Shown: piece by piece, positions 1 through 64,000 of the stretch
Layout of the letters: each line of letters starts with the position of its first letter
How positions within the stretch are numbered: position 1 is the stretch's first letter
Origin: Nitrospirota bacterium
GTDB taxonomy: Bacteria > Nitrospirota > UBA9217
Direction: 5' to 3'
NCBI GenBank assembly: GCA_035516965.1
Contig: DATIZR010000120.1
Coordinates: 967 to 64,966, forward strand
DNA: 64,000 nt
Program-made: the position numbers and the translations under genes
The notes under the pieces: model-generated
Seen by the model: only the letters and a program-made list of their open reading frames with translations
Databases searched by the model: none
Told to the model about the DNA's origin: nothing

Positions 1-32
1 CATCTACACCTGGCCGAACAGGATCATGCTGG

Positions 33-965
33 ATGAATAGCGAACAGGAAACAGCCCTGGGGAGGGATCATAGGATGCATGCCATGAAATCCGCGGTTCT
101 CCTTATGCTCGTCATGGCCCTGTGCGGCTGTGTCTGGAAGTCCGATTACCAGGCACGGCTCGCGGACATTGACAATCTGAAAAAGGACGTTTCGACAGGC
201 CAAGGCAAGATCTCAGCGTTACAGGCTGAAAAGGCGGCTTTTGCAACAGAGCTTGCGAAGCAGAAGAAGGACCTTGAAGATCTCACGGTCCGGAACAAGG
301 TCCTCTCCGACGACAACGCCGGTCTGAGCGGGCTTCTCAAGGCAAAACGGGACGAACTGAGCGTGAAGATCGCGTCGCTGCGGGAGCAGATGCTGCAAAA
401 AGAGCTGATATTGAACGCCAGGAATGCCGAGATCCAGGCGCTCAAACAGGAAAAGGAGCGGTCCATCTCCGAGCTGAAAAAGACTTATAACAGCCTGGTC
501 GGGGAAATGAACGAAGAGATCAGGAAGGGGGATATCACGATCACCCAACTCAGGGACAAGCTGTCCGTCAACATGGTGGAGAAGATCCTCTTCGACTCCG
601 GAAGCGCCGAGATCAGGAAAGACGGCAAAAAGGTGATCGACCGCGTTGCGGAGATCCTGCTCAACGTGACCGACAAGCAGATACGGGTCGAGGGATATAC
701 CGACAATGTTCCGGTCAGCCCGAGGCTTGCCGTCAAGTTTCCGACCAACTGGGAGCTTTCAACGGCACGTGCGACAACCGTCGCGCGCCATCTCCAGGAC
801 AGGGGCATCGATCCCAGGCTCCTGAGCGCCTGCGGTTATTCCGAATACCGGCCTGTTGCGCAGAATGATTCCGACGAGGGACGGGCCAGGAACAGAAGGA
901 TCGAGATATCGCTTGTTCCGAAGGACGTGGAGGGAGCAACACAACAGACGAGCGATAAGAAGTAG
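33..965 (+). CDS. OmpA-family peptidoglycan-associated lipoprotein with long N-terminal coiled coil
   Basis: 310-aa ORF. Signal/lipobox-like 'LLMLVMALCGC', so the real start is probably the internal Met near 75. K/E/L-rich heptad segment. C-terminal OmpA_C signature 'RVEGYTDNVPVS...TNWELSTARATTVARHL...NRRIEISL'. Confidence 0.85.
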   Translation: MNSEQETALGRDHRMHAMKSAVLLMLVMALCGCVWKSDYQARLADIDNLKKDVSTGQGKISALQAEKAAFATELAKQKKDLEDLTVRNKVLSDDNAGLSGLLKAKRDELSVKIASLREQMLQKELILNARNAEIQALKQEKERSISELKKTYNSLVGEMNEEIRKGDITITQLRDKLSVNMVEKILFDSGSAEIRKDGKKVIDRVAEILLNVTDKQIRVEGYTDNVPVSPRLAVKFPTNWELSTARATTVARHLQDRGIDPRLLSACGYSEYRPVAQNDSDEGRARNRRIEISLVPKDVEGATQQTSDKK

Positions 966-973
966 CGAGACGG

Positions 974-2671
974 TTATCGCACGGATGTCAGCGCGAGGAT
1001 CGCGTTCAGACTGACCTCGAAGGCCGCGCAGGGCATGGTGATCTGTTTGATCTCGAGCACGTCGGGCCGCACCTCGCCGATCATCCCGATTGCTTCCCCG
1101 GCAGCGACCACCTTTCCGCACCGGCCCTGCAGGAACAGCGGATGTTCGGCAGGCTCGAGCTTGTATTCCAATCCCAGATAATAGAGCAGGACGTCAAGGT
1201 GAGAATGCATCTCTGAGAAGTTCGCGCCCGGATGGGAGACCACGGCACCCAGACGCAGCTCAGTTCGTGACCCCATGTTTTCCGTGGCGTCGTACAATGC
1301 CGCCTCTCCCACCTCAAAGATCCGATGCGGATAGAACGCCTTGGAGCTTGTCGCCTCGACGTTCAAGAGCGACGGGATGATCAGGTTCCTGAGCACCGAG
1401 TAGGCCAGGGACATGACATTGGCCACCTCGACCAGCTTTTCTCCCGCTGGCATGGCGTACGCCAGCTCCTCCCGAGAGCAGAGGATGTTGGACATGATCT
1501 CCTGAAAACCGGAGCCCACCAGGAATCCCCTCACCCGGTCCGACAGCAGTTCGAGCCCCGAGAGCGACCCGACCGTGGATTGCTGCGGAAGCACCGGCTC
1601 AAAGGAATCGTATCCCCTGCTGATCGCGTAATCCTCCACGAGGTCCATGGGATGCATGATATCATCGCGGTACGGCGGCACGACAACGGAAACCCTGCCG
1701 CGGCCCGCGTTCACCTCGTGGCCATAGGACCGGAGACGCTTCTTCACGTCCTCCGCCGTCACGTTCTCACCCAGCCCCTTCGCGAAGTAGGACAGCGGCA
1801 CCGTGAATTTCCCCGACGTATCATAGGGGAACGTTATGCTTCTTCCGAGCTCCGTGGCATAGGGGTAGGTCACGAGGACCGGCTCGATGCCGGCTCCGCG
1901 ATCATAGAGGCTCGTTGCCAGAATGTTGAGGGTCAGAACGGTCATCCGCATGTCCGTCCCGGTCACTTCGATGAGCACGCTCCTCGTTCTTGATTTCACT
2001 TCCCCGATTTCCCTGCTGTTGATGATCGGGGGGAACGACAGCACCCGCCCCATGCCGTCGGTCAGGATCGGATATTTCTTGAAGGGTTTGACGATGTGGC
2101 CGTATTCAATGCCCTTGGGATGCCTTTCCAGGATCTGCGCGAGATCGAGCTTCTCCTCCATGCCGAGCGGCGTGAACGAGACCGACGCAGGCTCCGCCAG
2201 CCGGTAGTCCACGGGAAACACGATCCGGTTCAGCTCGTAGATGCCGATCGAGACGGTCGTCCGTTTCCTGCCGAAGATCTCGGCAAGCTTGTCCTGGCTC
2301 TGGATCATCTGGGCCAGGACATCATCGGTCATGCGCACATCGGAAGCGGTGCAGGCGGCGATATAGGGCCGGACCGCCTTCATCTCCTTCGAGACGCGGA
2401 TCTCCCGTGTCGCTTTCCTGCCGTGCTCGAAGAAGGGATACTCTTCGGGTTTTCCCGAAAGGGCGATCCGGACCTGACGTGCAATGCCCTCCGCCGACCA
2501 GAGATCGGGCCGGTTGCTGTCGGAAAGCTCGACCTTCAGGTCATCGGTCTGGGCGATGTACTCCTTGAGCTCTGCTTTCGCGAGCATGAGCTTTTTCTCG
2601 AGCACGGGAAGCGCAAGCTTCCTGCCGATGAGGGTGTCGAGATCGTTCTTCTTAATATCGATTGTTGGCAT
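974..2671 (-). CDS. pheT: phenylalanine--tRNA ligase beta subunit, short archaeal/eukaryal-type
   Basis: ORF 974..2743 trimmed to the ATG at 2671 ('MPTIDIKKNDLDTLIG'), giving about 565 aa rather than the ~800 aa of bacterial PheT. Lies 73 nt downstream of pheS on the same strand. Confidence 0.85.
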   Translation of the reverse strand: MPTIDIKKNDLDTLIGRKLALPVLEKKLMLAKAELKEYIAQTDDLKVELSDSNRPDLWSAEGIARQVRIALSGKPEEYPFFEHGRKATREIRVSKEMKAVRPYIAACTASDVRMTDDVLAQMIQSQDKLAEIFGRKRTTVSIGIYELNRIVFPVDYRLAEPASVSFTPLGMEEKLDLAQILERHPKGIEYGHIVKPFKKYPILTDGMGRVLSFPPIINSREIGEVKSRTRSVLIEVTGTDMRMTVLTLNILATSLYDRGAGIEPVLVTYPYATELGRSITFPYDTSGKFTVPLSYFAKGLGENVTAEDVKKRLRSYGHEVNAGRGRVSVVVPPYRDDIMHPMDLVEDYAISRGYDSFEPVLPQQSTVGSLSGLELLSDRVRGFLVGSGFQEIMSNILCSREELAYAMPAGEKLVEVANVMSLAYSVLRNLIIPSLLNVEATSSKAFYPHRIFEVGEAALYDATENMGSRTELRLGAVVSHPGANFSEMHSHLDVLLYYLGLEYKLEPAEHPLFLQGRCGKVVAAGEAIGMIGEVRPDVLEIKQITMPCAAFEVSLNAILALTSVR

Positions 2672-2744
2672 GGTTAGCGATGCTATCGTCATTCCTGCAT
2701 AAGACCTCGACAAGCTCAGCCAAGTCGCAGGAATTGAGAGCACC

Positions 2745-4310
2745 TCATCCTATTTGGATCTTCTTCGTCCTGATGAAATCAAGGTCCTTCGAGAACAGAT
2801 CGCGGATATCCTGGATCCCGAGGGCCACCATCGCCATGCGGTCCAGACCGAGCCCCCAGGCGATGACTGGCACGTTCACGCCGAGAGGAGCGGTCACCTC
2901 AGGCCGGAACATGCCCGCGCCGCCGAGTTCCATCCACCCCAGGTCCGGATGCTTCACATGCAACTCCACGGACGGCTCCGTGAACGGGAAATAGGCGGGC
3001 CTGAACTGGAATTCCCCTGCCTTGGCGATCTCCTGGCCAAAGAGCTTCAAGAGGCCCAGGAGCGTCTTAAAGTTGATCTCTTCGCCGAGCACGATGCCCT
3101 CAACCTGGTAGAAATCGGGCGCATGCGTGGCGTCGACGGCATCGTAGCGGAAGCACCGGGCGATGGAAAAGTATTTACCCGGGACCTTGGGGCCGGATGC
3201 GAGAGTCCGCGCTGACACGGCCGTACCCTGGCTCCGCAGGATGAGCCGCTTTGCCCGCTCGATGTCAAAGGGGTACCGCCAGCCCGTGGATCCCGTCTTG
3301 CCTCCGTCCTTGTGGGCCGAGGCGACGCGCCTGGCAAAGGGTTCTTCGATCTTCCTGCACTTCCCCGGCTCTTTCACAAAATACACATCGTGGATGTTCC
3401 GGGCGGGATGGAACTGGGGCATGAACAGGGCGTCCATGTCCCAGAACTCGTTCTCCACGAGGGGTCCGCGCATCTCCTCGAACCCCATGCCGATGAACTT
3501 GTACTTCACGAAATCCAGGAACTCCCGGTACGGGTGCTTCCGGCCGATGCTCTGGCGGGGCGGATTGAGCGAGATGTTGTAGGCGCGGAACTTCTTGTTC
3601 TTCCAGCTGCCCTGCTTCAGCATCTCCGGCGTGAGCATCGAGGCCTCTTCGGTGACCGCCCCCCGCTCCCTGATCAGCCTGACCAGTTCCCAGCCATCAG
3701 GCGTGAGAGGGAAGGAGCGGTTCTTCTTCTCAATGATCCTGAAGATGCCCTTCGCTTTGCCCCGCTTGTGAAAGTTTGACTGGATTGCTTCCCGTTCCTG
3801 GTCGCTGAATGTCGACAGGCCGGCCTGATCGAACCCCGCAATTTTCTTGATGAGGCCCGTGAGGAATGCATAAGGAGCAAGCTCCGCCCCCGGTGCAAGA
3901 ACGAGGATGCCGCCCTGCGCTATCTGGATGGCCTTTGACTCCTTGAGCGCGCCCACGGCAGAGCTGACTTCCGTGGGGTCCATCCCCCAGGACTGTATGA
4001 CATCCTTGACGGTAAACTGCTTTCCTTCCCGCAGCGCATGGATAATGCGCATCTCGGGCGTTCCTTTTTCAAAGTATTCCCTGCCTGTTTCCGTGAGAGA
4101 AACGAAGGAATCGATTGATTCATCTTTCACCTCGAGCAGGCCCTTGGCCTGGAGCCACCCGGAGGCCATGTCGATGCGGGACCCGTCGAGGCCGGACGAT
4201 TTTTGGAGTTCAGAGGACGAAAGGGGTTCGGGGCGGTCCAGGCTGAGGAGCAGCTTATGCTCGAGCGGATGCAGGCTTTCTAGCAGTTTTTGAAGGTCTG
4301 ATGTCGCCAT
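2745..4310 (-). CDS. pheS: phenylalanine--tRNA ligase alpha subunit, long archaeal/eukaryal-type
   Basis: 521 aa. Class II aaRS core at the C-terminus ('FRPAYFPFTEPSVE', 'ELGGAGMFRPEV', 'AWGLGLDRMAM'). About 200-aa N-terminal extension that is absent from ~340-aa bacterial PheS. Confidence 0.9.
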   Translation of the reverse strand: MATSDLQKLLESLHPLEHKLLLSLDRPEPLSSSELQKSSGLDGSRIDMASGWLQAKGLLEVKDESIDSFVSLTETGREYFEKGTPEMRIIHALREGKQFTVKDVIQSWGMDPTEVSSAVGALKESKAIQIAQGGILVLAPGAELAPYAFLTGLIKKIAGFDQAGLSTFSDQEREAIQSNFHKRGKAKGIFRIIEKKNRSFPLTPDGWELVRLIRERGAVTEEASMLTPEMLKQGSWKNKKFRAYNISLNPPRQSIGRKHPYREFLDFVKYKFIGMGFEEMRGPLVENEFWDMDALFMPQFHPARNIHDVYFVKEPGKCRKIEEPFARRVASAHKDGGKTGSTGWRYPFDIERAKRLILRSQGTAVSARTLASGPKVPGKYFSIARCFRYDAVDATHAPDFYQVEGIVLGEEINFKTLLGLLKLFGQEIAKAGEFQFRPAYFPFTEPSVELHVKHPDLGWMELGGAGMFRPEVTAPLGVNVPVIAWGLGLDRMAMVALGIQDIRDLFSKDLDFIRTKKIQIG

Positions 4311-4397
4311 AAGATGCGGACAAGACTACGTTGAATGACGAAAATTGTCAAGAAAAAACAGATTGACGGGGCTTCTGGCGGTGTGATAAGGTGAGCC

Positions 4398-4817
4398 ATG
4401 ACAAACGCCAAGATCAAGCCGAGGCTCATCAGCACGCTTCTGTGCGATGACGTGCGCCACGAGGTAGGCGGCAAATTCAGCCTGATGGGTCTGTTCGAGA
4501 GCATTTATGCAAACGCTTTCCCGGCGATACATCACCGGTTCGCCATCATGAACGAATGGACCGGCGGTAAAGGCGAATTCCGGGCCCGGATCAGGCTCCT
4601 CTCGCCGAACCAGCAGCAGGTCCTGTCAGAGTCGGAATCGACCATGAGCCTGTTCAACGAAACCCAGCGCCACCGCGACATTTCCGTCCGTTTCAATACG
4701 CCTTTTGCTTCGCCCGGCACCTACTGGGTCGAGATGCTGATCGACAATGAACGTACGGCCCTCGTTCCCCTTCCCGTCCAGGTGATCTCCGACAAGAATG
4801 CCACGAATGTGCATTGA
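4398..4817 (+). CDS. hypothetical protein (small, soluble)
   Basis: 139-aa ORF with 'AAGGTGA' 4 nt upstream of the ATG. It is the only sizeable plus-strand ORF here not antisense to a recognisable gene. No family recognised by eye. Confidence 0.5.
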   Translation: MTNAKIKPRLISTLLCDDVRHEVGGKFSLMGLFESIYANAFPAIHHRFAIMNEWTGGKGEFRARIRLLSPNQQQVLSESESTMSLFNETQRHRDISVRFNTPFASPGTYWVEMLIDNERTALVPLPVQVISDKNATNVH

Positions 4818-4843
4818 ATGCCCACGGACAGCCGCTCTGAGCG

Positions 4844-5482
4844 CTACTCAAGCGTAATGAACGGTGTAATCCCCTCCTTGGTCTGGACCTCTTTCTGCAT
4901 CTTCTCCGCGGAAGCCTTGCTTGAGTAGCTTCCGAGCCTAACCCGGAACCACGTTCCCTTGCCCGTTACCTCCGACGCCACAATGAAAGCGGCATATCCG
5001 TGCTGCTTCATCTTCTTCACATCCGCTTCCGCCATCTCTTTTTCCTGGTATGACGCCAGCTGGAGCGTATACCGCATCTTCGGGTTCGACTCGCGGATCA
5101 CGACGTGTTCCTTCTTTGCGGTCGTCTCCCTGTTGGGTGACGTTTCTGTTTTGTCAGGTCTGATCTCGGCGCTGCTCTCTTTTTTTGAAGAGCCGGCCTT
5201 TTCCTTCACGCCGGGCGTCTCTCCCTCCTGCTTCGGTTTCAGTTCGATCGATACTGTTTTGTTCCCTTTGTCTGATAATGTTTTGAAAAAAGTGAAGTCC
5301 TTCTCCTTCGGCAGGCTCTCGGAAACGACTTCCGGCAGGGGGACCACGATTTCATTCCGGTTCGTCTTGCTCTGGTATTTCCCCACGTAGTATCCGAGAA
5401 AGAAAAAACCCGCCATCAGGCAGACGCCGATGGGTATGATGAAAAGCTTGGATATGATGCCGCCTCGCTGGTTGTTGATCAT
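4844..5482 (-). CDS. SPOR domain-containing membrane protein
   Basis: N-terminal TM helix 'LFIIPIGVCLMAGFFFLGYYV', a low-complexity K/E/T linker, and a C-terminal SPOR-like 'YTLQLASYQEKEMAEADVKKMKQHGYAAFIV...WFRVRLGSYSSKASAEKM'. Confidence 0.75.
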   Translation of the reverse strand: MINNQRGGIISKLFIIPIGVCLMAGFFFLGYYVGKYQSKTNRNEIVVPLPEVVSESLPKEKDFTFFKTLSDKGNKTVSIELKPKQEGETPGVKEKAGSSKKESSAEIRPDKTETSPNRETTAKKEHVVIRESNPKMRYTLQLASYQEKEMAEADVKKMKQHGYAAFIVASEVTGKGTWFRVRLGSYSSKASAEKMQKEVQTKEGITPFITLE

Positions 5483-5563
5483 GCTTATCTTCCCTCACCC
5501 GGGTCATCCTGGAGCGAATGGATCCAGGGTTTCTTGTTCTCGTTTTTTTTGTGCACACCAAAG

Positions 5564-6607
5564 TTACAGAATCAGCATCGCATCGCCATAACTATAAAAA
5601 CGATATTTCTCAGATATTGCGGTTTTGTACGCGGCGAGGACCTGCTCGCGCCCCGCAAATGCCGCCACCAGCATGAGCAGCGTTGATTTGGGAAGATGAA
5701 AATTAGTGATCATGCCGCGCGTGACCCTGAACCGGAACCCGGGATAAATGAAGAGTTCAGATTTTCCCGTGCCGGGATGTACCTGTCCGTCGTCTGCAAC
5801 CGCGCTCTCCATGGTTCGGACGCTCGTCGTCCCGACGGCGATCACTCGTCGTCCTTCGGCGCCGGCCCGGTTCATGGCGGACGCGGCGTCCTCCAAAATA
5901 ACATACTGCTCCGGATGCATGCGGTGTCCGGTGATCATCTCATTCTTGACGGGCTGGAAGGTGCCCGGCCCGACATGCAGCGTTATCGCTGTTTGCTGGA
6001 TTCCCTTTGCCTGAAGGTTTTCGAGCAGCCCGGGAGTGAAGTGGAGACCGGCGGTGGGAGCTGCCACTGCGCCCTCGTGCATCGCGTAGACCGTTTGATA
6101 GCGCTCTTTGTCCGCGCTCACGGGTTCCCTTTTTATGTAGGGCGGAAGCGGAGTCCTGCCGATCTCGGGAAGAAGCGTCCTGATGTCAGCAATCCCCCTG
6201 AACCGGACATCCCTCGTGCCGTCGTTCTTGTCTGCAATGATCTCGGCCTCGACTCCCGGCCGCAGGGTTACCGTCTTTCCTGTGGACAGGCCTCCCCTCA
6301 CGAGCGCATTCCAGATGTTGACGTCCCGTTCAGCGAGAAGAAATATCTCCGCCTTTCCGCCCCACTTTTTCTGGCCAAGCAGACGGCAGGGAAAGACCTT
6401 CGTATTGTTCAAGACGATAAGGTCCCCCGGGATGAGATACCGCCCGATGTCCGAAAAGAGACGATGTTCAATCCGGCCGCTCCTGCGGTCAAATACCATG
6501 AGGCGCGAACGGTCGCGCACACCGCAGGGTTCCTGAGCTATGAGCGCTTCCGGGAGGTCGTAATCAAAATCAGCAAGGCTCAGGTATTCTTTTTCAGCGG
6601 ACATCAT
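5564..6607 (-). CDS. queA: S-adenosylmethionine:tRNA ribosyltransferase-isomerase
   Basis: ORF trimmed to the ATG at 6607 ('MMSAEKEYLSLADFDYDLPEALIAQEP'). Contains 'SRLMVFDR', 'PLPPYIKR', 'AAPTAGLHFT' and 'AVGTTSVRTMES'. Confidence 0.92.
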   Translation of the reverse strand: MMSAEKEYLSLADFDYDLPEALIAQEPCGVRDRSRLMVFDRRSGRIEHRLFSDIGRYLIPGDLIVLNNTKVFPCRLLGQKKWGGKAEIFLLAERDVNIWNALVRGGLSTGKTVTLRPGVEAEIIADKNDGTRDVRFRGIADIRTLLPEIGRTPLPPYIKREPVSADKERYQTVYAMHEGAVAAPTAGLHFTPGLLENLQAKGIQQTAITLHVGPGTFQPVKNEMITGHRMHPEQYVILEDAASAMNRAGAEGRRVIAVGTTSVRTMESAVADDGQVHPGTGKSELFIYPGFRFRVTRGMITNFHLPKSTLLMLVAAFAGREQVLAAYKTAISEKYRFYSYGDAMLIL

Positions 6608-6722
6608 GGGGGGATAGTACCACAAGAGGATGGAAATTCCAAATGTGAACCGGACGTGGATCAAGGAACCGGGGGCACGTACGTCATGGGCAGCATCCGC
6701 AAGCGGTCAGGGGATATTGAGG

Positions 6723-7946
6723 TCACTCCAGTGAGCGCTTCCATCCCCGGTCGAATTCCTCGTAGGAGATCATCAGAGCCTTGTCGATCGCCTTTCCCGT
6801 ATCTGCGCCACTGCCCAGTTGCTCCAGCACCATCTTGACCCGGTACATCCCAAAGGTGTCGACCGCATAGCGGATCGAGGACAGGCTGAACAGATAGGCA
6901 TAGAACGCCTGATCGTTGTTCAGGCTCATAAAGGAGCCTTCGAGATCGGAAAGCGAGGGCAGTTTTCCCGACTGGGCCATCCTTCTCATTATTTCCCGCT
7001 GATGCGCATCGATCTCGCGTCCCTCGAAGTACTGCGCCAGCCCTTCATTGATCCAGGTGGGACAGCGGGGTACGATCGACCGGACCACCGCATGCGTGTA
7101 TTCGTGGAACAGGAGCTTCCTGAGACCCGGGGTCTCCTTCTCGATCCCTCCGATCGGGATCCGGATCTTGCCGTCAAAGATACCGCCGCTCCATCCCGGT
7201 GCGTCCGTCACCTCCTGAAACTGCTGGCTGGAGTAGAGGATCACCTGGATCTCACGATCGGGATAATAAGCGAGCCCTCTGCCGACCTCACCATACGCAT
7301 CTTCGAGGATACGGAGGACGATCTTTCCCGCTTCTATCTTTTCCCGTCCCTCATACTTGACGAGAAAGTGGCTGGTCACATCGCGGTTGAAGTCCTTTTC
7401 GGTCTGATGCTCACGGCGGATACGCTCGAGCCGCGCCCGCACCTCGCTCGATGAAGGGTTCAGCTCAGCGGCACGCTCCCAGTCCTGTGCCGCTTCCTCG
7501 AGGTTGTCCTGACGGTAATGCACTTCGCCGAGCCATTGGTAGGTTTCCCACGAGTTCGGCGAGATGCCCGCCGCCCTCGTCAGTTCCCGTTCCGCACCGG
7601 TATCGTCCCCGAGATGGAAATATGCCAGGCCAAGGCCGAGATGCGCCGCTGCGTCGTCATCGATGTACTGGAGCGCCTCCCTGAATGCGTCCCGTGCGGC
7701 CTGATAATCGCCGGCTTTCATCTGCTGATGACCGTTCTTGACGCACCGGATGTAGGTGTTCTGAGCCGCACTTTCAGGAAATGCCGGTTCAGGAGCAGCG
7801 AACAGCACGAATGATGCCGCCAGCAACGCAAGAAATCGATGGGTTCCCGTTCCTTCGCGCGGGGCGTCTGGTGAACCTGTTCTTCTTGCCATTCCGATCA
7901 TGTACCCCTGTCCTCGCCTCCCGGCAGCCATCCTGCCGTTCTCCAT
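6723..7946 (-). CDS. secreted TPR-repeat protein with HExxH (peptidase MA-like) C-terminal domain
   Basis: Signal-like 'FLALLAASFVLFAAPEPAFP'. TPR-like repeats ('GDYQAARDAFREAL', 'AAHLGLGLAYFHLGD', 'ETYQWLGEVHYRQDNLEEA'). Zinc motif 'LLFHEYTHAVV'. The start codon is uncertain. Confidence 0.6.
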   Translation of the reverse strand: MENGRMAAGRRGQGYMIGMARRTGSPDAPREGTGTHRFLALLAASFVLFAAPEPAFPESAAQNTYIRCVKNGHQQMKAGDYQAARDAFREALQYIDDDAAAHLGLGLAYFHLGDDTGAERELTRAAGISPNSWETYQWLGEVHYRQDNLEEAAQDWERAAELNPSSSEVRARLERIRREHQTEKDFNRDVTSHFLVKYEGREKIEAGKIVLRILEDAYGEVGRGLAYYPDREIQVILYSSQQFQEVTDAPGWSGGIFDGKIRIPIGGIEKETPGLRKLLFHEYTHAVVRSIVPRCPTWINEGLAQYFEGREIDAHQREIMRRMAQSGKLPSLSDLEGSFMSLNNDQAFYAYLFSLSSIRYAVDTFGMYRVKMVLEQLGSGADTGKAIDKALMISYEEFDRGWKRSLE

Positions 7947-7962
7947 CCGCTTTCCGATATCA

Positions 7963-8361
7963 TCAATCCCTCGTCACCTTTACCATCACCCGGCGGTCCC
8001 GCGGCCCGTCGAATTCGCAGAGGAAAACCGCCTGCCACGTACCGAGCGCGAGCCGCCCTTCCTCGACCATGACCGTTTGCGACACTCCGATAATGCTCGC
8101 CTTGATGTGTGCGGCAGAATTCCCTTCGCTGTGGCCGTAATGGTCCTCAAAGGGGATCACCTTGTTCAGTTCTTTCAGGATGTCTCGGCCGACGTTCGGG
8201 TCGGAATTTTCGTTGATCGTGACCGCGGAGGTCGTATGGGGCACATAGAGATGGCAGACGCCCGAGCGGACCCCGCTCTCTGCCACCAGCCGCTGGATGC
8301 CCGGGGTAATGTCGACCAGTTCGGTCCTCGAGTTCGTTTTTACGCGCAGCTGCTTGATCAT
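7963..8361 (-). CDS. yjbQ: YjbQ/UPF0047 family protein (secondary thiamine-phosphate synthase-like)
   Basis: 132 aa. Contains 'VDITPGIQRLV', 'HLYVPHTTSAVTINENSDPNV', 'GHSEGNSAAHIKASIIG' and 'LGTWQAVFLCEFDGPR'. Confidence 0.85.
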   Translation of the reverse strand: MIKQLRVKTNSRTELVDITPGIQRLVAESGVRSGVCHLYVPHTTSAVTINENSDPNVGRDILKELNKVIPFEDHYGHSEGNSAAHIKASIIGVSQTVMVEEGRLALGTWQAVFLCEFDGPRDRRVMVKVTRD

Positions 8362-8430
8362 GAAAATGCCTCCTGACGATAATCGGGATAGTGATAACGG
8401 GCCGGAGCGCGAATAGGGTCGTGCTCCCGC

Positions 8431-10071
8431 TTACAGGGCCTCTATGCCCACGTCCTCCCGGCCCCTGACACGCTTTTCCTCCACGATCGGGTAGATGATG
8501 TGAGTGATAAGTGAATTGATCCGCGCCAGGTTGCCGATCAGGTCCAGGTGAATGTGGCTGGTCTCGATGGATTCGCGAAACCCCTTTCGCAGGCGGTCGA
8601 GATGCGCCTGGACCAGTTCCCGCTCAAGCGCCCCCAGCTCCTCCTTGGCACGCAGCACGCGGTCCGCGAGATCCCGGTCGTTGCCCGAGAATGCCGTGAC
8701 GGCAATATCGAAGTTTTCCAGGACCTTTTTGTGGAACGCAATGATCTCGTCGAGCCCTTCCTGCGAGAAGGTGATCCCCTTCTTGATCCTCTTGAGCGCG
8801 AGCGGCATGACGTTGCGGTCGACGATGTCCCCGATGCTTTCGAGGTCGCGGCTTATTTCAAGCACGGTCATGGCACGCCGTGTCTGTGATTCCGTCAGGT
8901 GACCCGATGACAGCCGCGTGATATAGAGGCGAATGTGACGGTCGAGAAGATCGATCAGGTTGTCCTTGTCCTTGATGGCGCTGATCGTGGAGGGATCGTC
9001 CGTCTGGAAGACCGTGACCGAGTCCACGAGCATCTCCCGCACGATATCCGACGCTCGGAGCGCTTCGCGCGTCGCCTGGCCCAGCGCGATCGCCGGCGTT
9101 CCCAGAACGTGCTCGTCGAGATAGAGCGGCCCGAACTTCTTCTCTTCGGCCTTCTCGGGGACGAGATGGATGATCAGCTTCGCAAAGAGCCCGGTGAGCG
9201 GGAGGAACAGGACCGCGATGATCACGTTGAACAGCGTATGGGCGTTCGCGATCTGGCGCGGAAGGTCGGACGCCGTCGACGCCACGAGGGTCTCGTAGGG
9301 GCCGAGGAACGGCAGGAAAAGGATGACGCCGAATACTTTGAACAGGACGTGTGCCCAGGCCACGCGGCGGGCCTCCGCGGGCGACCGCAGGCTGGCGATG
9401 AGTGCCGTTGCGCAGGTTCCGATGTTCGCCCCCAGCACGATAGAGATCGCGGCAGGGAGCGGGATGAGGCCGCTTTTTGCGAGCGCCAGGGCGATCCCCA
9501 TGGTCGCCGCACTGCTGAGAATGAACGCTGTCAGAACGGCCGCAAGGACGATGCCGATGAACGGAGTCTCCGAGAGGACGGCGAACACCTGACGGAACAG
9601 CTCGTTCCCCTGAAGCGGCTCCATCGCCTCGATCATGATCTTGAGCGAGAGAAACACGAAACCGAACCCGAGCAGCCCGTCGCCTACGCTGAGGGAAAAG
9701 CGTTTTTTCGAAAATAAAACAAGCGCCAGGCCGGCGCCGATGATGAGGATCGCATAGTCGGTGATGTGGAATGCGATGAGCTGCACCGTGAGCGTGGCGC
9801 CGATGTCGGCGCCGAGGACCACGGCAAGCGTCTGGCGGAAGGTCATCAGGCCGGCGCTGACGAACCCCACGAGCATGACCGACGTCGCGCTGCTCGACTG
9901 GATGAGCCCCGTGAGGAATGCGCCCGCTCCGACGGCGGACAGGCGGTTGCTCGTCAGGGAACGCAGCAGAGAACGGATCTTCGATCCCGCGGCGTTTTGG
10001 AGGCCGTCATTCAGGAGCCTGATGCCGTAGAGGAGCAGGAGAACCCCTCCGAAGAGGCTTACGATGATCAT
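8431..10071 (-). CDS. Na/Pi cotransporter family protein with C-terminal PhoU-like domain
   Basis: 546 aa. Duplicated 'GA(D/N)IG(A/T)' transporter motifs ('VLGADIGATLT', 'VLGANIGTCATA') in a polytopic N-terminal half. Helical PhoU-like C-terminal half. Confidence 0.85.
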   Translation of the reverse strand: MIIVSLFGGVLLLLYGIRLLNDGLQNAAGSKIRSLLRSLTSNRLSAVGAGAFLTGLIQSSSATSVMLVGFVSAGLMTFRQTLAVVLGADIGATLTVQLIAFHITDYAILIIGAGLALVLFSKKRFSLSVGDGLLGFGFVFLSLKIMIEAMEPLQGNELFRQVFAVLSETPFIGIVLAAVLTAFILSSAATMGIALALAKSGLIPLPAAISIVLGANIGTCATALIASLRSPAEARRVAWAHVLFKVFGVILFLPFLGPYETLVASTASDLPRQIANAHTLFNVIIAVLFLPLTGLFAKLIIHLVPEKAEEKKFGPLYLDEHVLGTPAIALGQATREALRASDIVREMLVDSVTVFQTDDPSTISAIKDKDNLIDLLDRHIRLYITRLSSGHLTESQTRRAMTVLEISRDLESIGDIVDRNVMPLALKRIKKGITFSQEGLDEIIAFHKKVLENFDIAVTAFSGNDRDLADRVLRAKEELGALERELVQAHLDRLRKGFRESIETSHIHLDLIGNLARINSLITHIIYPIVEEKRVRGREDVGIEAL

Positions 10072-10091
10072 GGAAGCACTATGCCCATTTT

Positions 10092-12734
10092 TTAACGGTT
10101 CGTCAAGGGCGACGTGCCCTTTGACCTGGTTTTTATGAAATTGATTTCTTCATCGCGGGTCTTCACGAGTCCGTCGAGCCGTGCATCGAGCAGCTCGGCC
10201 AGGAGCCTGCGGTACCGGGGACCGGGAGGGATCCCGATCGCCTTGAGGTCGTCCCCGGTCAGCGTCACCTTTACCTCCCTCAGGCGGGTGAGATAGAGCG
10301 AGATGTACTTACGCGCTTCCTCCTGCTTGGCCTTGGCCATCATCAGGAGGAGTGCTTCGATGTCGAGCGGCGACAGGAGATGGTAGAGCGCGCTCGGCCG
10401 GAGATCCTGCTCCTTGTAAAACACATAGAGGACGTCCCGGTACTTCTCCCGGGCCTGGCGTACTCGCTCCCGGGTCCTGGCGGGAATCGACAGGCGATCC
10501 AGAATCTCGTCGGCAGTCGCGTCTTTGAGCCGGTCCAGGAGACCCAGAAAATAGACGAACCATTTATCCGCCCTCACCCCGTCAAGATACAGCATCCGGA
10601 ACCAGGTGAACGCCTCGCCGATCTGCCCGAAAAGGCGCTCGGTCTCCGCCGACGCCTTCAGGCCGGGGTGAATGAACTTCAGCAGGTCGAAATCGCTCAT
10701 TCGCTTGAGCACCCGGGCCGGGTCCGTTTCGGAGAAAAGCAGTTGCAGCTCGCTGGTGATGCGATCGCCGCTCAACCGGTGAAAGAGCTTCAGGTTCACG
10801 GCGCTCTTGATCAGGTTCTGCGTATGCTTGCTCAGCCGGAAATCGAAGCGCTGTTCGAAGCGGATCGCGCGGAGCACGCGGGTGGGGTCCTCTACGAACG
10901 AGAGGCTGTGCAGCACGCGAATGGTCTTGTCCTTGATGTCGCGCAGGCCGCTGAAAAAATCGATCAGTTCGCCGAAGCGCTTCCGGTTCAGCCGTACCGC
11001 AAGGGTATTGATGGTGAAATCGCGCCGGTACAGGTCTTTCTTGATGGATGACAGTTCCACGGTCGGCAGCGCGGCCGGCGAAGCGTAATACTCGAGCCGC
11101 GCCGTAGCAATGTCGATCTTGACGCCGTCGGGCAGAACGACCACGGCCGTGCCGAACTTGAGATGGGTCTTCATCCTGCCGCCCATCTTCGCGACCAGCA
11201 TGCCGGCGAAGGTTATGCCGTCGCCTTCCACGACGATGTCGATGTCCAGGTTGGCGACGTGCAGGAACAGATCGCGCACGATGCCGCCTACGAGATACAC
11301 GGGAAAGCCGGACGCGTCGGCCACTTCCCCCACGGCCCTCAGCACCCTGCCGACACCGGCCGGCAGCCGCTCCTCGATGAGATGCTTCACGTTCCGGACG
11401 GACCGGATATCCGTTTCGTCCGTCTCCCGCGCCCCGGACAGCCGCTCCTCGTGAAGAGAGCGGAGCAGGTCCGTGCGGGTGACGGCGCCGACCAGGCTCC
11501 CGCTGTGGTCCATCACGGGAAGAAAGCGCTGGTGCTCTTCGATCATGATGCGCTCGACCTGGCCCACCAGCATTTCCGGTGAAGCGACCGGACCGCCCGT
11601 AGTCATGAACTCTCCGACTTTCTGCCTCCCCAGGCCGTGGATAAGCGCCTTCTGGACGATCTCCCGCGTGATGATCCCCTGGTACTGTCCCTCCTGCAGC
11701 ACGGGAAGGACATTGACGCTGAACCTGGTCATTGCTCCCCCGGCCTCCTCCAGGGTGCTCTCTGCCGGGATCGTCTTGACCGGCGCGGTCATGATCTCCC
11801 TGACCATGGGGCCCGGCTGGATGTGATGCTTCAGGATGTCGATCAGACGCTCCCGCGCCTGCAGGTAGGTCATCTCCCGGGCGACGGCCGATGCGGCCGT
11901 GGCGTGTCCTCCTCCGCCCAGTTCCGACAGCGCCAGGCCGACGTTCACCTTCCCGATGCGCGACCGGCCGATCAGGTGTGTCTTATCGCCCATCTGGACG
12001 ACGAGGAACAGGACATCGAGGCTTTCGCGGTCCCGGATCTTGTGGGCGAGGTTGGCAAGGTCCGGTACGTAGGTCGAAGTCGCCATGGCGGCAATCACCA
12101 CGTGGACCCCGTTGATGTCATAGCTCGTGGCTGCACCCATGAGGTCCCTGAGGAGGGATAACTGCTCGCGGGGCAATTCGCGGCTGACGAAATCAGCAAC
12201 GATATTGAGCTGGGCTCCGAGGGAAATGAGGAGGCCCGCAGCCCGGGCGTCGCGCTCGGTCGTCGACGCATAGGTCAGGGAGCCCGTTTCCTCGTAAATG
12301 CCGAGCGCAAAAATTGTCGCTTCCAGCGGCTCGATCGGGAGGTTCTTCGCCTGGAGCAGTTCGACCATGATGGTAGTCGTCGCTCCGACGGCCTCAATAA
12401 CCTCCACCTCGCCGCGCAGGTCCCCTTCCGCCGCCGGATGATGATCATAGATATGGATGCTGATGCCAGGCCGCTTCAAGGCATCGGACAGCTTGCCCAG
12501 GCGGGCCGGGTTCCGGTTATCCACGACGATGAGCCTTGAGACCTGCCCGACATCCACGTTCCGGAGACGCTCCACTTCCATGGCATAGAACGCAGACTCC
12601 AGGAAAAAATCCCTCATGCTCTTCTCCTGCGAGCCGGGAAACACGAGCTTGGCCTCGGGATAAAGCTTCCTCGCGGCGACCATCGACGCCAGGGCGTCGA
12701 AATCCGCGTTAGTATGGCTGGTGATCACTTCCAT
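10092..12734 (-). CDS. DHH/DHHA1 - tandem CBS - PolyA polymerase/CCA-type nucleotidyltransferase fusion protein
   Basis: 880 aa. DHH motif 'IHIYDHHPA' and DHHA1 'GGGGHATAAS'. CBS pair ('VREIMTAPVKTIP...', 'VGEFMTTGGPVASP...'). Class II nucleotidyltransferase head 'VYLVGGIVRDLFL...LDIDIVVEGD' and 'RRDFTINTLA'. Confidence 0.8.
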   Translation of the reverse strand: MEVITSHTNADFDALASMVAARKLYPEAKLVFPGSQEKSMRDFFLESAFYAMEVERLRNVDVGQVSRLIVVDNRNPARLGKLSDALKRPGISIHIYDHHPAAEGDLRGEVEVIEAVGATTTIMVELLQAKNLPIEPLEATIFALGIYEETGSLTYASTTERDARAAGLLISLGAQLNIVADFVSRELPREQLSLLRDLMGAATSYDINGVHVVIAAMATSTYVPDLANLAHKIRDRESLDVLFLVVQMGDKTHLIGRSRIGKVNVGLALSELGGGGHATAASAVAREMTYLQARERLIDILKHHIQPGPMVREIMTAPVKTIPAESTLEEAGGAMTRFSVNVLPVLQEGQYQGIITREIVQKALIHGLGRQKVGEFMTTGGPVASPEMLVGQVERIMIEEHQRFLPVMDHSGSLVGAVTRTDLLRSLHEERLSGARETDETDIRSVRNVKHLIEERLPAGVGRVLRAVGEVADASGFPVYLVGGIVRDLFLHVANLDIDIVVEGDGITFAGMLVAKMGGRMKTHLKFGTAVVVLPDGVKIDIATARLEYYASPAALPTVELSSIKKDLYRRDFTINTLAVRLNRKRFGELIDFFSGLRDIKDKTIRVLHSLSFVEDPTRVLRAIRFEQRFDFRLSKHTQNLIKSAVNLKLFHRLSGDRITSELQLLFSETDPARVLKRMSDFDLLKFIHPGLKASAETERLFGQIGEAFTWFRMLYLDGVRADKWFVYFLGLLDRLKDATADEILDRLSIPARTRERVRQAREKYRDVLYVFYKEQDLRPSALYHLLSPLDIEALLLMMAKAKQEEARKYISLYLTRLREVKVTLTGDDLKAIGIPPGPRYRRLLAELLDARLDGLVKTRDEEINFIKTRSKGTSPLTNR

Positions 12735-12839
12735 AAGTATTGCAGGCCGCAGAAGCCGGACGTTCAGACGACGGGCAAGGCCGTATGCGTATGGCTATCT
12801 TTTGTCTGTTGTCCGCATCTGTTTCCTGTCCTCTGTCCT

Positions 12840-13721
12840 TTACCCTCTCGGATGATATTTTTCGTGAATCTTCCTGAGCCGGTCCCGGGAGACATGGGTA
12901 TAGATCTGCGTCGTTGAAATATCGGAGTGCCCCAGCATGGCCTGAACCGCGCGGAGATCGGCGCCATTGTCCAGCAGGTGCGTGGCAAACGAATGGCGGA
13001 GCGTATGGGGAGAGATGCTCGTGCGGATCCCCGCTTTCACGGCATAGAGCTTGATCCTCTCCCAGAACATCTGCCGGGTTATACCCCGGCGCCTCAGGCT
13101 GACGAACAACTCGCCTGCTTCCGAGCCCTTGAGCAGTGAGGCTCTGGCCCGGTCGAGGTATTCCCTGATCCAGCCGGCCGCGTGCTCACCCAGGGGCACT
13201 GCGCGCTCTTTCGATCCCTTGCCCATGACGATCAGAAAGCCGCGCTCCAGATTGATGTCCCCCCGTTTCAGCCCGACGAGTTCGCTCACGCGCAGGCCCG
13301 TTGCGTACAGAAGCTCCATCATCGCCTTGTCCCGGAGGCCGAGGGGAGTGTTCGGGTCGGGCTGGTTCAGAAGCGATTCCACATCGGCCATCGAGAGCGA
13401 CCCGGGGAGGCGTTTCCAGCCCCGCGGCGTTTCCAGGTTGATCGTCGGGTCGGTCGCAGCCAGCCCGTCTATCAGCAGATACTTGTGAAAGCCCCTGATC
13501 GCGGCAAGATTCCTTGCCGATGATGCCGGGGATATTCCCAGCGAGGACAGCGCAGCCAGATGCGAGAGGATGTCCGACTGCCGGATTTCGTCCGGCGGCT
13601 TGTCCTTCAGCCTGCCCAGATATCGCGTCAGGTCGTTCCGATAGGACTGGATGGTATTCCGGGAAAGGCCTTTTTCAACGGAAAGATAGGCCAGAAATTT
13701 TTTCAGGATTGCGGGATCCAT
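12840..13721 (-). CDS. xerD: site-specific tyrosine recombinase XerD
   Basis: ORF trimmed to the ATG at 13721 ('MDPAILKKFLAYLSVEKGLSRNTIQSYRNDL'). Catalytic region 'HTLRHSFATHLLDNGADLRAVQAMLGHSDISTTQIYTHV' fits the XerD pattern better than XerC. Confidence 0.85.
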   Translation of the reverse strand: MDPAILKKFLAYLSVEKGLSRNTIQSYRNDLTRYLGRLKDKPPDEIRQSDILSHLAALSSLGISPASSARNLAAIRGFHKYLLIDGLAATDPTINLETPRGWKRLPGSLSMADVESLLNQPDPNTPLGLRDKAMMELLYATGLRVSELVGLKRGDINLERGFLIVMGKGSKERAVPLGEHAAGWIREYLDRARASLLKGSEAGELFVSLRRRGITRQMFWERIKLYAVKAGIRTSISPHTLRHSFATHLLDNGADLRAVQAMLGHSDISTTQIYTHVSRDRLRKIHEKYHPRG

Positions 13722-13914
13722 AGGGTTTGCGGCGCTGCTCTGCTTCGATTGTATGTGAATACGAGCGGAATTGCAAGGGATGGACGAACAGGGACAGGCG
13801 CAATGGTTCCCGGCCGGAGGAGACACCCCGCAATGGATTCCCCGGGCACCTGTTGTTCAGTGTTTTTTCAACTATGGTAATGCAATAAGGCGGATAAACT
13901 CTATTCTTGAATGG

Positions 13915-15297
13915 CTACATCACCCCGAAACGCTTCATCCTTCTCCGGAAGGCATCCCGCGGCATCCTGAGCAAATTGGCTGCCTTGGTCTGATTGCCTC
14001 CGGACATTTCGAGCGCTTTCCTGACGAGTGCATTTTCCACGTCTTCAAGGGAAAGTCCGGACTCGGGAATAACGAAACCATCGAGCGAAACCGGCATGCT
14101 GGGCTGAGTATTGTTCAGGAAGGGAGACCGCTCCAGAACCTCCTGCGACAAATTCTCGGGCTCGATCTCCCCGTCGATGTCCAGGATCATTGCCCGCTCG
14201 ATCACATTTTTCAGCTCCCGGACGTTTCCCGGCCAGGGATAGTTCATCATGATCTGCTCCGCCTCCGGGGAAATCCTCGCGATGTTCTTATGGCATTCGC
14301 GGTTGAAATGCTCGAGAAAGTGGTTTGCCAGCAGTTGGATATCTTTTCCGCGGTCCCGCAGCGGCGGCAGATAGATCGGGACAACCTGGAGGCGGTAATA
14401 CAGGTCCTTCCGGAACCGGCCCTCGTTCATCGCCCTCGCAAGCTCCTGATTCGTTGCCGAGATGAGCCTCACATCCACCTTGATGTCCTTCACGCCGCCT
14501 ACGCGCTTGAAGGTCTTTTCCTCGAGCATGCGGAGCAGCTTGGCCTGCATGCTCATGTGCATGTCGCCGATCTCATCCAGGAACACCGTACCGCCGTCTG
14601 CCAGTTCGAACAGCCCCTTCTTGGCCGTTTTTGCGTCGGTGAACGCGCCTTTTTCATGTCCCATCAACTCGGTTTCGAGCAGGGTGACCGGGAGGGCGGC
14701 GCAATTGATAGCCATGAACGGCTTGTCGCTTCGCGCGCTGCCGTAGTGAATCGCCTTGGCAACCAGCTCTTTTCCCGTGCCGCTTTCGCCCTGGATCAGT
14801 ACCGTCGTCGCATCGCTCTTGGCGATCTTCAGGATCAGGCTCTTCACCTTGACCATCTCTTCGCTGTCCCCGATGAGCGTATCCACCTGCGCCAGCTGTT
14901 CCTTGCGCAGCTGTTTCACCTGGCTCCTGAGCGAGCCCGCTTCGAGCGCCTTCCTGATGACGAAGGTGATCTCATCAAGGTTGAAGGGCTTGCTGATATA
15001 GTCGTATGCCCCGAACTTCATGGCCTTGACCGCCGTTTCCACCATTCCGTAGGCGGTGATCATGATCACCATGAGCCCCCGATCCTGCACGTGCAGCTTC
15101 TCGAGGAGCTCAAGGCCGGTCATTTCCGGAAGCCTGTTATCGAGGAGGACCAGGTCGGGCGGATCATCGGCGATGATCTGCATGCCCTTTTCGGCCGAAT
15201 CCACAGTCGCCACCTCATAGCCCTCTTTCACCAGATGCTGTTCGAGCGTCCACCGGATCAGTTTTTCGTCGTCTATGACCAGTATCTTCTGCGCCAT
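13915..15297 (-). CDS. sigma-54-dependent Fis-family response regulator (NtrC/AtoC type)
   Basis: REC domain ('ILVIDDE...LVLLDNRLPEMTG'). AAA+ Walker A 'GESGTGKE', 'GAFTDA' sigma54-contact loop, 'RFRKDLYYRL'. C-terminal HTH 'GNQTKAANLLRMPRDAFRRRM'. Confidence 0.92.
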   Translation of the reverse strand: MAQKILVIDDEKLIRWTLEQHLVKEGYEVATVDSAEKGMQIIADDPPDLVLLDNRLPEMTGLELLEKLHVQDRGLMVIMITAYGMVETAVKAMKFGAYDYISKPFNLDEITFVIRKALEAGSLRSQVKQLRKEQLAQVDTLIGDSEEMVKVKSLILKIAKSDATTVLIQGESGTGKELVAKAIHYGSARSDKPFMAINCAALPVTLLETELMGHEKGAFTDAKTAKKGLFELADGGTVFLDEIGDMHMSMQAKLLRMLEEKTFKRVGGVKDIKVDVRLISATNQELARAMNEGRFRKDLYYRLQVVPIYLPPLRDRGKDIQLLANHFLEHFNRECHKNIARISPEAEQIMMNYPWPGNVRELKNVIERAMILDIDGEIEPENLSQEVLERSPFLNNTQPSMPVSLDGFVIPESGLSLEDVENALVRKALEMSGGNQTKAANLLRMPRDAFRRRMKRFGVM

Positions 15298-15311
15298 CGT
15301 GCTCGCTCCTC

Positions 15312-16790
15312 TTATGACTTGATGCCGGGAGGATAGGGAAAACGTATCAGGAAATTCGCTCCCTTTCCCGGAGCGCTGGTGACGGCTATTTCGCCGTTGT
15401 GCTGCTCGATGATGCGCTGGGTAATGGAGAGCCCGAGGCCCGTTCCCTGCTGCCGTGTGGTAAAGAAGGGATTGAAGATCCTGCTCAGGTTTTCCATGGA
15501 TATGCCTTTGCCTGAGTCGCTGAAAGACAGTTCTACAACGCCCGGCGTCTCTCCCGAGGGCTTGGTTGAACGGGTTTCCACAGTGAATTTCCCGCCCTCC
15601 GGCATAGCTTGGATCGCGTTCATTGCAATGTTGATCATCGCCTGCTGGACAAGATCGGGGTCGAGGGTGAGCCAGGGCAGTCCGGCGGCAAGCCTCCGTT
15701 CCGAGGTGATGGAATACTTGGCGAACTGCGGTGCGAGGAAGTCGAGGAGTTTACCGATAAGCTCATTGATATCCACAAGGGTCATCTTCGGCTCCGGAGG
15801 CCTGGCGAAGGAGAGCAGGTTCCGGACCGCCTTGTCCATCCGTTCCACCTGGGAGAGCACTTCATCGAGAACCGGACGCTTTGGGTCGGCGGCCAGCATG
15901 TCCTTTTTCAGGACCTGGATCACGCCTGCGATGCCCGCCAGGGGATTCTTGATCTCGTGGGCGATTCCCGCCGCCATCTCGCCGATGGAAGCGAGACGGT
16001 CGGCCCGCTTCATCTGTTCGTAATGGTACCGTTCAACGCGCCGGCGTGCACGTTCGAGCTTTGCCAGGAGCGAATTGAAGGCTTCGCCCAGCCTGCCGAT
16101 ATCGTCGGTGCTCCTCACATCCACCCGGGCTTCAAGGCCGCTTTCCGCCCGCTCCATCGTCGCGATCAGTTCCTGGATCGGGTCTGTCACGAAGCGGGTC
16201 AGGAACAGCGACAGGGAGATGGCGAGCACGGCGGTGACCCCAAGGGCCCAGAGGAACATGGTCTTGCTCAATTCACCGACCTTCTGCTGGGTCTGTTCCA
16301 TCGAGACGTCAACAGCAAGGATCCCGTTGAGCTTGACCTTTGAACCATGACAGTGAAAACAGCGCTCGTCGTTCACGATGGGGAAGAGGACCGAGAAGAT
16401 ACCCTCATCCCGCCTCTTGATGGGCTTCTTGAACAGGTCGGCCAGGAACCATTTCTGTGTCGCGGCTTCAACCTTCCTGCCGATCATCCACCGTTTCGAC
16501 GATTTGAGGATCACGCCGTTGGGGCTGAATATCTTCACCTCACGGATGTTGTGATACCCGCCGACGGCTTCCAGGATGTGCTGCACCTCTTTGCTCTTGC
16601 CCTCGAGCATGGCATTTGCCAGGCTGCGCTCAATGGTGTTGGATATGACCAGGACATTGTCTTCGAGAGCGTCTTCCATGTGGGCCTGCTGGTACTGGAT
16701 ATTGATCCACGTGCCGAGGCCGATGGTCACCGCGAGAATGGCCGAAACCCAGATGATGATCTTGCTTCTGAGGCTCGATACGATCCTCAC
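15312..16790 (-). CDS. sensor histidine kinase (2 TM, extracytoplasmic loop with CXXCH motif, HAMP, HisKA, HATPase)
   Basis: GTG start at 16790. TM1 'IIIWVSAILAVTIGLGTWI', a loop containing 'CFHCH' (16347..16361), and TM2 'MFLWALGVTAVLAISLSLFL'. H-box 'AAGIAHEIKNPL', 'DSGKGI', 'GTGLGLSI'. Confidence 0.88.
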   Translation of the reverse strand: MRIVSSLRSKIIIWVSAILAVTIGLGTWINIQYQQAHMEDALEDNVLVISNTIERSLANAMLEGKSKEVQHILEAVGGYHNIREVKIFSPNGVILKSSKRWMIGRKVEAATQKWFLADLFKKPIKRRDEGIFSVLFPIVNDERCFHCHGSKVKLNGILAVDVSMEQTQQKVGELSKTMFLWALGVTAVLAISLSLFLTRFVTDPIQELIATMERAESGLEARVDVRSTDDIGRLGEAFNSLLAKLERARRRVERYHYEQMKRADRLASIGEMAAGIAHEIKNPLAGIAGVIQVLKKDMLAADPKRPVLDEVLSQVERMDKAVRNLLSFARPPEPKMTLVDINELIGKLLDFLAPQFAKYSITSERRLAAGLPWLTLDPDLVQQAMINIAMNAIQAMPEGGKFTVETRSTKPSGETPGVVELSFSDSGKGISMENLSRIFNPFFTTRQQGTGLGLSITQRIIEQHNGEIAVTSAPGKGANFLIRFPYPPGIKS

Positions 16791-17725
16791 CCGACATTCA
16801 CCTTTCCGATGATATCCTTCACGTGGGAGACCCCCTGTTCGTGGAGGATCATCGCCATGCCTTCGATGACATCGAGCGTTGCCCGCGGGTTAACGAAGTT
16901 CGCCGTTCCCACCGCGACCGCTTTTGCGCCTGCGAGCATGAACTCAAGCGCGTCCTCGCCCGTGATGATGCCCCCCATTCCGATGATCGGAAGCGTCACC
17001 GACCGCGCCGTCTGCCATACCATCCGGACCGCGACCGGCCTGATGGCCGGGCCCGAGAGCCCCCCGGTGCAGTTCGCGAGCCGGGGCCTTCTGCAGCGCA
17101 CGTCGATCGCCATGCCCAAAAGCGTATTGATGAGCGAAAGCCCGTCACACCCCGCGTCCTGAGCAGCCTTTGCAAAGGTTGTCACGTCCGTCACGTTGGG
17201 CGACAGCTTTGCGATGAGCGGCAGCTTCGTTGCCCTGCGGATGGCGAAAAGCAGTTCCGACGTGGCCCGGAGGTCCGTTCCGAACGCCATCCCCCCGGCC
17301 TTGACATTCGGGCAGGAGATATTGACCTCGATGCCCGAGACCCCCGGGGCTTCGTCGAGGCGCTCTGCGACGGCGACGTACTCCTCGGGGCTGGAGCCGA
17401 ATATATTGACAATGACAGCCGTGTCGAATTTCCTGAGATAGGGCAGCTTCTCCGCCAGGAAAACGTCCACCCCCGGGTTCTCGAGACCGATGGCGTTCAG
17501 CATCCCGGCAGGCGTCTCCCATATCCGCGGAGGAGGGTTCCCCTTGATGGGCTTCAGAGATATGCCCTTGACGACCACGCCGCCGAGCAGATTCAGATCG
17601 ACGAAGTCCGAGAACTCCTCGCCGTAGCCGAACGTTCCCGAGGCCGTGAGCACGGGGTTCTTGAGCCTGATCCCGGCGAAGTCGACGGAGAGATCTATGG
17701 GGGGGGTCAACGCTATTTTTTTCAT
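16787..17725 (-). CDS. pyrD: dihydroorotate dehydrogenase B, catalytic subunit
   Basis: 312 aa. Contains 'LKNPVLTASGTFGYG', 'NISCPNVK', 'PLIAKLSPNV' and 'GGLSGPAIRPVAVRMV...IIGMGGI'. Follows pyrK. Confidence 0.93.
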   Translation of the reverse strand: MKKIALTPPIDLSVDFAGIRLKNPVLTASGTFGYGEEFSDFVDLNLLGGVVVKGISLKPIKGNPPPRIWETPAGMLNAIGLENPGVDVFLAEKLPYLRKFDTAVIVNIFGSSPEEYVAVAERLDEAPGVSGIEVNISCPNVKAGGMAFGTDLRATSELLFAIRRATKLPLIAKLSPNVTDVTTFAKAAQDAGCDGLSLINTLLGMAIDVRCRRPRLANCTGGLSGPAIRPVAVRMVWQTARSVTLPIIGMGGIITGEDALEFMLAGAKAVAVGTANFVNPRATLDVIEGMAMILHEQGVSHVKDIIGKVNVG

Positions 17726-17839
17726 GACAGCGATTCTTGATACTAAAGAGGCGGATTGATCTATGACTTTCCCTGGTTGAGACCATGGCCCTTTTGTGTC
17801 AACAACCAGGATGCGCTCTCGTACGTCGACGGGGTTACC

Positions 17840-18664
17840 CTATTTACGGTGCGGGACCGGCAGCACAATGCGTTCGCTCCAATCGATCTCTTTCGCATCG
17901 AACACAGGACCTTCCTTGCAGGCCCGTTTATAGCCGCCGGACTTCTGCGGGATCGAGCATCCCATGCAGGCGCCCAGGCCGCAGGCCATACGCTCCTCCA
18001 TGGACACATAACAGGGGATCGCATGTTCGGCTGCGATCCTGCTGACGGAGGCCAGCATCGCGTGGGGTCCGCAGGCATAGATCACGAGGGGGGACTTTTT
18101 TTCCGTCCGGGACAGGAAGGTCTCCAGGATGTGCGTTGACATTCCCTTCGCTCCCGCGCTTCCGTCCTCGGTGGCAACGTGCACCCGTTCCGTGACCTCC
18201 CGGAAACTCTTCATGATGGCGGCCGGGGGAAGACATTCGCGGTTTTTCGAACCGATGAAAAAGTGCGAACGGGAGCGTGTACGTTGTGCAAGAAAGTGAA
18301 GAGGAGGAAAACCGCTTCCGCCGCCGAGCAGGACCGGCACCGTGCCCCTGCCCGGCATCGGGAAGCCGTTCCCGAGAGGGCCCAGCATGCCGAGGGTGAA
18401 GCCGTCTTCGACGGCCGCGAGAAAACCGGTGCCCCGTCCAACTACGCGGTACACGATTTCGAGTCTTGATTTCGAGAGAACGGAGGAAATACCGAAAGGC
18501 CGGCCAAGGAGCGGGTCCCAGTTACCCGTGACCCTCAACATCACGAACTGGCCGGGCACCGCGACCGCCGCCGCATCCGGCGCTTTCAGAACAAGCCGGT
18601 AAAAACCTCTTCCTGCGGGACGGTTCGAAACGACCTGGGCCTGGTGAAGCCTATTCGAAGGCAA
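17840..18664 (-). CDS. pyrK: dihydroorotate dehydrogenase electron-transfer subunit
   Basis: FAD/NAD domain 'PGQFVMLRV' and C-terminal 2Fe-2S motif 'MACGLGACMGC'. Start reassigned to the TTG at 18664, which has 'AGGAG' 7 nt upstream. The ATG at 18724 would add an Arg-rich tail lying inside greA. Confidence 0.8.
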   Translation of the reverse strand: MPSNRLHQAQVVSNRPAGRGFYRLVLKAPDAAAVAVPGQFVMLRVTGNWDPLLGRPFGISSVLSKSRLEIVYRVVGRGTGFLAAVEDGFTLGMLGPLGNGFPMPGRGTVPVLLGGGSGFPPLHFLAQRTRSRSHFFIGSKNRECLPPAAIMKSFREVTERVHVATEDGSAGAKGMSTHILETFLSRTEKKSPLVIYACGPHAMLASVSRIAAEHAIPCYVSMEERMACGLGACMGCSIPQKSGGYKRACKEGPVFDAKEIDWSERIVLPVPHRK

Positions 18665-19129
18665 TCTGGATCTCCTGTATCTCGAACTCCACGGTCTTGG
18701 CCGGTGTCTTGATCGTGACCACATCGCCTACCTTATGCCCGATGAGCGCCTTGCCAACGGGGGACTGAATCGAAATCTTCCCTTGTTTCAGGTCCGCCTC
18801 CTCCTGGCCGACGAGGGTGTACTTTTTCAGATCGCCCGATTCCGTGTCCGACAGCGTTACCGTCGATCCGAATACGACCTTTTCATTGGTAAGCTTGGAC
18901 ACATCGATGATCTGCGCATGGGAGAGTTTATGCTCGAGCTCGCGCTTCTTTGCGTCGAGGTGCCCCTGCCGCTCCTTGGCCGCATGAAATTCGGCATTTT
19001 CAGACAGATCGCCGTGCGCCCGGGCTTCCTCGATGTCCCTGATGTTCTTTGGCCGCTCGACCTTGATGATGCGGTCGAGCTCCTGCTTGAGCTTGTCGTA
19101 GCCTCCTTTGGTCATGGGGATCTTCTGGG

Positions 19130-19133
<4 letters not shown>
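18651..19133 (-). CDS. greA: transcription elongation factor GreA
   Basis: 160 aa. Contains '[16 protein letters not shown]...[28 protein letters not shown]'. ATGA start/stop overlap with carB at 19130..19133. Confidence 0.95.
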
Positions 19134-22417
<3,284 letters not shown>

Positions 22418-22561
22418 GAAATCCTTCCTTAACAGAGACGACCTGAAGTCGAACAGTTGATTGTTGCGGAGGGCATGGAGTTCATTGCTCAATGGTCCAT
22501 GCATACAACGGGTCTTTCCCTATTTCTCCCCGGTCACCGTGTCCCCCTGTAGATCTTATTC

Positions 22562-23482
22562 TTACTCGAACTCCTGCACCCACCCGTTCTCGAGCCCATA
22601 CTTGTCCATGATCTGCCGCGCCTCCTCATATTCCCCGGCCGTGATCCTGCGAGACAGCTCCTTGATCTGGGTTGCCTTGTACGCCGGGAAGTACTGGGAC
22701 ATGAGGCTGATGTGGACATCCTTCGAAATCTCTTCGGCCAGGAACTTCATCACGCTCTCGGTGCCGGAGAGACCGCCCGGCAGGACGAGGTGGCGGATGA
22801 TGAGCCCTCGCTTTGCCAGGCCGGTTTCATCGACGACCAGGTTGCCCACTTGCCGGTACATCTCCCGGACGGCAGCCCGGTTGACTTCCGGATACTGGGA
22901 CGCCGCAGAATAGCGCCGTGCAACAGCCTCATCGGAATACCGCATGTCCGGCAGATAGATATCCACGATGCCATCAAGGAGCTTGAGCGATTCAACCGAA
23001 TCGTAGCCGCTCGTGTTGTACACGATGGGCAGGTCGAACCCTCGCTCCCGTGCTATGCCGAGCGCCTTCAGGATCTGCGGCATGAAATGGGTCGGCGTCA
23101 CCAGATTCAGGTTGTGGCACCCCTGCTCCTGCAGCCAGGTCATCTGGCAGGAGATCTCGCCCGGCGTACGCTCCGTGCCGGTCCCGAGCTGGCTGATAGG
23201 ATAGTTCTGGCAATAAACGCACCGCAGATTGCAGTTGGCGAAAAAAATGGTCCCCGAACCCTTCGCTCCCGAAAGAGGCGGTTCCTCGCCGAGATGGGGG
23301 CTCGCGCTCGAAACAACTGCCTTCAGGCCGGAACGGCAGAAGCCGAGTTTGTCGTCCTTCAGACGGTTCACCCCGCATTCCCGGGGGCAGACACGGCAGG
23401 ATTCGAGGAGATTGTAGGCAGCCTCGATGCGAATTTGTAATTCTGTTTGTGAAACTGAAACCATAATACCCGTTGAAACCAC
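22562..23482 (-). CDS. radical SAM protein, PflX-like (putative activating enzyme family)
   Basis: 306 aa. N-terminal Cys cluster 'CRVCPRECGVNRLKDDKLGFC' followed by radical SAM 'CNLRCVYCQN'. Sits between carA and carB. Confidence 0.75.
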   Translation of the reverse strand: MVSTGIMVSVSQTELQIRIEAAYNLLESCRVCPRECGVNRLKDDKLGFCRSGLKAVVSSASPHLGEEPPLSGAKGSGTIFFANCNLRCVYCQNYPISQLGTGTERTPGEISCQMTWLQEQGCHNLNLVTPTHFMPQILKALGIARERGFDLPIVYNTSGYDSVESLKLLDGIVDIYLPDMRYSDEAVARRYSAASQYPEVNRAAVREMYRQVGNLVVDETGLAKRGLIIRHLVLPGGLSGTESVMKFLAEEISKDVHISLMSQYFPAYKATQIKELSRRITAGEYEEARQIMDKYGLENGWVQEFE

Positions 23483-23587
23483 AGGTTAACACAGATGAAC
23501 ACCGGTAAAACAATCAGGATTTGATTTGCCGCAAATAAGCACACCCTTGTTGCCAAAACGCGGGCATAAAGAGATCACAATATGTTT

Positions 23588-24799
23588 TTAAATCAGCTCC
23601 TGCGCCTCTCGTGCCTTCTTGCGGCTGTCACTTCCCGCTGTTATCCGTGTCAATCCTTGTTCATCCGTTGTTGAACTTTTCTCTTTGCACTTCTCCATCA
23701 TGTCCGTGAACCGCTGGAACAGGTACCTGCTGTCGTGCGGGCCCGGTGATGCTTCGGGATGATATTGGACCGAAAAGGCCGGAAGAGTCTTGTGCCGGAA
23801 ACCCTCGCAGGTATTATCATTCAGGTTCACGTGCGTCATCACGACCTCGTCCTTCACGGTCTCCATGTCAACGGCGAACCCGTGGTTCTCCGCGGCAATC
23901 TCCACCTTGCGCGTCGTCAGGTCCATGATCGGCTGGTTCGCGCCATGATGCCCGAACTTGAGCTTGTAGGTCCTGCCGCCGAGGGCAAGGCCCAGCAGCT
24001 GCTGGCCCAGGCAGATGCCGAAGACCGGCTTCTTTCCCAGGATCTTCCTGATGTTCTCGATGGCATAAGTAACCGGTTCCGGATCGCCCGGCCCGTTCGA
24101 CAGGAATACGCCGTCGGGCTTCAGGGCGAGCACCTCTTCGGCCGGCATCGTTGCCGGGACCACGGTCACGTCGCAGCCGGCGCTCGTCAGGAGCCGCAGG
24201 ATGTTCCGCTTGATCCCGTAATCATAGGCCACGACCCGGTACCGCGATGCAGGCTTCCCGGCATAACCCCGCGCCAGGTCCCAGTCCCCCTGGTCCCAGG
24301 GGTACGGCTCCTTGCACGTCACGTCCTTGGCGAGATCGAGGCCGCTCATCTTCGGAAGTTTCTTTGCTTTCGCGACAAGACTTTCCGGGTTCAGGTCCTT
24401 TGAGGAGATGACTCCCGGCTGGGCCCCCTGATCCCGAAGGTGGCGGGTCAGCGCCCGCGTGTCGATCCCGTGGATGCCGACAATACGATTCTCGGCGAGA
24501 TACTCATGGAGGGATTTTTTCGACCGCCAGTTGCTGGCGGACTCGCAGTATTCCTTGACGATGAAGCCTTCGACATAGGGCCGGCCCGACTCCACGTCCT
24601 CGGGGTTCACGCCATAGTTGCCGATCTGCGTATAGGTCATGGTGACGATCTGCCCCTTGTACGACGGATCCGTCAGGATCTCCTGGTACCCGGTCATGCT
24701 CGTGTTGAACACGATCTCACCGCTCGTCTCTCCCTCCGCTCCGAAGGAGTATCCTTCGAACACCAGGCCGTCGGCCAATGCAAGGATCGCTTTTTTCAT
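23588..24799 (-). CDS. carA: carbamoyl-phosphate synthase small (glutaminase) subunit
   Basis: 403 aa. Contains '[21 protein letters not shown]', the GATase nucleophile 'GICLGQQLL' and '[15 protein letters not shown]'. Confidence 0.96.
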
Positions 24800-24853
24800 A
24801 CCCTGGTTTCCTTCCCCCTTTTCACGCTATGAAGCCGCACTCCGGGCTCAGCG

Positions 24854-25738
24854 CTAAAACCTGTCCCTCACCCTGTCGTTTATGTCGATCACTTCCGCGC
24901 TCACCCTGTCCCCGTCGACCGTCACCCGGACAAAGTGGTGAAACGCGCCCTCCTCGTTCTTGCCGTACAGCGGCGCGCCTCCGCCGCCGGTAATGACGTG
25001 CGCGATCCCATCGACGGTCTTTCGCCGGTACATATGCTCGTGTCCGGCAAAGACCGCCTGCACCCGGTATTTCACAAAGAGGGCCTCCAGCGCGTCCCGC
25101 TCTTTCGGGTATTTGTCCAGGCTGTCGCCTGCGTGATGGCCCGTGCCCGGGTCGGTGTACAGGGGATGGTGGAGAAACACGAACTTGTGTATCCTGTCCG
25201 AGCTCGAGAGGACCCCTTCAAGCCACTTCAGCTGCTCTCCGGCTATCCTCTTTTCCTGGTCTTCGATACAGGAGTCGAGAACGATGAACAGCGCATTGCC
25301 GGCGACAAAGGAGTAATACAGTTCGTTACCGGGAAGGTCGACCTGTTCCCGGTACATCTTTTCACTGAACGGTACCTTCGGGTGTGCGTCGTGATTGCCA
25401 ACGGCCAGAAAGTACGGCACGGTGATCGGTCTGGACAGGTCCCAGAACTTGGACCATTCCTCCTCGCTGCCCGGCGTAGCGATCATATCGCCCGTATTCA
25501 GGACGAAGCCGGGCTTCCGCTGCATGGCCAGGGAGACGATCTTCCGGTACGTTTCATCTCCGGAACGGTTGTCGCCGAGCACGATGAACGAGAACGCCCC
25601 CTGAATCTTCTCGAGCGCCGAAAGCCTTTGCTGGATCTGCTGGTCCTGGGCCGTGAAACCCGTGTGGACCCAGACGAGCAGCAGAAGGATCGTGAGGGCA
25701 AGCTGTTTCACCCGGGTTCTGAACTCCGAACTCAGCAC
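24854..25738 (-). CDS. secreted metallophosphoesterase (calcineurin-like)
   Basis: Signal-like 'LALTILLLLVWVHTGFTA'. Motifs 'VLGDNRSG', 'NTGDMI', 'AVGNHD', 'FLHHPLY' and 'FAGHEHMY'. Confidence 0.8.
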   Translation of the reverse strand: MLSSEFRTRVKQLALTILLLLVWVHTGFTAQDQQIQQRLSALEKIQGAFSFIVLGDNRSGDETYRKIVSLAMQRKPGFVLNTGDMIATPGSEEEWSKFWDLSRPITVPYFLAVGNHDAHPKVPFSEKMYREQVDLPGNELYYSFVAGNALFIVLDSCIEDQEKRIAGEQLKWLEGVLSSSDRIHKFVFLHHPLYTDPGTGHHAGDSLDKYPKERDALEALFVKYRVQAVFAGHEHMYRRKTVDGIAHVITGGGGAPLYGKNEEGAFHHFVRVTVDGDRVSAEVIDINDRVRDRF

Positions 25739-27001
25739 TTATACTCTTCCTCCCACGATCGTTTGAACTGCCCTCCCCTTCAGTTTCCATCCGGCAAAGG
25801 GCGTATTCTTTGAACGAGACTTGAACTGAGAGGGGTCGACGGTCCATTCCGCATTCGGATCGATGATCGTGACATCCGCATCAGCGCCGACGGCAAGGGT
25901 CCCCTTCCCCGCTTTGAGGATGGCTGCCGGATTCAGGCTTAACTTGCGCACCGCGTCTTCAAGGGAAAGGATGCCTTCACCTACGAGCCTGAGGGTGAGA
26001 CCCAGGGATGTCTCGAGCCCGACGACCCCGAACGGCGCATGATCGAACTCGACGTTCTTTTCATCCAGGGCGTGGGGCGCATGGTCGGTCGCGATCACAT
26101 CGAGGGTACCGTCGCGCAGGCCTCTTCTCACGGCCTCAACGTCCCCGGCGGTCCGGAGCGGGGGGTTCATCTTCGCCATGGTGTTGTACCCCCGCACAGC
26201 CTCGTCGGTCAAGGCAAAATAGTGAGGGCAGGTCTCCGCCGATACCTTCACGCCGCGCGCCTTTGCGGCTCGTACCAGCTCGACCGAGCCGGCGGTGCTC
26301 ACGTGGGCGATGTGCAGCCTGCATCCCGTCAGCTCGGCAAGCGCGATATCACGGGCGGTCATTACGTCCTCCGCCGCGCAGGGGATCCCGCGAAGGCCGA
26401 GCTCCGTTGAGACGGAGCCTTCGTTCATCACTCCCTTTGCGGACAGCGAACTGTCCTCGCAGTGGGAGATCACCAGAAGGTCGAATATCTTTGAATACTC
26501 CATGGCCCGGCGCATCATGCCCGCGTTCGCCACGGGTCTCCCGTCATCGGAAATGGCGAGGCAGCCAGCATCGTGCAGGTCGTTCATCTCGGCCAGTTCC
26601 TCGCCCTTTGACCCTTTCGTGATCGCGCCGATCGGGAACACGTTGGCAGCAGCGCCTTTCGCACGGGCCAGGATGAACTCCGTTACCGACCGGTTGTCGT
26701 TCACCGGGCTGGTGTTCGGCATGCAGCAGACCGAGGTGAACCCGCCTGCCTTTGCCGCATCCGTGCCCGTCGTTATCGTCTCCTTATACTCGAAGCCGGG
26801 CTCGCGCAGGTGGACATGCATATCGACGAGGCCGGGAACGACGAGCATGCCCGCTGAGTCGATGACCTTGGCACCGTTCTCAGAGATCGAGCCGGGCTGG
26901 CCGATCTTCGCGACCCTGCCGTCAGACAGAAGAATGTCGAGCTTACCATCCACCTTGTTGGCGGGATCGATCACATGGCCGTTCTTGATCACTATTTTCA
27001 T
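25739..27001 (-). CDS. pyrC: dihydroorotase
   Basis: 420 aa. Contains '[14 protein letters not shown]', 'HCED', 'HIAHVST' and 'ATDHAPH'. Confidence 0.93.
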
Positions 27002-27069
27002 GCGTACACCTTTTTACAGAAGAGGATGCCGTGGTAAATCAGTATCTATTCTGAGAAGATTTTGATTCT

Positions 27070-28035
27070 TCAGTTACTGACGTTCTTACGTCGCTCGCCG
27101 TGCGGCTCTGCTTCCGCTTTACCGCCACCAGACAGCAGGAACATCACGGCCATCCGCACGGCAACGCCGTTCGTCACCTGGTCCAGGATGACCGAGGAAT
27201 GATCGGCCACATCCGAAGCGATCTCAACCCCCCGGTTGATCGGGCCGGGATGCATGACGATCACATGTTTGCGGGCACGGGCCAGCCGGGTGCTGTTCAT
27301 GCCGTAGAGCCGCGCATATTCCCGGACGCCAGGGAACAGGCCGGCAGCCTGCCGCTCGAGTTGGAGCCGGAGCATCATGACCGCGTCGGCGCCGTCGATC
27401 GCCTCGTCCATGTCGCTGCAAACCTTCGCCCCCAGGCTCTCGATCCCGGGCGGCATCATGGTCGGCGGGCCGCAGACACGCACCTTCGCTCCCATGGTCG
27501 TGAGCCCGTAAATGTTGGATCGCGCCACCCTGCTGTGGGTAATGTCACCTACGATCGCGACATTCAGGCCGTCGAGCTTTCCCAGCTTTTCACGGATCGT
27601 GAACATATCGAGAAGCGCCTGCGTCGGATGTTCATGGAAACCGTCGCCTGCGTTGATGACCGAACTGGTGAGTCGCGTCGAGAGGAATTCTGGAGCTCCC
27701 GAGCAGGAGTGCCGGACAATGATGATGTTGCACTTCATCGCCTCGATGTTTCGAGCTGTATCGAGCAGCGTCTCGCCCTTGACCACGCTGCTCGTCGAGG
27801 TCGAGATGTTGATCACATCGGCCGACAGCCGCTTACCTGCCAGTTCGAAGGAGGTCCGCGTGCGCGTGCTCGCCTCATAGAACAGGTTGATCACGGTCTT
27901 GCCGCGGAGCGTCGGGACCTTCTTGATGTCCCGCTCGGAAACGTCCTTGAAGGTCGCGGCCGTATCGAGGATGAGATTGATCTCATCAGCGGCCATGCCT
28001 TTTATGCCGAGCAGGTCTTTTGAACTGAGAGCCAT
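27070..28035 (-). CDS. pyrB: aspartate carbamoyltransferase catalytic subunit
   Basis: 321 aa. Contains '[13 protein letters not shown]', '[10 protein letters not shown]', '[12 protein letters not shown]' and '[11 protein letters not shown]'. Confidence 0.96.
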
Positions 28036-28208
28036 GTCCTTCCTTCCGAAACCTTAAAACTTTGTCGCCACAGAGCTCGCAGGGAACTCAGAGGAAAAAC
28101 GAATACGGGAAAAATCAGTTTTATGCATTCATTGTCGGCGGTCTCCGTGTCCTCTGTGGCTAGTTTGTTTTATGTTTTTTATTCCGCACTCCGAATCCGC
28201 AAACGATT

Positions 28209-28751
28209 CTACTCTCCCAATATCACGACCTTTTCCTCCACCCCGTCCTCGGCAAGCATCACTTCCACTTTTTCCTTCGAGGATGTGGGCAGGTTTTTGC
28301 CTACGTAGTCGGCCCTGATGGGGAGCTCCCGGTGCCCCCGGTCGACCAGCACCGCGAGCTGGATCCGCTGCGGCCTGCCGTAGTCCATGATGCTGTTCAG
28401 GGCGGCCCGGATCGTCCTGCCGGTGAAGAGAACGTCGTCAACGAGAACCATGATCTTATCCTGGATATCGAAGGGAATGTTCGTCGTATGGGGAACGGGT
28501 TGCGACTTCCGTGTTGCCAGGTCATCCCGGTACATCGTGATGTCCAGGATCCCGACCGGGACCTCGACCTTCTCGATCTCGCGCACCTTGGCAGCCAGCC
28601 GCCTGGCAATATGCACGCCTCCCCGCTGGATCCCAACGAGCACCAGGTCCCTTGCGCCCCGGTTTTTTTCCAGGATCTCGTGGGCGATCCTCGTGACTGC
28701 CCGGTCGATCCCGGTTGTGTCAAGAATAAGTGCTTTTTCCTTCCCGTTCAT
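28209..28751 (-). CDS. pyrR: bifunctional pyr operon regulator / uracil phosphoribosyltransferase PyrR
   Basis: ORF trimmed to the ATG at 28751 ('[11 protein letters not shown]'), because the upstream part of the ORF overlaps the leader terminator U-tract. PRPP motif '[16 protein letters not shown]'. Confidence 0.92.
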
Positions 28752-28781
28752 TCCCGCTCCCGCAACCCTGTGAAAAGGCAC

Positions 28782-28813
28782 AAAAAAACCTTCATCCCTG
28801 AATAGGAAGAAGG
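28782..28813 (-). terminator. intrinsic terminator of the pyr leader (attenuator)
   Basis: Minus-strand RNA CCUUCUUCC-UAUUCAG-GGAUGAAGG forms a 9-position stem with one U-U mismatch. It is followed by UUUUUUU and ends about 30 nt before the pyrR ATG. Confidence 0.7.
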
Positions 28814-28864
28814 TCTCCGCGCGTGTTTAACGACGTTATTCCGCTCTCATAATTTTTCATTTCG

Positions 28865-28895
28865 AACCCTTCCTGGCCTCTCTGGACCAGACTTA
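28865..28895 (-). promoter_or_regulatory. PyrR-binding RNA box (anti-antiterminator hairpin)
   Basis: Minus-strand RNA 'UCUGG-UCCAGAGAGG-CCAGGA'. The core GGUCCAGAGAGGCC (28875..28888) matches the known PyrR recognition consensus ARUCCAGAGAGGCU. The 3' flank AGGAAG is complementary to CUUCCU in the 5' arm of the terminator. Confidence 0.7.
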
Positions 28896-28921
28896 AAGAG
28901 AATTTCCTGTCGTACATGCAC

Positions 28922-28949
28922 ATTACCTTAACACAGGGAACGCTGTCAA
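28922..28949 (-). promoter_or_regulatory. candidate sigma70-type promoter of the pyr operon
   Basis: Minus strand: perfect -35 TTGACA (28944..28949), a 16-nt spacer, then GGTAAT (28922..28927, 4/6 to TATAAT). It lies about 30 nt upstream of the PyrR box. Pattern match only. Confidence 0.35.
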
Positions 28950-29021
28950 GTAATTTCTTAGCGTGATGATACGCAGGAGAACAAAAGATCGAAAGAATGC
29001 GGAGCCTGCATCGGAGAATCG

Positions 29022-32000
29022 TCACGCGAAACTGGGCGCCCTCTCTACCCGCTCGAGAAGCGCAACGGGAAAGTCCGAAAAGACATCGGAAAGCGACAGC
29101 CCGGTCCTTCCCCTGCCTTGAAGGGCCGAAGAAAGGACCAAACCGGTGAAGACGTTGCGATATTCAGTTCCCGCTTCCCTCGGCAGGATCAGTGCGCTGC
29201 CTTCCCATACGGAAGCACCGAAGGGCAGTGCTCCAAGGCCGGAAGTGATACGGGTCAGGAACCGGGGCACCACGGTGATCGCCGCAGCCTGGCCGGACCA
29301 GCGTTCAAAGGCACATATGTTCCCGGACCGCGGGCCGTCCGCTTCTAGCGGAACATATTCCCCTTCCGAGAATAACTTCCGTTCGGACTTCCTGAAATTG
29401 AGGGCTTTCCAGGTAAGATACAGCTTGATCCTGCCGTCATCCATGTGTGTTGAAAGGTCACGGCAGAGAATCCTGGCCCCCGTCCTTCGCTCAAGGTCCT
29501 TCAGACCTGCCAGCATCCCCATTCGTTTGCCGTAATCGACGGGCCCCCGGTTATCGGGGTCCACGAGGCTGTAGTCCCACAGGTCGGTGCCCTGATAAAA
29601 GTCGGGCACCCCGGGAGAGGTGATCTTGAGGAGGGTCTGGGCAAGAGAGTTGAACATGCCGTACCAGGAGACCATCTGCTGAAAGGGCAGCAGTTCATTC
29701 AGGAAGGGATTGCCGCCCGGTGAGGTCAGGACAGCGTCGATGAAGGCCAGCAGCGCGTCTTCGTAGGCCTTGTTCGGGTTGATCCAGCTCGTGTTCACCT
29801 TTGCTTCTCGGGCTTCCTTGAGCATGTATTCCCTGATGCGCTGAACAAAACGGTCATAGGCTTCCTGCCCCGGCATTTCATTCGGCCAGACGCCGACGAG
29901 CGTCTGGTACAGCAGGTATTCGTCGTTCCGGTCAGGCATATTTTCGCCATCAATTACGCTTTTCTTTTTCCTGTTCAGTTCAGCCCATCTCCTGCTCCGG
30001 TCCCCCCACTCATGGGGAATTTCCGACAGAACGTTGATACGCGCCCGGACGTCCTCGCTTCGTTTGGTATCGTGCGTCGATGTGGTAATGAGAGAGTGCG
30101 GCCAATTTTTTATCCGCTCGATATTCAGACCGTGGAACGTCTCGGGGGTCATGCCGAATCGTTCGGGCATGCCCCCCACTTCATTCAGCGAAACGAGGCG
30201 GTTGTAGACGCTTAGGGCCGTGTCTTCGACGCCCTTCGCCATGACCGGCCCGGTCTGCTGCTGGAACCTCATCACGAAGTCCAACCATTCTGCCTTATCC
30301 TTGTCGCTCGAGTCCTCCGGGAACCGGAGCAGGAGCACGTCCTCGAGGAAGTCGAAAATGGATCCATTGACTGCCGGATTTCTCCGTTTGGCGCGCGACG
30401 CCGCCTGTTCGATGTACTGTGCATCGCGGTCGCTCACGTGCCAGGTGTTGATGTAGGTCCGGTAAACGGGGAAAGACGCGATCACCTCCACGATCGCGCT
30501 CTTGAGGCTGTTCAGGGTAAAATCGCGGGTGTGGCGGTTCTTTTCCGAGAGTTCATCCAGGTACCGTGCGAGCGTGTTCAGCTCACTTGCCATGGCGAGT
30601 TGCATCACGAGTTTCTTCTTTTCATACATGAGCTCCGTGAATTCGGTTTTTTGGTGAATGAACTTATCGTAGATCCCGTCAAAAGCCTTCGCATTTTCGC
30701 CGTCGACAAAGATGCCGTTCACTGAATTCAGAAAGACATAACCGGTCGATCCGGAGACCGGCCAGTCCGCGGGCATTCGTTCGCTTTTTGTCAGGATCTT
30801 TTCCACCACGATGTAGAAAGGCTTGTACCCGGGGTCTTCCAGGACAGCCTTGTTATAGCCGTCGCCCAGTTCCCGTTCCGCCTCGATCAGGTGGTCCGCC
30901 GGAAGCGGCTCATTTGCCCCTCTGGATCGCCTCGCCAGGACCTGATGGATCAAACAGCCGCGCTGCAGCCAGTGAAGGTATTCGACCGGGTTATAAAGGC
31001 CGTCGGCATGGTCTACCCGGAGACCGGTGACGCTGCCGCTTCCGACCATCCGGAAGATCAGAGCGTGGGCGGCTGCGAAGACGGCCGGATCCTCCATACG
31101 GATCGCTGCCAGGCCGTTGACATCGAAGAACCTCCGGTAATTGATCTCGTCCGTTGCAACACGCCAGTGGGAAAGGCGGTAGATCTGCTGGTTCATCAGT
31201 TCGTCGAGAAGATCAAAGCTCTTCGGGTCTCCTTTCGTACCGTTGAAGGCCCTGAGATTCCCGTCGATATGCACCCTGATCTCCGAAGATCCCTGATAAA
31301 GCGCGTCCAGACGCCGTTTGATGACCTCCTTCTCACGATTGCGTTCTTCGATGGTTGCCGACCCGGTCTCCAGAGAGGACGGAAGGTGTTTTGACGCGGT
31401 CATGATGCTCAATAACTCGGCGACATGGGGATCGTCCTGTGTCAAACGATCCTGCAATTCCTGCAGATGCTGCTTCAGGACAAAATCGTATGTCGTGGGC
31501 TGCAGAGGGAACTTATATTCCAAATAGCGTACGAAAAAGGTCCCTTCCGCGAAAGCGACCGAGAGCTGTTGGTCCTCGAGAACCTTGCCGTACTGGTCGC
31601 CGAGAACGGGTATCAGGATCCTGTTCAGGAGCTCTTTTTTTACCGGGAACCAGTCGACATCGAAGTAGCGTGCATACGTCGAAGCACGTCCGTTCTCAAG
31701 CACATCGGACCACCATCGGTTTCCCGGGCTTTCGATGCACATGTGGTTGGGAACGATGTCCAGCACCTGGCCCATGCCGTGCCGCCGCAGTTCGTCGATC
31801 ATGGCGGCGTGGTCGGACTCGGTGCCGATCTCGGGATTCAGTTGATTATGGTCAACGATGTCATAGCCGTGAGGGCTTCCCTGTTTCGCTTTAAAATAGG
31901 GAGATGCATAGATGTCCGTGATGCCGAGGTCATGGAGATAGGCGATGACGCGCGACGCATCACGGAATGTGAATGATTGATTGAACTGAAGGCGGTATGT

Positions 32001-32039
32001 GGAGCCGGGTATTATCGGCCCGGGAAGGTCCGGCATCAT
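29022..32039 (-). CDS. treY: malto-oligosyltrehalose synthase
   Basis: ORF trimmed to the ATG at 32039 ('MMPDLPGPIIPGSTYRLQFN'), which makes an ATGA overlap with the treZ stop. Contains 'GITDIYASPYFKA...GSPHGYD', 'VLDIVPNHM' and 'GLRVDHADGL'. Confidence 0.9.
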   Translation of the reverse strand: MMPDLPGPIIPGSTYRLQFNQSFTFRDASRVIAYLHDLGITDIYASPYFKAKQGSPHGYDIVDHNQLNPEIGTESDHAAMIDELRRHGMGQVLDIVPNHMCIESPGNRWWSDVLENGRASTYARYFDVDWFPVKKELLNRILIPVLGDQYGKVLEDQQLSVAFAEGTFFVRYLEYKFPLQPTTYDFVLKQHLQELQDRLTQDDPHVAELLSIMTASKHLPSSLETGSATIEERNREKEVIKRRLDALYQGSSEIRVHIDGNLRAFNGTKGDPKSFDLLDELMNQQIYRLSHWRVATDEINYRRFFDVNGLAAIRMEDPAVFAAAHALIFRMVGSGSVTGLRVDHADGLYNPVEYLHWLQRGCLIHQVLARRSRGANEPLPADHLIEAERELGDGYNKAVLEDPGYKPFYIVVEKILTKSERMPADWPVSGSTGYVFLNSVNGIFVDGENAKAFDGIYDKFIHQKTEFTELMYEKKKLVMQLAMASELNTLARYLDELSEKNRHTRDFTLNSLKSAIVEVIASFPVYRTYINTWHVSDRDAQYIEQAASRAKRRNPAVNGSIFDFLEDVLLLRFPEDSSDKDKAEWLDFVMRFQQQTGPVMAKGVEDTALSVYNRLVSLNEVGGMPERFGMTPETFHGLNIERIKNWPHSLITTSTHDTKRSEDVRARINVLSEIPHEWGDRSRRWAELNRKKKSVIDGENMPDRNDEYLLYQTLVGVWPNEMPGQEAYDRFVQRIREYMLKEAREAKVNTSWINPNKAYEDALLAFIDAVLTSPGGNPFLNELLPFQQMVSWYGMFNSLAQTLLKITSPGVPDFYQGTDLWDYSLVDPDNRGPVDYGKRMGMLAGLKDLERRTGARILCRDLSTHMDDGRIKLYLTWKALNFRKSERKLFSEGEYVPLEADGPRSGNICAFERWSGQAAAITVVPRFLTRITSGLGALPFGASVWEGSALILPREAGTEYRNVFTGLVLSSALQGRGRTGLSLSDVFSDFPVALLERVERAPSFA

Positions 32040-33925
32040 GGCCCCTCCTCCTGACGAGCATAGAGGACGGCGCTGTGCGGGTTCATCTGAAGAAGTACCT
32101 CTCCGCCGTTCGGCGTTACCGTTTGTTCGGCGCGTTCCGATGTTCCGCCCCATTCGCTCGAGGAGGAATCGATCAGTTTATGCCATGCCCCCCCCGGCAG
32201 GACCGCCGAAACGGCCACCGGATCGTCGTTGAAAGAAAATAGAATGAGGACCTGGTTACCTTCCTGATAGCCCCGGATGAGAAGCACACGTTCCGGTTCA
32301 TAGCCCGTGACTTCCATGACTTCCTTCCTGAGGTTCGAGAGTGCGGGAAGGAACCTTCTCAGGTGCAGCAGCGCTCTGTAATATTCGAACAGGATCTTGT
32401 GCTTGCCCGAACTTCGGAGGCCCGGGTCGATCTTGGACCGGTGGAAGGTGTTTTCGTCCTGAGGGTCCGGGACCGTTCCCTTTTCTGAAAGAGGGGCTAG
32501 CTCCGATGACCGTCCCTCCCTCACCGCCCTGACGAGGGTCTCGTCGGTGTGATGTACGAAATACTGGAACGGCGACGGCTCACCGTATTCCTCACCCATG
32601 AACAGGAACGGCACAAAGGGTGAAAGGATGACGCAGCTTGCCGCCAGCTTGAGTTGTTCGAATGTTGCGATCGAGGAAAGCCGCTCTCCCAGCACCCTGT
32701 TCCCGACCTGATCGTGGTTCTGGGAAAAGACGATGAACCGGATCGCCGCTGCGTCTTTTGAGGAGTTCCCGTGCTTCCGTTTCCGGTATTGGGAATACTC
32801 GCCCGAGTAGACAAAGCCTTCCCGGAACGCCTTTGCCAGATGTTCGATCATTCCGAAGTCCTGGTAGTAGCCGTTTCGCTCACCGGTCACCAGTGCGTGC
32901 AGGGCGTGATGAAAGTCATCGTTCCATTGCGCGTCGATGCCGTATCCGCCCAGTCCCACCGGGTTGATGACCCTGACATCGTTCAAATCGCTCTCGGCAA
33001 TGAGGAAGATCTGCCGCCCCAGTTCATCCGCCCTCCGGTGCACGGCTGCTGCCAGTTGAGCCAGGAAATGCCTGGCCCCGAAATCATACATCCGGTCGAT
33101 GGTATCGAGACGAAGACCGTCGAAGTGGTATTCGGTGACCCAGTAGAGCGCGTTCTCGATGAAGTACGTACGCACCTCATCGCTGTACGGGCCGTCGAAA
33201 TTGACCGCTTCGCCCCAGGGCGTCCGGTATTTCGCGGTGAAATACGGGCCGAATGCACCGAGATAATTGCCCTCCGGTCCCAGGTGGTTGTAGACCACGT
33301 CGAGGATGACTGCGATCCCCTGCCGGTGGCAGGCGTCCACGAGCGCCTTCAATCCCGGCGGCCCGCCATAGGTGTTCTGGGGTGCGAAAGGATACACGCC
33401 GTCGTAGCCCCAGTTTCTGCTGCCGGGGAACTGGGCAACGGGCATGATCTCGATCGCCGTGACGCCCAGGTCCTTCAGGTGATCAAGGCGGGAAACAGCG
33501 GCCTCAAAGGTGCCGGCCGGCGTAAAAGCGCCGATATGCACCTCGTAGATCACGAGATCGCGAAAAGGCATGCCCTGCCAGTCATCGTCATTCCAATCGA
33601 ATTCGGCGGGATCGACCAGCTGCGATGGGCCATGGACTCCTTCGGGCTGGAACCGGGACGCGGGGTCGGGCCTGTCTTTTTCATCATTGAGCCGGTAAAC
33701 ATACTTGGCCCCGGGAACGAGGCCGTGCGCAACGGCATGCCAATAGCCGCGGCTGTTCTGCACCATGGGAATGACGCGCGTTTCAGGAAAAACAATCCTT
33801 ACGGCAACGCTTCTTGCAAAAGGCGCCCAGACCGTGAACCGACCGGTCACCTTCTCGTGGAACCGGGCGCCGAGCAAGCCTTCCCGGACCCTGCGCGCCC
33901 GACCCATAGTTCTTCCCTCAGGCAT
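32036..33925 (-). CDS. treZ: malto-oligosyltrehalose trehalohydrolase
   Basis: 629 aa GH13 protein. Contains 'GVTAIEIMPVAQFPGSRNWGYDGV', 'VILDVVYNHLGPEGNY', 'GLRLDTID', 'LIAESDLND' and 'FSQNHDQVGNR'. Confidence 0.9.
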   Translation of the reverse strand: MPEGRTMGRARRVREGLLGARFHEKVTGRFTVWAPFARSVAVRIVFPETRVIPMVQNSRGYWHAVAHGLVPGAKYVYRLNDEKDRPDPASRFQPEGVHGPSQLVDPAEFDWNDDDWQGMPFRDLVIYEVHIGAFTPAGTFEAAVSRLDHLKDLGVTAIEIMPVAQFPGSRNWGYDGVYPFAPQNTYGGPPGLKALVDACHRQGIAVILDVVYNHLGPEGNYLGAFGPYFTAKYRTPWGEAVNFDGPYSDEVRTYFIENALYWVTEYHFDGLRLDTIDRMYDFGARHFLAQLAAAVHRRADELGRQIFLIAESDLNDVRVINPVGLGGYGIDAQWNDDFHHALHALVTGERNGYYQDFGMIEHLAKAFREGFVYSGEYSQYRKRKHGNSSKDAAAIRFIVFSQNHDQVGNRVLGERLSSIATFEQLKLAASCVILSPFVPFLFMGEEYGEPSPFQYFVHHTDETLVRAVREGRSSELAPLSEKGTVPDPQDENTFHRSKIDPGLRSSGKHKILFEYYRALLHLRRFLPALSNLRKEVMEVTGYEPERVLLIRGYQEGNQVLILFSFNDDPVAVSAVLPGGAWHKLIDSSSSEWGGTSERAEQTVTPNGGEVLLQMNPHSAVLYARQEEGP

Positions 33926-33964
33926 AGTAACCTTCCGTTCTCCGTTCCGGCGATTTGCCCGGGG

Positions 33965-35176
33965 TCACAGTTCCAGGGTCCGCAGGCCGTCGTTCTCGAG
34001 GGAATACCAGATCGAGAGATAATCCCGCATCTGCCTCGTGATCAGGAAATTGTTCCGGACAAACTCCCTGGCCTGCTCGCCCATTTTCTTTCCCATGTCC
34101 GGGTTGTTCAGGAGCTGACGTATCCTGAACGCAGTCCCCTCAATGGAGTGGACAAGGAAGCCGGTAACGCTGTGCATGATCTGGAGCGGAATGCCGCCTA
34201 CGGCGCCGCCGATGACCGGTTTTCCCTTCCACATCGCCTCGGACACGGTCAGACCAAACCCTTCTTTCAGGGACTTCTGGAGCACGACCGTCGCCATCCG
34301 TTGCAGGGCATTGATGTCTCTGTCGCTGAACGGAGGAAGCATCAGGATGCGGATATCGGGATCATCGGCCGCATTCTGTTTTACTTCGTCAAGGACCTTC
34401 TCCCCTTCCGGGTCGTCCGAGGCCGGGCTGCCGGCAAGAACGAGCACGCAATCGTTGTATTTTTTCGCCATGCGGTACGCCTTGATCACGCCGATGGGGT
34501 CCTTGAACCGGTCGAACCGCGAGACCTGGAGGATGACCGGGCGGTCGAGGGGGATGTCGAACCTGTTCACCGAATCCTGGATCTCTTCCGGCGAAAGCTC
34601 GCGGTTCTTCTCGCTGACCGGATCGATCGAAGGCGGAACAATGAACTCGTGCATGCGCATGGCCTTCGCGAACTTCGATACGGAAAAGACGGCGGCGTCG
34701 TATTGCTCGCAGTACCGCCTGAGGGCGTCCCAGGTATCCCTGCGGGGATTGGAAACATCGATGTGGCATCTCCAGATCCAGGCGCCGCTCTTCCTGAAGA
34801 GGATCAGGGGCGCCGGTTGCGGGTCATGGATCAATACGGCGTCCGCTTCAAGGTCCAGGGTCTCGGCATTCCTTCTGTTGACCTCGAGATGGTAATCCCA
34901 CATGTCTTTTGTGAAGAACTCCGGTTCGCCCTGCAGCGAATTATGGATCTTCTTCGTCATGTCGTAAAAGGCCGCGTCGCCCTTGATGACCTCCCACCGG
35001 GCATCGATGCCGAACTCCTGGAGCATGGGTATCATGCGATGCAGGATCTCGGCGACACCGCCCCCCTCCCGGGTCGAGTTGATATGGAGGAACTTCCTCT
35101 TTTGAAACCGGCCGCTGAGCTTCTGCAGAAGAAGAAGGTCGCCTTTCGGCGCTATCCCATAGTATTGACTAATCAT
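33965..35176 (-). CDS. GT4 glycosyltransferase, TreT-like (trehalose glycosyltransferring synthase family)
   Basis: 403 aa. 'FLHINSTREGGGVAEILHRMIPML', 'IHDPQPAPL', 'WIWRCHIDVS', 'PPSIDPVSEKN', 'ILQVSRFDRFKDP' and 'SLKEGFGLTVSEAMWKGKPVIGGAVGGI' run closely parallel to archaeal TreT as I remember it. Confidence 0.7.
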   Translation of the reverse strand: MISQYYGIAPKGDLLLLQKLSGRFQKRKFLHINSTREGGGVAEILHRMIPMLQEFGIDARWEVIKGDAAFYDMTKKIHNSLQGEPEFFTKDMWDYHLEVNRRNAETLDLEADAVLIHDPQPAPLILFRKSGAWIWRCHIDVSNPRRDTWDALRRYCEQYDAAVFSVSKFAKAMRMHEFIVPPSIDPVSEKNRELSPEEIQDSVNRFDIPLDRPVILQVSRFDRFKDPIGVIKAYRMAKKYNDCVLVLAGSPASDDPEGEKVLDEVKQNAADDPDIRILMLPPFSDRDINALQRMATVVLQKSLKEGFGLTVSEAMWKGKPVIGGAVGGIPLQIMHSVTGFLVHSIEGTAFRIRQLLNNPDMGKKMGEQAREFVRNNFLITRQMRDYLSIWYSLENDGLRTLEL

Positions 35177-35891
35177 GACGACCTCCCGCGGTTGTCATCT
35201 CCTCTGTCACCTCGTCCCGGACAGCATGATGGACCCCGGCCGCTTCCATATCGACCTTCACTTCCGCCTCGAGGGCCTCGACGATCCGCTCCCGTATCCC
35301 TTCCAGCGAATGGACGAAGGGATCTATGGCCATCAGCTTGTCGGCGAGTTCTTTCTTCCCGAGGGCGTCGACGATCCATTGCGAAAAATCGTTCATCGCT
35401 CCGCCGAGGCGCAGCCGGGCATCGTAAAAATGATAGTACAGACAGCTTCGGTCCACGTACTTGATGGCGAGAAGGAATTCGGCGAGGTTCTTGGCACGGA
35501 CTCCCGCTGGAAAAACGAGCGTTACCGTCTCGTTGAAGTAGAACTCCTCGCCAACCCTGGTCTCCCTCGGCTCCGGGAACCGCTCGAGGTAGACCTGGAT
35601 CACACGCATCAATTCGACGCGCAATGCGTTCATATCGGGGAAATCATAGGGGTCCACATTAGAAAGCTCCTCCGCCAGTTCGCGCTCCTCCAGGTCCTGT
35701 CCCGCCCACTCGGCGAAGTCATTGGTATATTCCAGGATATGGCCTTTCAGAAAATACTGGTACGTATGGTGATACAGGGACCGGTCGCTTATCGTTGCCA
35801 GCCGGTTACGAAGTTCGGCAAGCGTTTTTGCCGTACTGCCTGTCGCTTTCAGCAGGGTTATGCATTGCTTGAATTCAAATGGCTCACGCAT
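35169..35891 (-). CDS. conserved hypothetical protein co-transcribed with the TreT-like GT (possibly DUF5752-type)
   Basis: ORF trimmed to the ATG at 35891 ('MREPFEFKQC'). 8-nt overlap with the TreT-like gene. The family name is a recollection and was not verified. Confidence 0.5.
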   Translation of the reverse strand: MREPFEFKQCITLLKATGSTAKTLAELRNRLATISDRSLYHHTYQYFLKGHILEYTNDFAEWAGQDLEERELAEELSNVDPYDFPDMNALRVELMRVIQVYLERFPEPRETRVGEEFYFNETVTLVFPAGVRAKNLAEFLLAIKYVDRSCLYYHFYDARLRLGGAMNDFSQWIVDALGKKELADKLMAIDPFVHSLEGIRERIVEALEAEVKVDMEAAGVHHAVRDEVTEEMTTAGGRHD

Positions 35892-36168
35892 AGGCTTTGC
35901 CCCTTTACGGTCTGCGCTGATGACCAAACAAGTGCGAACAGAACGGGCGAACAAAATATTGCAACAGCAGTTGGTCTCAGCGTCGAACCGCAATACCTCT
36001 CATGACAGGCCCCGCTAGGGAGCTTGCCACATAGAGATAATTAAAATATAGATATCGAGATAGGTTTTGTCAAAAAGCCGACAAAGGGAAGCGATACTAA
36101 AGACTGAGGAAATATTCTGGGAATGATTATGTGAAGGGTTATGTTAACGATAGGATGCCATGCCGTTC

Positions 36169-37602
36169 TTATTCTTTTCCCTTCGGTTCAAAATCGTCCT
36201 TGATCCTGAGGAACGTCGGGAGACTCCTGATCATCCTGAGGGCGCTGTGGGGCGACTTGAACATGAGCGGCACGAACTTGCGGGTCCAGTTCCTGCCTGT
36301 GTAGAACTGTTTCACGAACTGCTTGTATAATTCATCGAGCCGCTCCTTGGACGAAATTCCTTTCGGTACGAACACGAAATTGAGGCAGTTCATGAGGTCC
36401 CATTTCTCCTCGAAAACGCCTTCTTCCCGGATGGTCTGGTAGATCGGCGAGCCGGGGAAGGGCGTGAACTTGGTCATGTTCATGTCATCGAGCTCGAGGC
36501 CGTTGATAAAGTCCGTCGTGACCTTGACGGTCTCTTCGGTCTCGCCCGGGAGCCCCATCATGAACAGTCCCTTTGCGCGGAGCCCGGCCTTTTGAATGCG
36601 CCGGACCGTCGAGCGCATCTCGGGGAAATCTATTTTGGTCTTGTGCCTCGCGAGAATCTCCGGCGCGCCGGACTCGATGCCGACGCTGACCATCCAGCAG
36701 CCGGAGGCCTTGAGCATCCTGAGCATTTCGTCATCGGCGTGGCCCACGCGTACGGCGCAATTGAACGTCATCTTGAGCGGTTTCTCCCGCAGGAGATTGC
36801 AAAACTTCTCGATCCGTTCGCGGTTGAAGGTGAACAGGTCATCGTAGAAGAACACGTGCCGGATGTGGAACCGCTTCTTGAGGAACGCCATGTGCTCGTA
36901 AAGATACTCGGCCGAATTGAACCGGAAGCTCCTGCGGTATACGGAGCGGTCGCAGTAGGAGCACTGGTAGGGGCAGCCGCGGCTCGAGATTACCGTTGCG
37001 GTCGGCGTTTTCGGATAGTTGAACAGTGCTGCCTCGAAGCTTCCGGGAAATCCGTCGAGTTTATGGTAGGCGGGAAAAGGAAGCGAGTCAAGCTCGCAGA
37101 GATCGGTCCTGATCCCGTTGTCTCTGATCGTGCCCCCATCGCGAAAGACAAGCCCCTGGACTGTCTCCGGCTTCGCACCCGCAGCCAGCTCAGCCATGGC
37201 CTTCTCGCCTTCTCCCGTCACGAGGAGGTCAATGGCGGGAAATCGCTCCAGGATACTGCCGCGCAGCGCCGACACATGCACACCGCCAACAACGATCTTG
37301 ACACCGGGCCAGGACTCCTTGATCGCCTCTGCCTGATGGTAAGCGTTCAGGAAGCTCGACGTGACGGCCGTAAAGCCGACCATGTCGGGCCTGAAATCGG
37401 AAACGCGGGCAAGGACATCGGCCGTTCCGACGCGCGTCACCGGCCCCCGGCAGTCATGGATGGCGGTTTCGATCCCGCGCTGCTCCAGGTAGGCGGCGAT
37501 CGAGAGGAGACCGTTCGGCGCCATGCGGATGGCAGTCTCGCTCTTGTCATCACTCCCCTCGACCCAGTTCGAGCCGAAGGGGTTCACGAGCAGGACCCTC
37601 AT
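36169..37602 (-). CDS. B12-binding-domain radical SAM protein (class B)
   Basis: 477 aa. N-terminal Rossmann-like 'MRVLLVNP...NGLLSIAAYLEQRG...DMVGFTAVTS...IVVGGVH'. Radical SAM 'CPYQCSYC'. ATGA overlap with the upstream ligase gene (37599..37602). Confidence 0.8.
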   Translation of the reverse strand: MRVLLVNPFGSNWVEGSDDKSETAIRMAPNGLLSIAAYLEQRGIETAIHDCRGPVTRVGTADVLARVSDFRPDMVGFTAVTSSFLNAYHQAEAIKESWPGVKIVVGGVHVSALRGSILERFPAIDLLVTGEGEKAMAELAAGAKPETVQGLVFRDGGTIRDNGIRTDLCELDSLPFPAYHKLDGFPGSFEAALFNYPKTPTATVISSRGCPYQCSYCDRSVYRRSFRFNSAEYLYEHMAFLKKRFHIRHVFFYDDLFTFNRERIEKFCNLLREKPLKMTFNCAVRVGHADDEMLRMLKASGCWMVSVGIESGAPEILARHKTKIDFPEMRSTVRRIQKAGLRAKGLFMMGLPGETEETVKVTTDFINGLELDDMNMTKFTPFPGSPIYQTIREEGVFEEKWDLMNCLNFVFVPKGISSKERLDELYKQFVKQFYTGRNWTRKFVPLMFKSPHSALRMIRSLPTFLRIKDDFEPKGKE

Positions 37603-39053
37603 CGCTTCAACTTCCCGCTAGCGGTTTTCGGCAGCCGGTCCGTGAACTCGAAGTCCTTCGGCACCTTGTACTGGGCCAGGTGCTGATAGCAGAACTTCCG
37701 CAGGTCATTGATGTCCGGCTTCTCGGTACCATCGCGAAGCACTATCTTGGCCATCGGCAGTTGGCCGTATACAGCGTGGGGTGCGCCGTATACCAGCGAC
37801 TCCCGCACGTGCGGATGCCGGTTCAGAACGTCCTCTACTTCCTGGGCGAAGATCTTCATGCCCACGAAATTGATAACGTCCTTTTCCCTGCCGGCAATGA
37901 ACAGGTCTCCGTCGTCGTCCCTCCGGCCGAGATCGCCGGTCCTGAACCATCCGTCCGCAAGGATATCGTCCCTTCCCTGCCAGGGAGAATAGTAGGCATC
38001 GAGCATTCCCTTGCCCCTGACGAGGATCTCACCGACGCCGTTCTCGTTCCTGTTGTCGAGCTTGATCTCGAAATCCGGGAGCGGTTTACCGACGGAGCCC
38101 CTCTTTTCCCTGTTGCCGCCGAGCCTGACAAAGGGCAGGCCGACCTCGATGATGCCATAGGCCTCGGTCAGTTCGAACCCGAACTTCGCGGAGAACTCTT
38201 CTGCAACCTGTTCGGGAAGCCTGATCGCGGTCGAAACGGCCATGCGGACATTCCGGAGCGAATCCTTGGTCAAAAGACCGGAGCGGGAAAGGAGACTGTA
38301 ATGAAAGGGTGAAGCATAGATGAAGGTCCCCTTGCTCCTCGTGATGCCTTCGATCAGGGACTCCGGAAAGCGATGGCCGCACAGAACGATGGTGGCGCCC
38401 CGCCGGAGAAAGAGCAGGATGGTGACCACGAAGTGATAGCTCATGGAGAGGACCCAGAGCACCGTGTCCGCGGACGTGATCTGCAGGCCCTTGTCAGCAG
38501 CATCGGTCCGGTCGAGAATCGCCTCATGGGACAGCACTACACCCTTGCTCGTACCGGTCGTGCCGGAGCTGAAGCGGATAAAGGCCGGGTTGATGCGGAA
38601 ATATTCGGATGGCGGCCGCGCCCGCACCGTCCGTTTAACCAGGATCAATTCTTTCTGAGAGAGACCTTCAGAGGGCAGCGGTTCACCGTACCCTTCGGGT
38701 CTCAGCCGCGGCTCCGCAATGAGGTAATCCACGTCGATCCGGTCGATGACCGTCTCGATCTCATCGGCGGTCTGCTCCGGGGAAACCGGCGTAACGGCGG
38801 CGGAAAGAGACAGGATGGCGAGGCTGGCAATGATGTAGTCGATGCCGTCATCACACAGGAGCCCGACGCGGTGGGTCCGGGAGACACCCTTCCGCCGCAG
38901 CGTTTCCGCAAACATCCCGGCCGAAGCGATCAGCTGACCGTAGGTTATGCTTGAATCACCCTGGATGACTGCCGCCTTCCCGGCGAACGGCTCAGTTTCA
39001 CGCTTAATGATGTCGAAAATATTCATGAAAGGAAAATTCCGGTCGAGCAGCAC
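37599..39053 (-). CDS. AMP-dependent synthetase/ligase (acyl-CoA or acyl-ACP ligase-like)
   Basis: 484 aa. Adenylation cores 'FSSGTTGTSKGV', 'TEAYGIIE', 'GWFRTGDLG' and 'PKTASGKLKR'. Confidence 0.85.
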   Translation of the reverse strand: MLLDRNFPFMNIFDIIKRETEPFAGKAAVIQGDSSITYGQLIASAGMFAETLRRKGVSRTHRVGLLCDDGIDYIIASLAILSLSAAVTPVSPEQTADEIETVIDRIDVDYLIAEPRLRPEGYGEPLPSEGLSQKELILVKRTVRARPPSEYFRINPAFIRFSSGTTGTSKGVVLSHEAILDRTDAADKGLQITSADTVLWVLSMSYHFVVTILLFLRRGATIVLCGHRFPESLIEGITRSKGTFIYASPFHYSLLSRSGLLTKDSLRNVRMAVSTAIRLPEQVAEEFSAKFGFELTEAYGIIEVGLPFVRLGGNREKRGSVGKPLPDFEIKLDNRNENGVGEILVRGKGMLDAYYSPWQGRDDILADGWFRTGDLGRRDDDGDLFIAGREKDVINFVGMKIFAQEVEDVLNRHPHVRESLVYGAPHAVYGQLPMAKIVLRDGTEKPDINDLRKFCYQHLAQYKVPKDFEFTDRLPKTASGKLKR

Positions 39054-39138
39054 GGGAGGCGCAGAATTCGTGAAGAATCATGGCCAGAAAATACTGTGTG
39101 CCGTTGAGCCTTCCCGCGGCAACGCCGCTCTGTTCGTC

Positions 39139-40632
39139 TTACATTTTCTTGGGCAGATAGTCCTTATAGATATTCCGCATCGCGATGACGTACTTCGTGC
39201 CGTTCTTGATGCTCCGCACGATCTCACGGAAGGGAACCTTCGTCTTGTTCAGCCGGAGCGGATTGTGGCGCCAGCCGATGCTGTAGAGCCGGGCGAAGTG
39301 CGCGTAGAACTTTTTCATGTCCATCTTTGTCGGCAGCACGGTGTGCATGCAGTCGTAGTAGAGGTACGAATCGATGATGTAGTCGTTCTGGTGTTTGTGC
39401 CACAGTTCGGTTCCCGGCGAAGGGGAAAAGACCGTGAACGAAACCTCGGACGGGATGAGTTCGATAATGACCCTTTCGAGCCTCCGGAAATCCTCGACCG
39501 TGAACCCGGGATCCACCATCAGCGAGCCGTGCAGCAGGATGCCCGCCTCCCGCAGAATCTGCACTGCTTTCCTGTTCGTCTCCACCGAGGTTCGTTTTTT
39601 GTAATCCTTGAGGCGTTCCTCGTCCATGGCCTCCAGCCCTACGTAGACGATGTGGAGGCCGACCTCTTTCCAGAGCTTGAATAGTTCGGGATGATGGACG
39701 ATAGTGTCGGCGCGGGCCCAGCTCACGAACTTTTTCTTTATGCCGCGTGCTTTCAGCAGGTTCGCGATATCCGTGAGCCGCTTTGGGTTCAGGAAGGTCT
39801 CGTCGTCAACGAAGTAGATGTAATCTTCCTGGATGCCCGCGATCTCGTCCACCACGTCCTCGGGGCTTCGCTGAAGGTATTTGCCGCTCATCATGTGATG
39901 GACCACGCAGAACGCGCAACTGTAGGCGCACCCCGTCGAGGTCCTGATCGTGGCAATGGAGGGGTACATGGTCTCCAGCCGGTTGTTACCGTCCGGCGAG
40001 GTCCAGACCGAGAAATACCGCTTGCGGTCGACGAGCTCGCGACGGGGCCTTGGGATCGCTTCGACAGCCGGAAAGAGAGGCGGCTTCGCGCCCGCCTTCC
40101 GGGTGAACTCGATGTCCTGTACCGCGAGGACCGCATCTCCGTCCGCAAGGGTTTCACCTTTCTTATAGCGGTGGATAATGCCTTCGAATGCCGTGCCGCC
40201 TTCCCCGCGAACGACCAGGTCCATGTCCGAACCGGCGTAGTCCGCAGGAATGATCGTGGCGTGGATGCCGCCGGCCACGGTCAGGACGCCGGGCACCAGC
40301 ATTTTCGCCCGTTTGGCAAGGTCTTTTACGATGGCCGACTGGTTGCTGTAAGCCGTGAACCCGATGATGTCCGGCTGGAGCTCCCGCACGCGTTGTTCGA
40401 AAAAGGCCACCGGGTCTTTTTCCAGTGCGATGTCCTCGATCAGCACCCGGTCCTCCTTCGGGACCCCTCCCGCCACGATTTCGAGCTCCAGGGGCTCGAG
40501 GTGAAGGAAGTCCTGGAGCCTCCTTGCCACGAGAAGGTGCGAGTGCGGTTTGATGAGAAGGATGGTGAGGGGCTTGTTCTTTCCAAAGGCCTTCCCAGGC
40601 CTGGCGTCTACCGATGTCGTCGTCTGTGTCAT
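39139..40632 (-). CDS. B12-binding-domain radical SAM protein (class B)
   Basis: 497 aa. Contains 'ILLIKPH...DIIGFTAYSNQ...LTVAGGIHATI' followed by 'CAYSCAFC'. Confidence 0.8.
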   Translation of the reverse strand: MTQTTTSVDARPGKAFGKNKPLTILLIKPHSHLLVARRLQDFLHLEPLELEIVAGGVPKEDRVLIEDIALEKDPVAFFEQRVRELQPDIIGFTAYSNQSAIVKDLAKRAKMLVPGVLTVAGGIHATIIPADYAGSDMDLVVRGEGGTAFEGIIHRYKKGETLADGDAVLAVQDIEFTRKAGAKPPLFPAVEAIPRPRRELVDRKRYFSVWTSPDGNNRLETMYPSIATIRTSTGCAYSCAFCVVHHMMSGKYLQRSPEDVVDEIAGIQEDYIYFVDDETFLNPKRLTDIANLLKARGIKKKFVSWARADTIVHHPELFKLWKEVGLHIVYVGLEAMDEERLKDYKKRTSVETNRKAVQILREAGILLHGSLMVDPGFTVEDFRRLERVIIELIPSEVSFTVFSPSPGTELWHKHQNDYIIDSYLYYDCMHTVLPTKMDMKKFYAHFARLYSIGWRHNPLRLNKTKVPFREIVRSIKNGTKYVIAMRNIYKDYLPKKM

Positions 40633-40737
40633 GCTGTAACTCCCTTTCGTGATTGAACAAAGATAACAAAGATTTCAAAAAAAGGCCTGTTAACCGTTCA
40701 CGCCAAACCGGTCGGGCAGTTCCTCATTCACAGGGGA

Positions 40738-41964
40738 TCATTTCCCGAAAGCCGGGTACTGACCGGACCTGACCAACTCGGCTGCGGCCCGGCCCGCCGC
40801 TTCCCCCAGGGCGATGCACGCGCCCATCACCCGAACGGAGCCGAGTGCCTGATGCGATACGGAAATGCAGCGTCCGGCAGTGAGGAGATTATGAAACCCT
40901 TTGACCTTCAGGCAGCGGAACGGTATTTCGTAGTAATCGTTCTGGGGCACGTACCGATACACGGGCCCCTTGGTCCGGTCCCAGAGCTCAATGGGCCACG
41001 AATTCTTTACAACGCCATCGGAGAACTTCTTTGCCGAAAGCACGTCCTCTTCGCTCAGGACGTACTCGCCGCGGATCCTTCTGCCCTCCCGGTCCAGAAC
41101 TCCGGAGGCTTCCCGGATCACGGCTTCGCGAAAAGAAGGGAGCCTTGCCGCGAGGATGGCCATTGCCCGGCTGACTTCCCCCCGCACCCGCGTTTCGCGA
41201 TCAGGGTGTTCCTGCTCCTCGGTGCTGAACTTGAGATAACCTTCCTCCGGAGCATCACCGGGGTGGAACGCCGTGAAACGCATGCTGGAAGAGAGCTGCC
41301 CGTGCTCCACAGCCTGTGCCAGCACGAAGGGTACCTTGATTGAAAGCGCCTGGTCCTGGCCCTGGAGGCCGCTGACCCGGACCGTGTAGCCGGCCATCTG
41401 GATCTCGTTGGGAGGCGCACAGTCGAACTCGGCCCCTGCCAGAAACCCGATCTCGCCGCTTCCTGTGCAGTCGATCACGGCCGATGTTCGGAGCGTCACG
41501 TGCATGCCCTTTTGATCGACGAGGATCCCGTCGATTGTGCCGCAGTCTGCGGTGACCGCGATCGCAACACTCTCACGAATCACCTCTATTCCCTGCTCGT
41601 TCCGGCAGAGTTCTCCCAGGACCTGTTCAAGGTCCGCTGACTCGTAGGGCAGGACAAAGACCTTCCCTGCCTTCTGGACGGTCCGCCGGGGAGACTTTTT
41701 CAAGAGCGCGGCAGCAATCTCCCGCGTTACTCCGGGGTTCAGTGTTTCCCCGGGTTCAGAACTCCCGCCGGCATAGAGCCCGCAGATCGTCCGAAGCATG
41801 CCGTGCGTACCGGTCCCGCCCAGCCGGCCCGATCTTTCAACCAGGATGACGCGGCACCCTTTCCGGGCTGCGCTGATTGCCGCTGCAACGCCGGCGACTC
41901 CCCCTCCTGCGACCAGAACTTCACCAACGATCGTTCCTTCCCTCCTGTCGATCAGAGACTGCAT
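40738..41964 (-). CDS. FAD-dependent oxidoreductase
   Basis: 408 aa. N-terminal dinucleotide fold 'VLVAGGGVAGVAAAISAARKGCRVILVER' and 'GGTGTHG'. Overlaps the upstream gene by 13 nt. Confidence 0.75.
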   Translation of the reverse strand: MQSLIDRREGTIVGEVLVAGGGVAGVAAAISAARKGCRVILVERSGRLGGTGTHGMLRTICGLYAGGSSEPGETLNPGVTREIAAALLKKSPRRTVQKAGKVFVLPYESADLEQVLGELCRNEQGIEVIRESVAIAVTADCGTIDGILVDQKGMHVTLRTSAVIDCTGSGEIGFLAGAEFDCAPPNEIQMAGYTVRVSGLQGQDQALSIKVPFVLAQAVEHGQLSSSMRFTAFHPGDAPEEGYLKFSTEEQEHPDRETRVRGEVSRAMAILAARLPSFREAVIREASGVLDREGRRIRGEYVLSEEDVLSAKKFSDGVVKNSWPIELWDRTKGPVYRYVPQNDYYEIPFRCLKVKGFHNLLTAGRCISVSHQALGSVRVMGACIALGEAAGRAAAELVRSGQYPAFGK

Positions 41965-43277
41965 CGGAGGTCACGCTCCAGGGTCTCCAGTTCTTCGTCA
42001 CCAAACAAGCCGTCGAGACAGGAGATCGTCGCGTTCAGCCGCCTGCTGTACGAATTAAAGAAGACGCCTATCCCCGGCGGCACGGGTGTTCTCGGCATGT
42101 GGAACAGGTTTACGATCTTCGCGCCAAGCAGGTCCGCGGACACAAAGGCGTCCTTGCTCACGTGCGAGAAGCAGAACGAAGCTATCTTTCCCTCCATGGG
42201 AAGATGAAAGATACGTTCCAGCAGCGGGAGGGGGGCGATTCGAGTCAGGGCGCCGGCAGCAGCGAGCTTTTCCGGGAAGCGGTTCTGCGTCTGCTCGTAA
42301 AGCTGGCTGCGGATCACGGTGATCAGCCGTTTTCGATCGCCCACGTCCTCCGGCTTTATCTGAAAGAAGAACATCGAGTTCTGGTTGAAGAACAGCTCTT
42401 CCCTGATGTCCTTTGCGCGGCGCATGTCTGTCGAAACGGGCACCACATAGGCCCCGGGAGCCGCCCCCCTGCCCTCGAACAGGCGGTGAAGACCCTGGAT
42501 CACGCGGCTGAACAGGTAGGGCATGATCATCAGGTACCCGGCCTCATCATAGGCGTTGTTCGTGATCCGCTTCGTCTCTTCCTCGTTGAAGGCGATGATC
42601 CGGAACCGGAAACCCCGGCTGCTGCTGCTCAGGCTGACCGGCACGGCACGCACCGGCTCCCCGGAGAGCGACCGGACCTTGCGGTTCACGACCTGTCCGG
42701 CGAGGAACTTGTTCTTCCAACCGGACAGGTCATAGTCCTGGATCAGCCGGATGTTGCCGACGACATCGTCCGAGTTTGCGGCGAGATAGCGCTGGAGCAG
42801 CCCCACGAAAGCCTCGGCTCCCCTCGCATCAAAGAGTCGGTGATCGAAGGTCATGGCGAAGCACTGCTCGCTCATTCCGTAGACCAGGTGGAACGCCAGG
42901 TGTTCGTCGCTTCCGGTGAATGGCGTATTGATGGATCGCGTCAGGACCGACAGGAGGTCCCGGTCGCGGGACGCTCCGTCCAGCCGGGTGACCGTGAGCG
43001 GCAGGGGATGTTCCCTGGGCCCGTTCGGTATCTTCCAGTAGGGAGTGAGCGTCCAGTGCCGGGACACGCGGCCGTTGATGACCGGGAAAAAACGGAGGAA
43101 GCGCCGCAGCGATTCGCGGACGAAGGCCTCGTCGGGCGGAGCATCGAGCATGAAGACGATCTGCGAGGAGTTCCCTGCGCAGGTGGCGTTCTTCATGATG
43201 AGGTCGATGGTCCCCATCACCCAGTCGAAGCCGCTGAGGTAGTATTTGTTCTTGACTGATAGGTACTCGGAGATCAT
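41952..43277 (-). CDS. condensation/acyltransferase-like protein (HxxxD motif)
   Basis: 441 aa. 'MTFDHRLFDARGAEAF' resembles the HHxxxDG catalytic motif of the condensation / WS-DGAT / PapA5-type acyltransferase superfamily. The assignment rests on this motif and on context only. Confidence 0.45.
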   Translation of the reverse strand: MISEYLSVKNKYYLSGFDWVMGTIDLIMKNATCAGNSSQIVFMLDAPPDEAFVRESLRRFLRFFPVINGRVSRHWTLTPYWKIPNGPREHPLPLTVTRLDGASRDRDLLSVLTRSINTPFTGSDEHLAFHLVYGMSEQCFAMTFDHRLFDARGAEAFVGLLQRYLAANSDDVVGNIRLIQDYDLSGWKNKFLAGQVVNRKVRSLSGEPVRAVPVSLSSSSRGFRFRIIAFNEEETKRITNNAYDEAGYLMIMPYLFSRVIQGLHRLFEGRGAAPGAYVVPVSTDMRRAKDIREELFFNQNSMFFFQIKPEDVGDRKRLITVIRSQLYEQTQNRFPEKLAAAGALTRIAPLPLLERIFHLPMEGKIASFCFSHVSKDAFVSADLLGAKIVNLFHMPRTPVPPGIGVFFNSYSRRLNATISCLDGLFGDEELETLERDLRCSL

Positions 43278-43278
43278 G

Positions 43279-43548
43279 CTACAGGTTCTTGTGGATGAAG
43301 GACGCCAGGGACCGGATTGTCTCGAAGTCTTGTCGTGTAAGGTCCGAGTGGATCAGTTGGAGTTTAAAGGTCTTCTCGATGAATACCAGGATCTCGACGA
43401 GGCCGAGTGAGTCGATCCCGAGTTCGTGGAACGGCTGGTCGCCTCCGAGAGATGCCTTGTCAGCCGCCAGTATGGCGGCTACGCCTTCCGTCAGCGTGCT
43501 TTCGATTTCCTGCACCGTGAACTTCTTGCCCGTTTCCTGAACCGCCAT
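43279..43548 (-). CDS. acyl carrier protein
   Basis: ORF trimmed to the ATG at 43548 ('MAVQETGKKF'). Phosphopantetheine site 'LGIDSLGLVEI'. Confidence 0.8.
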   Translation of the reverse strand: MAVQETGKKFTVQEIESTLTEGVAAILAADKASLGGDQPFHELGIDSLGLVEILVFIEKTFKLQLIHSDLTRQDFETIRSLASFIHKNL

Positions 43549-43658
43549 ATCCCGAAAAAATCCTTTCAGCTGGAGTGGTCTGCCTTGGCGCTTGAAGATC
43601 GATGGATGGATCGAGGGACCGGCCCGCTCGCGCAGCAGCATGGTACGTGATGATTAGA

Positions 43659-44717
43659 CTACGGTTTCATCAAATGAATCGTGCTTGATTCGTTTGCGCA
43701 ATTATACCGGATGCATCGCATGAAATCAACAGAAGAATCAGCGTGTTCCTTCACAACAGGAAGGTTTTGCGCTCCGTCCAGAACGGGGTTTGCATAACAG
43801 AAACCGGCCTTGAGCATCAGGGCACCTGCAGCCATGGAGAATGCCGTCCCCGTCATCATGCTTCCGTAGAGCGGCGAGTAAGCGGCGATCCGGGCCCCTG
43901 GACTCGTTTCAAAGGCCTGCCACGTTACCTCTGACGTCATCCCGTCAATGTCGAGAATATTGAGACCTGAACCCTGTGGTGTGTTGGCGCTGGTTCCAAA
44001 CTGTACGCCGGACACCCTGCAGTAAAACCTCTCATCCTCCTTGTTGCCGAGAAGGAAAAAAGCGGCCCCTTCACCGGGAACTGCTCCGGGTGACTTCTGG
44101 AAAGGCCTGATCTTCCCGTCGGCGGCCAGGGCAAGTCTGGAGTCCGCGATATACCCCAGAACGTCTCCGAATTGATCGATTGCGCCGACAAGAACGTGGT
44201 CCAGTCGCCCCTCATGAAGCCATGCGTCGGCAAGCTGCAGCGCCGACTGGAACGAAAAGAAGAACTGCGTCACGGTCAGCGTCGGGCCCTGTATCCCGAG
44301 TGCCGTAGAAATATAAGATGCCGCCGCGTTGTGCACCGAATTGGAAAAGGCCGTTGGGGAGACCGCCGCCTCGCCGAAGTCGAGGATGCCGTCCAGAAAT
44401 TCAAAGGTCGTTCCATGGGCCCCCAAAGCCGTGGCCACGATCACGCCCAGCCTCCTGACCTCCTCAGGACGAAGTCCGCTGTCCGTCACCGCGTCCGTTG
44501 CCGCGAGCACCGCCATCTTGCTCAGCTTGTCCGCACGCCTCATTTTTTTGAGAACGCTCTTGTCCTGCACGTGCTCCAGGTCCACGGTATGGACCGGCAC
44601 CTGCCTGTCCTTGATCGTCAAGCGCGCGGGTTCGCGCCATCCTTCGAGCAGGGCCTGTTGGAATGCATGGATCCCCCTGCCCCGCGAACAGAGAAGGCCA
44701 ATGCCCTGTACGTTCAT
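43659..44717 (-). CDS. beta-ketoacyl synthase-like protein lacking the active-site Cys (chain-length-factor-like partner)
   Basis: 352 aa with a thiolase-fold-like N-terminus 'MNVQGIGLLCSRGRG'. It has 'TVTQFFFSFQSAL' where KS enzymes carry 'xACSSG'. ATGA overlap with the upstream complete KS (44714..44717). Confidence 0.7.
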   Translation of the reverse strand: MNVQGIGLLCSRGRGIHAFQQALLEGWREPARLTIKDRQVPVHTVDLEHVQDKSVLKKMRRADKLSKMAVLAATDAVTDSGLRPEEVRRLGVIVATALGAHGTTFEFLDGILDFGEAAVSPTAFSNSVHNAAASYISTALGIQGPTLTVTQFFFSFQSALQLADAWLHEGRLDHVLVGAIDQFGDVLGYIADSRLALAADGKIRPFQKSPGAVPGEGAAFFLLGNKEDERFYCRVSGVQFGTSANTPQGSGLNILDIDGMTSEVTWQAFETSPGARIAAYSPLYGSMMTGTAFSMAAGALMLKAGFCYANPVLDGAQNLPVVKEHADSSVDFMRCIRYNCANESSTIHLMKP

Positions 44718-45895
44718 GGCGCTGACCTCCGTCCCATCACGATGGCAGCGTTGTTGCCCCCGAAGGCGAGCGACGTGGAAACGGCGTATTTGCCCGCGAT
44801 GCGTGTTATTTCACGGACCGGCGCAAGGGGAATGTTCGGGTCCTGGTTCACGAACCCAGGGCTTGCCGGGATCCATCCCGCTCTCAGCCCCAGGGCGGTG
44901 AACACAGCCTCCAACCCGCCTGCTGCGCCGAGCGTGTGCCCTGTGAACCCCTTTGTCGAGAGCATGGCGAGCCCGGGACCGAACATCCTGGCAAGGAGCT
45001 TCCCCTCGGCCTGATCGTTATCCGGGGTCGCCGTCCCATGGGCGTTCACGAAGCTGACTGTCTCCGGCCCGACGTCCGCCTGTCGCAAGGCAGCGACCAG
45101 CGACGCCTCAAGGCCGACTCCCTCGGGATGGGGCGCCGTGAGATGGTAGGCGTCGGCGCATGCCCCAAACCCCGCAAGAAACAGGTCTGTCGAGACGCGG
45201 CGCCGTTTGGCGAACTCCCGCCGCTCGAGAACGACCACGCCCGCCCCTTCACCAAGATTCAGCCCCTTCCGGTCCCGGTCAAAGGGCGCGCACAGCTCCT
45301 TGCTCACGATGCCGAGCGATCCGAAACCGCAGTACGGGATGCGCGACAGCTCGTCCGCGCCGCCGGCTATGGCAATGTCGCACATGCCGCTCCGGAGCCA
45401 TGACGAAGCCGCGCCGATCGCATCGGTGCCCGATGAACAGGCATTCACGACCGTGAGGCAGGGCCCGTTTGCCTTGACGGAGCGTGCGACGTACTCGGCC
45501 AGGTTCCCCTTCAAGTAACGGTCCACGGGCTCCATGGGCGCCGAGCCCGTCTCGCGATAGGAGCGATAGAATTCCAGATCGTTCAACTGGCTGGCCACGG
45601 TTGTGCCGAGACAGACGCCGACTCGATGCTTCGAAAGATCATGGCCGAGGCCGGACTCGCGCAATGCCTCATCCACGGCAACAAGGGCCAGGCTTATCGT
45701 CCTCAGTCCCTTCCGGCGAAATGCCTCGGGAATGCTTTTCACTTCGAACACCGGATACTCAAGCCGCGTTTCGAAGAGCGTTACAGGCCCGCCGTTTCGC
45801 CGGCCGTCCTTGAAGCACGTCAGCGTCTCAGGCACCGAAGAGCCGGCCGCGGAGATCGCGCCTAGTCCGGTGATAAGGATATCGTTGTTCTGCAT
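44714..45895 (-). CDS. beta-ketoacyl-ACP synthase (FabF-like)
   Basis: Start set at the ATG at 45895 ('MQNNDILITGLG'); the ORF could extend to 45955. Cys-His-His triad contexts 'NACSSGTDAIG', 'NAHGTATPDND' and 'FTGHTLGAAG'. Confidence 0.85.
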   Translation of the reverse strand: MQNNDILITGLGAISAAGSSVPETLTCFKDGRRNGGPVTLFETRLEYPVFEVKSIPEAFRRKGLRTISLALVAVDEALRESGLGHDLSKHRVGVCLGTTVASQLNDLEFYRSYRETGSAPMEPVDRYLKGNLAEYVARSVKANGPCLTVVNACSSGTDAIGAASSWLRSGMCDIAIAGGADELSRIPYCGFGSLGIVSKELCAPFDRDRKGLNLGEGAGVVVLERREFAKRRRVSTDLFLAGFGACADAYHLTAPHPEGVGLEASLVAALRQADVGPETVSFVNAHGTATPDNDQAEGKLLARMFGPGLAMLSTKGFTGHTLGAAGGLEAVFTALGLRAGWIPASPGFVNQDPNIPLAPVREITRIAGKYAVSTSLAFGGNNAAIVMGRRSAP

Positions 45896-45954
45896 AGGCC
45901 GGTTATTGTACACTCCCCTTTGTTCTTTGTCCATGGGTTTGGCCATCAAGGCCA

Positions 45955-47718
45955 TCAGAAGCGCGGACAGGTCCTGCAGGCCTCGGGAGGGTCATCACCT
46001 GTCATCCGCTGACGATGGTCTCTGAACACATCTCCATTCCATATCGCGGAGAGGGGCTGGGCAAGGAGATTTCCCGCCTTGATGCCGGGTTGGCAATCGC
46101 ACAGCGTTGCCTCGCCCTGGACATTGATGGGGATGGTCTGCCACGGCGAAGCGCACCAGGAGCGGCGTGATGACCGCATGTACAGCTGATCAGGAGGAAG
46201 CAGCAGGAACTTATTGTACCTCTTCCAGAGACCGAACTCCTCCAGCCCCCTCACGGAAAGAACGGGCAGGTTCTTCCGGAAAGCGCTGGATACGGCTGTC
46301 CGCAACATCGAGGCTGCATGTACGCTGCCGTTCTTCCAGAGCGTCCGCCCGATGTTTTCCCCGAAATTCAGGTCCGTCAGCATCATCACGTGAACGCCCA
46401 GGCCGGAGACGAGTTCCATGAGCAGGTCGAGCGAATCGATGGTTTCCGTCGAGACCGCGGAAAAGACGGCAATCGATATTTCCCTCGTGGAACGCGAGAT
46501 ATCGACGAACCGCCTTATGTTAGCAACCACTCGGGCAAGGTCCGTTCCGGGCCGTACCGCTGCGGCAAGGTCCTGAGTACCCGCGTCGATGCTGAATGCG
46601 ATCGATTCGAGACCCGCGTCAAGAAGACTGCGAGAGAGCCCTTCGTCCAGGAGCATCGCGTTCGTCACCAGCGCTGTTCTTCTTCCCCGGGATGATGCCT
46701 CCCGGACAAGATCCGCCACCTGCGGATGCATCAGCGTTTCGCCGAGGCCAACCAGTGTTACCCGATACGCATGCGGAAGCAGGTCGAGTATGGCGGAGAA
46801 GACTCCTTTCGGCATGTCCCTGGGATCGACGCCCCTCAGGGTGCGGGCGCAATGGACGCAGCGCATGGTGCACCGTGTGGTGATCTCGATGTTAGCGATA
46901 ACCGGCTCAGTCGGAACGATCGGACTGAGCCGGGACTGCTGACCGGCCGCGCTTTGTCCGCTGGGGCTCAGGGCAAGATGATGCGCGGAAAACGGCGACA
47001 CGTCAAGAAAACGGCCCGCTTCGGGTTCGACGGACAGGATGCGTTCTAGTACGGCCCTATCCTCGCGCGACGGCACCCGCACGACATCATCGATGGCCCT
47101 CGCAACAAGATCAACAGCAAGCGTGCAGTTCGGACCCTGCAAGACATCGTGTCCCGCGCCGGGGACGGTCGCCGCACGAACGGGTCCCCGGAAGTAGTCA
47201 CGCGACCAGTCTGCTGTATCGGCGCCAGGGACGAGCGCATCCCGCTCTCCCTGCAGGACAAATACCGGGAATGAACCCTTGAACCGGGATTTCCCGACTT
47301 TCTTGATCATTGAGACCATGGCCGCAACCGAGGTGAACGAAATCTGGCTCTTGCCTTTGCGGTGGTCCGACCATCGAGCGAAAGAGTTTGTGTCGATTTT
47401 TTTTGGAACGGAAGCAAGCACGAGCAGCAAGGGTTCTGCGCCCGTCTCCGCCAGCGCGTTCAGGGCAATGATGCCGCCGGTCGAGTGTCCGAAGAGCACG
47501 ATGTCCAGGCCCCGCTGCTGGGCGTCTCTGACTGCTTCGACCACGGACCCGGTAAAGGACCTCATATCGAAGGCGGGCACCCCGCGCGATGCATGACCCG
47601 GAAGCCGCACGGTTCGCACGGAATCCAGTCCTTTGCGCCCGCGAAGCGCATCGGCAAGGAGGGTAAGGTCGTCCGGGGACCCCGAGTAACCGTGGACAAG
47701 AATAACAGTGGCGGGCAC
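45955..47718 (-). CDS. fusion protein: alpha/beta hydrolase (N) + radical SAM/SPASM-like domain (C)
   Basis: 587 aa. N-terminal 'ILVHGYSGSPDD' with nucleophile elbow 'GHSTGG'. Residues ~283-290 'CTMRCVHC' (46849..46872). C-terminal Cys-rich 'CASPW...LCDCQP...EACRTCPRF'. Confidence 0.75.
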   Translation of the reverse strand: MPATVILVHGYSGSPDDLTLLADALRGRKGLDSVRTVRLPGHASRGVPAFDMRSFTGSVVEAVRDAQQRGLDIVLFGHSTGGIIALNALAETGAEPLLLVLASVPKKIDTNSFARWSDHRKGKSQISFTSVAAMVSMIKKVGKSRFKGSFPVFVLQGERDALVPGADTADWSRDYFRGPVRAATVPGAGHDVLQGPNCTLAVDLVARAIDDVVRVPSREDRAVLERILSVEPEAGRFLDVSPFSAHHLALSPSGQSAAGQQSRLSPIVPTEPVIANIEITTRCTMRCVHCARTLRGVDPRDMPKGVFSAILDLLPHAYRVTLVGLGETLMHPQVADLVREASSRGRRTALVTNAMLLDEGLSRSLLDAGLESIAFSIDAGTQDLAAAVRPGTDLARVVANIRRFVDISRSTREISIAVFSAVSTETIDSLDLLMELVSGLGVHVMMLTDLNFGENIGRTLWKNGSVHAASMLRTAVSSAFRKNLPVLSVRGLEEFGLWKRYNKFLLLPPDQLYMRSSRRSWCASPWQTIPINVQGEATLCDCQPGIKAGNLLAQPLSAIWNGDVFRDHRQRMTGDDPPEACRTCPRF

Positions 47719-47720
47719 GA

Positions 47721-48944
47721 CTAAGACTCCGTAAGAGCGGTCGCAAGGGCGGTCACGCCGCCGTAGCGCGCCAAGGTGGTCTGGGCCTGCAGAAGCTGTC
47801 CTGAAAGACCGGACTTCACCAGCAGGCTGCTGATCCTCACGTGGACCTCATCGTCAGACATCCGTTCGAGGGCCTCCATGTAGATCTGCGGATTTCCCTG
47901 AAAAGGCTGGGGTGGTATCAGCCGTAGACCGCACCCCATCCTCTCGAGACAGACGCCGCTGTGGGCCTGCTCGGGCTGAAACGGCATGACGATCACGGGG
48001 ATCCGGTTCTGGAGCGATTCAAACACCGTAAGCTGTCCGCCGTGGGTGACCACGAGCGAGGCATGGGGCAGGATTGCTGCGAGCGGTGCAAAGGTCATGG
48101 AGACGACCCGGGGATCAGCAGGCACGCAGCCGAGGAATTCCTTCTGGCCGCCGCCTGCGAGCAGGACCGTATACCCTCTGTCGAGCAGCAGTTGGACGAT
48201 CCGCAGCACGGGAGTGAAGGAGACTGTGCAGGTGCCGAAGGCGACGACTGCAAGCGGTTGTCCGCCCGCCAGCAGCAAGTCGATATCAACAGGGTCGGCA
48301 GGCCATCGGTTCCAGGAAATCGGACCGACGTGAAGGAGGTCCTTCCGCTGACGCAGCGGAGCGAACTCGGGAAAGTCCCAGAGAAAGGTGCGCTCCCCCA
48401 GCAGGCTGTTCCGGATGTCTCCGTTGCTCTTCGGCAGTCCGAAAGCAGTGATCGACGCTCCGAGCTTTGATCCGGCGTACCGGAAGAAGCCGTCGAGGAT
48501 GATGCGCTGCATGTCGCGCCCGGGTTCGTCTTCCGCGAACCCGAGGACGTCCTCGGAAACCGGAGTCATGCAGCCGCAGATCAGGGAGTCAACGGGCACG
48601 CCCGCAATGGCCGCAGAGGCCTTGAGCGTGAACCGGAATACACCGAGCACGCGGTCCGGCCGGTATTCCCTCAGGAGAGAGACTTCGGCATGGATGCAGG
48701 CAGCAATCCTGCGGGGGTCCCGGAACCATTCCACGGAAGGGAAGCCCGAATCGTCATTTTCCTGGATATCAGGCAGAACGAAATGCTCGATCGAAAGACG
48801 CGTCAGGAACGCTGAATGTTTCCTGCTCACCGCTATCCGCGCTTCATGGCCTCTCTCGATGAGCGCCTCGCTCAGGGCGAGGCATTTCGCCACGTGGGAA
48901 AGCGCGTTGTTGCCCGGAACGAGGAGATATTTTTTTCGGTTCAT
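47721..48944 (-). CDS. glycosyltransferase family 1 (MGT/UDP-glycosyltransferase-like)
   Basis: 407 aa. C-terminal nucleotide-sugar motif 'VTHGGQLTVFESLQNRIPVIVMPFQPEQ'. Confidence 0.75.
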   Translation of the reverse strand: MNRKKYLLVPGNNALSHVAKCLALSEALIERGHEARIAVSRKHSAFLTRLSIEHFVLPDIQENDDSGFPSVEWFRDPRRIAACIHAEVSLLREYRPDRVLGVFRFTLKASAAIAGVPVDSLICGCMTPVSEDVLGFAEDEPGRDMQRIILDGFFRYAGSKLGASITAFGLPKSNGDIRNSLLGERTFLWDFPEFAPLRQRKDLLHVGPISWNRWPADPVDIDLLLAGGQPLAVVAFGTCTVSFTPVLRIVQLLLDRGYTVLLAGGGQKEFLGCVPADPRVVSMTFAPLAAILPHASLVVTHGGQLTVFESLQNRIPVIVMPFQPEQAHSGVCLERMGCGLRLIPPQPFQGNPQIYMEALERMSDDEVHVRISSLLVKSGLSGQLLQAQTTLARYGGVTALATALTES

Positions 48945-49029
48945 GTAGGCTTCCGGATCTTGTTCAGGGCTTCTTTCTGTTCCCGTAAACGTAGCTGGGC
49001 TGGCTATCGTGTCTGACGGTCCCGGGCGA

Positions 49030-50421
49030 TCACGATGTACCTGGACTCGTGAGCCGGGAAGAGGTTCCGCCCTCGGAATGTGGCGCCCGTATCAGATGAT
49101 CCGATTCCTCGGTCAATACCGAGTCGATGATGTAGTCGCAAACGTCTTCCACGAAAAACGCGCCGTATTTCGATAAACGAACGAACCCATTCTCCTGCAG
49201 GAGACACCCAAAACCTCCGAGCTCCGAAAAGAGCCGGGAGAAGACATCCCGGGGGTCTGCGGCAAACCTGCCGTGAAACCGGCGGATATCGACGCCTTCA
49301 GCCAGCTGCAGGCTCAGCAAGAGCGTCCGGAACATCTGTTCCCGTCTGGTCAGGTCGATATATCTGCCGATCGGAAGCCCGCCTTTTCTGATGATGTTCG
49401 TATACGAGGAAAGCTCTTCATACTTATCATAGCAGATCGTTTTGGTATACGACCGCGCCCGCGAACCGAATGCGATGATCGGTATCTCTTTCAACCAGTA
49501 ATAGCGATAGGGCCATTGCGCGTCATTCGTAAAACTGCCATTCTGCTCGTATCCGTTCGCGCTCATCCATTCCTGCGTCCTGAACACGATGTCAAAAAGA
49601 GTGTCATTGCTCACGACCAGGCCGGGGTGTTCTTTGTAGAGCTTGACGATCAAGGGGTTCACGATCTCGTGCCTGATATACTCGACCGAATCAGGACGGA
49701 TTCCCTCAAGGATGGCCAGGTCAGCTTCCACACTGTCCATGGTCTGTCCGGGAAGTCCGGTCATCATGTCGATGTTGATCGATATCCCGGCATCCTGCAC
49801 GGCCCTCACGACGTCTGCGACCTGTCCCCGGGTGTTCTTTCTGTTGCAGCGAGCGAGGATCTCCTGGTCAAAGGTCTGGCAACCGATACTGAGCCTGTTG
49901 ATGCCGATATTCCGCAGTTCCCGTACCCGCTTTGCATCCGAGAGCGTGGCGGGATGCGCTTCCGACGTTACGTTGCACGCATGACTGAATCCGATGATAG
50001 AGGAAAGCTTTTCCAGTATACGGTTGATGTCGCGGCTGGGAAATGACGTGGGGGTTCCGCCGCCGAAATAGATGCATCGCGCCTTCTTGCCAGAGAATAC
50101 TCCGCGGCCCGCCACCAATTCTATCTCTTTCAGCAAATTCTCCAGATAATCATCCTGGGCTTCCCTGCTCACGGGATGAGGGAAGGAATTGCAGAACAGA
50201 CATTCGGAGAAACAGAACGGAAGGTGGACATAGAGCAAGAGCTCTTCTGCTACCAGGCTCTCTCTTACCCGCTCCAGAAAGCAGTCGGTCTGCGACGGGG
50301 CCAGTATCTTGAAGTGGTGAGGAATGAACAGGTCCGGCTGGCTCTTGGTGTAATCTACGGAGCCGTAGAAGAGTTTCTCTCGTATGATAGTCAGCGCTTC
50401 ATTGTGTATCATACTTCCCAT
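49030..50421 (-). CDS. HemN-like (oxygen-independent coproporphyrinogen oxidase family) radical SAM protein
   Basis: Start set at the ATG at 50421 (or 50412). Contains 'YVHLPFCFSECLFCNSF', 'IYFGGGTPT', 'RLSIGCQTFD' and a HemN_C-like tail. Confidence 0.8.
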   Translation of the reverse strand: MGSMIHNEALTIIREKLFYGSVDYTKSQPDLFIPHHFKILAPSQTDCFLERVRESLVAEELLLYVHLPFCFSECLFCNSFPHPVSREAQDDYLENLLKEIELVAGRGVFSGKKARCIYFGGGTPTSFPSRDINRILEKLSSIIGFSHACNVTSEAHPATLSDAKRVRELRNIGINRLSIGCQTFDQEILARCNRKNTRGQVADVVRAVQDAGISINIDMMTGLPGQTMDSVEADLAILEGIRPDSVEYIRHEIVNPLIVKLYKEHPGLVVSNDTLFDIVFRTQEWMSANGYEQNGSFTNDAQWPYRYYWLKEIPIIAFGSRARSYTKTICYDKYEELSSYTNIIRKGGLPIGRYIDLTRREQMFRTLLLSLQLAEGVDIRRFHGRFAADPRDVFSRLFSELGGFGCLLQENGFVRLSKYGAFFVEDVCDYIIDSVLTEESDHLIRAPHSEGGTSSRLTSPGTS

Positions 50422-50606
50422 TTCTCGAACGCCTACATGGACTTCCCTTGAAGACGCTGATCGTGGTCGACCTTCTTGACCGGAGCATTCGCACAGGACA
50501 GCGAGCCCCGGCCCCGGGAGCGGCGCCACGAATCAGCTGAACGGGGACCCCTGTGTACATACCCCGGCGCGCTTTCCGGATCGTCGCACCCTTCTCCCGG
50601 AGCTCT

Positions 50607-50885
50607 TTACTTCTTGTTATCGTAGATGAAGTTGGCGATGGTATTGATGGAGTGGAATATCTCCTTGCCCTGATCCATGTTCTTGACTTCGACGCCGAAG
50701 TTCCGCTGCAGCAGCACGACGATCTCCACGGCGTCCAGAGAGTCGAGCCCGAGCCCTTCCCCGAAGAGAACCTCATCGTCCTTGATGTCCGCCGGTTTGA
50801 CATCCTCGAGCGAAAGATCGCGGACGATCATTTCCTTGAGGTCCTTGCGGATTTGCACCAGTTCCTGTTCCTTTGCTTCTGCCAT
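50607..50885 (-). CDS. acyl carrier protein
   Basis: 92 aa. Contains 'LGLDSLDAVEIVVLLQRNFGV'. Confidence 0.88.
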   Translation of the reverse strand: MAEAKEQELVQIRKDLKEMIVRDLSLEDVKPADIKDDEVLFGEGLGLDSLDAVEIVVLLQRNFGVEVKNMDQGKEIFHSINTIANFIYDNKK

Positions 50886-50969
50886 ACTTTCTCTCCTTCT
50901 TCACCGGTTGAATGATCTCGTTTGACAACGCATGCAGCGGCTGCACATGCGGCCAGGCCAGCAGCACCG

Positions 50970-51869
50970 TCACTCATTGGAACGCCACATGTCGCGGAAC
51001 ACGAACCACTGGTATGGATAACGATCCGCGTAGTCTTCCAGGACGCGGGCATATTCCTGGACACAGGCCCTGATCTGTTCCTGCTTCTCCCTCGCTCTCC
51101 CGCGCGGCGGTTCGATCACGTGGGTGACGTCGGTCAGGTACTTCCTGCGCCCGACCTTCGCCGAGAGCAGTACGACTACGGGGCACTGGGCCGCGCCCGC
51201 GATCGTGAACGCTCCGTAGGGAAAGGAAACGGGTCCGCCCAGAAGCATGGCTTCCTGGGAACTGTACCCGTACGTCCGGTCCCCCATGATCGAAACAAGT
51301 TCGCCGCGGCTGATCGCCTTCATGGCTTCGACCACACCGCCCAGCGTGTCATCGGTGTGCAGGATGCGTATCGCACTCTGGTCCCGGTCGATGCCCAGCG
51401 ACTCCCGGACCGCGGCGTTGTCCTCTGGCCGCATCAGCAGGTGGACGGTCTTTCCCAGCCTCCGCAGAACGGTCATGGCCACCTGCCAGTTTCCAACGTG
51501 GGCCGTCAGCAGGACCAGTCCCTTCTCGCCTGAAAGGAGGCCCTTCAGCCGTTCCAGGCCCTGGATGTCGATCTCGATGCTTGTTCCGCCGGCAATCACG
51601 TAATACCGGTCGAGGAGGCTTTTGCCCTGGCTGACGAACAGCAGGTAAACATCGAGCAGCCGCCGGAGCCGGCCGTGGCCCGGGAACCGGCGGTTCACAT
51701 AAGCCAGGCTCGCCCTGACTGCAGGGCGGTCGAATGCCAGGTAGTAGAGCCCCACCAGGTACAGCAGGCCGTAGGCCCCGGCGAGTCCGGAGACGCGGAC
51801 CGCCGTTCTGAAGAACCAGAACCCGATCCTGTTCCCCCGCTTCCGGTCAGTTGCCCTTGCCTGCGACAT
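50970..51869 (-). CDS. lysophospholipid/lipid A-type acyltransferase (LPLAT, LpxL/HtrB-like)
   Basis: Start set at the ATG at 51869 ('MSQARATD'). N-terminal TM segment. 'LLTAHVGNWQVA' corresponds to the HxxxxD/E box of the family, with Q at the acidic position. Confidence 0.7.
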   Translation of the reverse strand: MSQARATDRKRGNRIGFWFFRTAVRVSGLAGAYGLLYLVGLYYLAFDRPAVRASLAYVNRRFPGHGRLRRLLDVYLLFVSQGKSLLDRYYVIAGGTSIEIDIQGLERLKGLLSGEKGLVLLTAHVGNWQVAMTVLRRLGKTVHLLMRPEDNAAVRESLGIDRDQSAIRILHTDDTLGGVVEAMKAISRGELVSIMGDRTYGYSSQEAMLLGGPVSFPYGAFTIAGAAQCPVVVLLSAKVGRRKYLTDVTHVIEPPRGRAREKQEQIRACVQEYARVLEDYADRYPYQWFVFRDMWRSNE

Positions 51870-53046
51870 AGACGTACCTTGCCTTCCGGATCGCAAGCGC
51901 GGCAAAGAAGACGATCGCGCCGGTCAGGAGGGCGAGGAGCGGCGCGATGACCAGCGAACCGAGAAGCCATTCATAGAGCCGTGCGGAGAACTGCTCGAAC
52001 ACTGTCTGGAACGAGAGATCGGTGAGCCATTGCCCGTGGCGCATATAGTATCCGACCTCGATGCAGAGCGCCGGCACCACGGGCGGCATCGCGATATGCT
52101 GGACGTTCAGGGACACGATCTTGTTCAGGTTCAGCCGCAGGGACACGTAGAGGATGACGAGCGAATGCACGAACAGAAGCGGCAGGACCGCCAGAAAGAC
52201 GCCAACTGCCGCGGACAGGGCAAGCCCCTCCGGAGTGGCGTTCTCCCTGATCAGCATCTTCAGCGCCTTCCCCGGGTGTCGCAGGAGGGAGAGGTTGAGT
52301 GCCGTTGCGGGCTTCACCAGTTTGTGATGCGGCACCGGCAGCAGTCGCCTGCCTACCAACATGGAATGGATGCCCGTGAGGCGAAGATTGTCCAGGAACG
52401 GCCGGAAGCTCGATACGCGCTCCCCGGGCTTCGGATAGCATACGGAGACGGGAACCGTTTTCAGCGTCAGTCCCGCCCAAGACGCCTTGGCAAGGACCTC
52501 GGCCTCGAAGTCGTAGCGGCTGCCCTTGAAGGTGAGCTGGTTCAGATAGCGGACCGGATAGGCGCGGAAGCCGCTCTGGCAATCATCAACCGTCACCCCG
52601 GTCTCCACCTTGAGCCAGAAGTTCGCGAAGGCCCTGCCGAACCTGCTCGAAGCCGGCACGTTCCCGGTATTGAAGTCCCGGGATCCGATGATGACGCTCC
52701 TGTCGTCCTCTTCGATTACCGGGAAAAACCGCCGGACATCGCTCGGGTCGTGCTGCCCATCAGCGTCGATGGTGATCATGAAGACGCCGCCGCGCTCCTC
52801 GATAGAGCGCGAGGCCGTGAGGATCGCCTGTCCTTTGCCGAGGTTCTTTTCGTGCTTCAGCATCACAACAGCAAGGCCGCCCAGCAGTGATGAGACGTCG
52901 GCATCCGTGCTGCCGTCGTCAACCACGATCACGTTTGAGAGCATGGCGAGGCATTGTTCCACGACGGTCCTGATGGTGGCCGCATTGTTATAGACCGGGA
53001 CCGCGATCCAGACGCGGCCGTCCGTGGCGTGCTTACTTAGGTGCAT
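51847..53046 (-). CDS. glycosyltransferase family 2 fused to a C-terminal polytopic (DUF2062-like) membrane domain
   Basis: ORF trimmed to the ATG at 53046 ('MHLSKHATDGRVWIAVPVYNN'). Contains 'VVDDGSTD' and 'TIDADGQHDP'. The C-terminal ~130 aa is hydrophobic. Confidence 0.75.
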   Translation of the reverse strand: MHLSKHATDGRVWIAVPVYNNAATIRTVVEQCLAMLSNVIVVDDGSTDADVSSLLGGLAVVMLKHEKNLGKGQAILTASRSIEERGGVFMITIDADGQHDPSDVRRFFPVIEEDDRSVIIGSRDFNTGNVPASSRFGRAFANFWLKVETGVTVDDCQSGFRAYPVRYLNQLTFKGSRYDFEAEVLAKASWAGLTLKTVPVSVCYPKPGERVSSFRPFLDNLRLTGIHSMLVGRRLLPVPHHKLVKPATALNLSLLRHPGKALKMLIRENATPEGLALSAAVGVFLAVLPLLFVHSLVILYVSLRLNLNKIVSLNVQHIAMPPVVPALCIEVGYYMRHGQWLTDLSFQTVFEQFSARLYEWLLGSLVIAPLLALLTGAIVFFAALAIRKARYVYVAGKGN

Positions 53047-54400
53047 GCCGCGCCCTCTCCTTGTTCTTCCCGGGAAGGAGCAGGTCCCACATCGGGCCCG
53101 TGTACCCGAGCTTGTGCAGGATCTGCAGGCTGTTGTCGTACGCGTCAGGCGGGAACACGCAGTGCCGCACACCTTCGAATGCCCTTGTCAGCCGTTCCTC
53201 AAGCTGCTTTTTGTCCACAGCGGGAGACAGATAGTAGACCGGATGGAGCATTCCTTCATCGGGCTTGATGAGGTTCTCCTTGACCGCGAGTCGGGCGAGC
53301 GGCGTGTCCGGGAGGATCCGGATCCCCATGAAGATGAACACGACGCATTTCTGCAGGGACAGGATGTTCCGAATGCCCTCCTCCACGGTCTCGGGCGTCT
53401 CGCCGGGCCCCCCGAACATAAAAAAGTGGGAAGTGGAGATTCCGTGGCGCGCGAACAGGTCATTGCATTCGATGACGTCCCGGAAGGTGAAGTTCTTGCC
53501 CATCTTCTTGAGCGTGGTGTCGCACGCGGCGTCGGCGCCTACTTCTGCAGCCGCGAAACCGGTCTTTTTCATGCGCTCCACGATCTCGTCGGTCAGCCCC
53601 CGGGGCTTGAAAAAACCCGTCCAGGGAATGGAGACGCTCCTGCGCTGCATCTCGTCGATCACCTCAAGGTAGGCACCCTCGTCATCATTGAAGACCGAGT
53701 CGACGAAGAAGAGGTATTTGGTCTTGAACCTGTCCCTGAGCAGCTCGATGTCGTCGACCACGGCCCGGGGCTCGCGCCGCCTGAGCTGCGAGCCTTCGAG
53801 CACGGGATAGGTGCAGTACACGCACTTATATGCGCAGCCGCGCTTCGTCTGAACGGACGCGATGTTGCCGCTGTGCAGATAGAACTCGAGCAGCCGTTCG
53901 TCGTACAGCGCCGACCCGATCCTGTCGCCGGCGATCCGCGCCGAGGGCCCGATGATAGGGTCGCGGGGATAGACACCCCGTGCCGCATTGTCCGCGAACT
54001 CGACGGCCAGGACCTCTCCCTCGCCGACGATGCCGTAATCCGCACCGGTCTCCTGCAGAATCAGCTCGGGGACCAGCGAGAAGCCGGCGCCGCCGAGCAA
54101 CACCTTTGCGGTCGATACCTTTTTCACCGTGGACACGATGTTCTTCACGTTCTGGATATAGTACTGCTCGCTCACGAGGTTCACATTGTCGATGTTGCGG
54201 ACCGAGATGCCGACGAGATCGGGCGCGTACTGCTTTACCTCGCTCCCGATGGCTTCGAGGGACGTCTTCTGCTGCAGAAAATCCGCCTGCAGGACCTCGT
54301 GGCCGGCATGGGTGAGGGCCGCCGCGATCATGCTCACGCCAAGCGGGTAGATCGGATAGGGAGACGTGGTCACATTCGCCGATATAAGAAGGATCTTCAT
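53033..54400 (-). CDS. B12-binding-domain radical SAM protein (lipid-cluster type)
   Basis: ORF trimmed to the ATG at 54400 ('MKILLISANVTTSPYPIYPLGVSMIAAALTHAGHEV'), which forms ATGA with the upstream stop. Radical SAM 'CAYKCVYC'. Confidence 0.8.
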   Translation of the reverse strand: MKILLISANVTTSPYPIYPLGVSMIAAALTHAGHEVLQADFLQQKTSLEAIGSEVKQYAPDLVGISVRNIDNVNLVSEQYYIQNVKNIVSTVKKVSTAKVLLGGAGFSLVPELILQETGADYGIVGEGEVLAVEFADNAARGVYPRDPIIGPSARIAGDRIGSALYDERLLEFYLHSGNIASVQTKRGCAYKCVYCTYPVLEGSQLRRREPRAVVDDIELLRDRFKTKYLFFVDSVFNDDEGAYLEVIDEMQRRSVSIPWTGFFKPRGLTDEIVERMKKTGFAAAEVGADAACDTTLKKMGKNFTFRDVIECNDLFARHGISTSHFFMFGGPGETPETVEEGIRNILSLQKCVVFIFMGIRILPDTPLARLAVKENLIKPDEGMLHPVYYLSPAVDKKQLEERLTRAFEGVRHCVFPPDAYDNSLQILHKLGYTGPMWDLLLPGKNKERARHAPK

Positions 54401-55668
54401 CGCGAGGTCCCCGTTACCATGTCCTTTTGCCACTTCCGCCGCCGCAGACGCGCCCCCTGGTAGGTGCCGTCCGCCTTTTCCTTCTCGATGACCTTCAGGA
54501 ACAGCTTCGCCATCCTGAGGTTCTGGCTGCTTTCCTGGTAAAAGGTGTCCCAGGCGTAGTAATAGAGGTCCTGAAGCCTGGACGGCGTCATCCTGGCCGG
54601 CTGATAGACCACCTTTCCTCCGGTGTAGTTCCGCCAGTCGTTCGACAGGATCCTTCCCTCCTTCGTCAGCGTTTCCCGGATCGGTGTGTGGGGGAACGGG
54701 GTCAGGATCGTGAACTCGGCAAGGTCGAGGTTGATCTCGAGCAGGAAATCCACAAGCCGCCTGATGTAGTCCTCGTCCTGTTCGTCGGTCCCCAGGATGA
54801 TCGTGCCCTCGACGCCGATGCCCCGCTCCTGCAGCCGCTTGACGCGGTTCCGGATGTAATCCGACGTGTCGAAGATCGCCTGGTACACGTACCAGCAGCC
54901 TGCCTGCGCCGCGAGATCCAGGATCTCGTCATTGTCCTTGATGGGATGGCAGACCCACTTCTTCTTGAGCGGGATCAGCGCCCGGAAGAGGTCTTTCTCC
55001 CACTGGTCGTTCTGCGCCATGGAGTTGTCCACGAAGAAGAGCCGGTTGTTGTCGATGGCCGCGACCTCGCGCACGACGTCGTCGATCGGCCTCGGACGGA
55101 ATTCACGTCCGCCGAGGAACGGCGTGCAGCACGGGAAACAGTTGAACCGGCAGCCGCGCGAGGCATGGATGAGGTCCACCATCTGGACGCCCCGGTAGTT
55201 GTACCGGTCGCGTTTGAGGATGTTCCGCCGGGCAGGGCCGACCAGCTTCATGTCCGGAAAATTCCACTGGTAGTCGTAGACCTTCCTGAGTTGTCCCCTC
55301 TTCAGGTCATCGATGACCTGGCCGAAACGGCCCTCTGCCTCGCCCAGGAACACGGCATCGGCGTGCGTCTTTGTCTCCTCGGCATGCAGCATGGTCCCGA
55401 TGCCGCCGAAGATGACCGGAACGCCTCTGCTCCGATAGCGGTCGGCGATCTCCCACCCCCTGGGGATCTGGCAAGTAAGCATGCAGGAGATGGCGACGAA
55501 GTCGACGGGTTCGTCGAAATCGATGTTTTCCACGTGCTCGTCGATAAAGCCCAGTTCGCAGTCGTCCGGCACAGTCGACGCAAAACAGATCGGCCCGTGC
55601 GGGGGGAGGTGAAATTCCGTCTGCCGTTCCAGTTTCGGCCATTGGGGGTATATCAGTTTAATCTTCAC
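54397..55668 (-). CDS. B12-binding-domain radical SAM protein
   Basis: 423 aa with a GTG start (GTGA overlap with the upstream gene). Contains 'VDFVAISCMLTCQ...VPVIFGGIG' followed by 'CRFNCFPC'. Confidence 0.75.
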   Translation of the reverse strand: MKIKLIYPQWPKLERQTEFHLPPHGPICFASTVPDDCELGFIDEHVENIDFDEPVDFVAISCMLTCQIPRGWEIADRYRSRGVPVIFGGIGTMLHAEETKTHADAVFLGEAEGRFGQVIDDLKRGQLRKVYDYQWNFPDMKLVGPARRNILKRDRYNYRGVQMVDLIHASRGCRFNCFPCCTPFLGGREFRPRPIDDVVREVAAIDNNRLFFVDNSMAQNDQWEKDLFRALIPLKKKWVCHPIKDNDEILDLAAQAGCWYVYQAIFDTSDYIRNRVKRLQERGIGVEGTIILGTDEQDEDYIRRLVDFLLEINLDLAEFTILTPFPHTPIRETLTKEGRILSNDWRNYTGGKVVYQPARMTPSRLQDLYYYAWDTFYQESSQNLRMAKLFLKVIEKEKADGTYQGARLRRRKWQKDMVTGTSR

Positions 55669-56336
55669 GCGAAACCTTTCCTGCTGCTCACGAAAGAGAA
55701 TTTCTGAATGATCCCCGTTACTTCCGGGGCTGACTGAACGATTGCCTGTGCAACGGGGAAACTGCAGAGATCGTCTGTTCGGCCGGTTCCCTCCGTTCCC
55801 ATGACCAGAAAGAGCGCTTCTTCTTCCCCGGCCGTTCCGGCAATCATGAAGGAAGCCTCCCGGTTCTCGATCATTTCAGCGGCCAGGTCGAGGAGCGGTG
55901 CCAGGGAATGGCCGCGGTCCGCGACATAGAACAGGGGGCCGAGGAGTCCGAACTGGATGGCCGCCTCGCCGAGCGGGCTCGAGGGCAGCGTGTAGATAAA
56001 AAGGTTCCCCCGGGACAGCGTCCTGCCGCCTTTTATGTAGTCCCTGAAATAGTCCAGGTCCGTGCGGAGCGATCCTTCCCGACTCGTGCCGATGAGGCCG
56101 ATGTCCCGTTTCTGCGGATCCTCGAACCCCGCGTCCCGGAGCGCGAGCGCCACGCCGGAGCATGCCATCCGCGAGAGGCGGTCGAAGCGTCCGAAGTTCT
56201 TGACGGGCCGGGGGAAAAGCTGGTCTCTCAACGAATCAGGGCCGGGTCCGCCGTCATAGATCGACCGCTCTTTCCGAACGATGCATCCGTACGCATCCTT
56301 CGTAAGCCAGCCTATGCCCTGTACGCTTATCGTCAT
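55665..56336 (-). CDS. half-size beta-ketoacyl synthase N-terminal-like protein (no catalytic Cys)
   Basis: 223 aa. 'MTISVQGIGWLTKDAYG' and 'MACSGVALALRDAG' resemble a KS N-terminal domain. No 'ACSS'-type nucleophile and no His-His region. Confidence 0.55.
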   Translation of the reverse strand: MTISVQGIGWLTKDAYGCIVRKERSIYDGGPGPDSLRDQLFPRPVKNFGRFDRLSRMACSGVALALRDAGFEDPQKRDIGLIGTSREGSLRTDLDYFRDYIKGGRTLSRGNLFIYTLPSSPLGEAAIQFGLLGPLFYVADRGHSLAPLLDLAAEMIENREASFMIAGTAGEEEALFLVMGTEGTGRTDDLCSFPVAQAIVQSAPEVTGIIQKFSFVSSRKGFA

Positions 56337-56387
56337 GCTCGAATAATCTTCTTTGACATTAGTCAGCCTGGCGCATGAGAAGCCGTC

Positions 56388-57509
56388 TCATGCCAGTACG
56401 ATCGCTGAATTGATGCCGCTGAACCCGGCATTCGTCACCAACGCATGCATACCCGTACTGACCGGTCTCAATCGGTCCGATACCCATCCCGCCGCATCAT
56501 CGTCGGGTGTGGTCAGGTTCACCGTTGGGGGGACGATCCCTTCCCGCAGCGCCCGCAGCGCCATGATCATCTCGACCAGCCCGGCAGCCCCCATGGTATG
56601 ACCGATGCCGCCTTTGATCGAGTATGCCGGGACTGCCGCGCCCGGGAAGACCTCCCGGAACGCCCGCATTTCCATGGCGTCGTTGTACACGGTCCCGGTG
56701 CCGTGGGCGCTGATGAACCCGATCTGTTCCCGGCCGACGCCGGCAGATGCCAATGCCTTTTTCAGGGCAAGGATCAGGCCTTCGCTCTCCCGCGACGGTC
56801 CGGTCATGTGATTGGCATCGTCGCTCAGTCCCCACCCGGCAATCTCGCCGAGCACCGGCATTCCCTCTCGCCGCGCCCGTTCCTCGCTCATGACAAGAGC
56901 GTATGCCGCGGCCTCGCCCACGCTCAAACCGGCCCTGCTCCGGTCAAAGGGCCTGGCCGGTGCCCGGTCGAGCGCCATGAGCGACGAGAAGCCGGAAAAA
57001 ATGAATTCCGTCACGCTGTCGCAGGCAACAACGAGCACCGCATCAGCGCGGCCGTTTTTGATCAGAGAGGCGGCCCGCGCTGCAGCGGCAGAGGATGAAG
57101 TGCAGGCTGCCGACATAACCATGCCCCCGCCGCGCGCCCCGCAGAGGTCTTCGACCTTGGTCAGGAGCCGGTCCAGGGTGCTGTCTTCCGGGTCTCCCCG
57201 GCCTTCGAGAACGAACCGCTCCAGGAGATCGATCTCTCCCTTGGTCGAAGCAAGCAGCAGCCTCGCATCAGCGGGGATCGCAGTCCCAGCATCCCTGAAG
57301 AGCATCCGGAGCATCTGCAGGACGAGCGAGCCGTCCCCGTTGTACTGCAGGCCCTGGACAATCCCCGCGCAGCCGGACTGGAAGGCCTCAGTCCTGAAGC
57401 GGGTGACCTGACCGATAGCCGTCCTGTTGTCAGTGACGCCTCTCCAGCAGGTATCCACACCAAGGCCGTAGGAGGTTACCATATCATGCGCGACAATGAC
57501 CGGTTTCAT
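56388..57509 (-). CDS. beta-ketoacyl-ACP synthase
   Basis: ORF trimmed to the ATG at 57509 ('MKPVIVAHDM'), ATGA with the thioesterase stop. Contains 'SAACTSSSAA', 'SAHGTGTVYND' and 'GIGHTMGAAG'. Confidence 0.82.
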   Translation of the reverse strand: MKPVIVAHDMVTSYGLGVDTCWRGVTDNRTAIGQVTRFRTEAFQSGCAGIVQGLQYNGDGSLVLQMLRMLFRDAGTAIPADARLLLASTKGEIDLLERFVLEGRGDPEDSTLDRLLTKVEDLCGARGGGMVMSAACTSSSAAAARAASLIKNGRADAVLVVACDSVTEFIFSGFSSLMALDRAPARPFDRSRAGLSVGEAAAYALVMSEERARREGMPVLGEIAGWGLSDDANHMTGPSRESEGLILALKKALASAGVGREQIGFISAHGTGTVYNDAMEMRAFREVFPGAAVPAYSIKGGIGHTMGAAGLVEMIMALRALREGIVPPTVNLTTPDDDAAGWVSDRLRPVSTGMHALVTNAGFSGINSAIVLA

Positions 57510-57991
57510 GGATGCTGGTGGAACTCTCCCGACTTCCATCTTTTCCTGACCCGCTCGATCAGTTCCGGAGATATGATGCAGGCCTCGCCGGTCCGGTGAT
57601 CCGTAAAGAGCTGGACCGTGTAGCCACTGGTGGCCACCGTGCCATCCCCTTTGAGCAGCTGGAATTCGGTGTTCAGCTTCGCTCCTTCATGCCAGATCAG
57701 AGATGCCCTGATCGTGAACTCCTCGTCCAGGAAGATCGGCCGGTAGTAGTCGATATGGAGGTCCACAATGGGCGCGCGGAGGCCCGCTTCGAAGAAGTCC
57801 CTGTAGGACAGTCCACACCGTCTTCCAAGCTCCTCGGATGCTTCCTCGAAGTAGAGCGGGTACCTGCCGTGCCACGCGATCGCCATCGGGTCGGCCTCAT
57901 TGAAGCGCACGCGACGTCTGATATCAACGACGATGGGAGCCGGCGCTCCGGCAATCCGCTCAAAATAGGTTGTCTTCCTCCGTGGTATCAT
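57506..57991 (-). CDS. 4HBT/YbgC-type acyl-CoA (or acyl-ACP) thioesterase
   Basis: 161 aa hotdog protein with 'VRFNEADPMAIAWHGRYPLYFEEA'. Confidence 0.75.
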   Translation of the reverse strand: MIPRRKTTYFERIAGAPAPIVVDIRRRVRFNEADPMAIAWHGRYPLYFEEASEELGRRCGLSYRDFFEAGLRAPIVDLHIDYYRPIFLDEEFTIRASLIWHEGAKLNTEFQLLKGDGTVATSGYTVQLFTDHRTGEACIISPELIERVRKRWKSGEFHQHP

Positions 57992-58000
57992 CGTCTCGTC

Positions 58001-58372
58001 TCAGTCGGTGAAGGCGACCCGCAATTTCAGTTCCGCAATCTTGGTGTCTCCCCGCGTGATCATCGTCTTGAACGTGAATTCGCCTGCATCGAGGACGTCA
58101 CTGCATGAGCAGGTGATCTCCTCGCCCGGGGCGACCGGCGCGAAGTATTTGGCAAGGACGACTTCCCGGAGCGCGGCATGCCGGTGCTTCGCCTGTTCCA
58201 GCGATGAGAGCGCGCATTGGATCTGGCATACACCGGGCAGGACCTTGTTGTCCGGGAAATGCCCCTGGAACCCGACGAAATCCGCGGGAAAGCGGAACCG
58301 GGACGTGACCGTCCGCTCCCGCGATTCCAAGGCGCTCATGCAGCGCACGATCTCAGCCTTCACCTTTGTCAC
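58001..58372 (-). CDS. FabZ/FabA-like 3-hydroxyacyl-ACP dehydratase
   Basis: 123 aa with a GTG start. Catalytic-His context 'FQGHFPDNKVLPGV'. Confidence 0.75.
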   Translation of the reverse strand: MTKVKAEIVRCMSALESRERTVTSRFRFPADFVGFQGHFPDNKVLPGVCQIQCALSSLEQAKHRHAALREVVLAKYFAPVAPGEEITCSCSDVLDAGEFTFKTMITRGDTKIAELKLRVAFTD

Positions 58373-59076
58373 TCGCGAATCTCCTTCTGCCGCACGATCA
58401 AGCGGTATCCGTTCCGGTAGTTCGAGAGAACAATGCCCATGGGATAGAGCCTGCCGTTCCTGCTCCGGTGCTCGTAATAAGATACCCTCCAGACAGCGCG
58501 GTGGTCTTCCCGGTACGTCTTGCTGGTCAGAGGCAGCCCCTCGCCGGAGAACTCATACTCCAGGGCCCCGTCGCCGGACCGCTGCCGGAACAGGATAGCC
58601 TGTCTCCTCTTCACCACACGTGCATCGAGCGAGGGTACGAGGTCCAGATAGATCCGCTTGATGTCCTCTGCGACCACTGACGCGATGTCCCCCTGTCGGG
58701 CCAGCGGTTCTATCATGTACTTGTGGGTCAGGCCGTTCCGGTCGCCTTCGAACTCTAAGATCTTGACGCCGAGGTAGTTCATGCAAACGACCTTGTATCG
58801 CCCGGCAGTGGTGTCTACATCGAGGTATCCGATCCCGGAAACGGAGAACCAATTATACTCAAAAACAATGGAGCTGAGCAAATGAAAATCATCGGGAACA
58901 GCTCTTCCGAACCGCTCCGCCACTGCCACAGGATCGGCATCGTCCACGGCGACTGGCGCCGCAGCGCGGAAGGGAACGGGCGAAGCGCAGCCAAACAGCA
59001 ATCCCGCAAGAAGCGCCGCCGGAACAATCGTTTTCACAGCGCCTGCTCCCGGTTTGCCGGCGTCAGGATGCTGCAC
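58369..59076 (-). CDS. lipoprotein (possibly DUF3261-like, as in aryl-polyene-type clusters)
   Basis: Lipobox 'LLAGLLFGC'. No enzymatic motif seen. The start is uncertain because the ORF overlaps the MMPL gene by 43 nt. The family name is a recollection. Confidence 0.5.
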   Translation of the reverse strand: MQHPDAGKPGAGAVKTIVPAALLAGLLFGCASPVPFRAAAPVAVDDADPVAVAERFGRAVPDDFHLLSSIVFEYNWFSVSGIGYLDVDTTAGRYKVVCMNYLGVKILEFEGDRNGLTHKYMIEPLARQGDIASVVAEDIKRIYLDLVPSLDARVVKRRQAILFRQRSGDGALEYEFSGEGLPLTSKTYREDHRAVWRVSYYEHRSRNGRLYPMGIVLSNYRNGYRLIVRQKEIRE

Positions 59077-61424
59077 AGCGACGGGACGACAATGACCGAG
59101 GAGAGGTAGCCCGTTGTCATGCAGATCACCATGGCGATGCTCGTCGAGTAGAACGCTGGATGCTTGGCAAAGAGGAGGACTCCAGCCCCGATGATGTTCG
59201 TCGCGGCCGACAGCGTCACGGCGACTACCGTTCCGATCCTGAGGTTGTACCGGTACTCATAGGTCATGCCGAGGCCGTAATCCACGATGACGCCGGTCGT
59301 CACGATCGCGGCGACGATATTCACCACGTTCAGGGGTATCTTGAAGATCGCCATGAAACCGATGAGCCACGTCACGCCCGTGATGACCGGGACCAGGGAG
59401 ATGAAGGCCTCCCGCCAATTCCGGAAGAAGAACCACGCCAGCACCACGTTGAACAGGAACGCGAGCGGTGCCAGGATCTTCGCTTCCCGGATCGTGAACG
59501 CCGATATGGAATCTGACAGCTTCCTGCCCGAAACGATGAAGGAGCCTGGATGGTCCCGTGCGATCGCGCTGAGAGCATCGACAGAGGACGGCTCGTCCGG
59601 AAAAAAGGAAAGGACCCTGCATGAATCGTCCCGGCGCACAACAAAGCGCTCCTGGATCCGCGCCACCATGCCGTTCGCATTATTATTTCCCGCGACCCGA
59701 TGGCTGTACAGCCCGCTGAAAAAGGGAGCGAAGGCCCGGTCCGAAAAACCGTATTGCGCCGAGGCCCGGCTGATCATGATCCGGAGCTTCGCTTCCCTGC
59801 CGGTCCGCCAAAAACTGTCCCAGCGCTGCGCATTCTCCCGTCTGGTCCTTTCCGACGCCCAGAACATCCCGATGTTCGTGAAATTCTCCGGGCCGACCAC
59901 CGCTGACGCTTCGCGGTACACGCGGTCATTCAGTTCCATCGCCTCTTCATAGGTCTTCGCCTGAACGACGAAGATCGCCTGGTTGCTCTTGCCTCCCCAG
60001 GTGTCGTGGAAGTTCTGCTCCGCCTTGAGGACCGACGGTTCGCTCCCGTCGAGTTTCTTCACGTCGCTGTCGAACTTAACCTGGAACGAGAATACGAGTG
60101 CCGCGGCGGTCAGGAGCGACCAGACGACAACGATCGTCCGGGCCGGCCAGCGGACCTTTTTCATCCGGTTGCCGATCGTCGGGTCCGACGCGAGGGAGTA
60201 CCGGTCCCAGGACAGGACGAGAGGAAGGACCGCGAGGGAGAGCCCCAGGCAGAGAAGCACGCAGAGCATCGAGAACAGCGACAGCTGATGGTATCCCCGG
60301 ATCACCGAGAAATAAAGCACGAAAAAGCTGAATACTGTGGTGATTGCGTCGATAGACACGAGCTTCGCGAGCTTCACCATCTGGGATGCGTCGGCTCCCC
60401 GCTTCATGGCTATGTAGACCAGAAGGCCGTAGTCGATCGAGATGCCGGCGATCGCCGTTCCGAACCCGATGACCAGGTAGGACAGCGTCCCCTCCGCAGC
60501 GCTCGTCAGGATGATCGACCAGAGTACAGCGATGATCGGGATGACGTAGACGAAGAAGACCCTCAGGTCACGAAAGACGACCAGGAAGAGAACCATGAAC
60601 GCGATCGAAGCGATCGCCGATGCGGTCTTGATGTCGCGGGTGATCACTTTTTCATTGCTCACCGTATGCAGGTGGCCGCCGATGACATCCGCGGTAACAC
60701 TCTCAGGCAAGCGCCCGAGCTCCCCTTCCAGCACCCGGAGGAGCTCTTTGCTCCGCTGGCTGTCCGTCATGGGAACAGAGGTCTGGGCGATCACCATCGC
60801 GTGGCGGCCGTCGCGGCTCACGAAGTGGCCGTCCTCGACGGCGACGTCGTAACCCATGGATGCGGGAAGGGCCTTTAGCTTTCCGTAGAGCAGCGACTTA
60901 ATCCCGAGCGGGTCCGTTCGGGAGAAGGATGCCGTGAAGATGCTCTCGGGCCGGAAGGACTGGAGATAGATCTGCTTGAGTTTTGCGGCAACGGCCGGCG
61001 GCGTGATCTCGTGGTCCAGCGCCGCCAGTTCATCCCCCGTCAGAACTTGCGGCGCATACTGGAGCACCGAAAACTCATCCATCGCGTCGGCCACGGAGAT
61101 GCCGGACATGACCTTGGTGAACAGCGGCGGCGTGAGCGCGGCGGACAGCTGGTCGACGGCGGAGAAGAGCTCTTTCTTTCCCTTTTCCGGGTCGTTCAAT
61201 GCAAGAGAAATGATGATCTTGTCGGACAGGTTCGATTCGCGCAGGAACTGCAGGCTCCTCGTGACTTCCGGGTCAGGGGGGAGCATGAGGTCGATGTTTC
61301 CTTCGTAGCGGATTAGGGTCAGCCCGGCAACGGCTGCCGCCGTGAAACACGCGATGATCAGCAGGACAAGCCGCTTGTGCGCCCGCGAGAGCTCAAAAAG
61401 GCGCGAAAAAAAGCGATCACCCAT
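59034..61424 (-). CDS. MMPL/RND-superfamily lipid exporter
   Basis: 796 aa. Two repeats, each made of a large soluble loop plus a hydrophobic bundle (for example 'IASIAFMVLFLVVF...', 'LAFLFNVVLAWFFF...'). Confidence 0.8.
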   Translation of the reverse strand: MGDRFFSRLFELSRAHKRLVLLIIACFTAAAVAGLTLIRYEGNIDLMLPPDPEVTRSLQFLRESNLSDKIIISLALNDPEKGKKELFSAVDQLSAALTPPLFTKVMSGISVADAMDEFSVLQYAPQVLTGDELAALDHEITPPAVAAKLKQIYLQSFRPESIFTASFSRTDPLGIKSLLYGKLKALPASMGYDVAVEDGHFVSRDGRHAMVIAQTSVPMTDSQRSKELLRVLEGELGRLPESVTADVIGGHLHTVSNEKVITRDIKTASAIASIAFMVLFLVVFRDLRVFFVYVIPIIAVLWSIILTSAAEGTLSYLVIGFGTAIAGISIDYGLLVYIAMKRGADASQMVKLAKLVSIDAITTVFSFFVLYFSVIRGYHQLSLFSMLCVLLCLGLSLAVLPLVLSWDRYSLASDPTIGNRMKKVRWPARTIVVVWSLLTAAALVFSFQVKFDSDVKKLDGSEPSVLKAEQNFHDTWGGKSNQAIFVVQAKTYEEAMELNDRVYREASAVVGPENFTNIGMFWASERTRRENAQRWDSFWRTGREAKLRIMISRASAQYGFSDRAFAPFFSGLYSHRVAGNNNANGMVARIQERFVVRRDDSCRVLSFFPDEPSSVDALSAIARDHPGSFIVSGRKLSDSISAFTIREAKILAPLAFLFNVVLAWFFFRNWREAFISLVPVITGVTWLIGFMAIFKIPLNVVNIVAAIVTTGVIVDYGLGMTYEYRYNLRIGTVVAVTLSAATNIIGAGVLLFAKHPAFYSTSIAMVICMTTGYLSSVIVVPSLCSILTPANREQAL

Positions 61425-62094
61425 GTCCTTTTACCTCGAAGCTGGAACTGTCCAGGGGAACGTTCAGGAGGGTGTTGAGGAAGATGATGGTCGTGACATC
61501 CCCGCTCACCTCCTTGATCCGTATCTGCTTGAGGTACTTCCCATCGTCCCGGAACGTGATCGTGATGCTTTTGATGACCTTCCTGGCCACGTTCTTCTCC
61601 TGCGGGACGAACTCGAGCACGAGGGGATCGTTCTGCACCTGCCGGATATCATTTACCGCGAGAAGCGACGAGTAGTCGCCGGAGAACCAGACCGTGATCT
61701 GGTTCAGCACATTCTGAAAGATTGGATTCTTCGCAAGAGATATTTCCTGCACCCTGTTCGTGTCCTCGTCCCACTGCCGTATGACCCTGTCCGTGATCAG
61801 GACCGAATAGCGTACCGGGGAATCGACATGCCAGGCGACCTTGTTCGGTTTTTGCAGATAGATCCGGCCTTTCATGACGAGCTTCTCCTTGAACATGGCC
61901 ATCTCTTTTTCCTGCAAAAAATCCGTCTTCAGCGTGGAGAAGTCGGAAACCCTCTTCCCCAGCTCGGCCAGGAACACCGCCATGTCGGGTTGCCCCCCGG
62001 CAGGTTTCTCGGATGCAATCAGCGTCACGGGAAGGTTGACGAACACCAGGAGGAGGATCGGCGCACAAAACTTCATCAGTTTTCGCAGGAGCAT
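61417..62094 (-). CDS. LolA-like periplasmic lipid/lipoprotein carrier protein
   Basis: Signal peptide 'FCAPILLLVFVNLPVTLIAS'. 'FLQEKEMAMFKEKLVMKGRIYLQKPNKVAWHV...IRQWDEDTN' is LolA-like. Confidence 0.62.
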   Translation of the reverse strand: MLLRKLMKFCAPILLLVFVNLPVTLIASEKPAGGQPDMAVFLAELGKRVSDFSTLKTDFLQEKEMAMFKEKLVMKGRIYLQKPNKVAWHVDSPVRYSVLITDRVIRQWDEDTNRVQEISLAKNPIFQNVLNQITVWFSGDYSSLLAVNDIRQVQNDPLVLEFVPQEKNVARKVIKSITITFRDDGKYLKQIRIKEVSGDVTTIIFLNTLLNVPLDSSSFEVKGHG

Positions 62095-63584
62095 TACTTG
62101 TTCACCGTTTCCACGCCGCTCTGATAGACCTTGACCTCGCCGCGGGCGACCAGTTCAGCGCCGTGGTGTATCTCGCCGTGCACGATCCCGAAATCGCCGT
62201 ACTTCGCGGTCTTCACGACGGAGATGCGGAGTGTGTCGCCGGCCCTCGCGGACCCAAGGACCTCGAGCTTCTTGATGCCGAGCAGGAAACCTTCCGGCTG
62301 CGAGTCCCGGCTGCCGAGCTTGCGGAACCCCTCCTGCGCGGCGATCGCCTGGGAAATGATTTCCGGATAGGAGGCCTCGTCCAGGGTCCCGCTGCCGTTC
62401 ATGAAGATAGAGTCAGCCTTCACGGTCATTTCCGAGACAGAGGCGCGCTCTTTCATCTCGATCAGCCGGTCGATCTGAAGCATCGGGGGCTTATGCGGCA
62501 CGAGGAGGGCCGCGTCAACGGGGAGGTAGAGGATCTCCTCTTTTTTGTCCAGGTTCTTCCAGCAGAGCGGATCAGAGGCAAGATAATCACCGGTCAATTG
62601 ATAGGCCGCACCGCGGCAGCCGTAACACTCGTTCAGGTGTTCGCAGGAACCGCAGGGACCCTTGATCATGTGCCGGTAACGCTTCAGGTCCTGGACGACC
62701 TCGCTATCCCCCAGGATGTCCTTGAGCTTTTTTTCCCGCACATTGCCGATCGGGATCGTGACACCCACGCAGGGCTGTACGTTGCCTTCGGAGCTGACGG
62801 CGCAGGAGAACTGGTGCCTGAGGCAGACCCCGCCCACGAGCGGCGGCCTGGGGTCCCAGTGATTCCCGTACTTCCTGCGGTCGAGCTCGGCGATCTTGTG
62901 AAAAAACTCTTCCGCCTGGCTGGTGGTGATGTCGAGGGCGGCATTGTCCTTTGCCCCGCCCTGGGGCGTGATCATCTCGAAATAGGGCGCGATGTTCTGG
63001 TCCCGCAGCCATTCCCACAGCCGGGGAAGCTCTTCGATGTTCTGCTGACAGATGATGGTGCTGACGCCCATGAACCGGTCTTCCGACGGATAGCCGGCCT
63101 TCTTCAGATTGTTGAAGGCGTCACGGATCTGCGTGTAGGCTCCCTTTTTCCCGGACAGCGTGTCCTGCAGTTTTTCATCGAAGGTGTTCATCTTGAGCAC
63201 GACCCTCACCTTCAGGTCATAGAGCGTGGCGGCCATGTCCGGCGTGATGCCCGTCCCGTTCGTGAACAGCTCGATCTCCAGGGAAAGGCCCCGGATGAAC
63301 CGGATCATCTCCAAAATGGGGGGATAGAGCATGGGCTCGCCGCCGAGCACGATGATCTTGCGCGCTCCCAGGTCCTTTGCCTGGGTGATGACCTCCTGGA
63401 ACTGTTCCTTCGTGAGCTCGTTCCGCTTCCGGCCGTTCTCGAAGGCATAGCAGTAGACGCAGCGGAAATTGCAGACGCTGTTGAACTCGATTTCCATCGA
63501 CAGCAGCCTGCCGTTTTGGACCGCTTCTGCGATTTCTGCGGCGGAGAATTCCGCCGCGTAGATGCGTGTCTGACAAGTATTCAT
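62094..63584 (-). CDS. fusion protein: radical SAM/SPASM domain (N) + hotdog dehydratase-like domain (C)
   Basis: 496 aa. 'CNFRCVYC' (63450..63473). SPASM-like 'CLRHQFSC...VQPCVG...GPCGSCEHLNECYGCRG'. C-terminal ~140 aa 'LLVPHKPPMLQIDRL...' resembles the hotdog dehydratases of aryl-polyene clusters. Confidence 0.75.
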   Translation of the reverse strand: MNTCQTRIYAAEFSAAEIAEAVQNGRLLSMEIEFNSVCNFRCVYCYAFENGRKRNELTKEQFQEVITQAKDLGARKIIVLGGEPMLYPPILEMIRFIRGLSLEIELFTNGTGITPDMAATLYDLKVRVVLKMNTFDEKLQDTLSGKKGAYTQIRDAFNNLKKAGYPSEDRFMGVSTIICQQNIEELPRLWEWLRDQNIAPYFEMITPQGGAKDNAALDITTSQAEEFFHKIAELDRRKYGNHWDPRPPLVGGVCLRHQFSCAVSSEGNVQPCVGVTIPIGNVREKKLKDILGDSEVVQDLKRYRHMIKGPCGSCEHLNECYGCRGAAYQLTGDYLASDPLCWKNLDKKEEILYLPVDAALLVPHKPPMLQIDRLIEMKERASVSEMTVKADSIFMNGSGTLDEASYPEIISQAIAAQEGFRKLGSRDSQPEGFLLGIKKLEVLGSARAGDTLRISVVKTAKYGDFGIVHGEIHHGAELVARGEVKVYQSGVETVNK

Positions 63585-64000
63585 GGGCTCTTTCTCTTAT
63601 CGACGAACCTGGTTAATTTCCGGGCATTCCCGGTGTAGACCTGTTTTCGCACTTCATCCTCGCTCGTGACGATCACTTCCGGCCTGACCCGCAGATGGAC
63701 CTGGAGCCTGTCCATGATCATCGCGGCAGTGCAGTCCTTGTCCTTCACCGCCACCGTGACCGTGATCCTGTCGGAAAGGTCGTAGTCGCTCGTCGCCGTA
63801 ACGTAGTATTCGCTGACTCCCGGGAAAGAATCGAGGACAGCATAGAGCGAGTTCGGGTAGAGCGTCGTCCCCCGGAACTTGATCATCTGCTTCTTTCTGC
63901 CAAGGATGGGACCGAGCCGGGGCGAGAACCTTCCGCAGGAGCATGGCTCGCCGGTCAGGAAACTGACATCGCCCGTCCGGAACCTGAACAGCGGCATTCC
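63581..64000 (-). CDS. phenylacetate-CoA ligase (PaaK)/F390-synthetase-family adenylating enzyme, C-terminal part only (gene runs off the window)
   Basis: 'FRFRTGDVSFLTGEPCSCGR...LGRKKQMIKFRGTTLYPNSL' is typical of the PaaK-family C-terminal region. ATGA overlap with the next gene (63581..63584). Confidence 0.7.
   Translation of the reverse strand, partial: GMPLFRFRTGDVSFLTGEPCSCGRFSPRLGPILGRKKQMIKFRGTTLYPNSLYAVLDSFPGVSEYYVTATSDYDLSDRITVTVAVKDKDCTAAMIMDRLQVHLRVRPEVIVTSEDEVRKQVYTGNARKLTRFVDKRKSP

Follow-up and report, generated by a model that had tools for sequence, protein, structure and literature searches.

We analyzed a HemN-like (class C-type) radical SAM gene carried on a 64,000-nucleotide stretch of DNA from a Nitrospirota bacterium, referred to here as the window, and found it to be an optional insert, or accessory, of a lipid gene cluster marked by the TIGR04072 protein, and not a heme gene. 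Its product falls in a separate and hitherto unnamed clade within the HemN-like radical SAM proteins, an unstudied branch found almost only in bacteria that have this one orphan lipid gene cluster. Our preferred reading, to which we assign a probability of about 0.4, is that the protein serves the surrounding cluster as a dedicated, although optional, tailoring enzyme, working via class C-type C1 transfer, and not a heme enzyme. Given its near-restriction to cluster-bearing bacteria, lipid decoration, rather than heme making, is its most likely role.

The gene and its product

The gene occupies positions 49030 to 50421 of the minus strand, which the earlier note had left unstated; the plus-strand frame is riddled with stops. 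Read from the ATG at position 50421, it encodes 463 amino acids, and this product is identical to database protein P0002. The open reading frame extends from 49030 to 50529 when it is read from a GTG, and an alternative ATG start at 50412 would yield 460 amino acids, the N termini of homologs being fitted about equally well. A scan for promoters and terminators around the gene revealed nothing exceeding the shuffled background. The DNA stretch is present in wetland and peat metagenomes, and none of its listed holders is an RNA data set.

Membership in the HemN-like family, which the earlier note deduced from three motifs, is borne out by our analysis. The motifs were located at residues 66 to 80 (HLPFCFSECLFCNSF), 117 to 125 (IYFGGGTPT), and 176 to 185 (RLSIGCQTFD), and Pfam recognizes both the Radical_SAM (3.8e-22) and HemN_C (4.3e-09) domains. 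The [4Fe-4S]/SAM motif, C70-x3-C74-x2-C77, is encoded at positions 50191 to 50214 on the minus strand, with Ser79 at the place where HemN has a fourth Cys. The AF2 model (pLDDT 92) has HemN (1OLT) as its top PDB fold match, with a TM score of 0.72 over 416 columns at 24% identity; the PDB matches that follow have TM scores of 0.41 or less. The protein begins with an N-terminal extension of ~60 residues, as in HemN and unlike HemW.

Comparison with named HemN-like subfamilies

Judged by its sequence, the protein is none of the named subfamilies HemN, HemW, ChuW/HutW, or MenK/MqnK. Its scores were below the cut-offs of all the NCBIfam models: HutW (176.2 against 400), STM4012 (153 against 380), HemW (TIGR00539; 140.3 against 205.4), and HemN (TIGR00538; 128.8 against 324.95). 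The best-scoring of these was HutW (TIGR04107), yet the protein remained far under its cut-off, compared to a score of 567 for the E. coli ChuW control, and there were no heme-uptake genes near the gene in the annotated window context. No family member (0 of 30) had the CX3CX2CXC fourth Cys of HemN, with the E. coli HemN control positive; the RNFQGY loop of HemN (F310/Q311) is deleted in the protein, and an invariant Arg in the family occupies the position of HemN I329. We note that ChuW, a proven methyltransferase, also does not have the F310/Q311 loop. The HemW motif CXHNX2YW (PMC13495026) was likewise present in 0 of 30 members, with both HemW controls, from E. coli and from the same genome, positive. 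The present protein resembles HemW/RSAD1 in superfamily and in having neither the fourth Cys nor the RNFQGY loop, but it is ~85 residues longer, has a conserved N-terminal region, and lies outside the HemW clade.

These comparisons bear on whether the gene could have a housekeeping role in heme metabolism, as a HemW-type chaperone or as a coproporphyrinogen dehydrogenase, and just happen to lie in the cluster. Such a role would agree with the name given to homologs in public sources, "oxygen-independent coproporphyrinogen III oxidase," and with the finding that no HemN passes the cut-off in the genome. However, in addition to the absence of the HemW and HemN motifs, the scores under both HMM cut-offs, and the position outside the HemW clade, the genome already has a true HemW on contig C40 (293.8 bits against a cut-off of 205.4) and the heme b synthase AhbD (525.7 bits against 500), via which heme is made in this organism. 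Four other ortholog-bearing genomes also each have a HemW-sized paralog, and 292 of the 301 sampled genomes of the phylum have no ortholog at all. We regard a housekeeping heme role as very unlikely. The status of the gene as something other than housekeeping, on which the earlier note had hinged its proposal, is thus upheld: the protein groups with neither HemW nor HemN, and another copy, the true HemW, is encoded elsewhere in the genome. The note's statement that there is no heme-pathway context also holds, with no heme-pathway genes among the annotated flanking genes from 27070 to 63584.

[quoted passage not shown] We consider this role extremely unlikely. Of the six motifs that Wilkens et al. 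2021 gave as signatures (tabulated in PMC10320005), five were absent from all 30 family members, the sole menaquinone-methylase motif present (30 of 30) being the generic RxSxGxQxFxxxxL, and the distribution of the gene tracks the lipid cluster, not quinone synthesis.

The CX3CX2C and GGGTP motifs are invariant in the family, as are the equivalents of HemN Y56, H58, F68, E145, Q172, R184, and D209. In the window protein, the conserved residues are Y64, H66, F76, G120-P124, E154, R176, Q182, R194, and D218, and the alignable SAM-II contacts of NocN (Y34, Y96, R153, and D196; PMC12871812) are among them. R321 and R323 are specific to the family. The protein therefore has the general features of class C enzymes, namely, the HemN fold, CX3CX2C, GGGTP, and the SAM-I/SAM-II contact residues. 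The second SAM-binding residues, which the earlier note proposed as a diagnostic, are indeed conserved but do not separate catalysts from HemW. Since HemW keeps the same SAM contacts, this feature is necessary but not sufficient, and C1 transfer is not proven by it. With the [4Fe-4S] cluster and SAM-contact residues kept, class C chemistry, in which one carbon is placed onto an sp2 carbon, is plausible.

The surrounding lipid cluster and its linkage to the HemN-like gene

The gene resides in an orphan lipid cluster of the aryl-polyene-like ("ladderane-type") kind, which is co-directional on the minus strand from 36169 to 64000 and runs ~6.5 kb beyond the window end. Its location between an ACP gene and a glycosyltransferase gene was as first described. 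Upstream is ACP1 (50607 to 50885, minus strand; GLDSLD motif, PP-binding 6e-09), and downstream is a GT1-type glycosyltransferase (47721 to 48944, minus strand; Glyco_tran_28_C and UDPGT above cut-offs), which is paired with an accessory gene encoding an alpha/beta-hydrolase::radical SAM/SPASM fusion (ABH-radical SAM; 45955 to 47718, minus strand). In all, the genes of the cluster include those for two ACPs (ACP1 among them), two KS/CLF-like pairs, ApeI/ApeP-like dehydratases, a thioesterase, LPLAT, GT2-DUF2062, LolA-like and MMPL-like genes, and seven radical SAM genes. Past the window end (locus L175), five further genes, identified solely by similarity to annotated relatives, comprise an AMP-ligase-like gene, a PlsC-type acyltransferase, a FabF-like KS, an amine-oxidase/phytoene-desaturase-like gene, and a KR. 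We found no class I methyltransferase partner in the set of 24 cluster genes annotated in the window, nor any methyltransferase-like gene in the L175 set of five.

As a marker of the cluster family in genome counts, we used the gene for the TIGR04072 "lipid biosynthesis B12-binding/radical SAM protein," which in the window lies at 53033 to 54433 on the minus strand (624.1 bits against a cut-off of 360). Orthologs of the HemN-like gene were detected in 9 of the 301 phylum genomes and in 7 of 181 genomes of a Desulfobacterota class, and TIGR04072 was present in 15 of these 16 genomes. In the phylum sample, TIGR04072 was on the same contig and within 25 kb in 8 of the 9 ortholog genomes, compared to 61 of 301 genomes overall; in the Desulfobacterota class, it was found in 7 of 7 ortholog genomes, compared to 94 of 181 overall. 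Cluster genes were no more than 10 kb away in most of the 38 ortholog loci. This linkage and co-occurrence with an aryl-polyene-type cluster across genomes support the fatty-acyl/polyene setting suggested at the outset. In several Desulfobacterota genomes, the HemN-like gene is distant from the main cluster (1.7 Mb in G723, a genome on one 4.2-Mb contig that may come from an isolate), and TIGR04072 was not seen in three MAGs that carry the gene, for which MAG completeness was not reported.

The backbone genes and their order are common to ten clusters without the HemN-like gene and seven clusters with it. Its position within the cluster differs between lineages, three or more sites being occupied. 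In four other Nitrospirota clusters, the insertion has ACP1 on one side and a polysaccharide deacetylase gene on the other, inside a GT2/LPLAT block, and in five Desulfobacterota-type loci its immediate neighbor is an HpnJ-like B12 radical SAM gene. Several candidate partners were rejected. ACP1 is not a private partner of the HemN-like protein; it is a fixed backbone gene that is also found in clusters without the HemN-like gene. Neither the GT1/ABH-radical SAM pair nor the polysaccharide deacetylase, PagL-like, and HpnJ-like B12 radical SAM genes co-vary with the HemN-like gene, each occurring both with and without it.

Phylogeny and sister proteins

In phylogenetic trees, the family forms a tight clade separate from HemW, HemN, and ChuW (support of 98 to 99). 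The family together with its sisters has a support of 99 to 100, as does the HemW clade itself. E. coli HemN and E. coli ChuW are long branches in these trees, and neither groups with the family. In a search of 1.84 billion representatives, scores fell from 1014 and 521 bits to 360 to 214 bits for a few sisters and then to ~190 bits and below. Members of the clade occur in Nitrospirota, Desulfobacterota, and further phyla of anaerobes.

P0123, the nearest outgroup protein (40% identity), fuses a HemN-like part to a GT2 domain. The gene for a sister, P0125, immediately precedes a GT4 gene; the locus has no KS or ACP, and its other genes encode a phosphodiesterase, a radical SAM/SPASM protein, a PMT_2 GT-C, and a nucleotidyltransferase; P0125-like genes occur in 1 of 301 genomes of its phylum. 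A metagenome scan for the P0123 fusion returned weak glycosyltransferase-domain matches only, the hits of a genome scan with the sister alignment were mainly generic HemW and members of the target family itself, and a genome scan for P0127 revealed no close relative. No longer, fused versions of the orthologous family were found, and a Protein Atlas search yielded only generic HemN-like and ChuW-like clusters.

With sisters fused to or located beside glycosyltransferases, a head-group target is a live rival to an acyl-chain target. The enzyme could catalyze C1 addition or hydrogen abstraction on a sugar-derived intermediate, acting on or with the glycosyl or aminosugar part built by the glycosyltransferase, deacetylase, and HpnJ-like B12 radical SAM genes. 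The GT1 gene that the HemN-like gene abuts in the window, its insertion next to the deacetylase gene in Nitrospirota, and its HpnJ-like neighbor in Desulfobacterota would all fit this role. On the other hand, the support from the sister clade amounts to two cases only, and no glycosyltransferase gene is a constant neighbor across the orthologs. The GT1/ABH-radical SAM pair is an accessory module whose presence varies independently (2 of the 5 pair-bearing genomes of the phylum sample also have the HemN-like gene), and the deacetylase is not confined to clusters with the gene. Moreover, the sp2 carbons that known class C enzymes target are absent from ordinary sugars (PMC10114718). We view head-group tailoring as possible but rather unlikely.

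Proposed function and relation to known enzymes

For lipid tailoring by C1 transfer, the mechanism is most likely that of class C radical SAM methylases, as we infer from the features above. SAM-I bound to the [4Fe-4S] cluster would be cleaved to give a 5'-deoxyadenosyl radical; a SAM-methylene radical would then add to an sp2 carbon of an unsaturated acyl intermediate (enoyl or polyenoyl and probably carrier bound), with departure of SAH. The product would gain one carbon, as a methyl branch or, should the adduct undergo ring closure as with Jaw5, as a cyclopropane, and the lipid of strains with the gene would be a +14-Da form of that in strains lacking it. Class C enzymes are known to add C1 units to sp2 carbons, with Jaw5 acting on ACP-bound enoyl thioesters (PMC10114718), and the KS/CLF, KR, and dehydratases encoded by the cluster would supply such carbons.

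The same two-SAM apparatus could instead serve the kind of chemistry known from HemN, in which no carbon is transferred: the SAM-methylene radical would abstract hydrogen from a lipid intermediate to bring about oxidative decarboxylation or desaturation, e.g., carboxyethyl to vinyl. HemN is the best structural relative of the protein and shares its N-terminal extension, and the revised mechanism of HemN uses this apparatus for hydrogen abstraction (PMC10114718). Yet the HemN-specific fourth Cys and RNFQGY loop are missing, the family does not group with E. coli HemN (although the HemN branch is long), and the characterized catalytic HemN-like enzymes outside HemN/HemZ are all C1 transferases (PMC10114718), making this outcome distinctly unlikely. 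HemN/CgdH thus provides the fold, the motifs, and the SAM-contact residues, but the present protein differs from it in the two missing elements, in the invariant Arg, and in having no heme context.

Among characterized enzymes, NocN (PDB 9P2U) is about as similar to the radical SAM core of the protein as HemN is (E value of 1.1e-24 by phmmer), and CoeI is a HemN-like methylase that serves a type II PKS (PMC9714029); however, the substrates of NosN/NocN, ChuW/HutW, and CoeI are heteroaromatic rings, heme, or anthraquinone, not lipid. The two-component cyclopropanases C10P/C10Q and YtkT differ in their partners, as no partner methyltransferase-like gene was found among the annotated cluster genes. 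Jaw5, of the jawsamycin pathway of Streptoverticillium, likewise belongs to the HemN-like radical SAM enzymes and works within a pathway that builds acyl chains. Its proposed substrates are ACP-tethered alpha,beta-unsaturated thioesters, on which it would act with no methyltransferase at its side (PMC10114718; PMC13459092); in the cluster studied here, too, no class I partner appeared among the 24 genes annotated in the window. By description, which is the basis of this comparison, Jaw5 belongs to an iterative type I PKS of an actinomycete, whereas the present gene sits with discrete (type II) KS/CLF/ACP genes in an aryl-polyene-like cluster of anaerobic Gram-negative bacteria, a cluster that can do without it.

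A more specific and speculative version of the C1 transfer reading, which we consider improbable, is that the enzyme is a Jaw5-like cyclopropanase working with a discrete (type II) KS/ACP system, converting enoyl or polyenoyl intermediates into cyclopropane-bearing chains. This would take place in a widespread envelope-lipid pathway of anaerobes and would need neither oxygen nor a phospholipid-bound olefin. If true, Gram-negative bacteria would have a second way of making cyclopropane lipids, a radical one that is switched on in some strains by the gain of one gene.

The cluster shares the hallmarks of the "ladderane-type" clusters described in Kuenenia (kuste3335-3352), Desulfotalea, and Geobacter (Rattray 2009), namely, the TIGR04072 B12 radical SAM protein, FabF-like KS genes, a phytoene-desaturase-like flavoenzyme, and ACPs. 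However, there are 0 occurrences of "HemN" or "coproporphyrinogen" in that paper, and relative to that cluster family the HemN-like gene is an optional addition in a minority of clusters. Our literature searches turned up no paper on TIGR04072 and none that links HemN-like proteins with aryl polyenes. Since homologs bear the public label of coproporphyrinogen III oxidase, our finding corrects a systematic misannotation. For a cluster family that has been an orphan since 2009, the clean presence or absence of the gene on an otherwise identical backbone offers a practical handle for lipid comparison: the lipids of carriers and non-carriers should reveal the reaction of the enzyme and, at the same time, provide a mass tag for the orphan lipid.

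A HemN-like gene in an aryl-polyene-like lipid cluster

The plus-strand frame at window positions 49030-50421 is full of stops, and the HemN-like gene is therefore assigned to the minus strand, within an open reading frame (49030-50529) that begins with GTG. From the ATG at 50421 it encodes 463 aa, a letter-for-letter match to the database protein P0002; starting instead from a second ATG (50412), the protein would be 460 aa long, as in P0003, which is 95% identical. The three motifs quoted in the earlier note are present (residues 66 to 80, 117 to 125, and 176 to 185), and matches to Pfam Radical_SAM and HemN_C bear out its family assignment. The neighbors are also as described there: an acyl carrier protein (ACP) gene lies upstream (50607-50885) and a GT1-type glycosyltransferase gene downstream (47721-48944). 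GC3 is lower in the HemN-like gene (0.68) than in any other of the 24 cluster genes, and its GC content (0.54; window mean, 0.59) is close to the minimum among them.

All genes from 36169 to the window end lie on the minus strand and together form an aryl-polyene-like lipid cluster. They encode two ACPs, two KS/CLF-like pairs, ApeI- and ApeP-like dehydratase parts, a 4HBT thioesterase, an LPLAT, a GT2-DUF2062 protein, a lipoprotein, an MMPL-like exporter, a LolA-like carrier, an AMP-ligase, an FAD oxidoreductase, an unassigned 441-aa protein, and seven radical SAM proteins. Of these seven, the one encoded at 53033-54433 is a full TIGR04072 member ("lipid biosynthesis B12-binding/radical SAM protein"; 624 bits; cut-off, 360). 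The cluster runs on past the window end through the first 6.6 kb of the adjoining locus (L175, G000:C120:64000-81849), with AMP-ligase/LuxE-like, PlsC-type acyltransferase, FabF-like KS, amine-oxidase/phytoene-desaturase-like, and KR genes. Directly downstream of the cluster (29022-35993) are trehalose/glycogen genes encoding a TreT-type trehalose synthase, a DUF5752 protein, and two alpha-amylase-family proteins, one of 1043 aa.

The cluster family combines a GT2 gene and an HpnJ-like B12 radical SAM gene (window 51847-53172 and 36169-37602) with a polysaccharide deacetylase gene found in relatives (e.g., L012:11585-12523, a related locus). The HpnJ-like protein scores 185 bits against TIGR03471, below the cut-off of that model. 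In hopanoids, the HpnI/HpnK/HpnJ route converts N-acetylglucosamine into a cyclitol ether head group; the GT2/deacetylase/HpnJ-like set recalls this route and may serve as a lead for the lipid head group.

The cluster family is the one described by Rattray et al. (2009) as syntenic across anammox bacteria, Desulfotalea, and Geobacter, with no mention of a HemN-like enzyme (PMC2649909). It is an orphan cluster to which antiSMASH gives the label "ladderane" across many phyla other than that of the anammox bacteria (PMC9902471). Full-text searching found no literature in which aryl-polyene or TIGR04072-type clusters are connected with a HemN-like enzyme.

The HemN-like family forms a distinct clade, probably outside heme and quinone metabolism

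The protein falls short of the curated cut-off for all HemN-like models in NCBIfam: HutW (176/400), STM4012 (153/380), HemW (140/205), and HemN (129/325). Neither the HemW-defining motif CXHNX2YW (PMC13495026) nor the fourth cysteine of HemN occurs in any of the 30 family members tested, while control proteins from E. coli and the source genome gave the expected answers. The source genome, which is 97.7% complete, encodes an above-cut-off AhbD heme b synthase and, on a different contig, a true HemW (293.8 bits; cut-off, 205.4); no HemN above cut-off was found in it, and the siroheme route therefore explains how heme is made. A HemW-sized paralog is likewise present in each of four other ortholog-bearing genomes. 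A heme role is very improbable and largely excluded. Quinone methylation, largely excluded as well, is still less probable: five of the six motifs that mark the menaquinone methyltransferases MenK/MqnK/MenK2 (PMC10320005) occur in 0/30 family members.

Against 1.84 billion representative proteins, the family scored 1014 and 521 bits, followed by a few sister proteins at 360 to 214 bits (32 to 40% identity) and by generic HemN-like proteins at ~190 bits and below. FastTree (142 rows) supported the family at 98 to 99 and the family plus sisters at 99 (stem, 0.50); IQ-TREE (LG+C20, 43 rows) gave the latter an SH-aLRT of 100 (stem, 0.64), put HemW, including the source genome's copy, in a separate clade (support, 100), and left E. 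coli HemN and ChuW on distant long branches. The family forms a distinct clade in these trees, which compared it with HemW, E. coli HemN, and ChuW. The earlier note had allowed for a housekeeping gene that groups with HemW or HemN in a genome with no other copy of either; the family's position outside the HemW clade, with HemW encoded elsewhere, speaks against this. The nearest outgroup resembles the uncharacterized STM4012 family, and the remaining neighbors match no curated family.

In the closest outgroup protein, P0123 (752 aa, 40% identity, from a metagenome with no locus), HemN-like residues 3 to 445 are fused to a GT2 domain (468 to 675). Another sister, P0125, lies in a glycan-type locus (L176:4440-14270) with genes for U32 (UbiU-like), an unassigned ORF, the HemN-like protein, GT4, a phosphodiesterase, radical SAM/SPASM, PMT_2 GT-C, and a nucleotidyltransferase; no KS or ACP gene occurs there. 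Five longer proteins outside the family (P0136, P0137, P0139, P0271, and P0272; 900 to 1181 aa) carry the HemN-like radical SAM domain after an N-terminal part of ~480 residues, and P0136 has two Radical_SAM stretches.

An AlphaFold2 model built with 35 sequences (mean pLDDT, 92) has HemN (1OLT) as its sole full-length PDB match (TM, 0.72; 416 columns; 24% identity). Family-invariant positions, in HemN numbering, comprise the cluster cysteines, GGGTP, Y56, H58, F68, E145, Q172, R184, and D209, and they include the SAM-II contacts Y34, Y96, R153, and D196 of the NocN crystal structure (PMC12871812). The HemN F310/Q311 loop is absent and an invariant arginine takes the place of I329; the same loop is missing from ChuW, which is a proven methyltransferase. 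Since the contacts are invariant and ChuW is also loop-less, the two-SAM apparatus is plausibly intact. The residue check proposed earlier thus found the second-SAM contacts conserved, but they are no proof of C1-transfer catalysis, since these core residues are kept in HemW as well. A further rival reading, HemN-type chemistry in which hydrogen is abstracted and no carbon transferred, draws on the fold match to HemN and is improbable.

The gene is an optional insert in the cluster

A pattern scan with one genome per species yielded 38 loci, all from metagenome-assembled genomes (MAGs) of Nitrospirota, Desulfobacterota, Aminicenantes, and others; in most, cluster genes lie less than 10 kb from the ortholog. 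Of 301 genomes sampled from the window's phylum, 9 carry an ortholog (60% identity or more, the next matches reaching only 31%) and 61 have an above-cut-off TIGR04072 protein; in eight of the nine, both genes are on one contig no more than 25 kb apart, and the remaining one has a completeness of 83%. In a class of Desulfobacterota, 7 of 181 genomes carry the ortholog; TIGR04072 accompanies all 7, versus 94 of 181 genomes overall, often on a separate contig and once 1.7 Mb away. It is also present in 7 of 10 genomes, overlapping the other samples, whose ortholog has no recognizable cluster neighbor.

We compared stretches of 40 to 60 kb centered on TIGR04072, some of them truncated, from seven genomes that carry the HemN-like gene and ten that lack it. 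Backbone genes and their order are common to nearly all 17 clusters (one without the gene is rearranged), and the HemN-like gene is the sole systematic difference; no gene co-varying with it was found among them. In the window, where the deacetylase is missing, ACP1 and GT1 flank it; in four other genomes its flanks are ACP1 and polysaccharide deacetylase/KS2, and three more have it at the cluster's 3' end. In Desulfobacterota it adjoins either the KR, amine-oxidase, and FabF-like genes or the HpnJ-like B12 radical SAM gene. Candidate partners were rejected: the GT1/ABH-radical SAM pair occurs in five phylum-sample genomes, only two of them with the HemN-like gene, and the deacetylase occurs both with and without it. 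We read it as the gene of a putative, optional tailoring enzyme of the lipid cluster.

In a comparison with G220, G151, G154, and G170 (loci L159, L165, L162, and L161), most relatives carry the deacetylase after ACP1; the window and the same-genus genome G164 lack it, and the window has the HemN-like gene, GT1, and an ABH-radical SAM fusion in its place (47721-50421). In Desulfuromonadales-type genomes (L028, L033, and L034; G723:C1:2685769-2687118), genes for the flavoprotein and Fe-S subunits of a succinate-dehydrogenase/fumarate-reductase-like enzyme precede the HemN-like gene, HpnJ-like B12 radical SAM and PagL-like genes are often nearby, and the main cluster can be 1.7 Mb away. In five related loci of Desulfobacterales MAGs (within L037-L042), a tyrosine recombinase gene (Phage_integrase plus SAM-like N-terminal domain) adjoins it, which hints that it moves as a cassette; this neighbor and the low GC3 both fit lateral gain.

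Probable function

When they do not serve heme synthesis, catalytic HemN-like enzymes belong to the class C methylases, in which a SAM-derived methylene radical adds to an sp2 carbon to give methyl, cyclopropane, or related products; Jaw5 acts on ACP-bound enoyl thioesters (PMC10114718). The KS/CLF, KR, and dehydratase genes of the cluster would be expected to generate such carbons, and because of this match we tentatively favor one-carbon decoration of an unsaturated acyl chain, at a probability of roughly 0.4. Chain modification, as raised in the earlier note, stands as the preferred reading and would install either a methyl branch or a cyclopropane. The main rival, a head-group target, is less probable. 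In its favor, the closest outgroup protein carries a fused GT2 domain, another sister sits beside GT4 and GT-C genes, and the family's insertion points fall within or beside the block of glycosyl, deacetylase, and HpnJ-like genes.

The new elements are the tests for HemW and menaquinone-methylase motifs, the comparison of backbones with and without the HemN-like gene, its independence of the GT1/ABH-radical SAM module, and the glycosyltransferase-linked sister clade. The HemN-like gene is chiefly of value for the clean genetic handle it offers on an orphan lipid.

Follow-up and report, generated by a model that had tools for sequence, protein, structure and literature searches.

Two dissimilar B12-type radical SAM proteins at the core of an operon resembling aryl polyene clusters in a Nitrospirota bacterium

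Aryl polyene (APE) lipids are made by gene clusters of Gram-negative bacteria (bioRxiv 10.1101/2020.12.19.423268). The operon described here resembles those clusters in its PaaK-like adenylating enzyme, acyl carrier protein (ACP) and pairs of ketosynthase (KS) and chain-length-factor-like (CLF-like) proteins, and further in its ApeI-like and ApeP-like dehydratases, 4HBT thioesterase, LpxL-type acyltransferase, GT2-DUF2062 protein, LolA and MMPL exporter. To our knowledge, radical SAM genes are absent from classical APE clusters, which rely on an ordinary methyltransferase. In contrast, the present cluster encodes two B12-type radical SAM proteins, rSAM-A and rSAM-B, as well as a SPASM radical SAM-ApeP-like fusion. 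Similar clusters were first noted in 2009 beside candidate ladderane genes (Rattray et al. 2009; PMC2649909), with reports of them from Geobacter, Pelobacter and Desulfotalea. By gene kinds, our cluster is like the candidate ladderane clusters of Kuenenia stuttgartiensis, with pairs of FabF-like and inactive FabF-like proteins, ACPs, radical SAM enzymes, a phenylacetyl-CoA ligase, a glycosyltransferase and a B12-radical SAM enzyme. However, its genes are ordered differently from those in the published Kuenenia lists, and the host is most similar to Nitrospirota, whereas Kuenenia is an anammox bacterium. Anammox Planctomycetota are the only known source of ladderanes, and only there is a product of this cluster type known (PMC9902471). 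The antiSMASH label for the cluster class is 'ladderane'.

The nearest characterized relatives of rSAM-B, in both sequence and fold, are TsrM, a tryptophan 2-C-methyltransferase (PDB 6WTE/6WTF), and BzaD, an enzyme of the anaerobic B12 lower-ligand pathway for which TsrM-like methylation of an sp2 carbon has been proposed (PMC12931638). In structure, rSAM-A comes closest to AprD4, a radical SAM 1,2-diol dehydratase (PDB 6FD2) that does not bind cobalamin (PMC12931638). The NCBIfam family TIGR04072 (rSAM_ladder_B12), named 'lipid biosynthesis B12-binding/radical SAM protein', covers rSAM-B but not rSAM-A. No experimental paper on either protein family was found in the literature.

The window analyzed is a stretch of 64,000 nucleotides, and the features that concern us are as follows.

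57506..63997, minus strand: upstream part of the operon
56388..57539, minus strand: FabF-like ketosynthase KS383, 383 aa, with Cys-His-His present (SAACTSS, NHMTGP, SAHGTGT)
55665..56336, minus strand: short KS-like protein of 223 aa, matching just the N-terminal ketoacyl-synt domain (24.6 bits); syntenic in related loci
55665..55668, minus strand: GTGA, where the stop codon of the KS-like gene overlaps the start codon of rSAM-A
54397..55668, minus strand: rSAM-A, 423 aa; B12-like Rossmann domain and radical SAM domain
54397..54400, minus strand: ATGA, where the stop codon of rSAM-A overlaps the start codon of rSAM-B
53033..54400, minus strand: rSAM-B, 455 aa; TIGR04072 member with B12-binding and radical SAM domains
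51847..53046, minus strand: GT2 glycosyltransferase-DUF2062 fusion, start ATG 53046-53044
50970..51905, minus strand: LpxL/lysophospholipid-type (Lip_A) acyltransferase
50607..50885, minus strand: acyl carrier protein
43659..45955, minus strand: second KS (413 aa) and CLF-like protein (352 aa)

In transcription order, the upstream part begins with a PaaK-like AMP-ligase, truncated by the window end, and continues with the SPASM radical SAM-ApeP-like dehydratase fusion, LolA, an MMPL-type exporter, a 235-aa protein, an ApeI-like dehydratase and a 4HBT thioesterase. The ApeI and ApeP Pfam matches are below cutoff in the window, but significant in the P. propionicus orthologs. The cluster ORFs that were scanned yielded neither a ketoreductase nor a conventional SAM methyltransferase domain, and the lack of the former makes the nature of the chain uncertain. 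The KS-like protein is probably a CLF-like partner of KS383.

The ORFs place both radical SAM genes where the first-pass annotation had put them, directly after the KS and KS-like genes, and the two four-nucleotide junctions it described are present. At the GTGA junction, the GTG start of rSAM-A (55668-55666), with a Shine-Dalgarno-like stretch (AGGAAAGG) 5′ of it, overlaps the KS-like TGA stop (55667-55665); at the ATGA junction, the rSAM-B ATG (54400-54398) overlaps the rSAM-A TGA (54399-54397). This ATG at 54400, rather than a GTG at 54433, is likely the rSAM-B start, since the alignment to the TIGR04072 model begins at residue 2 of the resulting protein. The end of rSAM-B overlaps the GT2-DUF2062 gene by 14 nt, while KS383 and the KS-like gene are separated by a gap of 51 nt. 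With the ORFs as listed, 13 of the 24 operon junctions overlap, thus overlap is nothing special to the KS-radical SAM block, and the fixed stoichiometry that had been read from these codons is an overstatement.

rSAM-B matches TIGR04072 over the whole model with 624 bits (cutoff 360), its homologs are annotated likewise, and on these profile scores it is a bona fide member; a lipid-associated B12/radical SAM model of the kind the first-pass annotation suggested exists. The Pfam B12-binding (PF02310, 67.9 bits) and Radical_SAM (PF04055, 72.1 bits) domains are both far over cutoff. Its CX3CX2C motif, CAYKCVYC (residues 189-196; C189/C193/C196), has cysteines that are invariant in 67/67 orthologs. 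Cobalamin-domain motifs have been described for OxsB, TsrM and TokK (PMC9204698), and in rSAM-B they are conserved as G64-x-S66-x-R68, GG103-104 and GE; the G-x-S/T-x-R motif is shared with TsrM, in which the Arg sits under the cobalt. The predicted structure is moderate (pLDDT 68.5), with TsrM as the top structural match (TM 0.74-0.78) as well as the best PDB sequence match (117 bits). Apart from its own family, the highest-scoring models are BzaD (203 bits, cutoff 450) and TsrM (141 bits, cutoff 500), and these scores lie too far below the cutoffs for function to be transferred from either. rSAM-B also differs from TsrM in being ~120 residues shorter and in its lipid/polyketide context, as opposed to the thiopeptide and cofactor synthesis of TsrM and BzaD. 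Further, Glu273 of TsrM (DSEFN) is replaced by Val in rSAM-B (DSVFN), so that this ligand is missing, and the Val is kept in rSAM-B orthologs and in the distant TIGR04072 members inspected. According to the TsrM structure paper, Glu273 reportedly caps the unique iron and underlies a non-radical mechanism.

rSAM-A did not match any curated family in Pfam/NCBIfam model searches. Its Pfam B12-binding (31.1 bits, cutoff 32.1) and Radical_SAM (28.1 bits, cutoff 29.5) scores have significant E-values but are marginally sub-cutoff, so the expected domain pair held above threshold for rSAM-B and fell slightly short for rSAM-A; with 48.7 bits against 360, it is not a member of TIGR04072. Nevertheless, its orthologs are 65-87% identical over ~8 phyla, making it the best-conserved protein in the cluster. 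The cysteines of its CX3CX2C motif, CRFNCFPC (residues 173-180; C173/C177/C180), are invariant in 77/77 orthologs, and C66, C181 and C258 are further invariant cysteines. The AlphaFold model (pLDDT 83.7) aligns along its whole length with radical SAM structures of class B type, with Foldseek matches in the order AprD4 (TM 0.76, E 4e-16), MgmA, TsrM and CysS (TM 0.58-0.63 for the last three). Identity to AprD4 is only 16-18%, and in sequence the two can be matched over the radical SAM domain alone. Unlike AprD4, rSAM-A keeps invariant residues at the cobalamin-motif positions (A59-x-S61-x-M63, GG88-89, G109-E110), and its N-terminal domain aligns in sequence to the cobalamin-dependent MgmA. These comparisons and the model confirm the fold of a radical SAM protein of B12-type (class B) architecture, as had been proposed for both proteins. 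Cobalamin use by rSAM-A is putative, because the top structural match works without cobalamin and the Pfam B12 score is sub-cutoff.

The two proteins had also been described as paralogs, which their comparison does not bear out. BLASTP aligns 148 aa of the two with 27% identity, and a profile comparison gives 23% across 328 columns. Of all pairings among the window's four B12-type radical SAM genes, theirs is the least similar, and each is closer to the other two than to its neighbor. On this basis we place them in different subfamilies and do not regard them as a duplicated pair. Cluster gene order is syntenic over 80 related loci, and the cluster type is widespread in anaerobes from many phyla. 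rSAM-A is followed by rSAM-B in 71 of the 80, with the 4-nt overlap kept in 61 of these 71, and only 2 loci lack rSAM-B after rSAM-A despite room for it. The KS-like/rSAM-A junction most often has a 4-nt overlap (35 loci); GT2-DUF2062 follows rSAM-B in 69/80, and the ACP, likely the carrier of the radical SAM substrate, is 58-87% identical in nearly all. Across many phyla, TIGR04072 members are found beside genes for a KS, an ACP, a thioesterase and an acyltransferase. Those of Desulfovibrio, Ferrimonas, Marinilabiliaceae and Victivallales belong to clusters that have no rSAM-A, and some clusters of this sort are also without the KS383/KS-like pair. Since rSAM-B-type proteins occur in many such clusters, the two enzymes are no iterative duo, contrary to the stepwise modification by consecutive paralogs that was first suggested.

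Taken together, sequence and synteny identify rSAM-A, rSAM-B, GT2-DUF2062, the acyltransferase, the ACP and the two KS/CLF-like pairs as the conserved core of an APE-resembling operon, whose product is probably an outer-membrane lipid. Based on relatives and context, we envisage that the PaaK-like ligase would load a starter acid onto the ACP and that the KS/CLF pairs, with the ApeI/ApeP-type dehydratases, would build an unsaturated chain. rSAM-B would carry out methylcobalamin-dependent C-methylation of an sp2 carbon on a thioester-bound intermediate, either in an aryl head group or in a polyene, probably by genuine 5′-deoxyadenosyl radical chemistry, since the cluster-blocking Glu of TsrM is replaced by Val. 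On the same intermediate, rSAM-A may perform a second, chemically different radical step, be it a further alkylation or a C-C/C-H transformation in which its additional invariant cysteines take part. The acyltransferase and GT2 would move the product to a lipid or glycolipid anchor, and the LolA and MMPL proteins would finally export it. Carrier-bound substrates are plausible by analogy, as PDB entry titles show that CysS and TokK were crystallized with pantetheinylated substrates and as the SPASM radical SAM domain is fused to an ApeP-like dehydratase.

The original proposal was that rSAM-A and rSAM-B work successively on the ACP-bound chain as it is elongated, with methylation or cross-linking at unactivated sp3 carbons in the manner of HpnP-type lipid methylases and in fixed stoichiometry with the KS and KS-like proteins. 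Overlapping codons do join KS-like, rSAM-A, rSAM-B and GT2 and are conserved; moreover, the fusion to an elongation-cycle dehydratase and the pantetheinyl-bound substrates of CysS and TokK fit such a scheme. We nevertheless consider it unlikely. The two proteins are not close paralogs, rSAM-B occurs without rSAM-A and sometimes without this KS pair, codon overlap is general in the operon and is broken by the gap after KS383, and the HpnP analogy fails on scores of 37-56 bits for hopanoid methylase models (cutoff 650) and on the sp2 carbons methylated by BzaD and TsrM, the nearest relatives of rSAM-B.

The structural match to AprD4 and the sub-cutoff B12 score would also suit a cobalamin-independent rSAM-A with a vestigial Rossmann domain, leaving rSAM-B as the only B12 user. 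Such an enzyme might catalyze dehydration, reduction or rearrangement on a hydroxylated chain or on a sugar/aminosugar head group; GT2 follows directly in the operon, aryl-polyene lipids bear a galactosamine-phosphate-glycerol head group, and the extra invariant cysteines are possible hydrogen donors. This too seems improbable, given the invariant A-x-S-x-M, GG and GE residues, the alignment to MgmA, the confinement of the AprD4 sequence match to the radical SAM domain and a score of 26 bits against the AprD4 NCBIfam model (cutoff 500). Finally, the pair, or rSAM-A alone, might cyclize a polyunsaturated chain or cross-link it through C-C bonds, as proposed for ladderane and GDGT-ring synthesis, to give a cyclized lipid in non-anammox anaerobes. 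The family model name, the early association with candidate ladderane genes, the existence of non-methylating class B enzymes (BchE, HpnJ, OxsB, ThnL) and the extreme conservation of rSAM-A with its three additional cysteines speak for this. However, the restriction of ladderanes to anammox Planctomycetota speaks against it, D. psychrophila, which has a similar cluster, showed no ladderanes and no ring lipids, and the characterized class B enzymes are mostly methylases. We regard it as a distant prospect.

We are thus highly confident of the identity and genomic context of the two enzymes, and it is quite probable that they have distinct, non-redundant jobs. That rSAM-B is a methyltransferase has about an even chance, while the specific sp2 target is rather doubtful. 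Our favored reading, in which a carrier-bound chain undergoes two non-redundant tailoring reactions, C-methylation by rSAM-B and a different radical step by rSAM-A, is a tentative one whose chemistry we infer from relatives and context. Methylation of a phenol ring needs only an ordinary methyltransferase, as in the aryl-polyene pathway of E. coli, so the recruitment of a B12-radical SAM enzyme hints at harder chemistry. The TIGR04072 family and the cluster class were already known; rSAM-A represents an unnamed and unusually conserved family.

Our analysis has shown that rSAM-A and rSAM-B, two adjacent genes predicted to encode B12-type radical SAM enzymes, belong to different subfamilies, and that in the subgroup of clusters carrying rSAM-A the two are nearly always paired. 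They are located as follows:

54397-55668, minus strand: rSAM-A, 423 aa, GTG start
53033-54400, minus strand: rSAM-B, 455 aa when started at ATG 54400

The first-pass annotation had proposed that these genes are translationally coupled to each other and to the ketosynthase (KS) genes before them through an ATGA at 54397-54400 and a GTGA at 55665-55668, and both junctions were confirmed in the DNA. The rSAM-A/rSAM-B junction reads 'cgcgATGAag', with the ATG of rSAM-B at 54400-54398 and the TGA of rSAM-A at 54399-54397. Upstream, the junction with the gene for KS-like, a 223-aa protein, reads 'gcGTGAag', with the GTG of rSAM-A at 55668-55666 and the KS-like TGA at 55667-55665; AGGAAAGG lies just upstream of this GTG. 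The ATG start of rSAM-B is supported by its alignment to the family model TIGR04072, which begins at residue 2 of the 455-aa protein. However, codon overlap is general in the operon (overlapping ORFs, as listed, at 13 of 24 junctions) and is not peculiar to these genes, and a 51-nt gap separates KS-like from KS383, a 383-aa ketosynthase. The coupling itself had been rightly recognized at first reading. On its other side, rSAM-B overlaps the GT2-DUF2062 glycosyltransferase gene (GT2) by 14 nt. The mechanically called GT2 ORF (51847-53172, minus strand) opens at a GTG at 53172 inside rSAM-B, and the conserved protein (MHLSKH...) opens at ATG 53046-53044. A scan for promoters and terminators between 50.5 and 58.5 kb gave no signal above chance, which together with the overlaps indicates that the block is part of one tightly packed operon. 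This minus-strand operon extends from the window end at 64000 to approximately 36 kb. Beyond it (25739-35993, minus strand) are genes for DUF5752, a TreT-like trehalose synthase and two alpha-amylase-family proteins, then aspartate carbamoyltransferase and dihydroorotase, and this ordinary metabolism places the cluster boundary near 36 kb. Long ORFs also lie antisense to rSAM-B (53024-54463, plus strand, 479 aa) and rSAM-A (54427-55707, plus strand, 426 aa). Their translations have a high content of Arg, Pro, Gly and Asp, and the genes on the other strand are strongly supported; both ORFs are shadows that arise in GC-rich DNA rather than genes.

Both proteins had been assigned to the B12-type radical SAM enzymes at first reading, and this assignment was borne out. 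From its sequence, rSAM-B is clearly placed in the radical SAM superfamily and, as a predicted cobalamin-dependent enzyme, in class B. It matches the Pfam B12-binding (PF02310, 67.9 bits) and Radical_SAM (PF04055, 72.1 bits) domains, and its CX3CX2C motif (C189/C193/C196) is invariant in 67 of 67 orthologs. A check against lipid-associated B12/radical SAM models had been suggested for the pair, and such a model matched one of the two. rSAM-B is a member of NCBIfam TIGR04072 ('lipid biosynthesis B12-binding/radical SAM protein', short name rSAM_ladder_B12), scoring 624.2 bits against a curated cutoff of 360 over model positions 1-442 of 443, whereas rSAM-A, at 48.7 bits, falls outside the family. 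Other models scored below their cutoffs with rSAM-B, namely those for BzaD (TIGR04385, 203.5 bits, cutoff 450), TsrM (TIGR04428, 141 bits, cutoff 500), BchE (68, cutoff 481), HpnJ (61, cutoff 577.6) and HpnR (56, cutoff 650). No B12 lower-ligand genes were found in the gene context of the pair. TsrM is the best solved relative of rSAM-B by sequence (117 bits, both domains aligned) and the best fold match of its structural model (TM 0.74-0.78), the model being of moderate quality (pLDDT 68.5). R68 of rSAM-B aligns with R69 of TsrM, the arginine under the cobalt. Glu273 of TsrM reportedly caps the unique iron of the cluster; in the alignment this residue (DSEFN) is replaced by V236 in rSAM-B (DSVFN). 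With that iron ligand absent, a TsrM-type polar (non-radical) methylase was rejected for rSAM-B, and the valine suggests normal radical initiation.

For rSAM-A the case for a B12-type radical SAM enzyme, drawn from sequence and a predicted structure, is good, although less direct than for rSAM-B. Its Pfam scores are just below the cutoffs, with PF02310 at 31.1 bits (cutoff 32.1) still significant and PF04055 at 28.1 bits (cutoff 29.5) having an E value of 2.7e-6; most of its homologs carry a precomputed PF02310 match. The CX3CX2C motif (C173/C177/C180) is invariant in all 77 orthologs. No NCBIfam model came near its cutoff, the best being TIGR04013 (56 bits vs 251), and scores against BzaD (20 bits), HpnR (37), HpnJ (49) and BchE (30) were below cutoffs of 450, 650, 577.6 and 481, respectively. 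In a good AlphaFold model built with 56 homologs (pLDDT 83.7, pTM 0.82), residues 1-125 form a beta-alpha Rossmann domain that leads into a partial TIM barrel. A Rossmann-type domain predicted to bind cobalamin, as noted at first reading, is present in both proteins. Motifs that contact cobalamin have been defined from the OxsB, TsrM and TokK structures (PMC9204698) as G/A-x-S/T-x-X on the beta3-alpha3 loop, GG on beta4 and GE on alpha5. Their counterparts are A59-I-S61-C-M63, G88-G89 and G109-E110 in rSAM-A and G64-I-S66-V-R68, G103-G104 and G116-E117 in rSAM-B; all are invariant or nearly so, and the two sets are in register in an hhalign profile alignment. A Foldseek search with the rSAM-A model returned full-length matches to AprD4 (top, TM 0.76), MgmA, TsrM and CysS. 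Since AprD4 has a related domain yet binds no cobalamin (PMC12931638), cobalamin use by rSAM-A is considered likely only.

Three further cysteines of rSAM-A, C66, C181 and C258, are also invariant in the 77 orthologs. In the model, C66 opens the helix that follows the cobalamin loop, C181 comes immediately after the cluster motif (forming a Cys-Cys pair, 180-181) and C258 is on a barrel strand. They might serve a second cluster, donate a hydrogen atom or contact cobalamin. MiaB/RimO-type methylthiotransferases, which need three cysteines in the N-terminal domain, were seen among the Foldseek matches; rSAM-A is unlikely to be one of them, with just one extra invariant cysteine in that domain.

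The pair had also been described as tandem paralogs, and this does not hold except in the loose sense of a common architecture. BLASTP aligned rSAM-A and rSAM-B at 27% identity over 148 aa, and hhalign at 23% over 328 columns (96.7% probability). Two further B12-type radical SAM genes, termed C and D, are present in the window:

39139-40632, minus strand: B12-type radical SAM gene C, closest model HpnR (236 bits vs cutoff 650)
36169-37602, minus strand: B12-type radical SAM gene D, closest model HpnJ (185 bits vs cutoff 578)

The four proteins share 22-27% identity pairwise, and rSAM-A and rSAM-B are the weakest pair (40 bits vs 71-94 bits for the others), and a recent duplication was rejected on this ground. 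As members of different subfamilies, the two give no indication of having arisen by duplication as an iterative pair. C and D flank an AMP-binding ligase gene at 37599-39053.

Comparison of 80 related loci showed a conserved gene order of AMP-ligase, SPASM-type radical SAM/ApeP fusion, LolA, MMPL, small protein, ApeI-like dehydratase, thioesterase, KS, KS-like, rSAM-A, rSAM-B, GT2, acyltransferase, ACP, KS and CLF-like. rSAM-A is the best-conserved protein of the cluster. rSAM-B directly follows it in 71 of the loci, with the 4-nt overlap kept at 61 of these 71 junctions, and is absent in only two loci with enough sequence; GT2 follows rSAM-B in 69 loci. Orthologs of rSAM-A share 80-87% identity in Nitrospirota, Geobacterales and Pelobacter propionicus, and 65-71% in Omnitrophota, Verrucomicrobiota/Kiritimatiellia, Planctomycetales, Desulfobacterales, Elusimicrobia and Brevinematales. 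The best hits of the window point to a Nitrospirota-like bacterium as its source. When a library clustered at the 50% identity level was searched, about two full-length representatives of the orthogroup remained, and the next relatives formed a large, unnamed clade at 32-40% identity. Relatives at approximately 50% identity also occur among KS, ACP and thioesterase genes in nine loci, only one of which has a rSAM-B-like gene, not adjacent to that of the rSAM-A relative. The cultured P. propionicus DSM 2379 carries the whole operon (CP000482.1, 959866-981134), with rSAM-A (about 969866-971134) at 81% identity and rSAM-B at about 971147-972502; here the two genes are 12 nt apart and do not overlap, a polysaccharide deacetylase gene follows ACP, and a PlsC-type acyltransferase gene precedes AMP-ligase.

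The family of rSAM-B is distributed more widely. With a degenerate pattern for the cluster motif of TIGR04072, at least 120 matches were obtained; among those listed, TIGR04072-type genes were found in Desulfovibrio, Ferrimonas, Bacteroidales, Spirochaetota and others, and no anammox genome was among the 80 matches listed. Four of the proteins passed the TIGR04072 cutoff (383-638 bits). The usual neighbors of these genes are acyltransferase, KS, thioesterase and ACP genes, and rSAM-A is absent in most cases. rSAM-B is thus the general lipid-cluster enzyme and rSAM-A an addition in one subgroup, a distribution that also goes against an iterative pair. The lipid-type setting noted at first reading was confirmed, as KS, CLF-like, ACP, thioesterase and acyltransferase genes adjoin the rSAM-B-family gene both here and in more than 150 loci.

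The cluster resembles aryl-polyene (APE) clusters in its PaaK-like adenylating enzyme, ACP, KS and CLF-like pairs, ApeI-like and ApeP-like dehydratases, 4HBT thioesterase, LpxL-type acyltransferase, GT2-DUF2062, LolA and MMPL exporter. All APE gene types tested are present in the operon and syntenic. In the window the ApeI-like (20.1 vs 28.5) and ApeP-like (23.4 vs 27) matches are below their Pfam cutoffs; both are significant in the P. propionicus orthologs. In the scanned ORFs of the 36-64 kb region, no SDR/ketoreductase domain was detected. APE clusters produce polyene acids attached to a lipid anchor (bioRxiv 10.1101/2020.12.19.423268). While looking for ladderane genes, Rattray et al. 2009 (PMC2649909) came upon clusters of a similar kind in Kuenenia, Desulfotalea, Geobacter and Pelobacter, and the antiSMASH 'ladderane' class was built on that study. 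Later surveys (PMC9902471) found such clusters in many non-anammox phyla, expressed in nature and with no known product, and no new lipids were obtained when the Kuenenia genes were expressed heterologously. We found no experimental work on the rSAM-A or rSAM-B family in the literature, and only genome-mining mentions of TIGR04072 and of such clusters in Geobacter, Nitrospirota and Desulfobacterota.

Seven radical SAM genes are present in the window between 36 and 64 kb. Those not yet described, with two neighboring features, are:

62094-63584, minus strand: SPASM-type radical SAM and ApeP-like hotdog dehydratase fusion, 496 aa
49030-50529, minus strand: radical SAM gene of the HemN/ChuW-HutW-like kind (class C type), next in line after the ACP gene (50607-50885), in approximately 5 of 80 loci
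47721-48944: GT1 glycosyltransferase adjoining the hydrolase-SPASM fusion, accessory, in 3 of 80 loci
45955-47718, minus strand: alpha/beta-hydrolase (thioesterase-like) and radical SAM/SPASM fusion, 587 aa, accessory, in 2 of 80 loci
40738-43277, minus strand: 441-aa ORF with no Pfam or NCBIfam match, then a PF12831 FAD-dependent oxidoreductase

The SPASM/ApeP-like fusion is a nearly constant feature of the related loci, also occurs in P. propionicus, and physically ties a radical enzyme to an elongation-cycle dehydratase. The other radical SAM genes (HemN/ChuW-like, hydrolase-SPASM fusion, C and D) are accessory, each occurring in 2-5 of the 80 loci (C and D in three each). Jaw5, a polyketide cyclopropanase, is of the same class as the HemN/ChuW-HutW-like enzymes. 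The 441-aa ORF and oxidoreductase gene follow the second KS/CLF pair in at least 20-24 related loci and are therefore probably part of the conserved cluster.

The identities of the two enzymes and their gene context are established, and their non-redundancy is well supported. The chemistry that we infer for the pair begins with the nearest characterised relatives of rSAM-B, BzaD and TsrM (203 and 141 bits). Methylation by TsrM takes place at an sp2 carbon, and the same is assumed for BzaD (PMC12931638). The scanned cluster ORFs gave no match to an ordinary methyltransferase domain. In the reading that we prefer, rSAM-B would C-methylate an sp2 carbon of an ACP-bound aryl or polyene intermediate, and rSAM-A, with its three further invariant cysteines and a clade near the models of the non-methylating BchE and HpnJ, probably performs a different radical step. 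Action on carrier-bound substrates is plausible given the precedents of CysS and TokK, and the SPASM/ApeP-like fusion points the same way. The first-pass annotation had instead envisaged that both enzymes modify sp3 carbons on-line, stepwise on the ACP-bound chain and in the manner of HpnP. Such modification may take place, and the analogy with HpnP itself is not supported: the HpnR scores of both proteins are low, no HpnP model was among their NCBIfam matches, and the cluster offers no squalene-hopene cyclase context.

Two other readings depart from this preferred sp2-methylation scheme. The top fold match of rSAM-A raises the prospect of an AprD4-like, cobalamin-free role, which may be exerted on a sugar head group, whereas the conserved contact motifs are those of cobalamin-binding enzymes. 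Ring-forming chemistry may also be involved. In the fullest form of this reading, rSAM-A would be a non-methylating cobalamin enzyme in which C66, C181 and C258 help to form C-C bonds or rings by radical chemistry, the substrate being a polyunsaturated chain attached to a carrier, and the operon would produce modified, possibly cyclised outer-membrane lipids of a class not yet known. We regard this combination as a long shot. If it were true, its carriers would be Nitrospirota, Geobacterales, Desulfobacterales, Omnitrophota, Verrucomicrobiota and other anaerobes, and the operon would be a tractable model for the long-unsolved ladderane-type chemistry.

Radical SAM chemistry on fatty-acid/polyketide-type lipids is almost unexplored, and a 2026 review gives only the ladderane candidates and Jaw5. 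Enzymes of this kind have already been named yet are uncharacterised, so our result is a useful one that widens a known puzzle and does not open a new one. What it adds is the conserved pairing of rSAM-A with rSAM-B, together with the unusual conservation and extra cysteines of rSAM-A, which has no curated family. In conclusion, this operon type is widespread in anaerobes and is routinely called 'ladderane' by genome-mining tools; its constant core, a coupled pair of two different B12-type enzymes, provides a sharper target list than the family name, and P. propionicus DSM 2379 is a cultured and sequenced carrier.

What the first reader, a model, noticed from the sequence alone, without database searches (positions are those of the whole stretch)
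62094..63584. Radical SAM/SPASM enzyme fused to an ACP-dependent hotdog dehydratase-like domain
- The N-terminal ~350 aa carries 'CNFRCVYC' (63450-63473) plus a SPASM-like cysteine array ('GPCGSCEHLNECYGCRG').
- The C-terminal ~140 aa (about 62097-62522) begins 'LLVPHKPPMLQIDRL'. That matches my memory of the hotdog dehydratases in aryl-polyene clusters.
- SPASM radical SAM enzymes are best known from peptide maturation and anaerobic sulfatase maturation.
- Fusion to a fatty-acid-type hotdog argues that this one acts on an acyl-ACP, or on a hydroxyacyl/enoyl intermediate delivered by the hotdog domain.
- The gene sits between the PaaK-like ligase and the LolA/MMPL export genes and is ATGA-coupled to the ligase.
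Basis: partly seen in the sequence, partly recalled or inferred. Interest (0 to 1): 0.75.

Follow-up and report, generated by a model that had tools for sequence, protein, structure and literature searches.

The report
Radical SAM enzyme fused to half-dehydratase
This gene joins an iron-sulfur "radical SAM" enzyme to one half of a two-part fatty-acid-type dehydratase, in a lipid-building gene cluster of unknown product found in hundreds of anaerobic bacterial species, which suggests radical chemistry is wired directly into lipid chain building.

Summary
ORF 62094-63584 (-) encodes a 496-aa protein with a radical SAM core (CX3CX2C and GGE motifs), a full SPASM domain with eight conserved cysteines, and a C-terminal ApeP-type hotdog domain.

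The fusion is not an artefact. More than 120 protein clusters and at least 80 species genomes carry it full length, in a gene order conserved across several phyla.

The hotdog domain is only half a dehydratase. It keeps the catalytic helix Glu (E408, invariant) but lacks the catalytic His. The standalone ApeI-like gene at 58001-58372 has the reverse pattern: His in 56 of 57 sequences and Gln at the Glu position in 52 of 57. The two should therefore form a heterodimer with a single active site, as in the solved ApeI:ApeP complex (PDB 6QSR).

Gene fission and fusion variants in the same cluster support this. They include rSAM-SPASM followed by an ApeP-ApeI didomain gene, and a triple fusion whose confident model matches PKS double-hotdog dehydratase domains.

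The radical reaction and the pathway product remain unknown. A sister branch has lost the SAM motifs but keeps the SPASM domain and the Glu. No curated family or paper describes the fusion, so I rate it a new variant of known kinds, with interest about 0.65.

The parts
62094..63584 (-). Whole gene: 496-aa rSAM-SPASM-ApeP-like fusion protein
   Evidence: ORF list, Pfam and NCBIfam scans, full-length orthologs
63012..63488 (-). Radical SAM core, residues 33-191, including the GGE motif at residues 81-83
   Evidence: PF04055, 88.8 bits; GGE kept wherever CX3CX2C is kept; fold matches SkfB, SuiB and anSME
63450..63473 (-). CX3CX2C motif (C38, C42, C45) that binds the SAM-cleaving [4Fe-4S] cluster
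   Evidence: Read directly from the sequence; invariant in 31 orthologs
62562..62825 (-). SPASM domain, residues 254-341, with eight conserved Cys (C254, C261, C272, C311, C314, C320, C323, C341), predicted to bind two auxiliary clusters
   Evidence: PF13186, 31.3 bits; invariant Cys; alignment to the PqqE SPASM motif
62115..62531 (-). ApeP-like hotdog domain, residues 352-490: the Glu-donating half of a heterodimeric 3-hydroxyacyl-ACP dehydratase
   Evidence: 6qsr_B hit at E 1.7e-6, and 1.1e-10 with the family profile; Foldseek to FabZ and ApeP, TM 0.71-0.78 relative to target
62361..62363 (-). Codon of Glu408 on the central hotdog helix, aligned to the Glu of ApeP 'IEMMAQ'
   Evidence: Alignment to 6qsr_B; invariant in A1, A2 and A4 and kept in nearly all 56 hotdog-bearing representatives
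58001..58372 (-). Standalone ApeI-like hotdog protein (123 aa): the predicted His-donating partner (His38 in 'GHFP'; Gln52 at the FabZ-Glu position)
   Evidence: Pfam ApeI-like and FabA hits, weak; alignments to PfFabZ and 6qsr_A; His in 56/57 and Gln in 52/57 sequences; present in 54 of 60 loci with enough downstream sequence
63581..64000 (-). 3' end of a PaaK/ApeH-type adenylate-forming ligase gene, which runs off the window; ATGA-coupled to the fusion gene
   Evidence: ortholog in L003 has AMP-binding plus AMP-binding_C_2; adjacent in 74 of 78 loci
61417..62094 (-). LolA-like carrier (ApeL equivalent)
   Evidence: PF03548; best NCBIfam hit LolA2_flexi, 115 bits, below its cutoff of 125; present in 70/73 loci
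59034..61424 (-). MMPL/RND-type transporter (ApeM equivalent)
   Evidence: PF03176; weak HpnN-like hits; present in 62/64 loci
58369..59076 (-). Conserved 235-aa protein with no family match, in the slot of ApeN
   Evidence: No Pfam or NCBIfam hit; present in 58/60 loci
57506..57991 (-). 4HBT-type thioesterase (ApeK equivalent)
   Evidence: PF13279 and PF03061
56388..57539 (-). Ketosynthase (ApeO equivalent)
   Evidence: PF00109 and PF02801
55665..56336 (-). Short KS-like protein, probable chain-length factor (ApeC equivalent)
   Evidence: Weak PF00109 hit; conserved next to the KS
54397..55668 (-). B12-binding radical SAM enzyme
   Evidence: present in 42/49 loci
53033..54433 (-). TIGR04072 'lipid biosynthesis B12-binding/radical SAM protein'
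   Evidence: 624 bits against a cutoff of 360; present in 42/47 loci
50607..50885 (-). Acyl carrier protein of the cluster
   Evidence: PF00550

Best explanation
The gene encodes a bifunctional subunit of an aryl-polyene-like type II PKS/FAS pathway. Its N-terminal 345 residues are a complete SPASM-class radical SAM enzyme. Its C-terminal 140 residues are an ApeP-type hotdog protomer that supplies only the catalytic Glu (E408) of a 3-hydroxyacyl-ACP dehydratase. The missing catalytic His comes from the standalone ApeI-like protein encoded five genes downstream (58001-58372), so the two proteins form a heterodimer with one complete active site at their interface. As a result, the radical SAM module is held permanently on the dehydratase of the chain-elongation machinery (KS/CLF, KR, ACP). 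It most likely uses the 5'-deoxyadenosyl radical to modify the ACP-tethered chain at or just after the dehydration step, with the two SPASM clusters handling the electron. The finished lipid is then acylated or glycosylated and exported by the LolA/MMPL genes. Shown: the domain content, residue conservation, recurrence of the fusion, synteny and the gene fission/fusion pattern. Inferred: heterodimer formation, dehydratase activity, an ACP-bound substrate for the radical step, and the type of radical reaction, which is unknown.
For: Domain architecture: Pfam; PDB sequence hits to PqqE and SkfB for the N-terminal part and to ApeP (6qsr_B) for the C-terminal part; Foldseek to FabZ, ApeP, SkfB, SuiB and anSME.

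Complementary half-sites: E408 is invariant and there is no His at the ApeP/FabZ His position. The ApeI-like sequences have His in 56/57 and Gln at His+14 in 52/57. The FabZ active site lies at the dimer interface and uses His plus Glu or Asp (PMC10139942). APE ApeI/ApeP is described as a heterodimer with a single active site, and in A. baumannii ApeI is fused to the ApeH ligase (PMC8041823).

Rosetta-stone evidence from the same cluster slot: an rSAM-SPASM gene overlapping an ApeP-ApeI didomain gene (L083-L085); an rSAM-SPASM-ApeP-ApeI triple fusion (L082); the same Glu and His pattern in all of these. The triple-fusion model is confident (pLDDT 86, pTM 0.86), and its ApeP+ApeI part matches single-site double-hotdog PKS DH domains.

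Conserved operon: ligase 74/78, LolA 70/73, MMPL 62/64, ApeI 54/60, KS 48/52 and TIGR04072 42/47 loci across several phyla. Gene junctions overlap. No other DH-type hotdog was found in the cluster.
Against: No experiment exists for any member. The single-sequence Pfam ApeP-like score (23.4 bits) is below the gathering cutoff (27), and only 7 of 23 diverse members hit that model at E <= 1e-3. I could not obtain model coordinates, so the His-Glu distance and the rSAM-to-tunnel distance are unmeasured. The model of the window protein itself is poor (pLDDT 60). Of 27 full-length fused representatives, 16 have lost both CX3CX2C and GGE while keeping the SPASM cysteines and E408, and one such gene sits in the same cluster slot. 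So the conserved role of the family may be the dehydratase half plus Fe-S clusters rather than radical chemistry. X. doucetiae ApeP has both His and Glu, and its ApeI has His and Asp, so the strict half-site split seen here is not identical to the solved reference. In 6 of 60 loci no ApeI-like gene was detected.
Confidence: 0.7

Rival explanations
1. The hotdog domain is catalytically inert. It serves only as an acyl-chain or ACP docking module (or a thioesterase-like binder) that delivers substrate to the rSAM enzyme, and dehydration is done by ApeI alone or by the housekeeping FabZ.
For: The domain lacks the catalytic His. The single-sequence ApeP-like score is below the Pfam cutoff. Hotdog folds also serve as thioesterases and binding modules, and thioesterases appear in the fold-search lists.
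Against: E408 and Q412 on the central helix are invariant across the whole family, down to about 28% identity, which is unexpected for a mere docking module. The ApeI-like partner lacks the Glu (Gln in 52/57), so it could not form a complete site on its own. Repeated ApeP-ApeI gene fusions argue for an obligate pair. The best matches are FabZ and ApeP, not 4HBT thioesterases.
Confidence: 0.12
2. The rSAM-SPASM module is mainly a structural or electron-transfer (Fe-S) appendage of the dehydratase, for example a redox partner for the neighbouring B12-rSAM enzymes, and does not itself perform radical chemistry on the lipid.
For: A large sister branch lost CX3CX2C and GGE but kept all the SPASM cysteines and the hotdog Glu, in the same cluster slot. 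The cluster contains several other rSAM enzymes that need reductants.
Against: In the window's clade CX3CX2C and GGE are invariant across 31 orthologs at 68-97% identity, and both are kept in the more divergent intact fused representatives (42-49% identity). That indicates purifying selection on SAM binding. The core scores strongly as Radical_SAM (88.8 bits).
Confidence: 0.12
3. The protein is a peptide (RiPP) or cofactor maturase of the PqqE/AhbD/SkfB type, and the hotdog fusion is incidental.
For: The best NCBIfam and PDB hits for the N-terminal part are AhbD, NirJ2, PqqE and SkfB. One database record is even labelled PqqE.
Against: All these hits are far below the family cutoffs (for example AhbD 142 bits against 500, and PqqE 114 against 381). 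The gene sits in a conserved lipid/PKS operon across phyla, with no precursor-peptide or tetrapyrrole genes annotated nearby. The fusion partner is an acyl-ACP enzyme domain.
Confidence: 0.03
4. The fusion is an assembly, frameshift or gene-calling artefact.
For: Short 'standalone' hotdog hits exist.
Against: Those hits are contig-end fragments or frameshifted copies: L001 has the same gene order with a 104-aa rSAM piece just upstream. More than 120 protein clusters at 90% identity and at least 80 species genomes carry the same continuous frame of about 495 aa.
Confidence: 0.01

Closest known systems
ApeI:ApeP heterodimeric dehydratase of aryl-polyene clusters (Xenorhabdus doucetiae, PDB 6QSR)
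   Same: The C-terminal domain is the closest sequence and fold relative of ApeP. An ApeI-like partner is encoded in the same operon. The literature describes a heterodimer with one active site (PMC8041823). The cluster inventory is the same: ligase, ACP, KS/CLF, KR, TE, LolA, RND transporter, GT, acyltransferase (PMC8253772).
   Different: Here the ApeP protomer is fused to a 345-aa rSAM-SPASM enzyme. It has lost the His that X. doucetiae ApeP retains. The partner has Gln where X. doucetiae ApeI has Asp. The cluster carries up to seven rSAM genes that are absent from APE clusters.
Acinetobacter baumannii ApeH-ApeI fusion
   Same: This is a precedent for one dehydratase protomer being fused to another enzyme of the same pathway and still pairing with the free protomer (PMC8041823).
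   Different: There the fused protomer is ApeI and the partner enzyme is the acyl-ACP synthetase. Here it is ApeP fused to a radical SAM enzyme, and the ligase is a separate, translationally coupled gene.
SPASM-class radical SAM enzymes (PqqE, anSME, SkfB, SuiB, AhbD/NirJ)
   Same: CX3CX2C core, a GGE motif, and a SPASM cysteine array that aligns with PqqE, including the 'LTGD..DP.C' tail. The fold matches SkfB, SuiB and anSME.
   Different: All equivalog cutoffs are missed by a wide margin. The known members act on peptides, proteins or tetrapyrroles. In what I found, none is fused to a fatty-acid-type hotdog domain. The spacing is CX2CX5CX2C rather than the CX2CX5CX3C I recall as canonical.
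Jaw5/C10P HemN-like radical SAM cyclopropanases acting during polyketide elongation
   Same: It may work like these. They are rSAM enzymes proposed to attack the alpha,beta-unsaturated thioester produced by the DH while the chain is still carrier-bound (PMC13459092).
   Different: They belong to a different rSAM class (HemN-like, two SAM molecules, no SPASM), are not fused to the DH, and have a known product. Here there is no evidence for the type of reaction.
Double-hotdog DH domains of modular PKS and FAS (CurK, CurF, RzxB, MlnB, PpsC)
   Same: The modelled ApeP+ApeI pair in the triple fusion superposes on these single-site pseudo-dimers (about 290-310 aligned columns, TM 0.54-0.64 relative to target).
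   Different: The order of the halves is reversed: here the acid-donating half comes first and the His-donating half second. In the window the two halves are separate polypeptides.
Anammox putative ladderane 'Cluster I' and the related deltaproteobacterial clusters (Rattray 2009)
   Same: They share a TIGR04072-type B12-rSAM (624 bits), a KS plus degenerate KS pair, a dedicated ACP, a dehydratase and a phytoene-dehydrogenase-like flavoenzyme (PMC2649909; bioRxiv 10.64898/2026.05.19.726425).
   Different: Anammox Cluster I has a homomeric amxFabZ, and no SPASM-hotdog fusion or LolA/MMPL export genes are listed for it in those papers. The organisms here are Nitrospirota, Geobacterales, Omnitrophota and others, which are not known to make ladderanes.

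Membership tests
Radical SAM superfamily (PF04055) | CX3CX2C motif that binds the SAM-cleaving cluster | tested here: met
   C38, C42, C45; invariant in 31 orthologs
Radical SAM superfamily (PF04055) | Profile score above the curated cutoff, and a SAM-binding GGE motif | tested here: met
   88.8 bits against 29.5; GGE at residues 81-83, kept together with CX3CX2C
Radical SAM superfamily (PF04055) | Reductive cleavage of SAM to the 5'-deoxyadenosyl radical | not testable with these tools
   Needs an anaerobic enzyme assay
SPASM subclass (PF13186) | C-terminal cysteine array for two auxiliary [4Fe-4S] clusters | tested here: met
   31.3 bits against 21.5. C254, C261, C272, C311, C314, C320, C323 and C341 are invariant. 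Aligns to the PqqE SPASM motif. The spacing is CX2CX5CX2C, not the CX2CX5CX3C I recall as canonical
SPASM subclass (PF13186) | Physical presence of two auxiliary clusters | not testable with these tools
   Needs Fe/S quantitation, EPR or a structure
AhbD / NirJ / PqqE / MftC equivalogs (NCBIfam) | Score above the family's curated cutoff | tested here: not met
   AhbD 142 against 500; NirJ2 130 against 500; PqqE 114 against 381; MftC 83 against 265. Not a member of any named SPASM equivalog
ApeP-like dehydratase protomer (PF22817) | Profile score above the curated cutoff | tested here: inconclusive
   23.4 bits against 27 for the window protein. Only 7 of 23 diverse members hit at E <= 1e-3, and one tested relative (P0187) passes the cutoff at 28.7 bits. 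The precomputed tables list PF22817 for all close homologs
ApeP-like dehydratase protomer (PF22817) | Homology to solved ApeP, and a hotdog fold | tested here: met
   6qsr_B at E 1.7e-6 with the single domain and 1.1e-10 with the family profile. Foldseek probability 1.0, TM 0.71 relative to 6qsr_B and up to 0.78 relative to the top FabZ-type hit (9a6k_A)
ApeP-like dehydratase protomer (PF22817) | Pairs with an ApeI protomer encoded in the same cluster | tested here: met
   Genomic level only. An ApeI-like gene lies at 58001-58372 and is present in 54 of 60 loci. ApeP-ApeI gene fusions exist. Physical pairing was not tested
FabZ/FabA homodimeric dehydratases | Catalytic His (GHFP-type motif) and catalytic Glu or Asp in the same chain | tested here: not met
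   The His position is a variable Thr/Lys/Arg. Only the Glu (E408) is kept. Not a FabZ or FabA
Aryl-polyene (APE) biosynthetic gene cluster | ApeH-type ligase, ACP, KS/CLF, KR, ApeI/ApeP, thioesterase, LolA, RND transporter, GT and acyltransferase in one operon | tested here: met
   compared with the E. coli Ape gene table (PMC8253772)
Aryl-polyene (APE) biosynthetic gene cluster | An aryl-polyene carboxylic acid product from a 4-hydroxybenzoate-type starter | not testable with these tools
   The product is unknown. The many extra rSAM genes suggest a different, modified product
Anammox ladderane 'Cluster I' | A B12-rSAM of the TIGR04072 type next to ACP, KS and a degenerate KS | tested here: met
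   624 bits against 360; KS and CLF are adjacent
Anammox ladderane 'Cluster I' | Restricted to ladderane-producing anammox bacteria, with a homomeric amxFabZ | tested here: not met
   The hosts are Nitrospirota, Geobacterales, Omnitrophota and others, and the dehydratase is a split ApeI/ApeP type

The most novel reading that the evidence does not exclude
The fusion physically couples dehydration to a radical step in every elongation cycle. The freshly made 2-enoyl- or polyenoyl-ACP would pass from the ApeI/ApeP tunnel straight into the rSAM site. There, H-abstraction and SPASM-mediated electron handling would form C-C bonds or rings as the chain grows. This is the 'type c', ring-by-ring logic that has been proposed but never demonstrated for ladderanes. 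If so, hundreds of anaerobic species in several phyla would make a still undiscovered class of cyclised or cross-linked ketoacyl lipids for their outer membranes.
Probability: 0.15. Interest if true: 0.9.

Novelty: new variant of a known kind. Interest (0 to 1): 0.65.

Why it matters
[quoted passage not shown] It also notes that the rSAM enzymes of the ladderane-type clusters have not been characterised, and Dietl et al. (PMC10139942) report that heterologous expression of the putative cluster has so far failed to yield the rSAM enzyme.

This fusion narrows down where one such enzyme should work: on the dehydratase of an ACP-dependent elongation system. That narrows the substrate search to 3-hydroxyacyl-, enoyl- or polyenoyl-ACP and makes the enzymology testable with defined partners: the ApeI-like protein, the cluster ACP and the KS/CLF pair.

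The family is large (at least 542 species genomes have a relative) and sits in a conserved operon that includes TIGR04072. Solving it would therefore annotate a widespread 'ladderane/arylpolyene-like' cluster type whose product is unknown.

The naturally occurring split, double-fused, triple-fused and SAM-motif-dead variants also offer a ready-made set of controls.

Tried and rejected
1. I searched with the hotdog domain alone for free-standing close orthologs. The hits are contig-end fragments or frameshifted copies of the fused gene, so they are not evidence of unfused forms. Genuine unfused arrangements were found only among more distant relatives.

2. The first AlphaFold model, of the window protein, was poor (pLDDT 60, shallow alignment). 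I used it only for the confident hotdog and core regions.

3. Model coordinates are not exposed, so I could not measure the His-Glu distance or the rSAM-to-tunnel distance.

4. The original ApeI:P structural paper (JACS 2019) is not held. I relied on secondary descriptions (PMC8041823, PMC8253772) and on the PDB sequence alignments.

5. I tested whether the second rSAM-SPASM gene in the window (45955-47718) is a close paralog. It is not (23% identity over 93 aa).

6. I looked for cultured or named hosts. All recovered members are MAGs with generic names.

7. I considered a conserved N-terminal Cys as a cluster ligand. It is invariant only in the window's clade and present in 14 of 27 wider representatives, so I did not pursue it.

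8. Four literature searches for the fusion or for a characterised cluster of this type found nothing specific.
Full report
**1. The observation**

The minus-strand ORF 62094-63584 is a continuous 496-aa frame. CNFRCVYC is residues 38-45 (63450-63473). GPCGSCEHLNECYGCRG is residues 309-325. LLVPHKPPMLQIDRL begins at residue 360.

Pfam finds three domains:
- Radical_SAM, residues 33-191, 88.8 bits, cutoff 29.5.
- SPASM, residues 254-314, 31.3 bits, cutoff 21.5.
- ApeP-like, residues 358-490, 23.4 bits, just under the cutoff of 27.

The start overlaps the stop of the upstream ligase gene (ATGA). The stop overlaps the LolA start by one base. Most junctions further down the operon also overlap.

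**2. The fusion is real and widespread**

More than 120 protein clusters at 90% identity, with 68-97% identity to the query, share the same length and domain list. The best 80 all match over the full length at 52-81% identity. They come from Nitrospirota/Thermodesulfovibrionia, Geobacterales and other 'Deltaproteobacteria', Omnitrophota, Planctomycetota, Verrucomicrobiota, Lentisphaerae and Deferribacteres, and all are MAGs.

In the search of 50%-identity representatives, fused proteins persist down to about 30% identity. Apparent free-standing hotdog hits are fragments or frameshifts.

**3. The N-terminal module**

Thirteen cysteines are invariant across 31 orthologs:
- C38, C42 and C45, the radical SAM motif.
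- C254, C261, C272, C311, C314, C320, C323 and C341, the SPASM array.
- C4 and C179.

The GGE SAM-binding motif (residues 81-83) is present. The C-terminal SPASM stretch aligns residue for residue with that of PqqE, including the LTGD..DP.C tail. The fold matches SkfB, SuiB, anSME and BlsE.

No named SPASM equivalog is reached: AhbD scores 142 against 500, NirJ2 130 against 500 and PqqE 114 against 381. The module is therefore a full SPASM-class radical SAM enzyme of an uncurated family.

**4. The C-terminal module is half a dehydratase**

Its best PDB relative by sequence is chain B of 6QSR, which is ApeP of the X. doucetiae ApeI:ApeP dehydratase heterocomplex. The E-value is 1.7e-6 for the single domain and 1.1e-10 with the family profile. 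The modelled domain superposes on FabZ structures and on 6qsr_B, with TM 0.71-0.78 relative to the target.

In the alignment, the query's invariant E408 faces the Glu of ApeP's central helix (IEMMAQ). The ApeP/FabZ catalytic His position holds a variable Thr, Lys or Arg. E408 and Q412 are kept in nearly all 56 hotdog-bearing representatives.

The standalone 123-aa protein at 58001-58372 is ApeI/FabZ-like and shows the mirror image. The GHFP His is kept in 56 of 57 sequences. The residue 14 positions later, which aligns with the FabZ catalytic Glu, is Gln in 52 of 57.

FabZ and FabA active sites lie at the dimer interface and need a His plus a Glu or Asp (PMC10139942). That the two residues come from opposite protomers is textbook knowledge of FabA and FabZ, not something tested here. 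A homodimer of either protein would therefore lack a complete site, and the heterodimer would have exactly one. That matches the published description of ApeI/ApeP as a heterodimer with a single active site. The same paper reports that ApeI is fused to the ApeH ligase in A. baumannii, which sets a precedent for fusing one protomer to another pathway enzyme (PMC8041823).

**5. Gene fission and fusion evidence**

The same cluster slot occurs in several arrangements:
- (A) rSAM-SPASM-ApeP with a separate ApeI, as in the window.
- (B) A 361-aa rSAM-SPASM gene whose end overlaps an ApeP-ApeI didomain gene of about 300 aa (L083-L085).
- (C) A single rSAM-SPASM-ApeP-ApeI polypeptide in Aminicenantes and related contigs (P0179, P0306, P0308-P0310; L082).
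- (D) Acyltransferase-ApeP-ApeI (P0316).
- (E) Acyltransferase-pseudo-rSAM-SPASM-ApeP (P0213).

In all of these the ApeP part carries the helix Glu and the ApeI part carries GHF.

A single-chain AlphaFold model of the triple fusion is confident (mean pLDDT 86, pTM 0.86). Its ApeP+ApeI portion matches the single-site double-hotdog DH domains of RzxB, CurK, CurF, MlnB and PpsC over about 290-310 columns. I could not access coordinates to measure distances.

**6. Context**

Around the fused gene the order is ligase, fusion, LolA, MMPL, a conserved unknown, ApeI-like, 4HBT thioesterase, KS, CLF-like, B12-rSAM, TIGR04072 B12-rSAM, then GT2-DUF2062. This order is conserved across phyla. Counting only loci with enough flanking sequence, the figures are ligase 74/78, LolA 70/73, MMPL 62/64, ApeI 54/60, KS 48/52 and TIGR04072 42/47.

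Upstream, beyond the window edge, a close relative encodes KR, a phytoene-dehydrogenase-like amine oxidase, KS, ACP and a PlsC-type acyltransferase. Phe-tRNA synthetase genes bound the cluster on that side.

In the window the cluster continues down to about 36.2 kb. It contains seven radical SAM genes in all, a second ligase, a second KS pair, a HemN-like rSAM next to an ACP, and an alpha/beta-hydrolase-rSAM-SPASM fusion.

The inventory maps onto the E. coli ApeA-R table (PMC8253772). It also shares its ACP, KS plus degenerate KS, PDH-like enzyme and B12-rSAM core with the putative anammox ladderane cluster and its deltaproteobacterial relatives (PMC2649909; bioRxiv 10.64898/2026.05.19.726425). 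The product is unknown.

**7. Mechanism**

Shown: the architecture, residue conservation, complementary half-sites, fusion variants and synteny.

Strongly inferred (about 0.75): the protein and the ApeI-like protein form the cluster's single-site 3-hydroxyacyl-ACP dehydratase.

Inferred (about 0.45): the tethered rSAM acts on the ACP-bound chain at or right after dehydration. This would resemble how Jaw5 is proposed to act on enoyl intermediates, and the 'type c' ring-by-ring proposals for ladderanes (PMC13459092, PMC10139942). The type of reaction (C-C bond formation, desaturation or other) cannot be deduced from the sequence.

**8. A caveat that matters**

Of 27 full-length fused representatives, 11 keep both CX3CX2C and GGE. 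The other 16 have lost both but keep the SPASM cysteines and E408/Q412. One such gene sits in the same operon slot (L086).

The invariant unit of the family is therefore SPASM plus the Glu-bearing hotdog. Radical chemistry is conserved in the window's clade, where the motifs are invariant in 31 orthologs, but it is dispensable elsewhere. This keeps alive the rival view that the Fe-S module has a structural or electron-transfer role.

**9. Novelty**

Automatic annotation sees the two domains; for example, IMG names some members 'MoaA/NifB/PqqE/SkfB family radical SAM enzyme/predicted hotdog family 3-hydroxylacyl-ACP dehydratase'. However, no curated family covers the protein and names are generic or wrong, such as 'PqqE'. 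Four full-text searches found no description of the fusion. The 2026 review of lipid-modifying rSAM enzymes lists only ladderanes and the Jaw5 product as ketoacyl cases.

I rate it a new variant of known kinds: a SPASM rSAM enzyme joined to an ApeP protomer. It is not categorically new.

**10. Verdict**

Interest is 0.65. The most novel reading that remains open is co-elongation radical cyclisation producing a new lipid class, with probability about 0.15.

Noticed in passing
window 45955-47718 (-): A second unusual fusion in the same cluster: an N-terminal alpha/beta-hydrolase/thioesterase domain joined to a radical SAM core and a SPASM domain (587 aa). It is not a close paralog of the query (23% identity over 93 aa). 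Some representatives (P0194, P0229) carry the rSAM-SPASM part at the C-terminus of a longer protein whose N-terminal part has no Pfam hit.
   Followed up: partly
window 36169-64000 (-): The cluster holds seven radical SAM genes, starting at 62094, 54397, 53033, 49030, 45955, 39139 and 36169. It also has two adenylate-forming ligases and two KS pairs. This is an unusually rSAM-rich ketoacyl-lipid cluster.
   Followed up: partly
window 49030-50529 (-): A HemN-like (class C type) radical SAM gene lies immediately downstream of an ACP gene (50607-50885). This is the same enzyme class as the Jaw5 and C10P cyclopropanases.
   Followed up: no
window 53033-54433 (-): A strong TIGR04072 match (624 bits, cutoff 360): the 'lipid biosynthesis B12-binding/radical SAM protein' family first noted beside proposed ladderane genes, here in a Nitrospirota-like genome.
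   Followed up: partly
L086 10001-11449; P0187, P0189, P0206, P0338-P0341: A sister branch of the family has lost both CX3CX2C (P0341 has CxCxxC instead) and the GGE motif. It keeps all the SPASM cysteines and the hotdog Glu, and occupies the same operon slot.
   Followed up: partly
P0156 (720 aa), P0314 (727 aa): These are rSAM-SPASM-ApeP proteins with a LolA domain fused at the C-terminus. In the window the two genes overlap by a single base (TAATG), so these could be real fusions or could result from loss of the stop codon.
   Followed up: no
P0316 (607 aa, 25 contigs); P0213 (717 aa): PlsC-type acyltransferase fused to ApeP-ApeI, or to pseudo-rSAM-SPASM-ApeP. This links the dehydratase pair to the lipid acyl-transfer step as well.
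   Followed up: no
L084 5663-6195; L085 5306-5838: A RelB/YafQ toxin-antitoxin pair is inserted inside the cluster, after the thioesterase and a small unannotated gene and before the KS.
   Followed up: no
window 58369-59076 (-): A conserved 235-aa protein with no Pfam or NCBIfam match, present in 58 of 60 related loci, between the MMPL and ApeI-like genes. It sits where APE clusters have the LolB-like ApeN (DUF3261).
   Followed up: no
window 63573-63575 and 63048-63050 (-): Cys4 and Cys179 are invariant in the window's clade (31 sequences) although they lie outside the canonical motifs. A Cys within the first 15 residues is present in only 14 of 27 wider fused representatives.
   Followed up: partly
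window 29022-35993 (-): Just beyond the lipid cluster lie a DUF5752 gene, a TreT-type trehalose synthase and two alpha-amylase-family genes, which form an apparent trehalose/glucan module unrelated to the finding.
   Followed up: no
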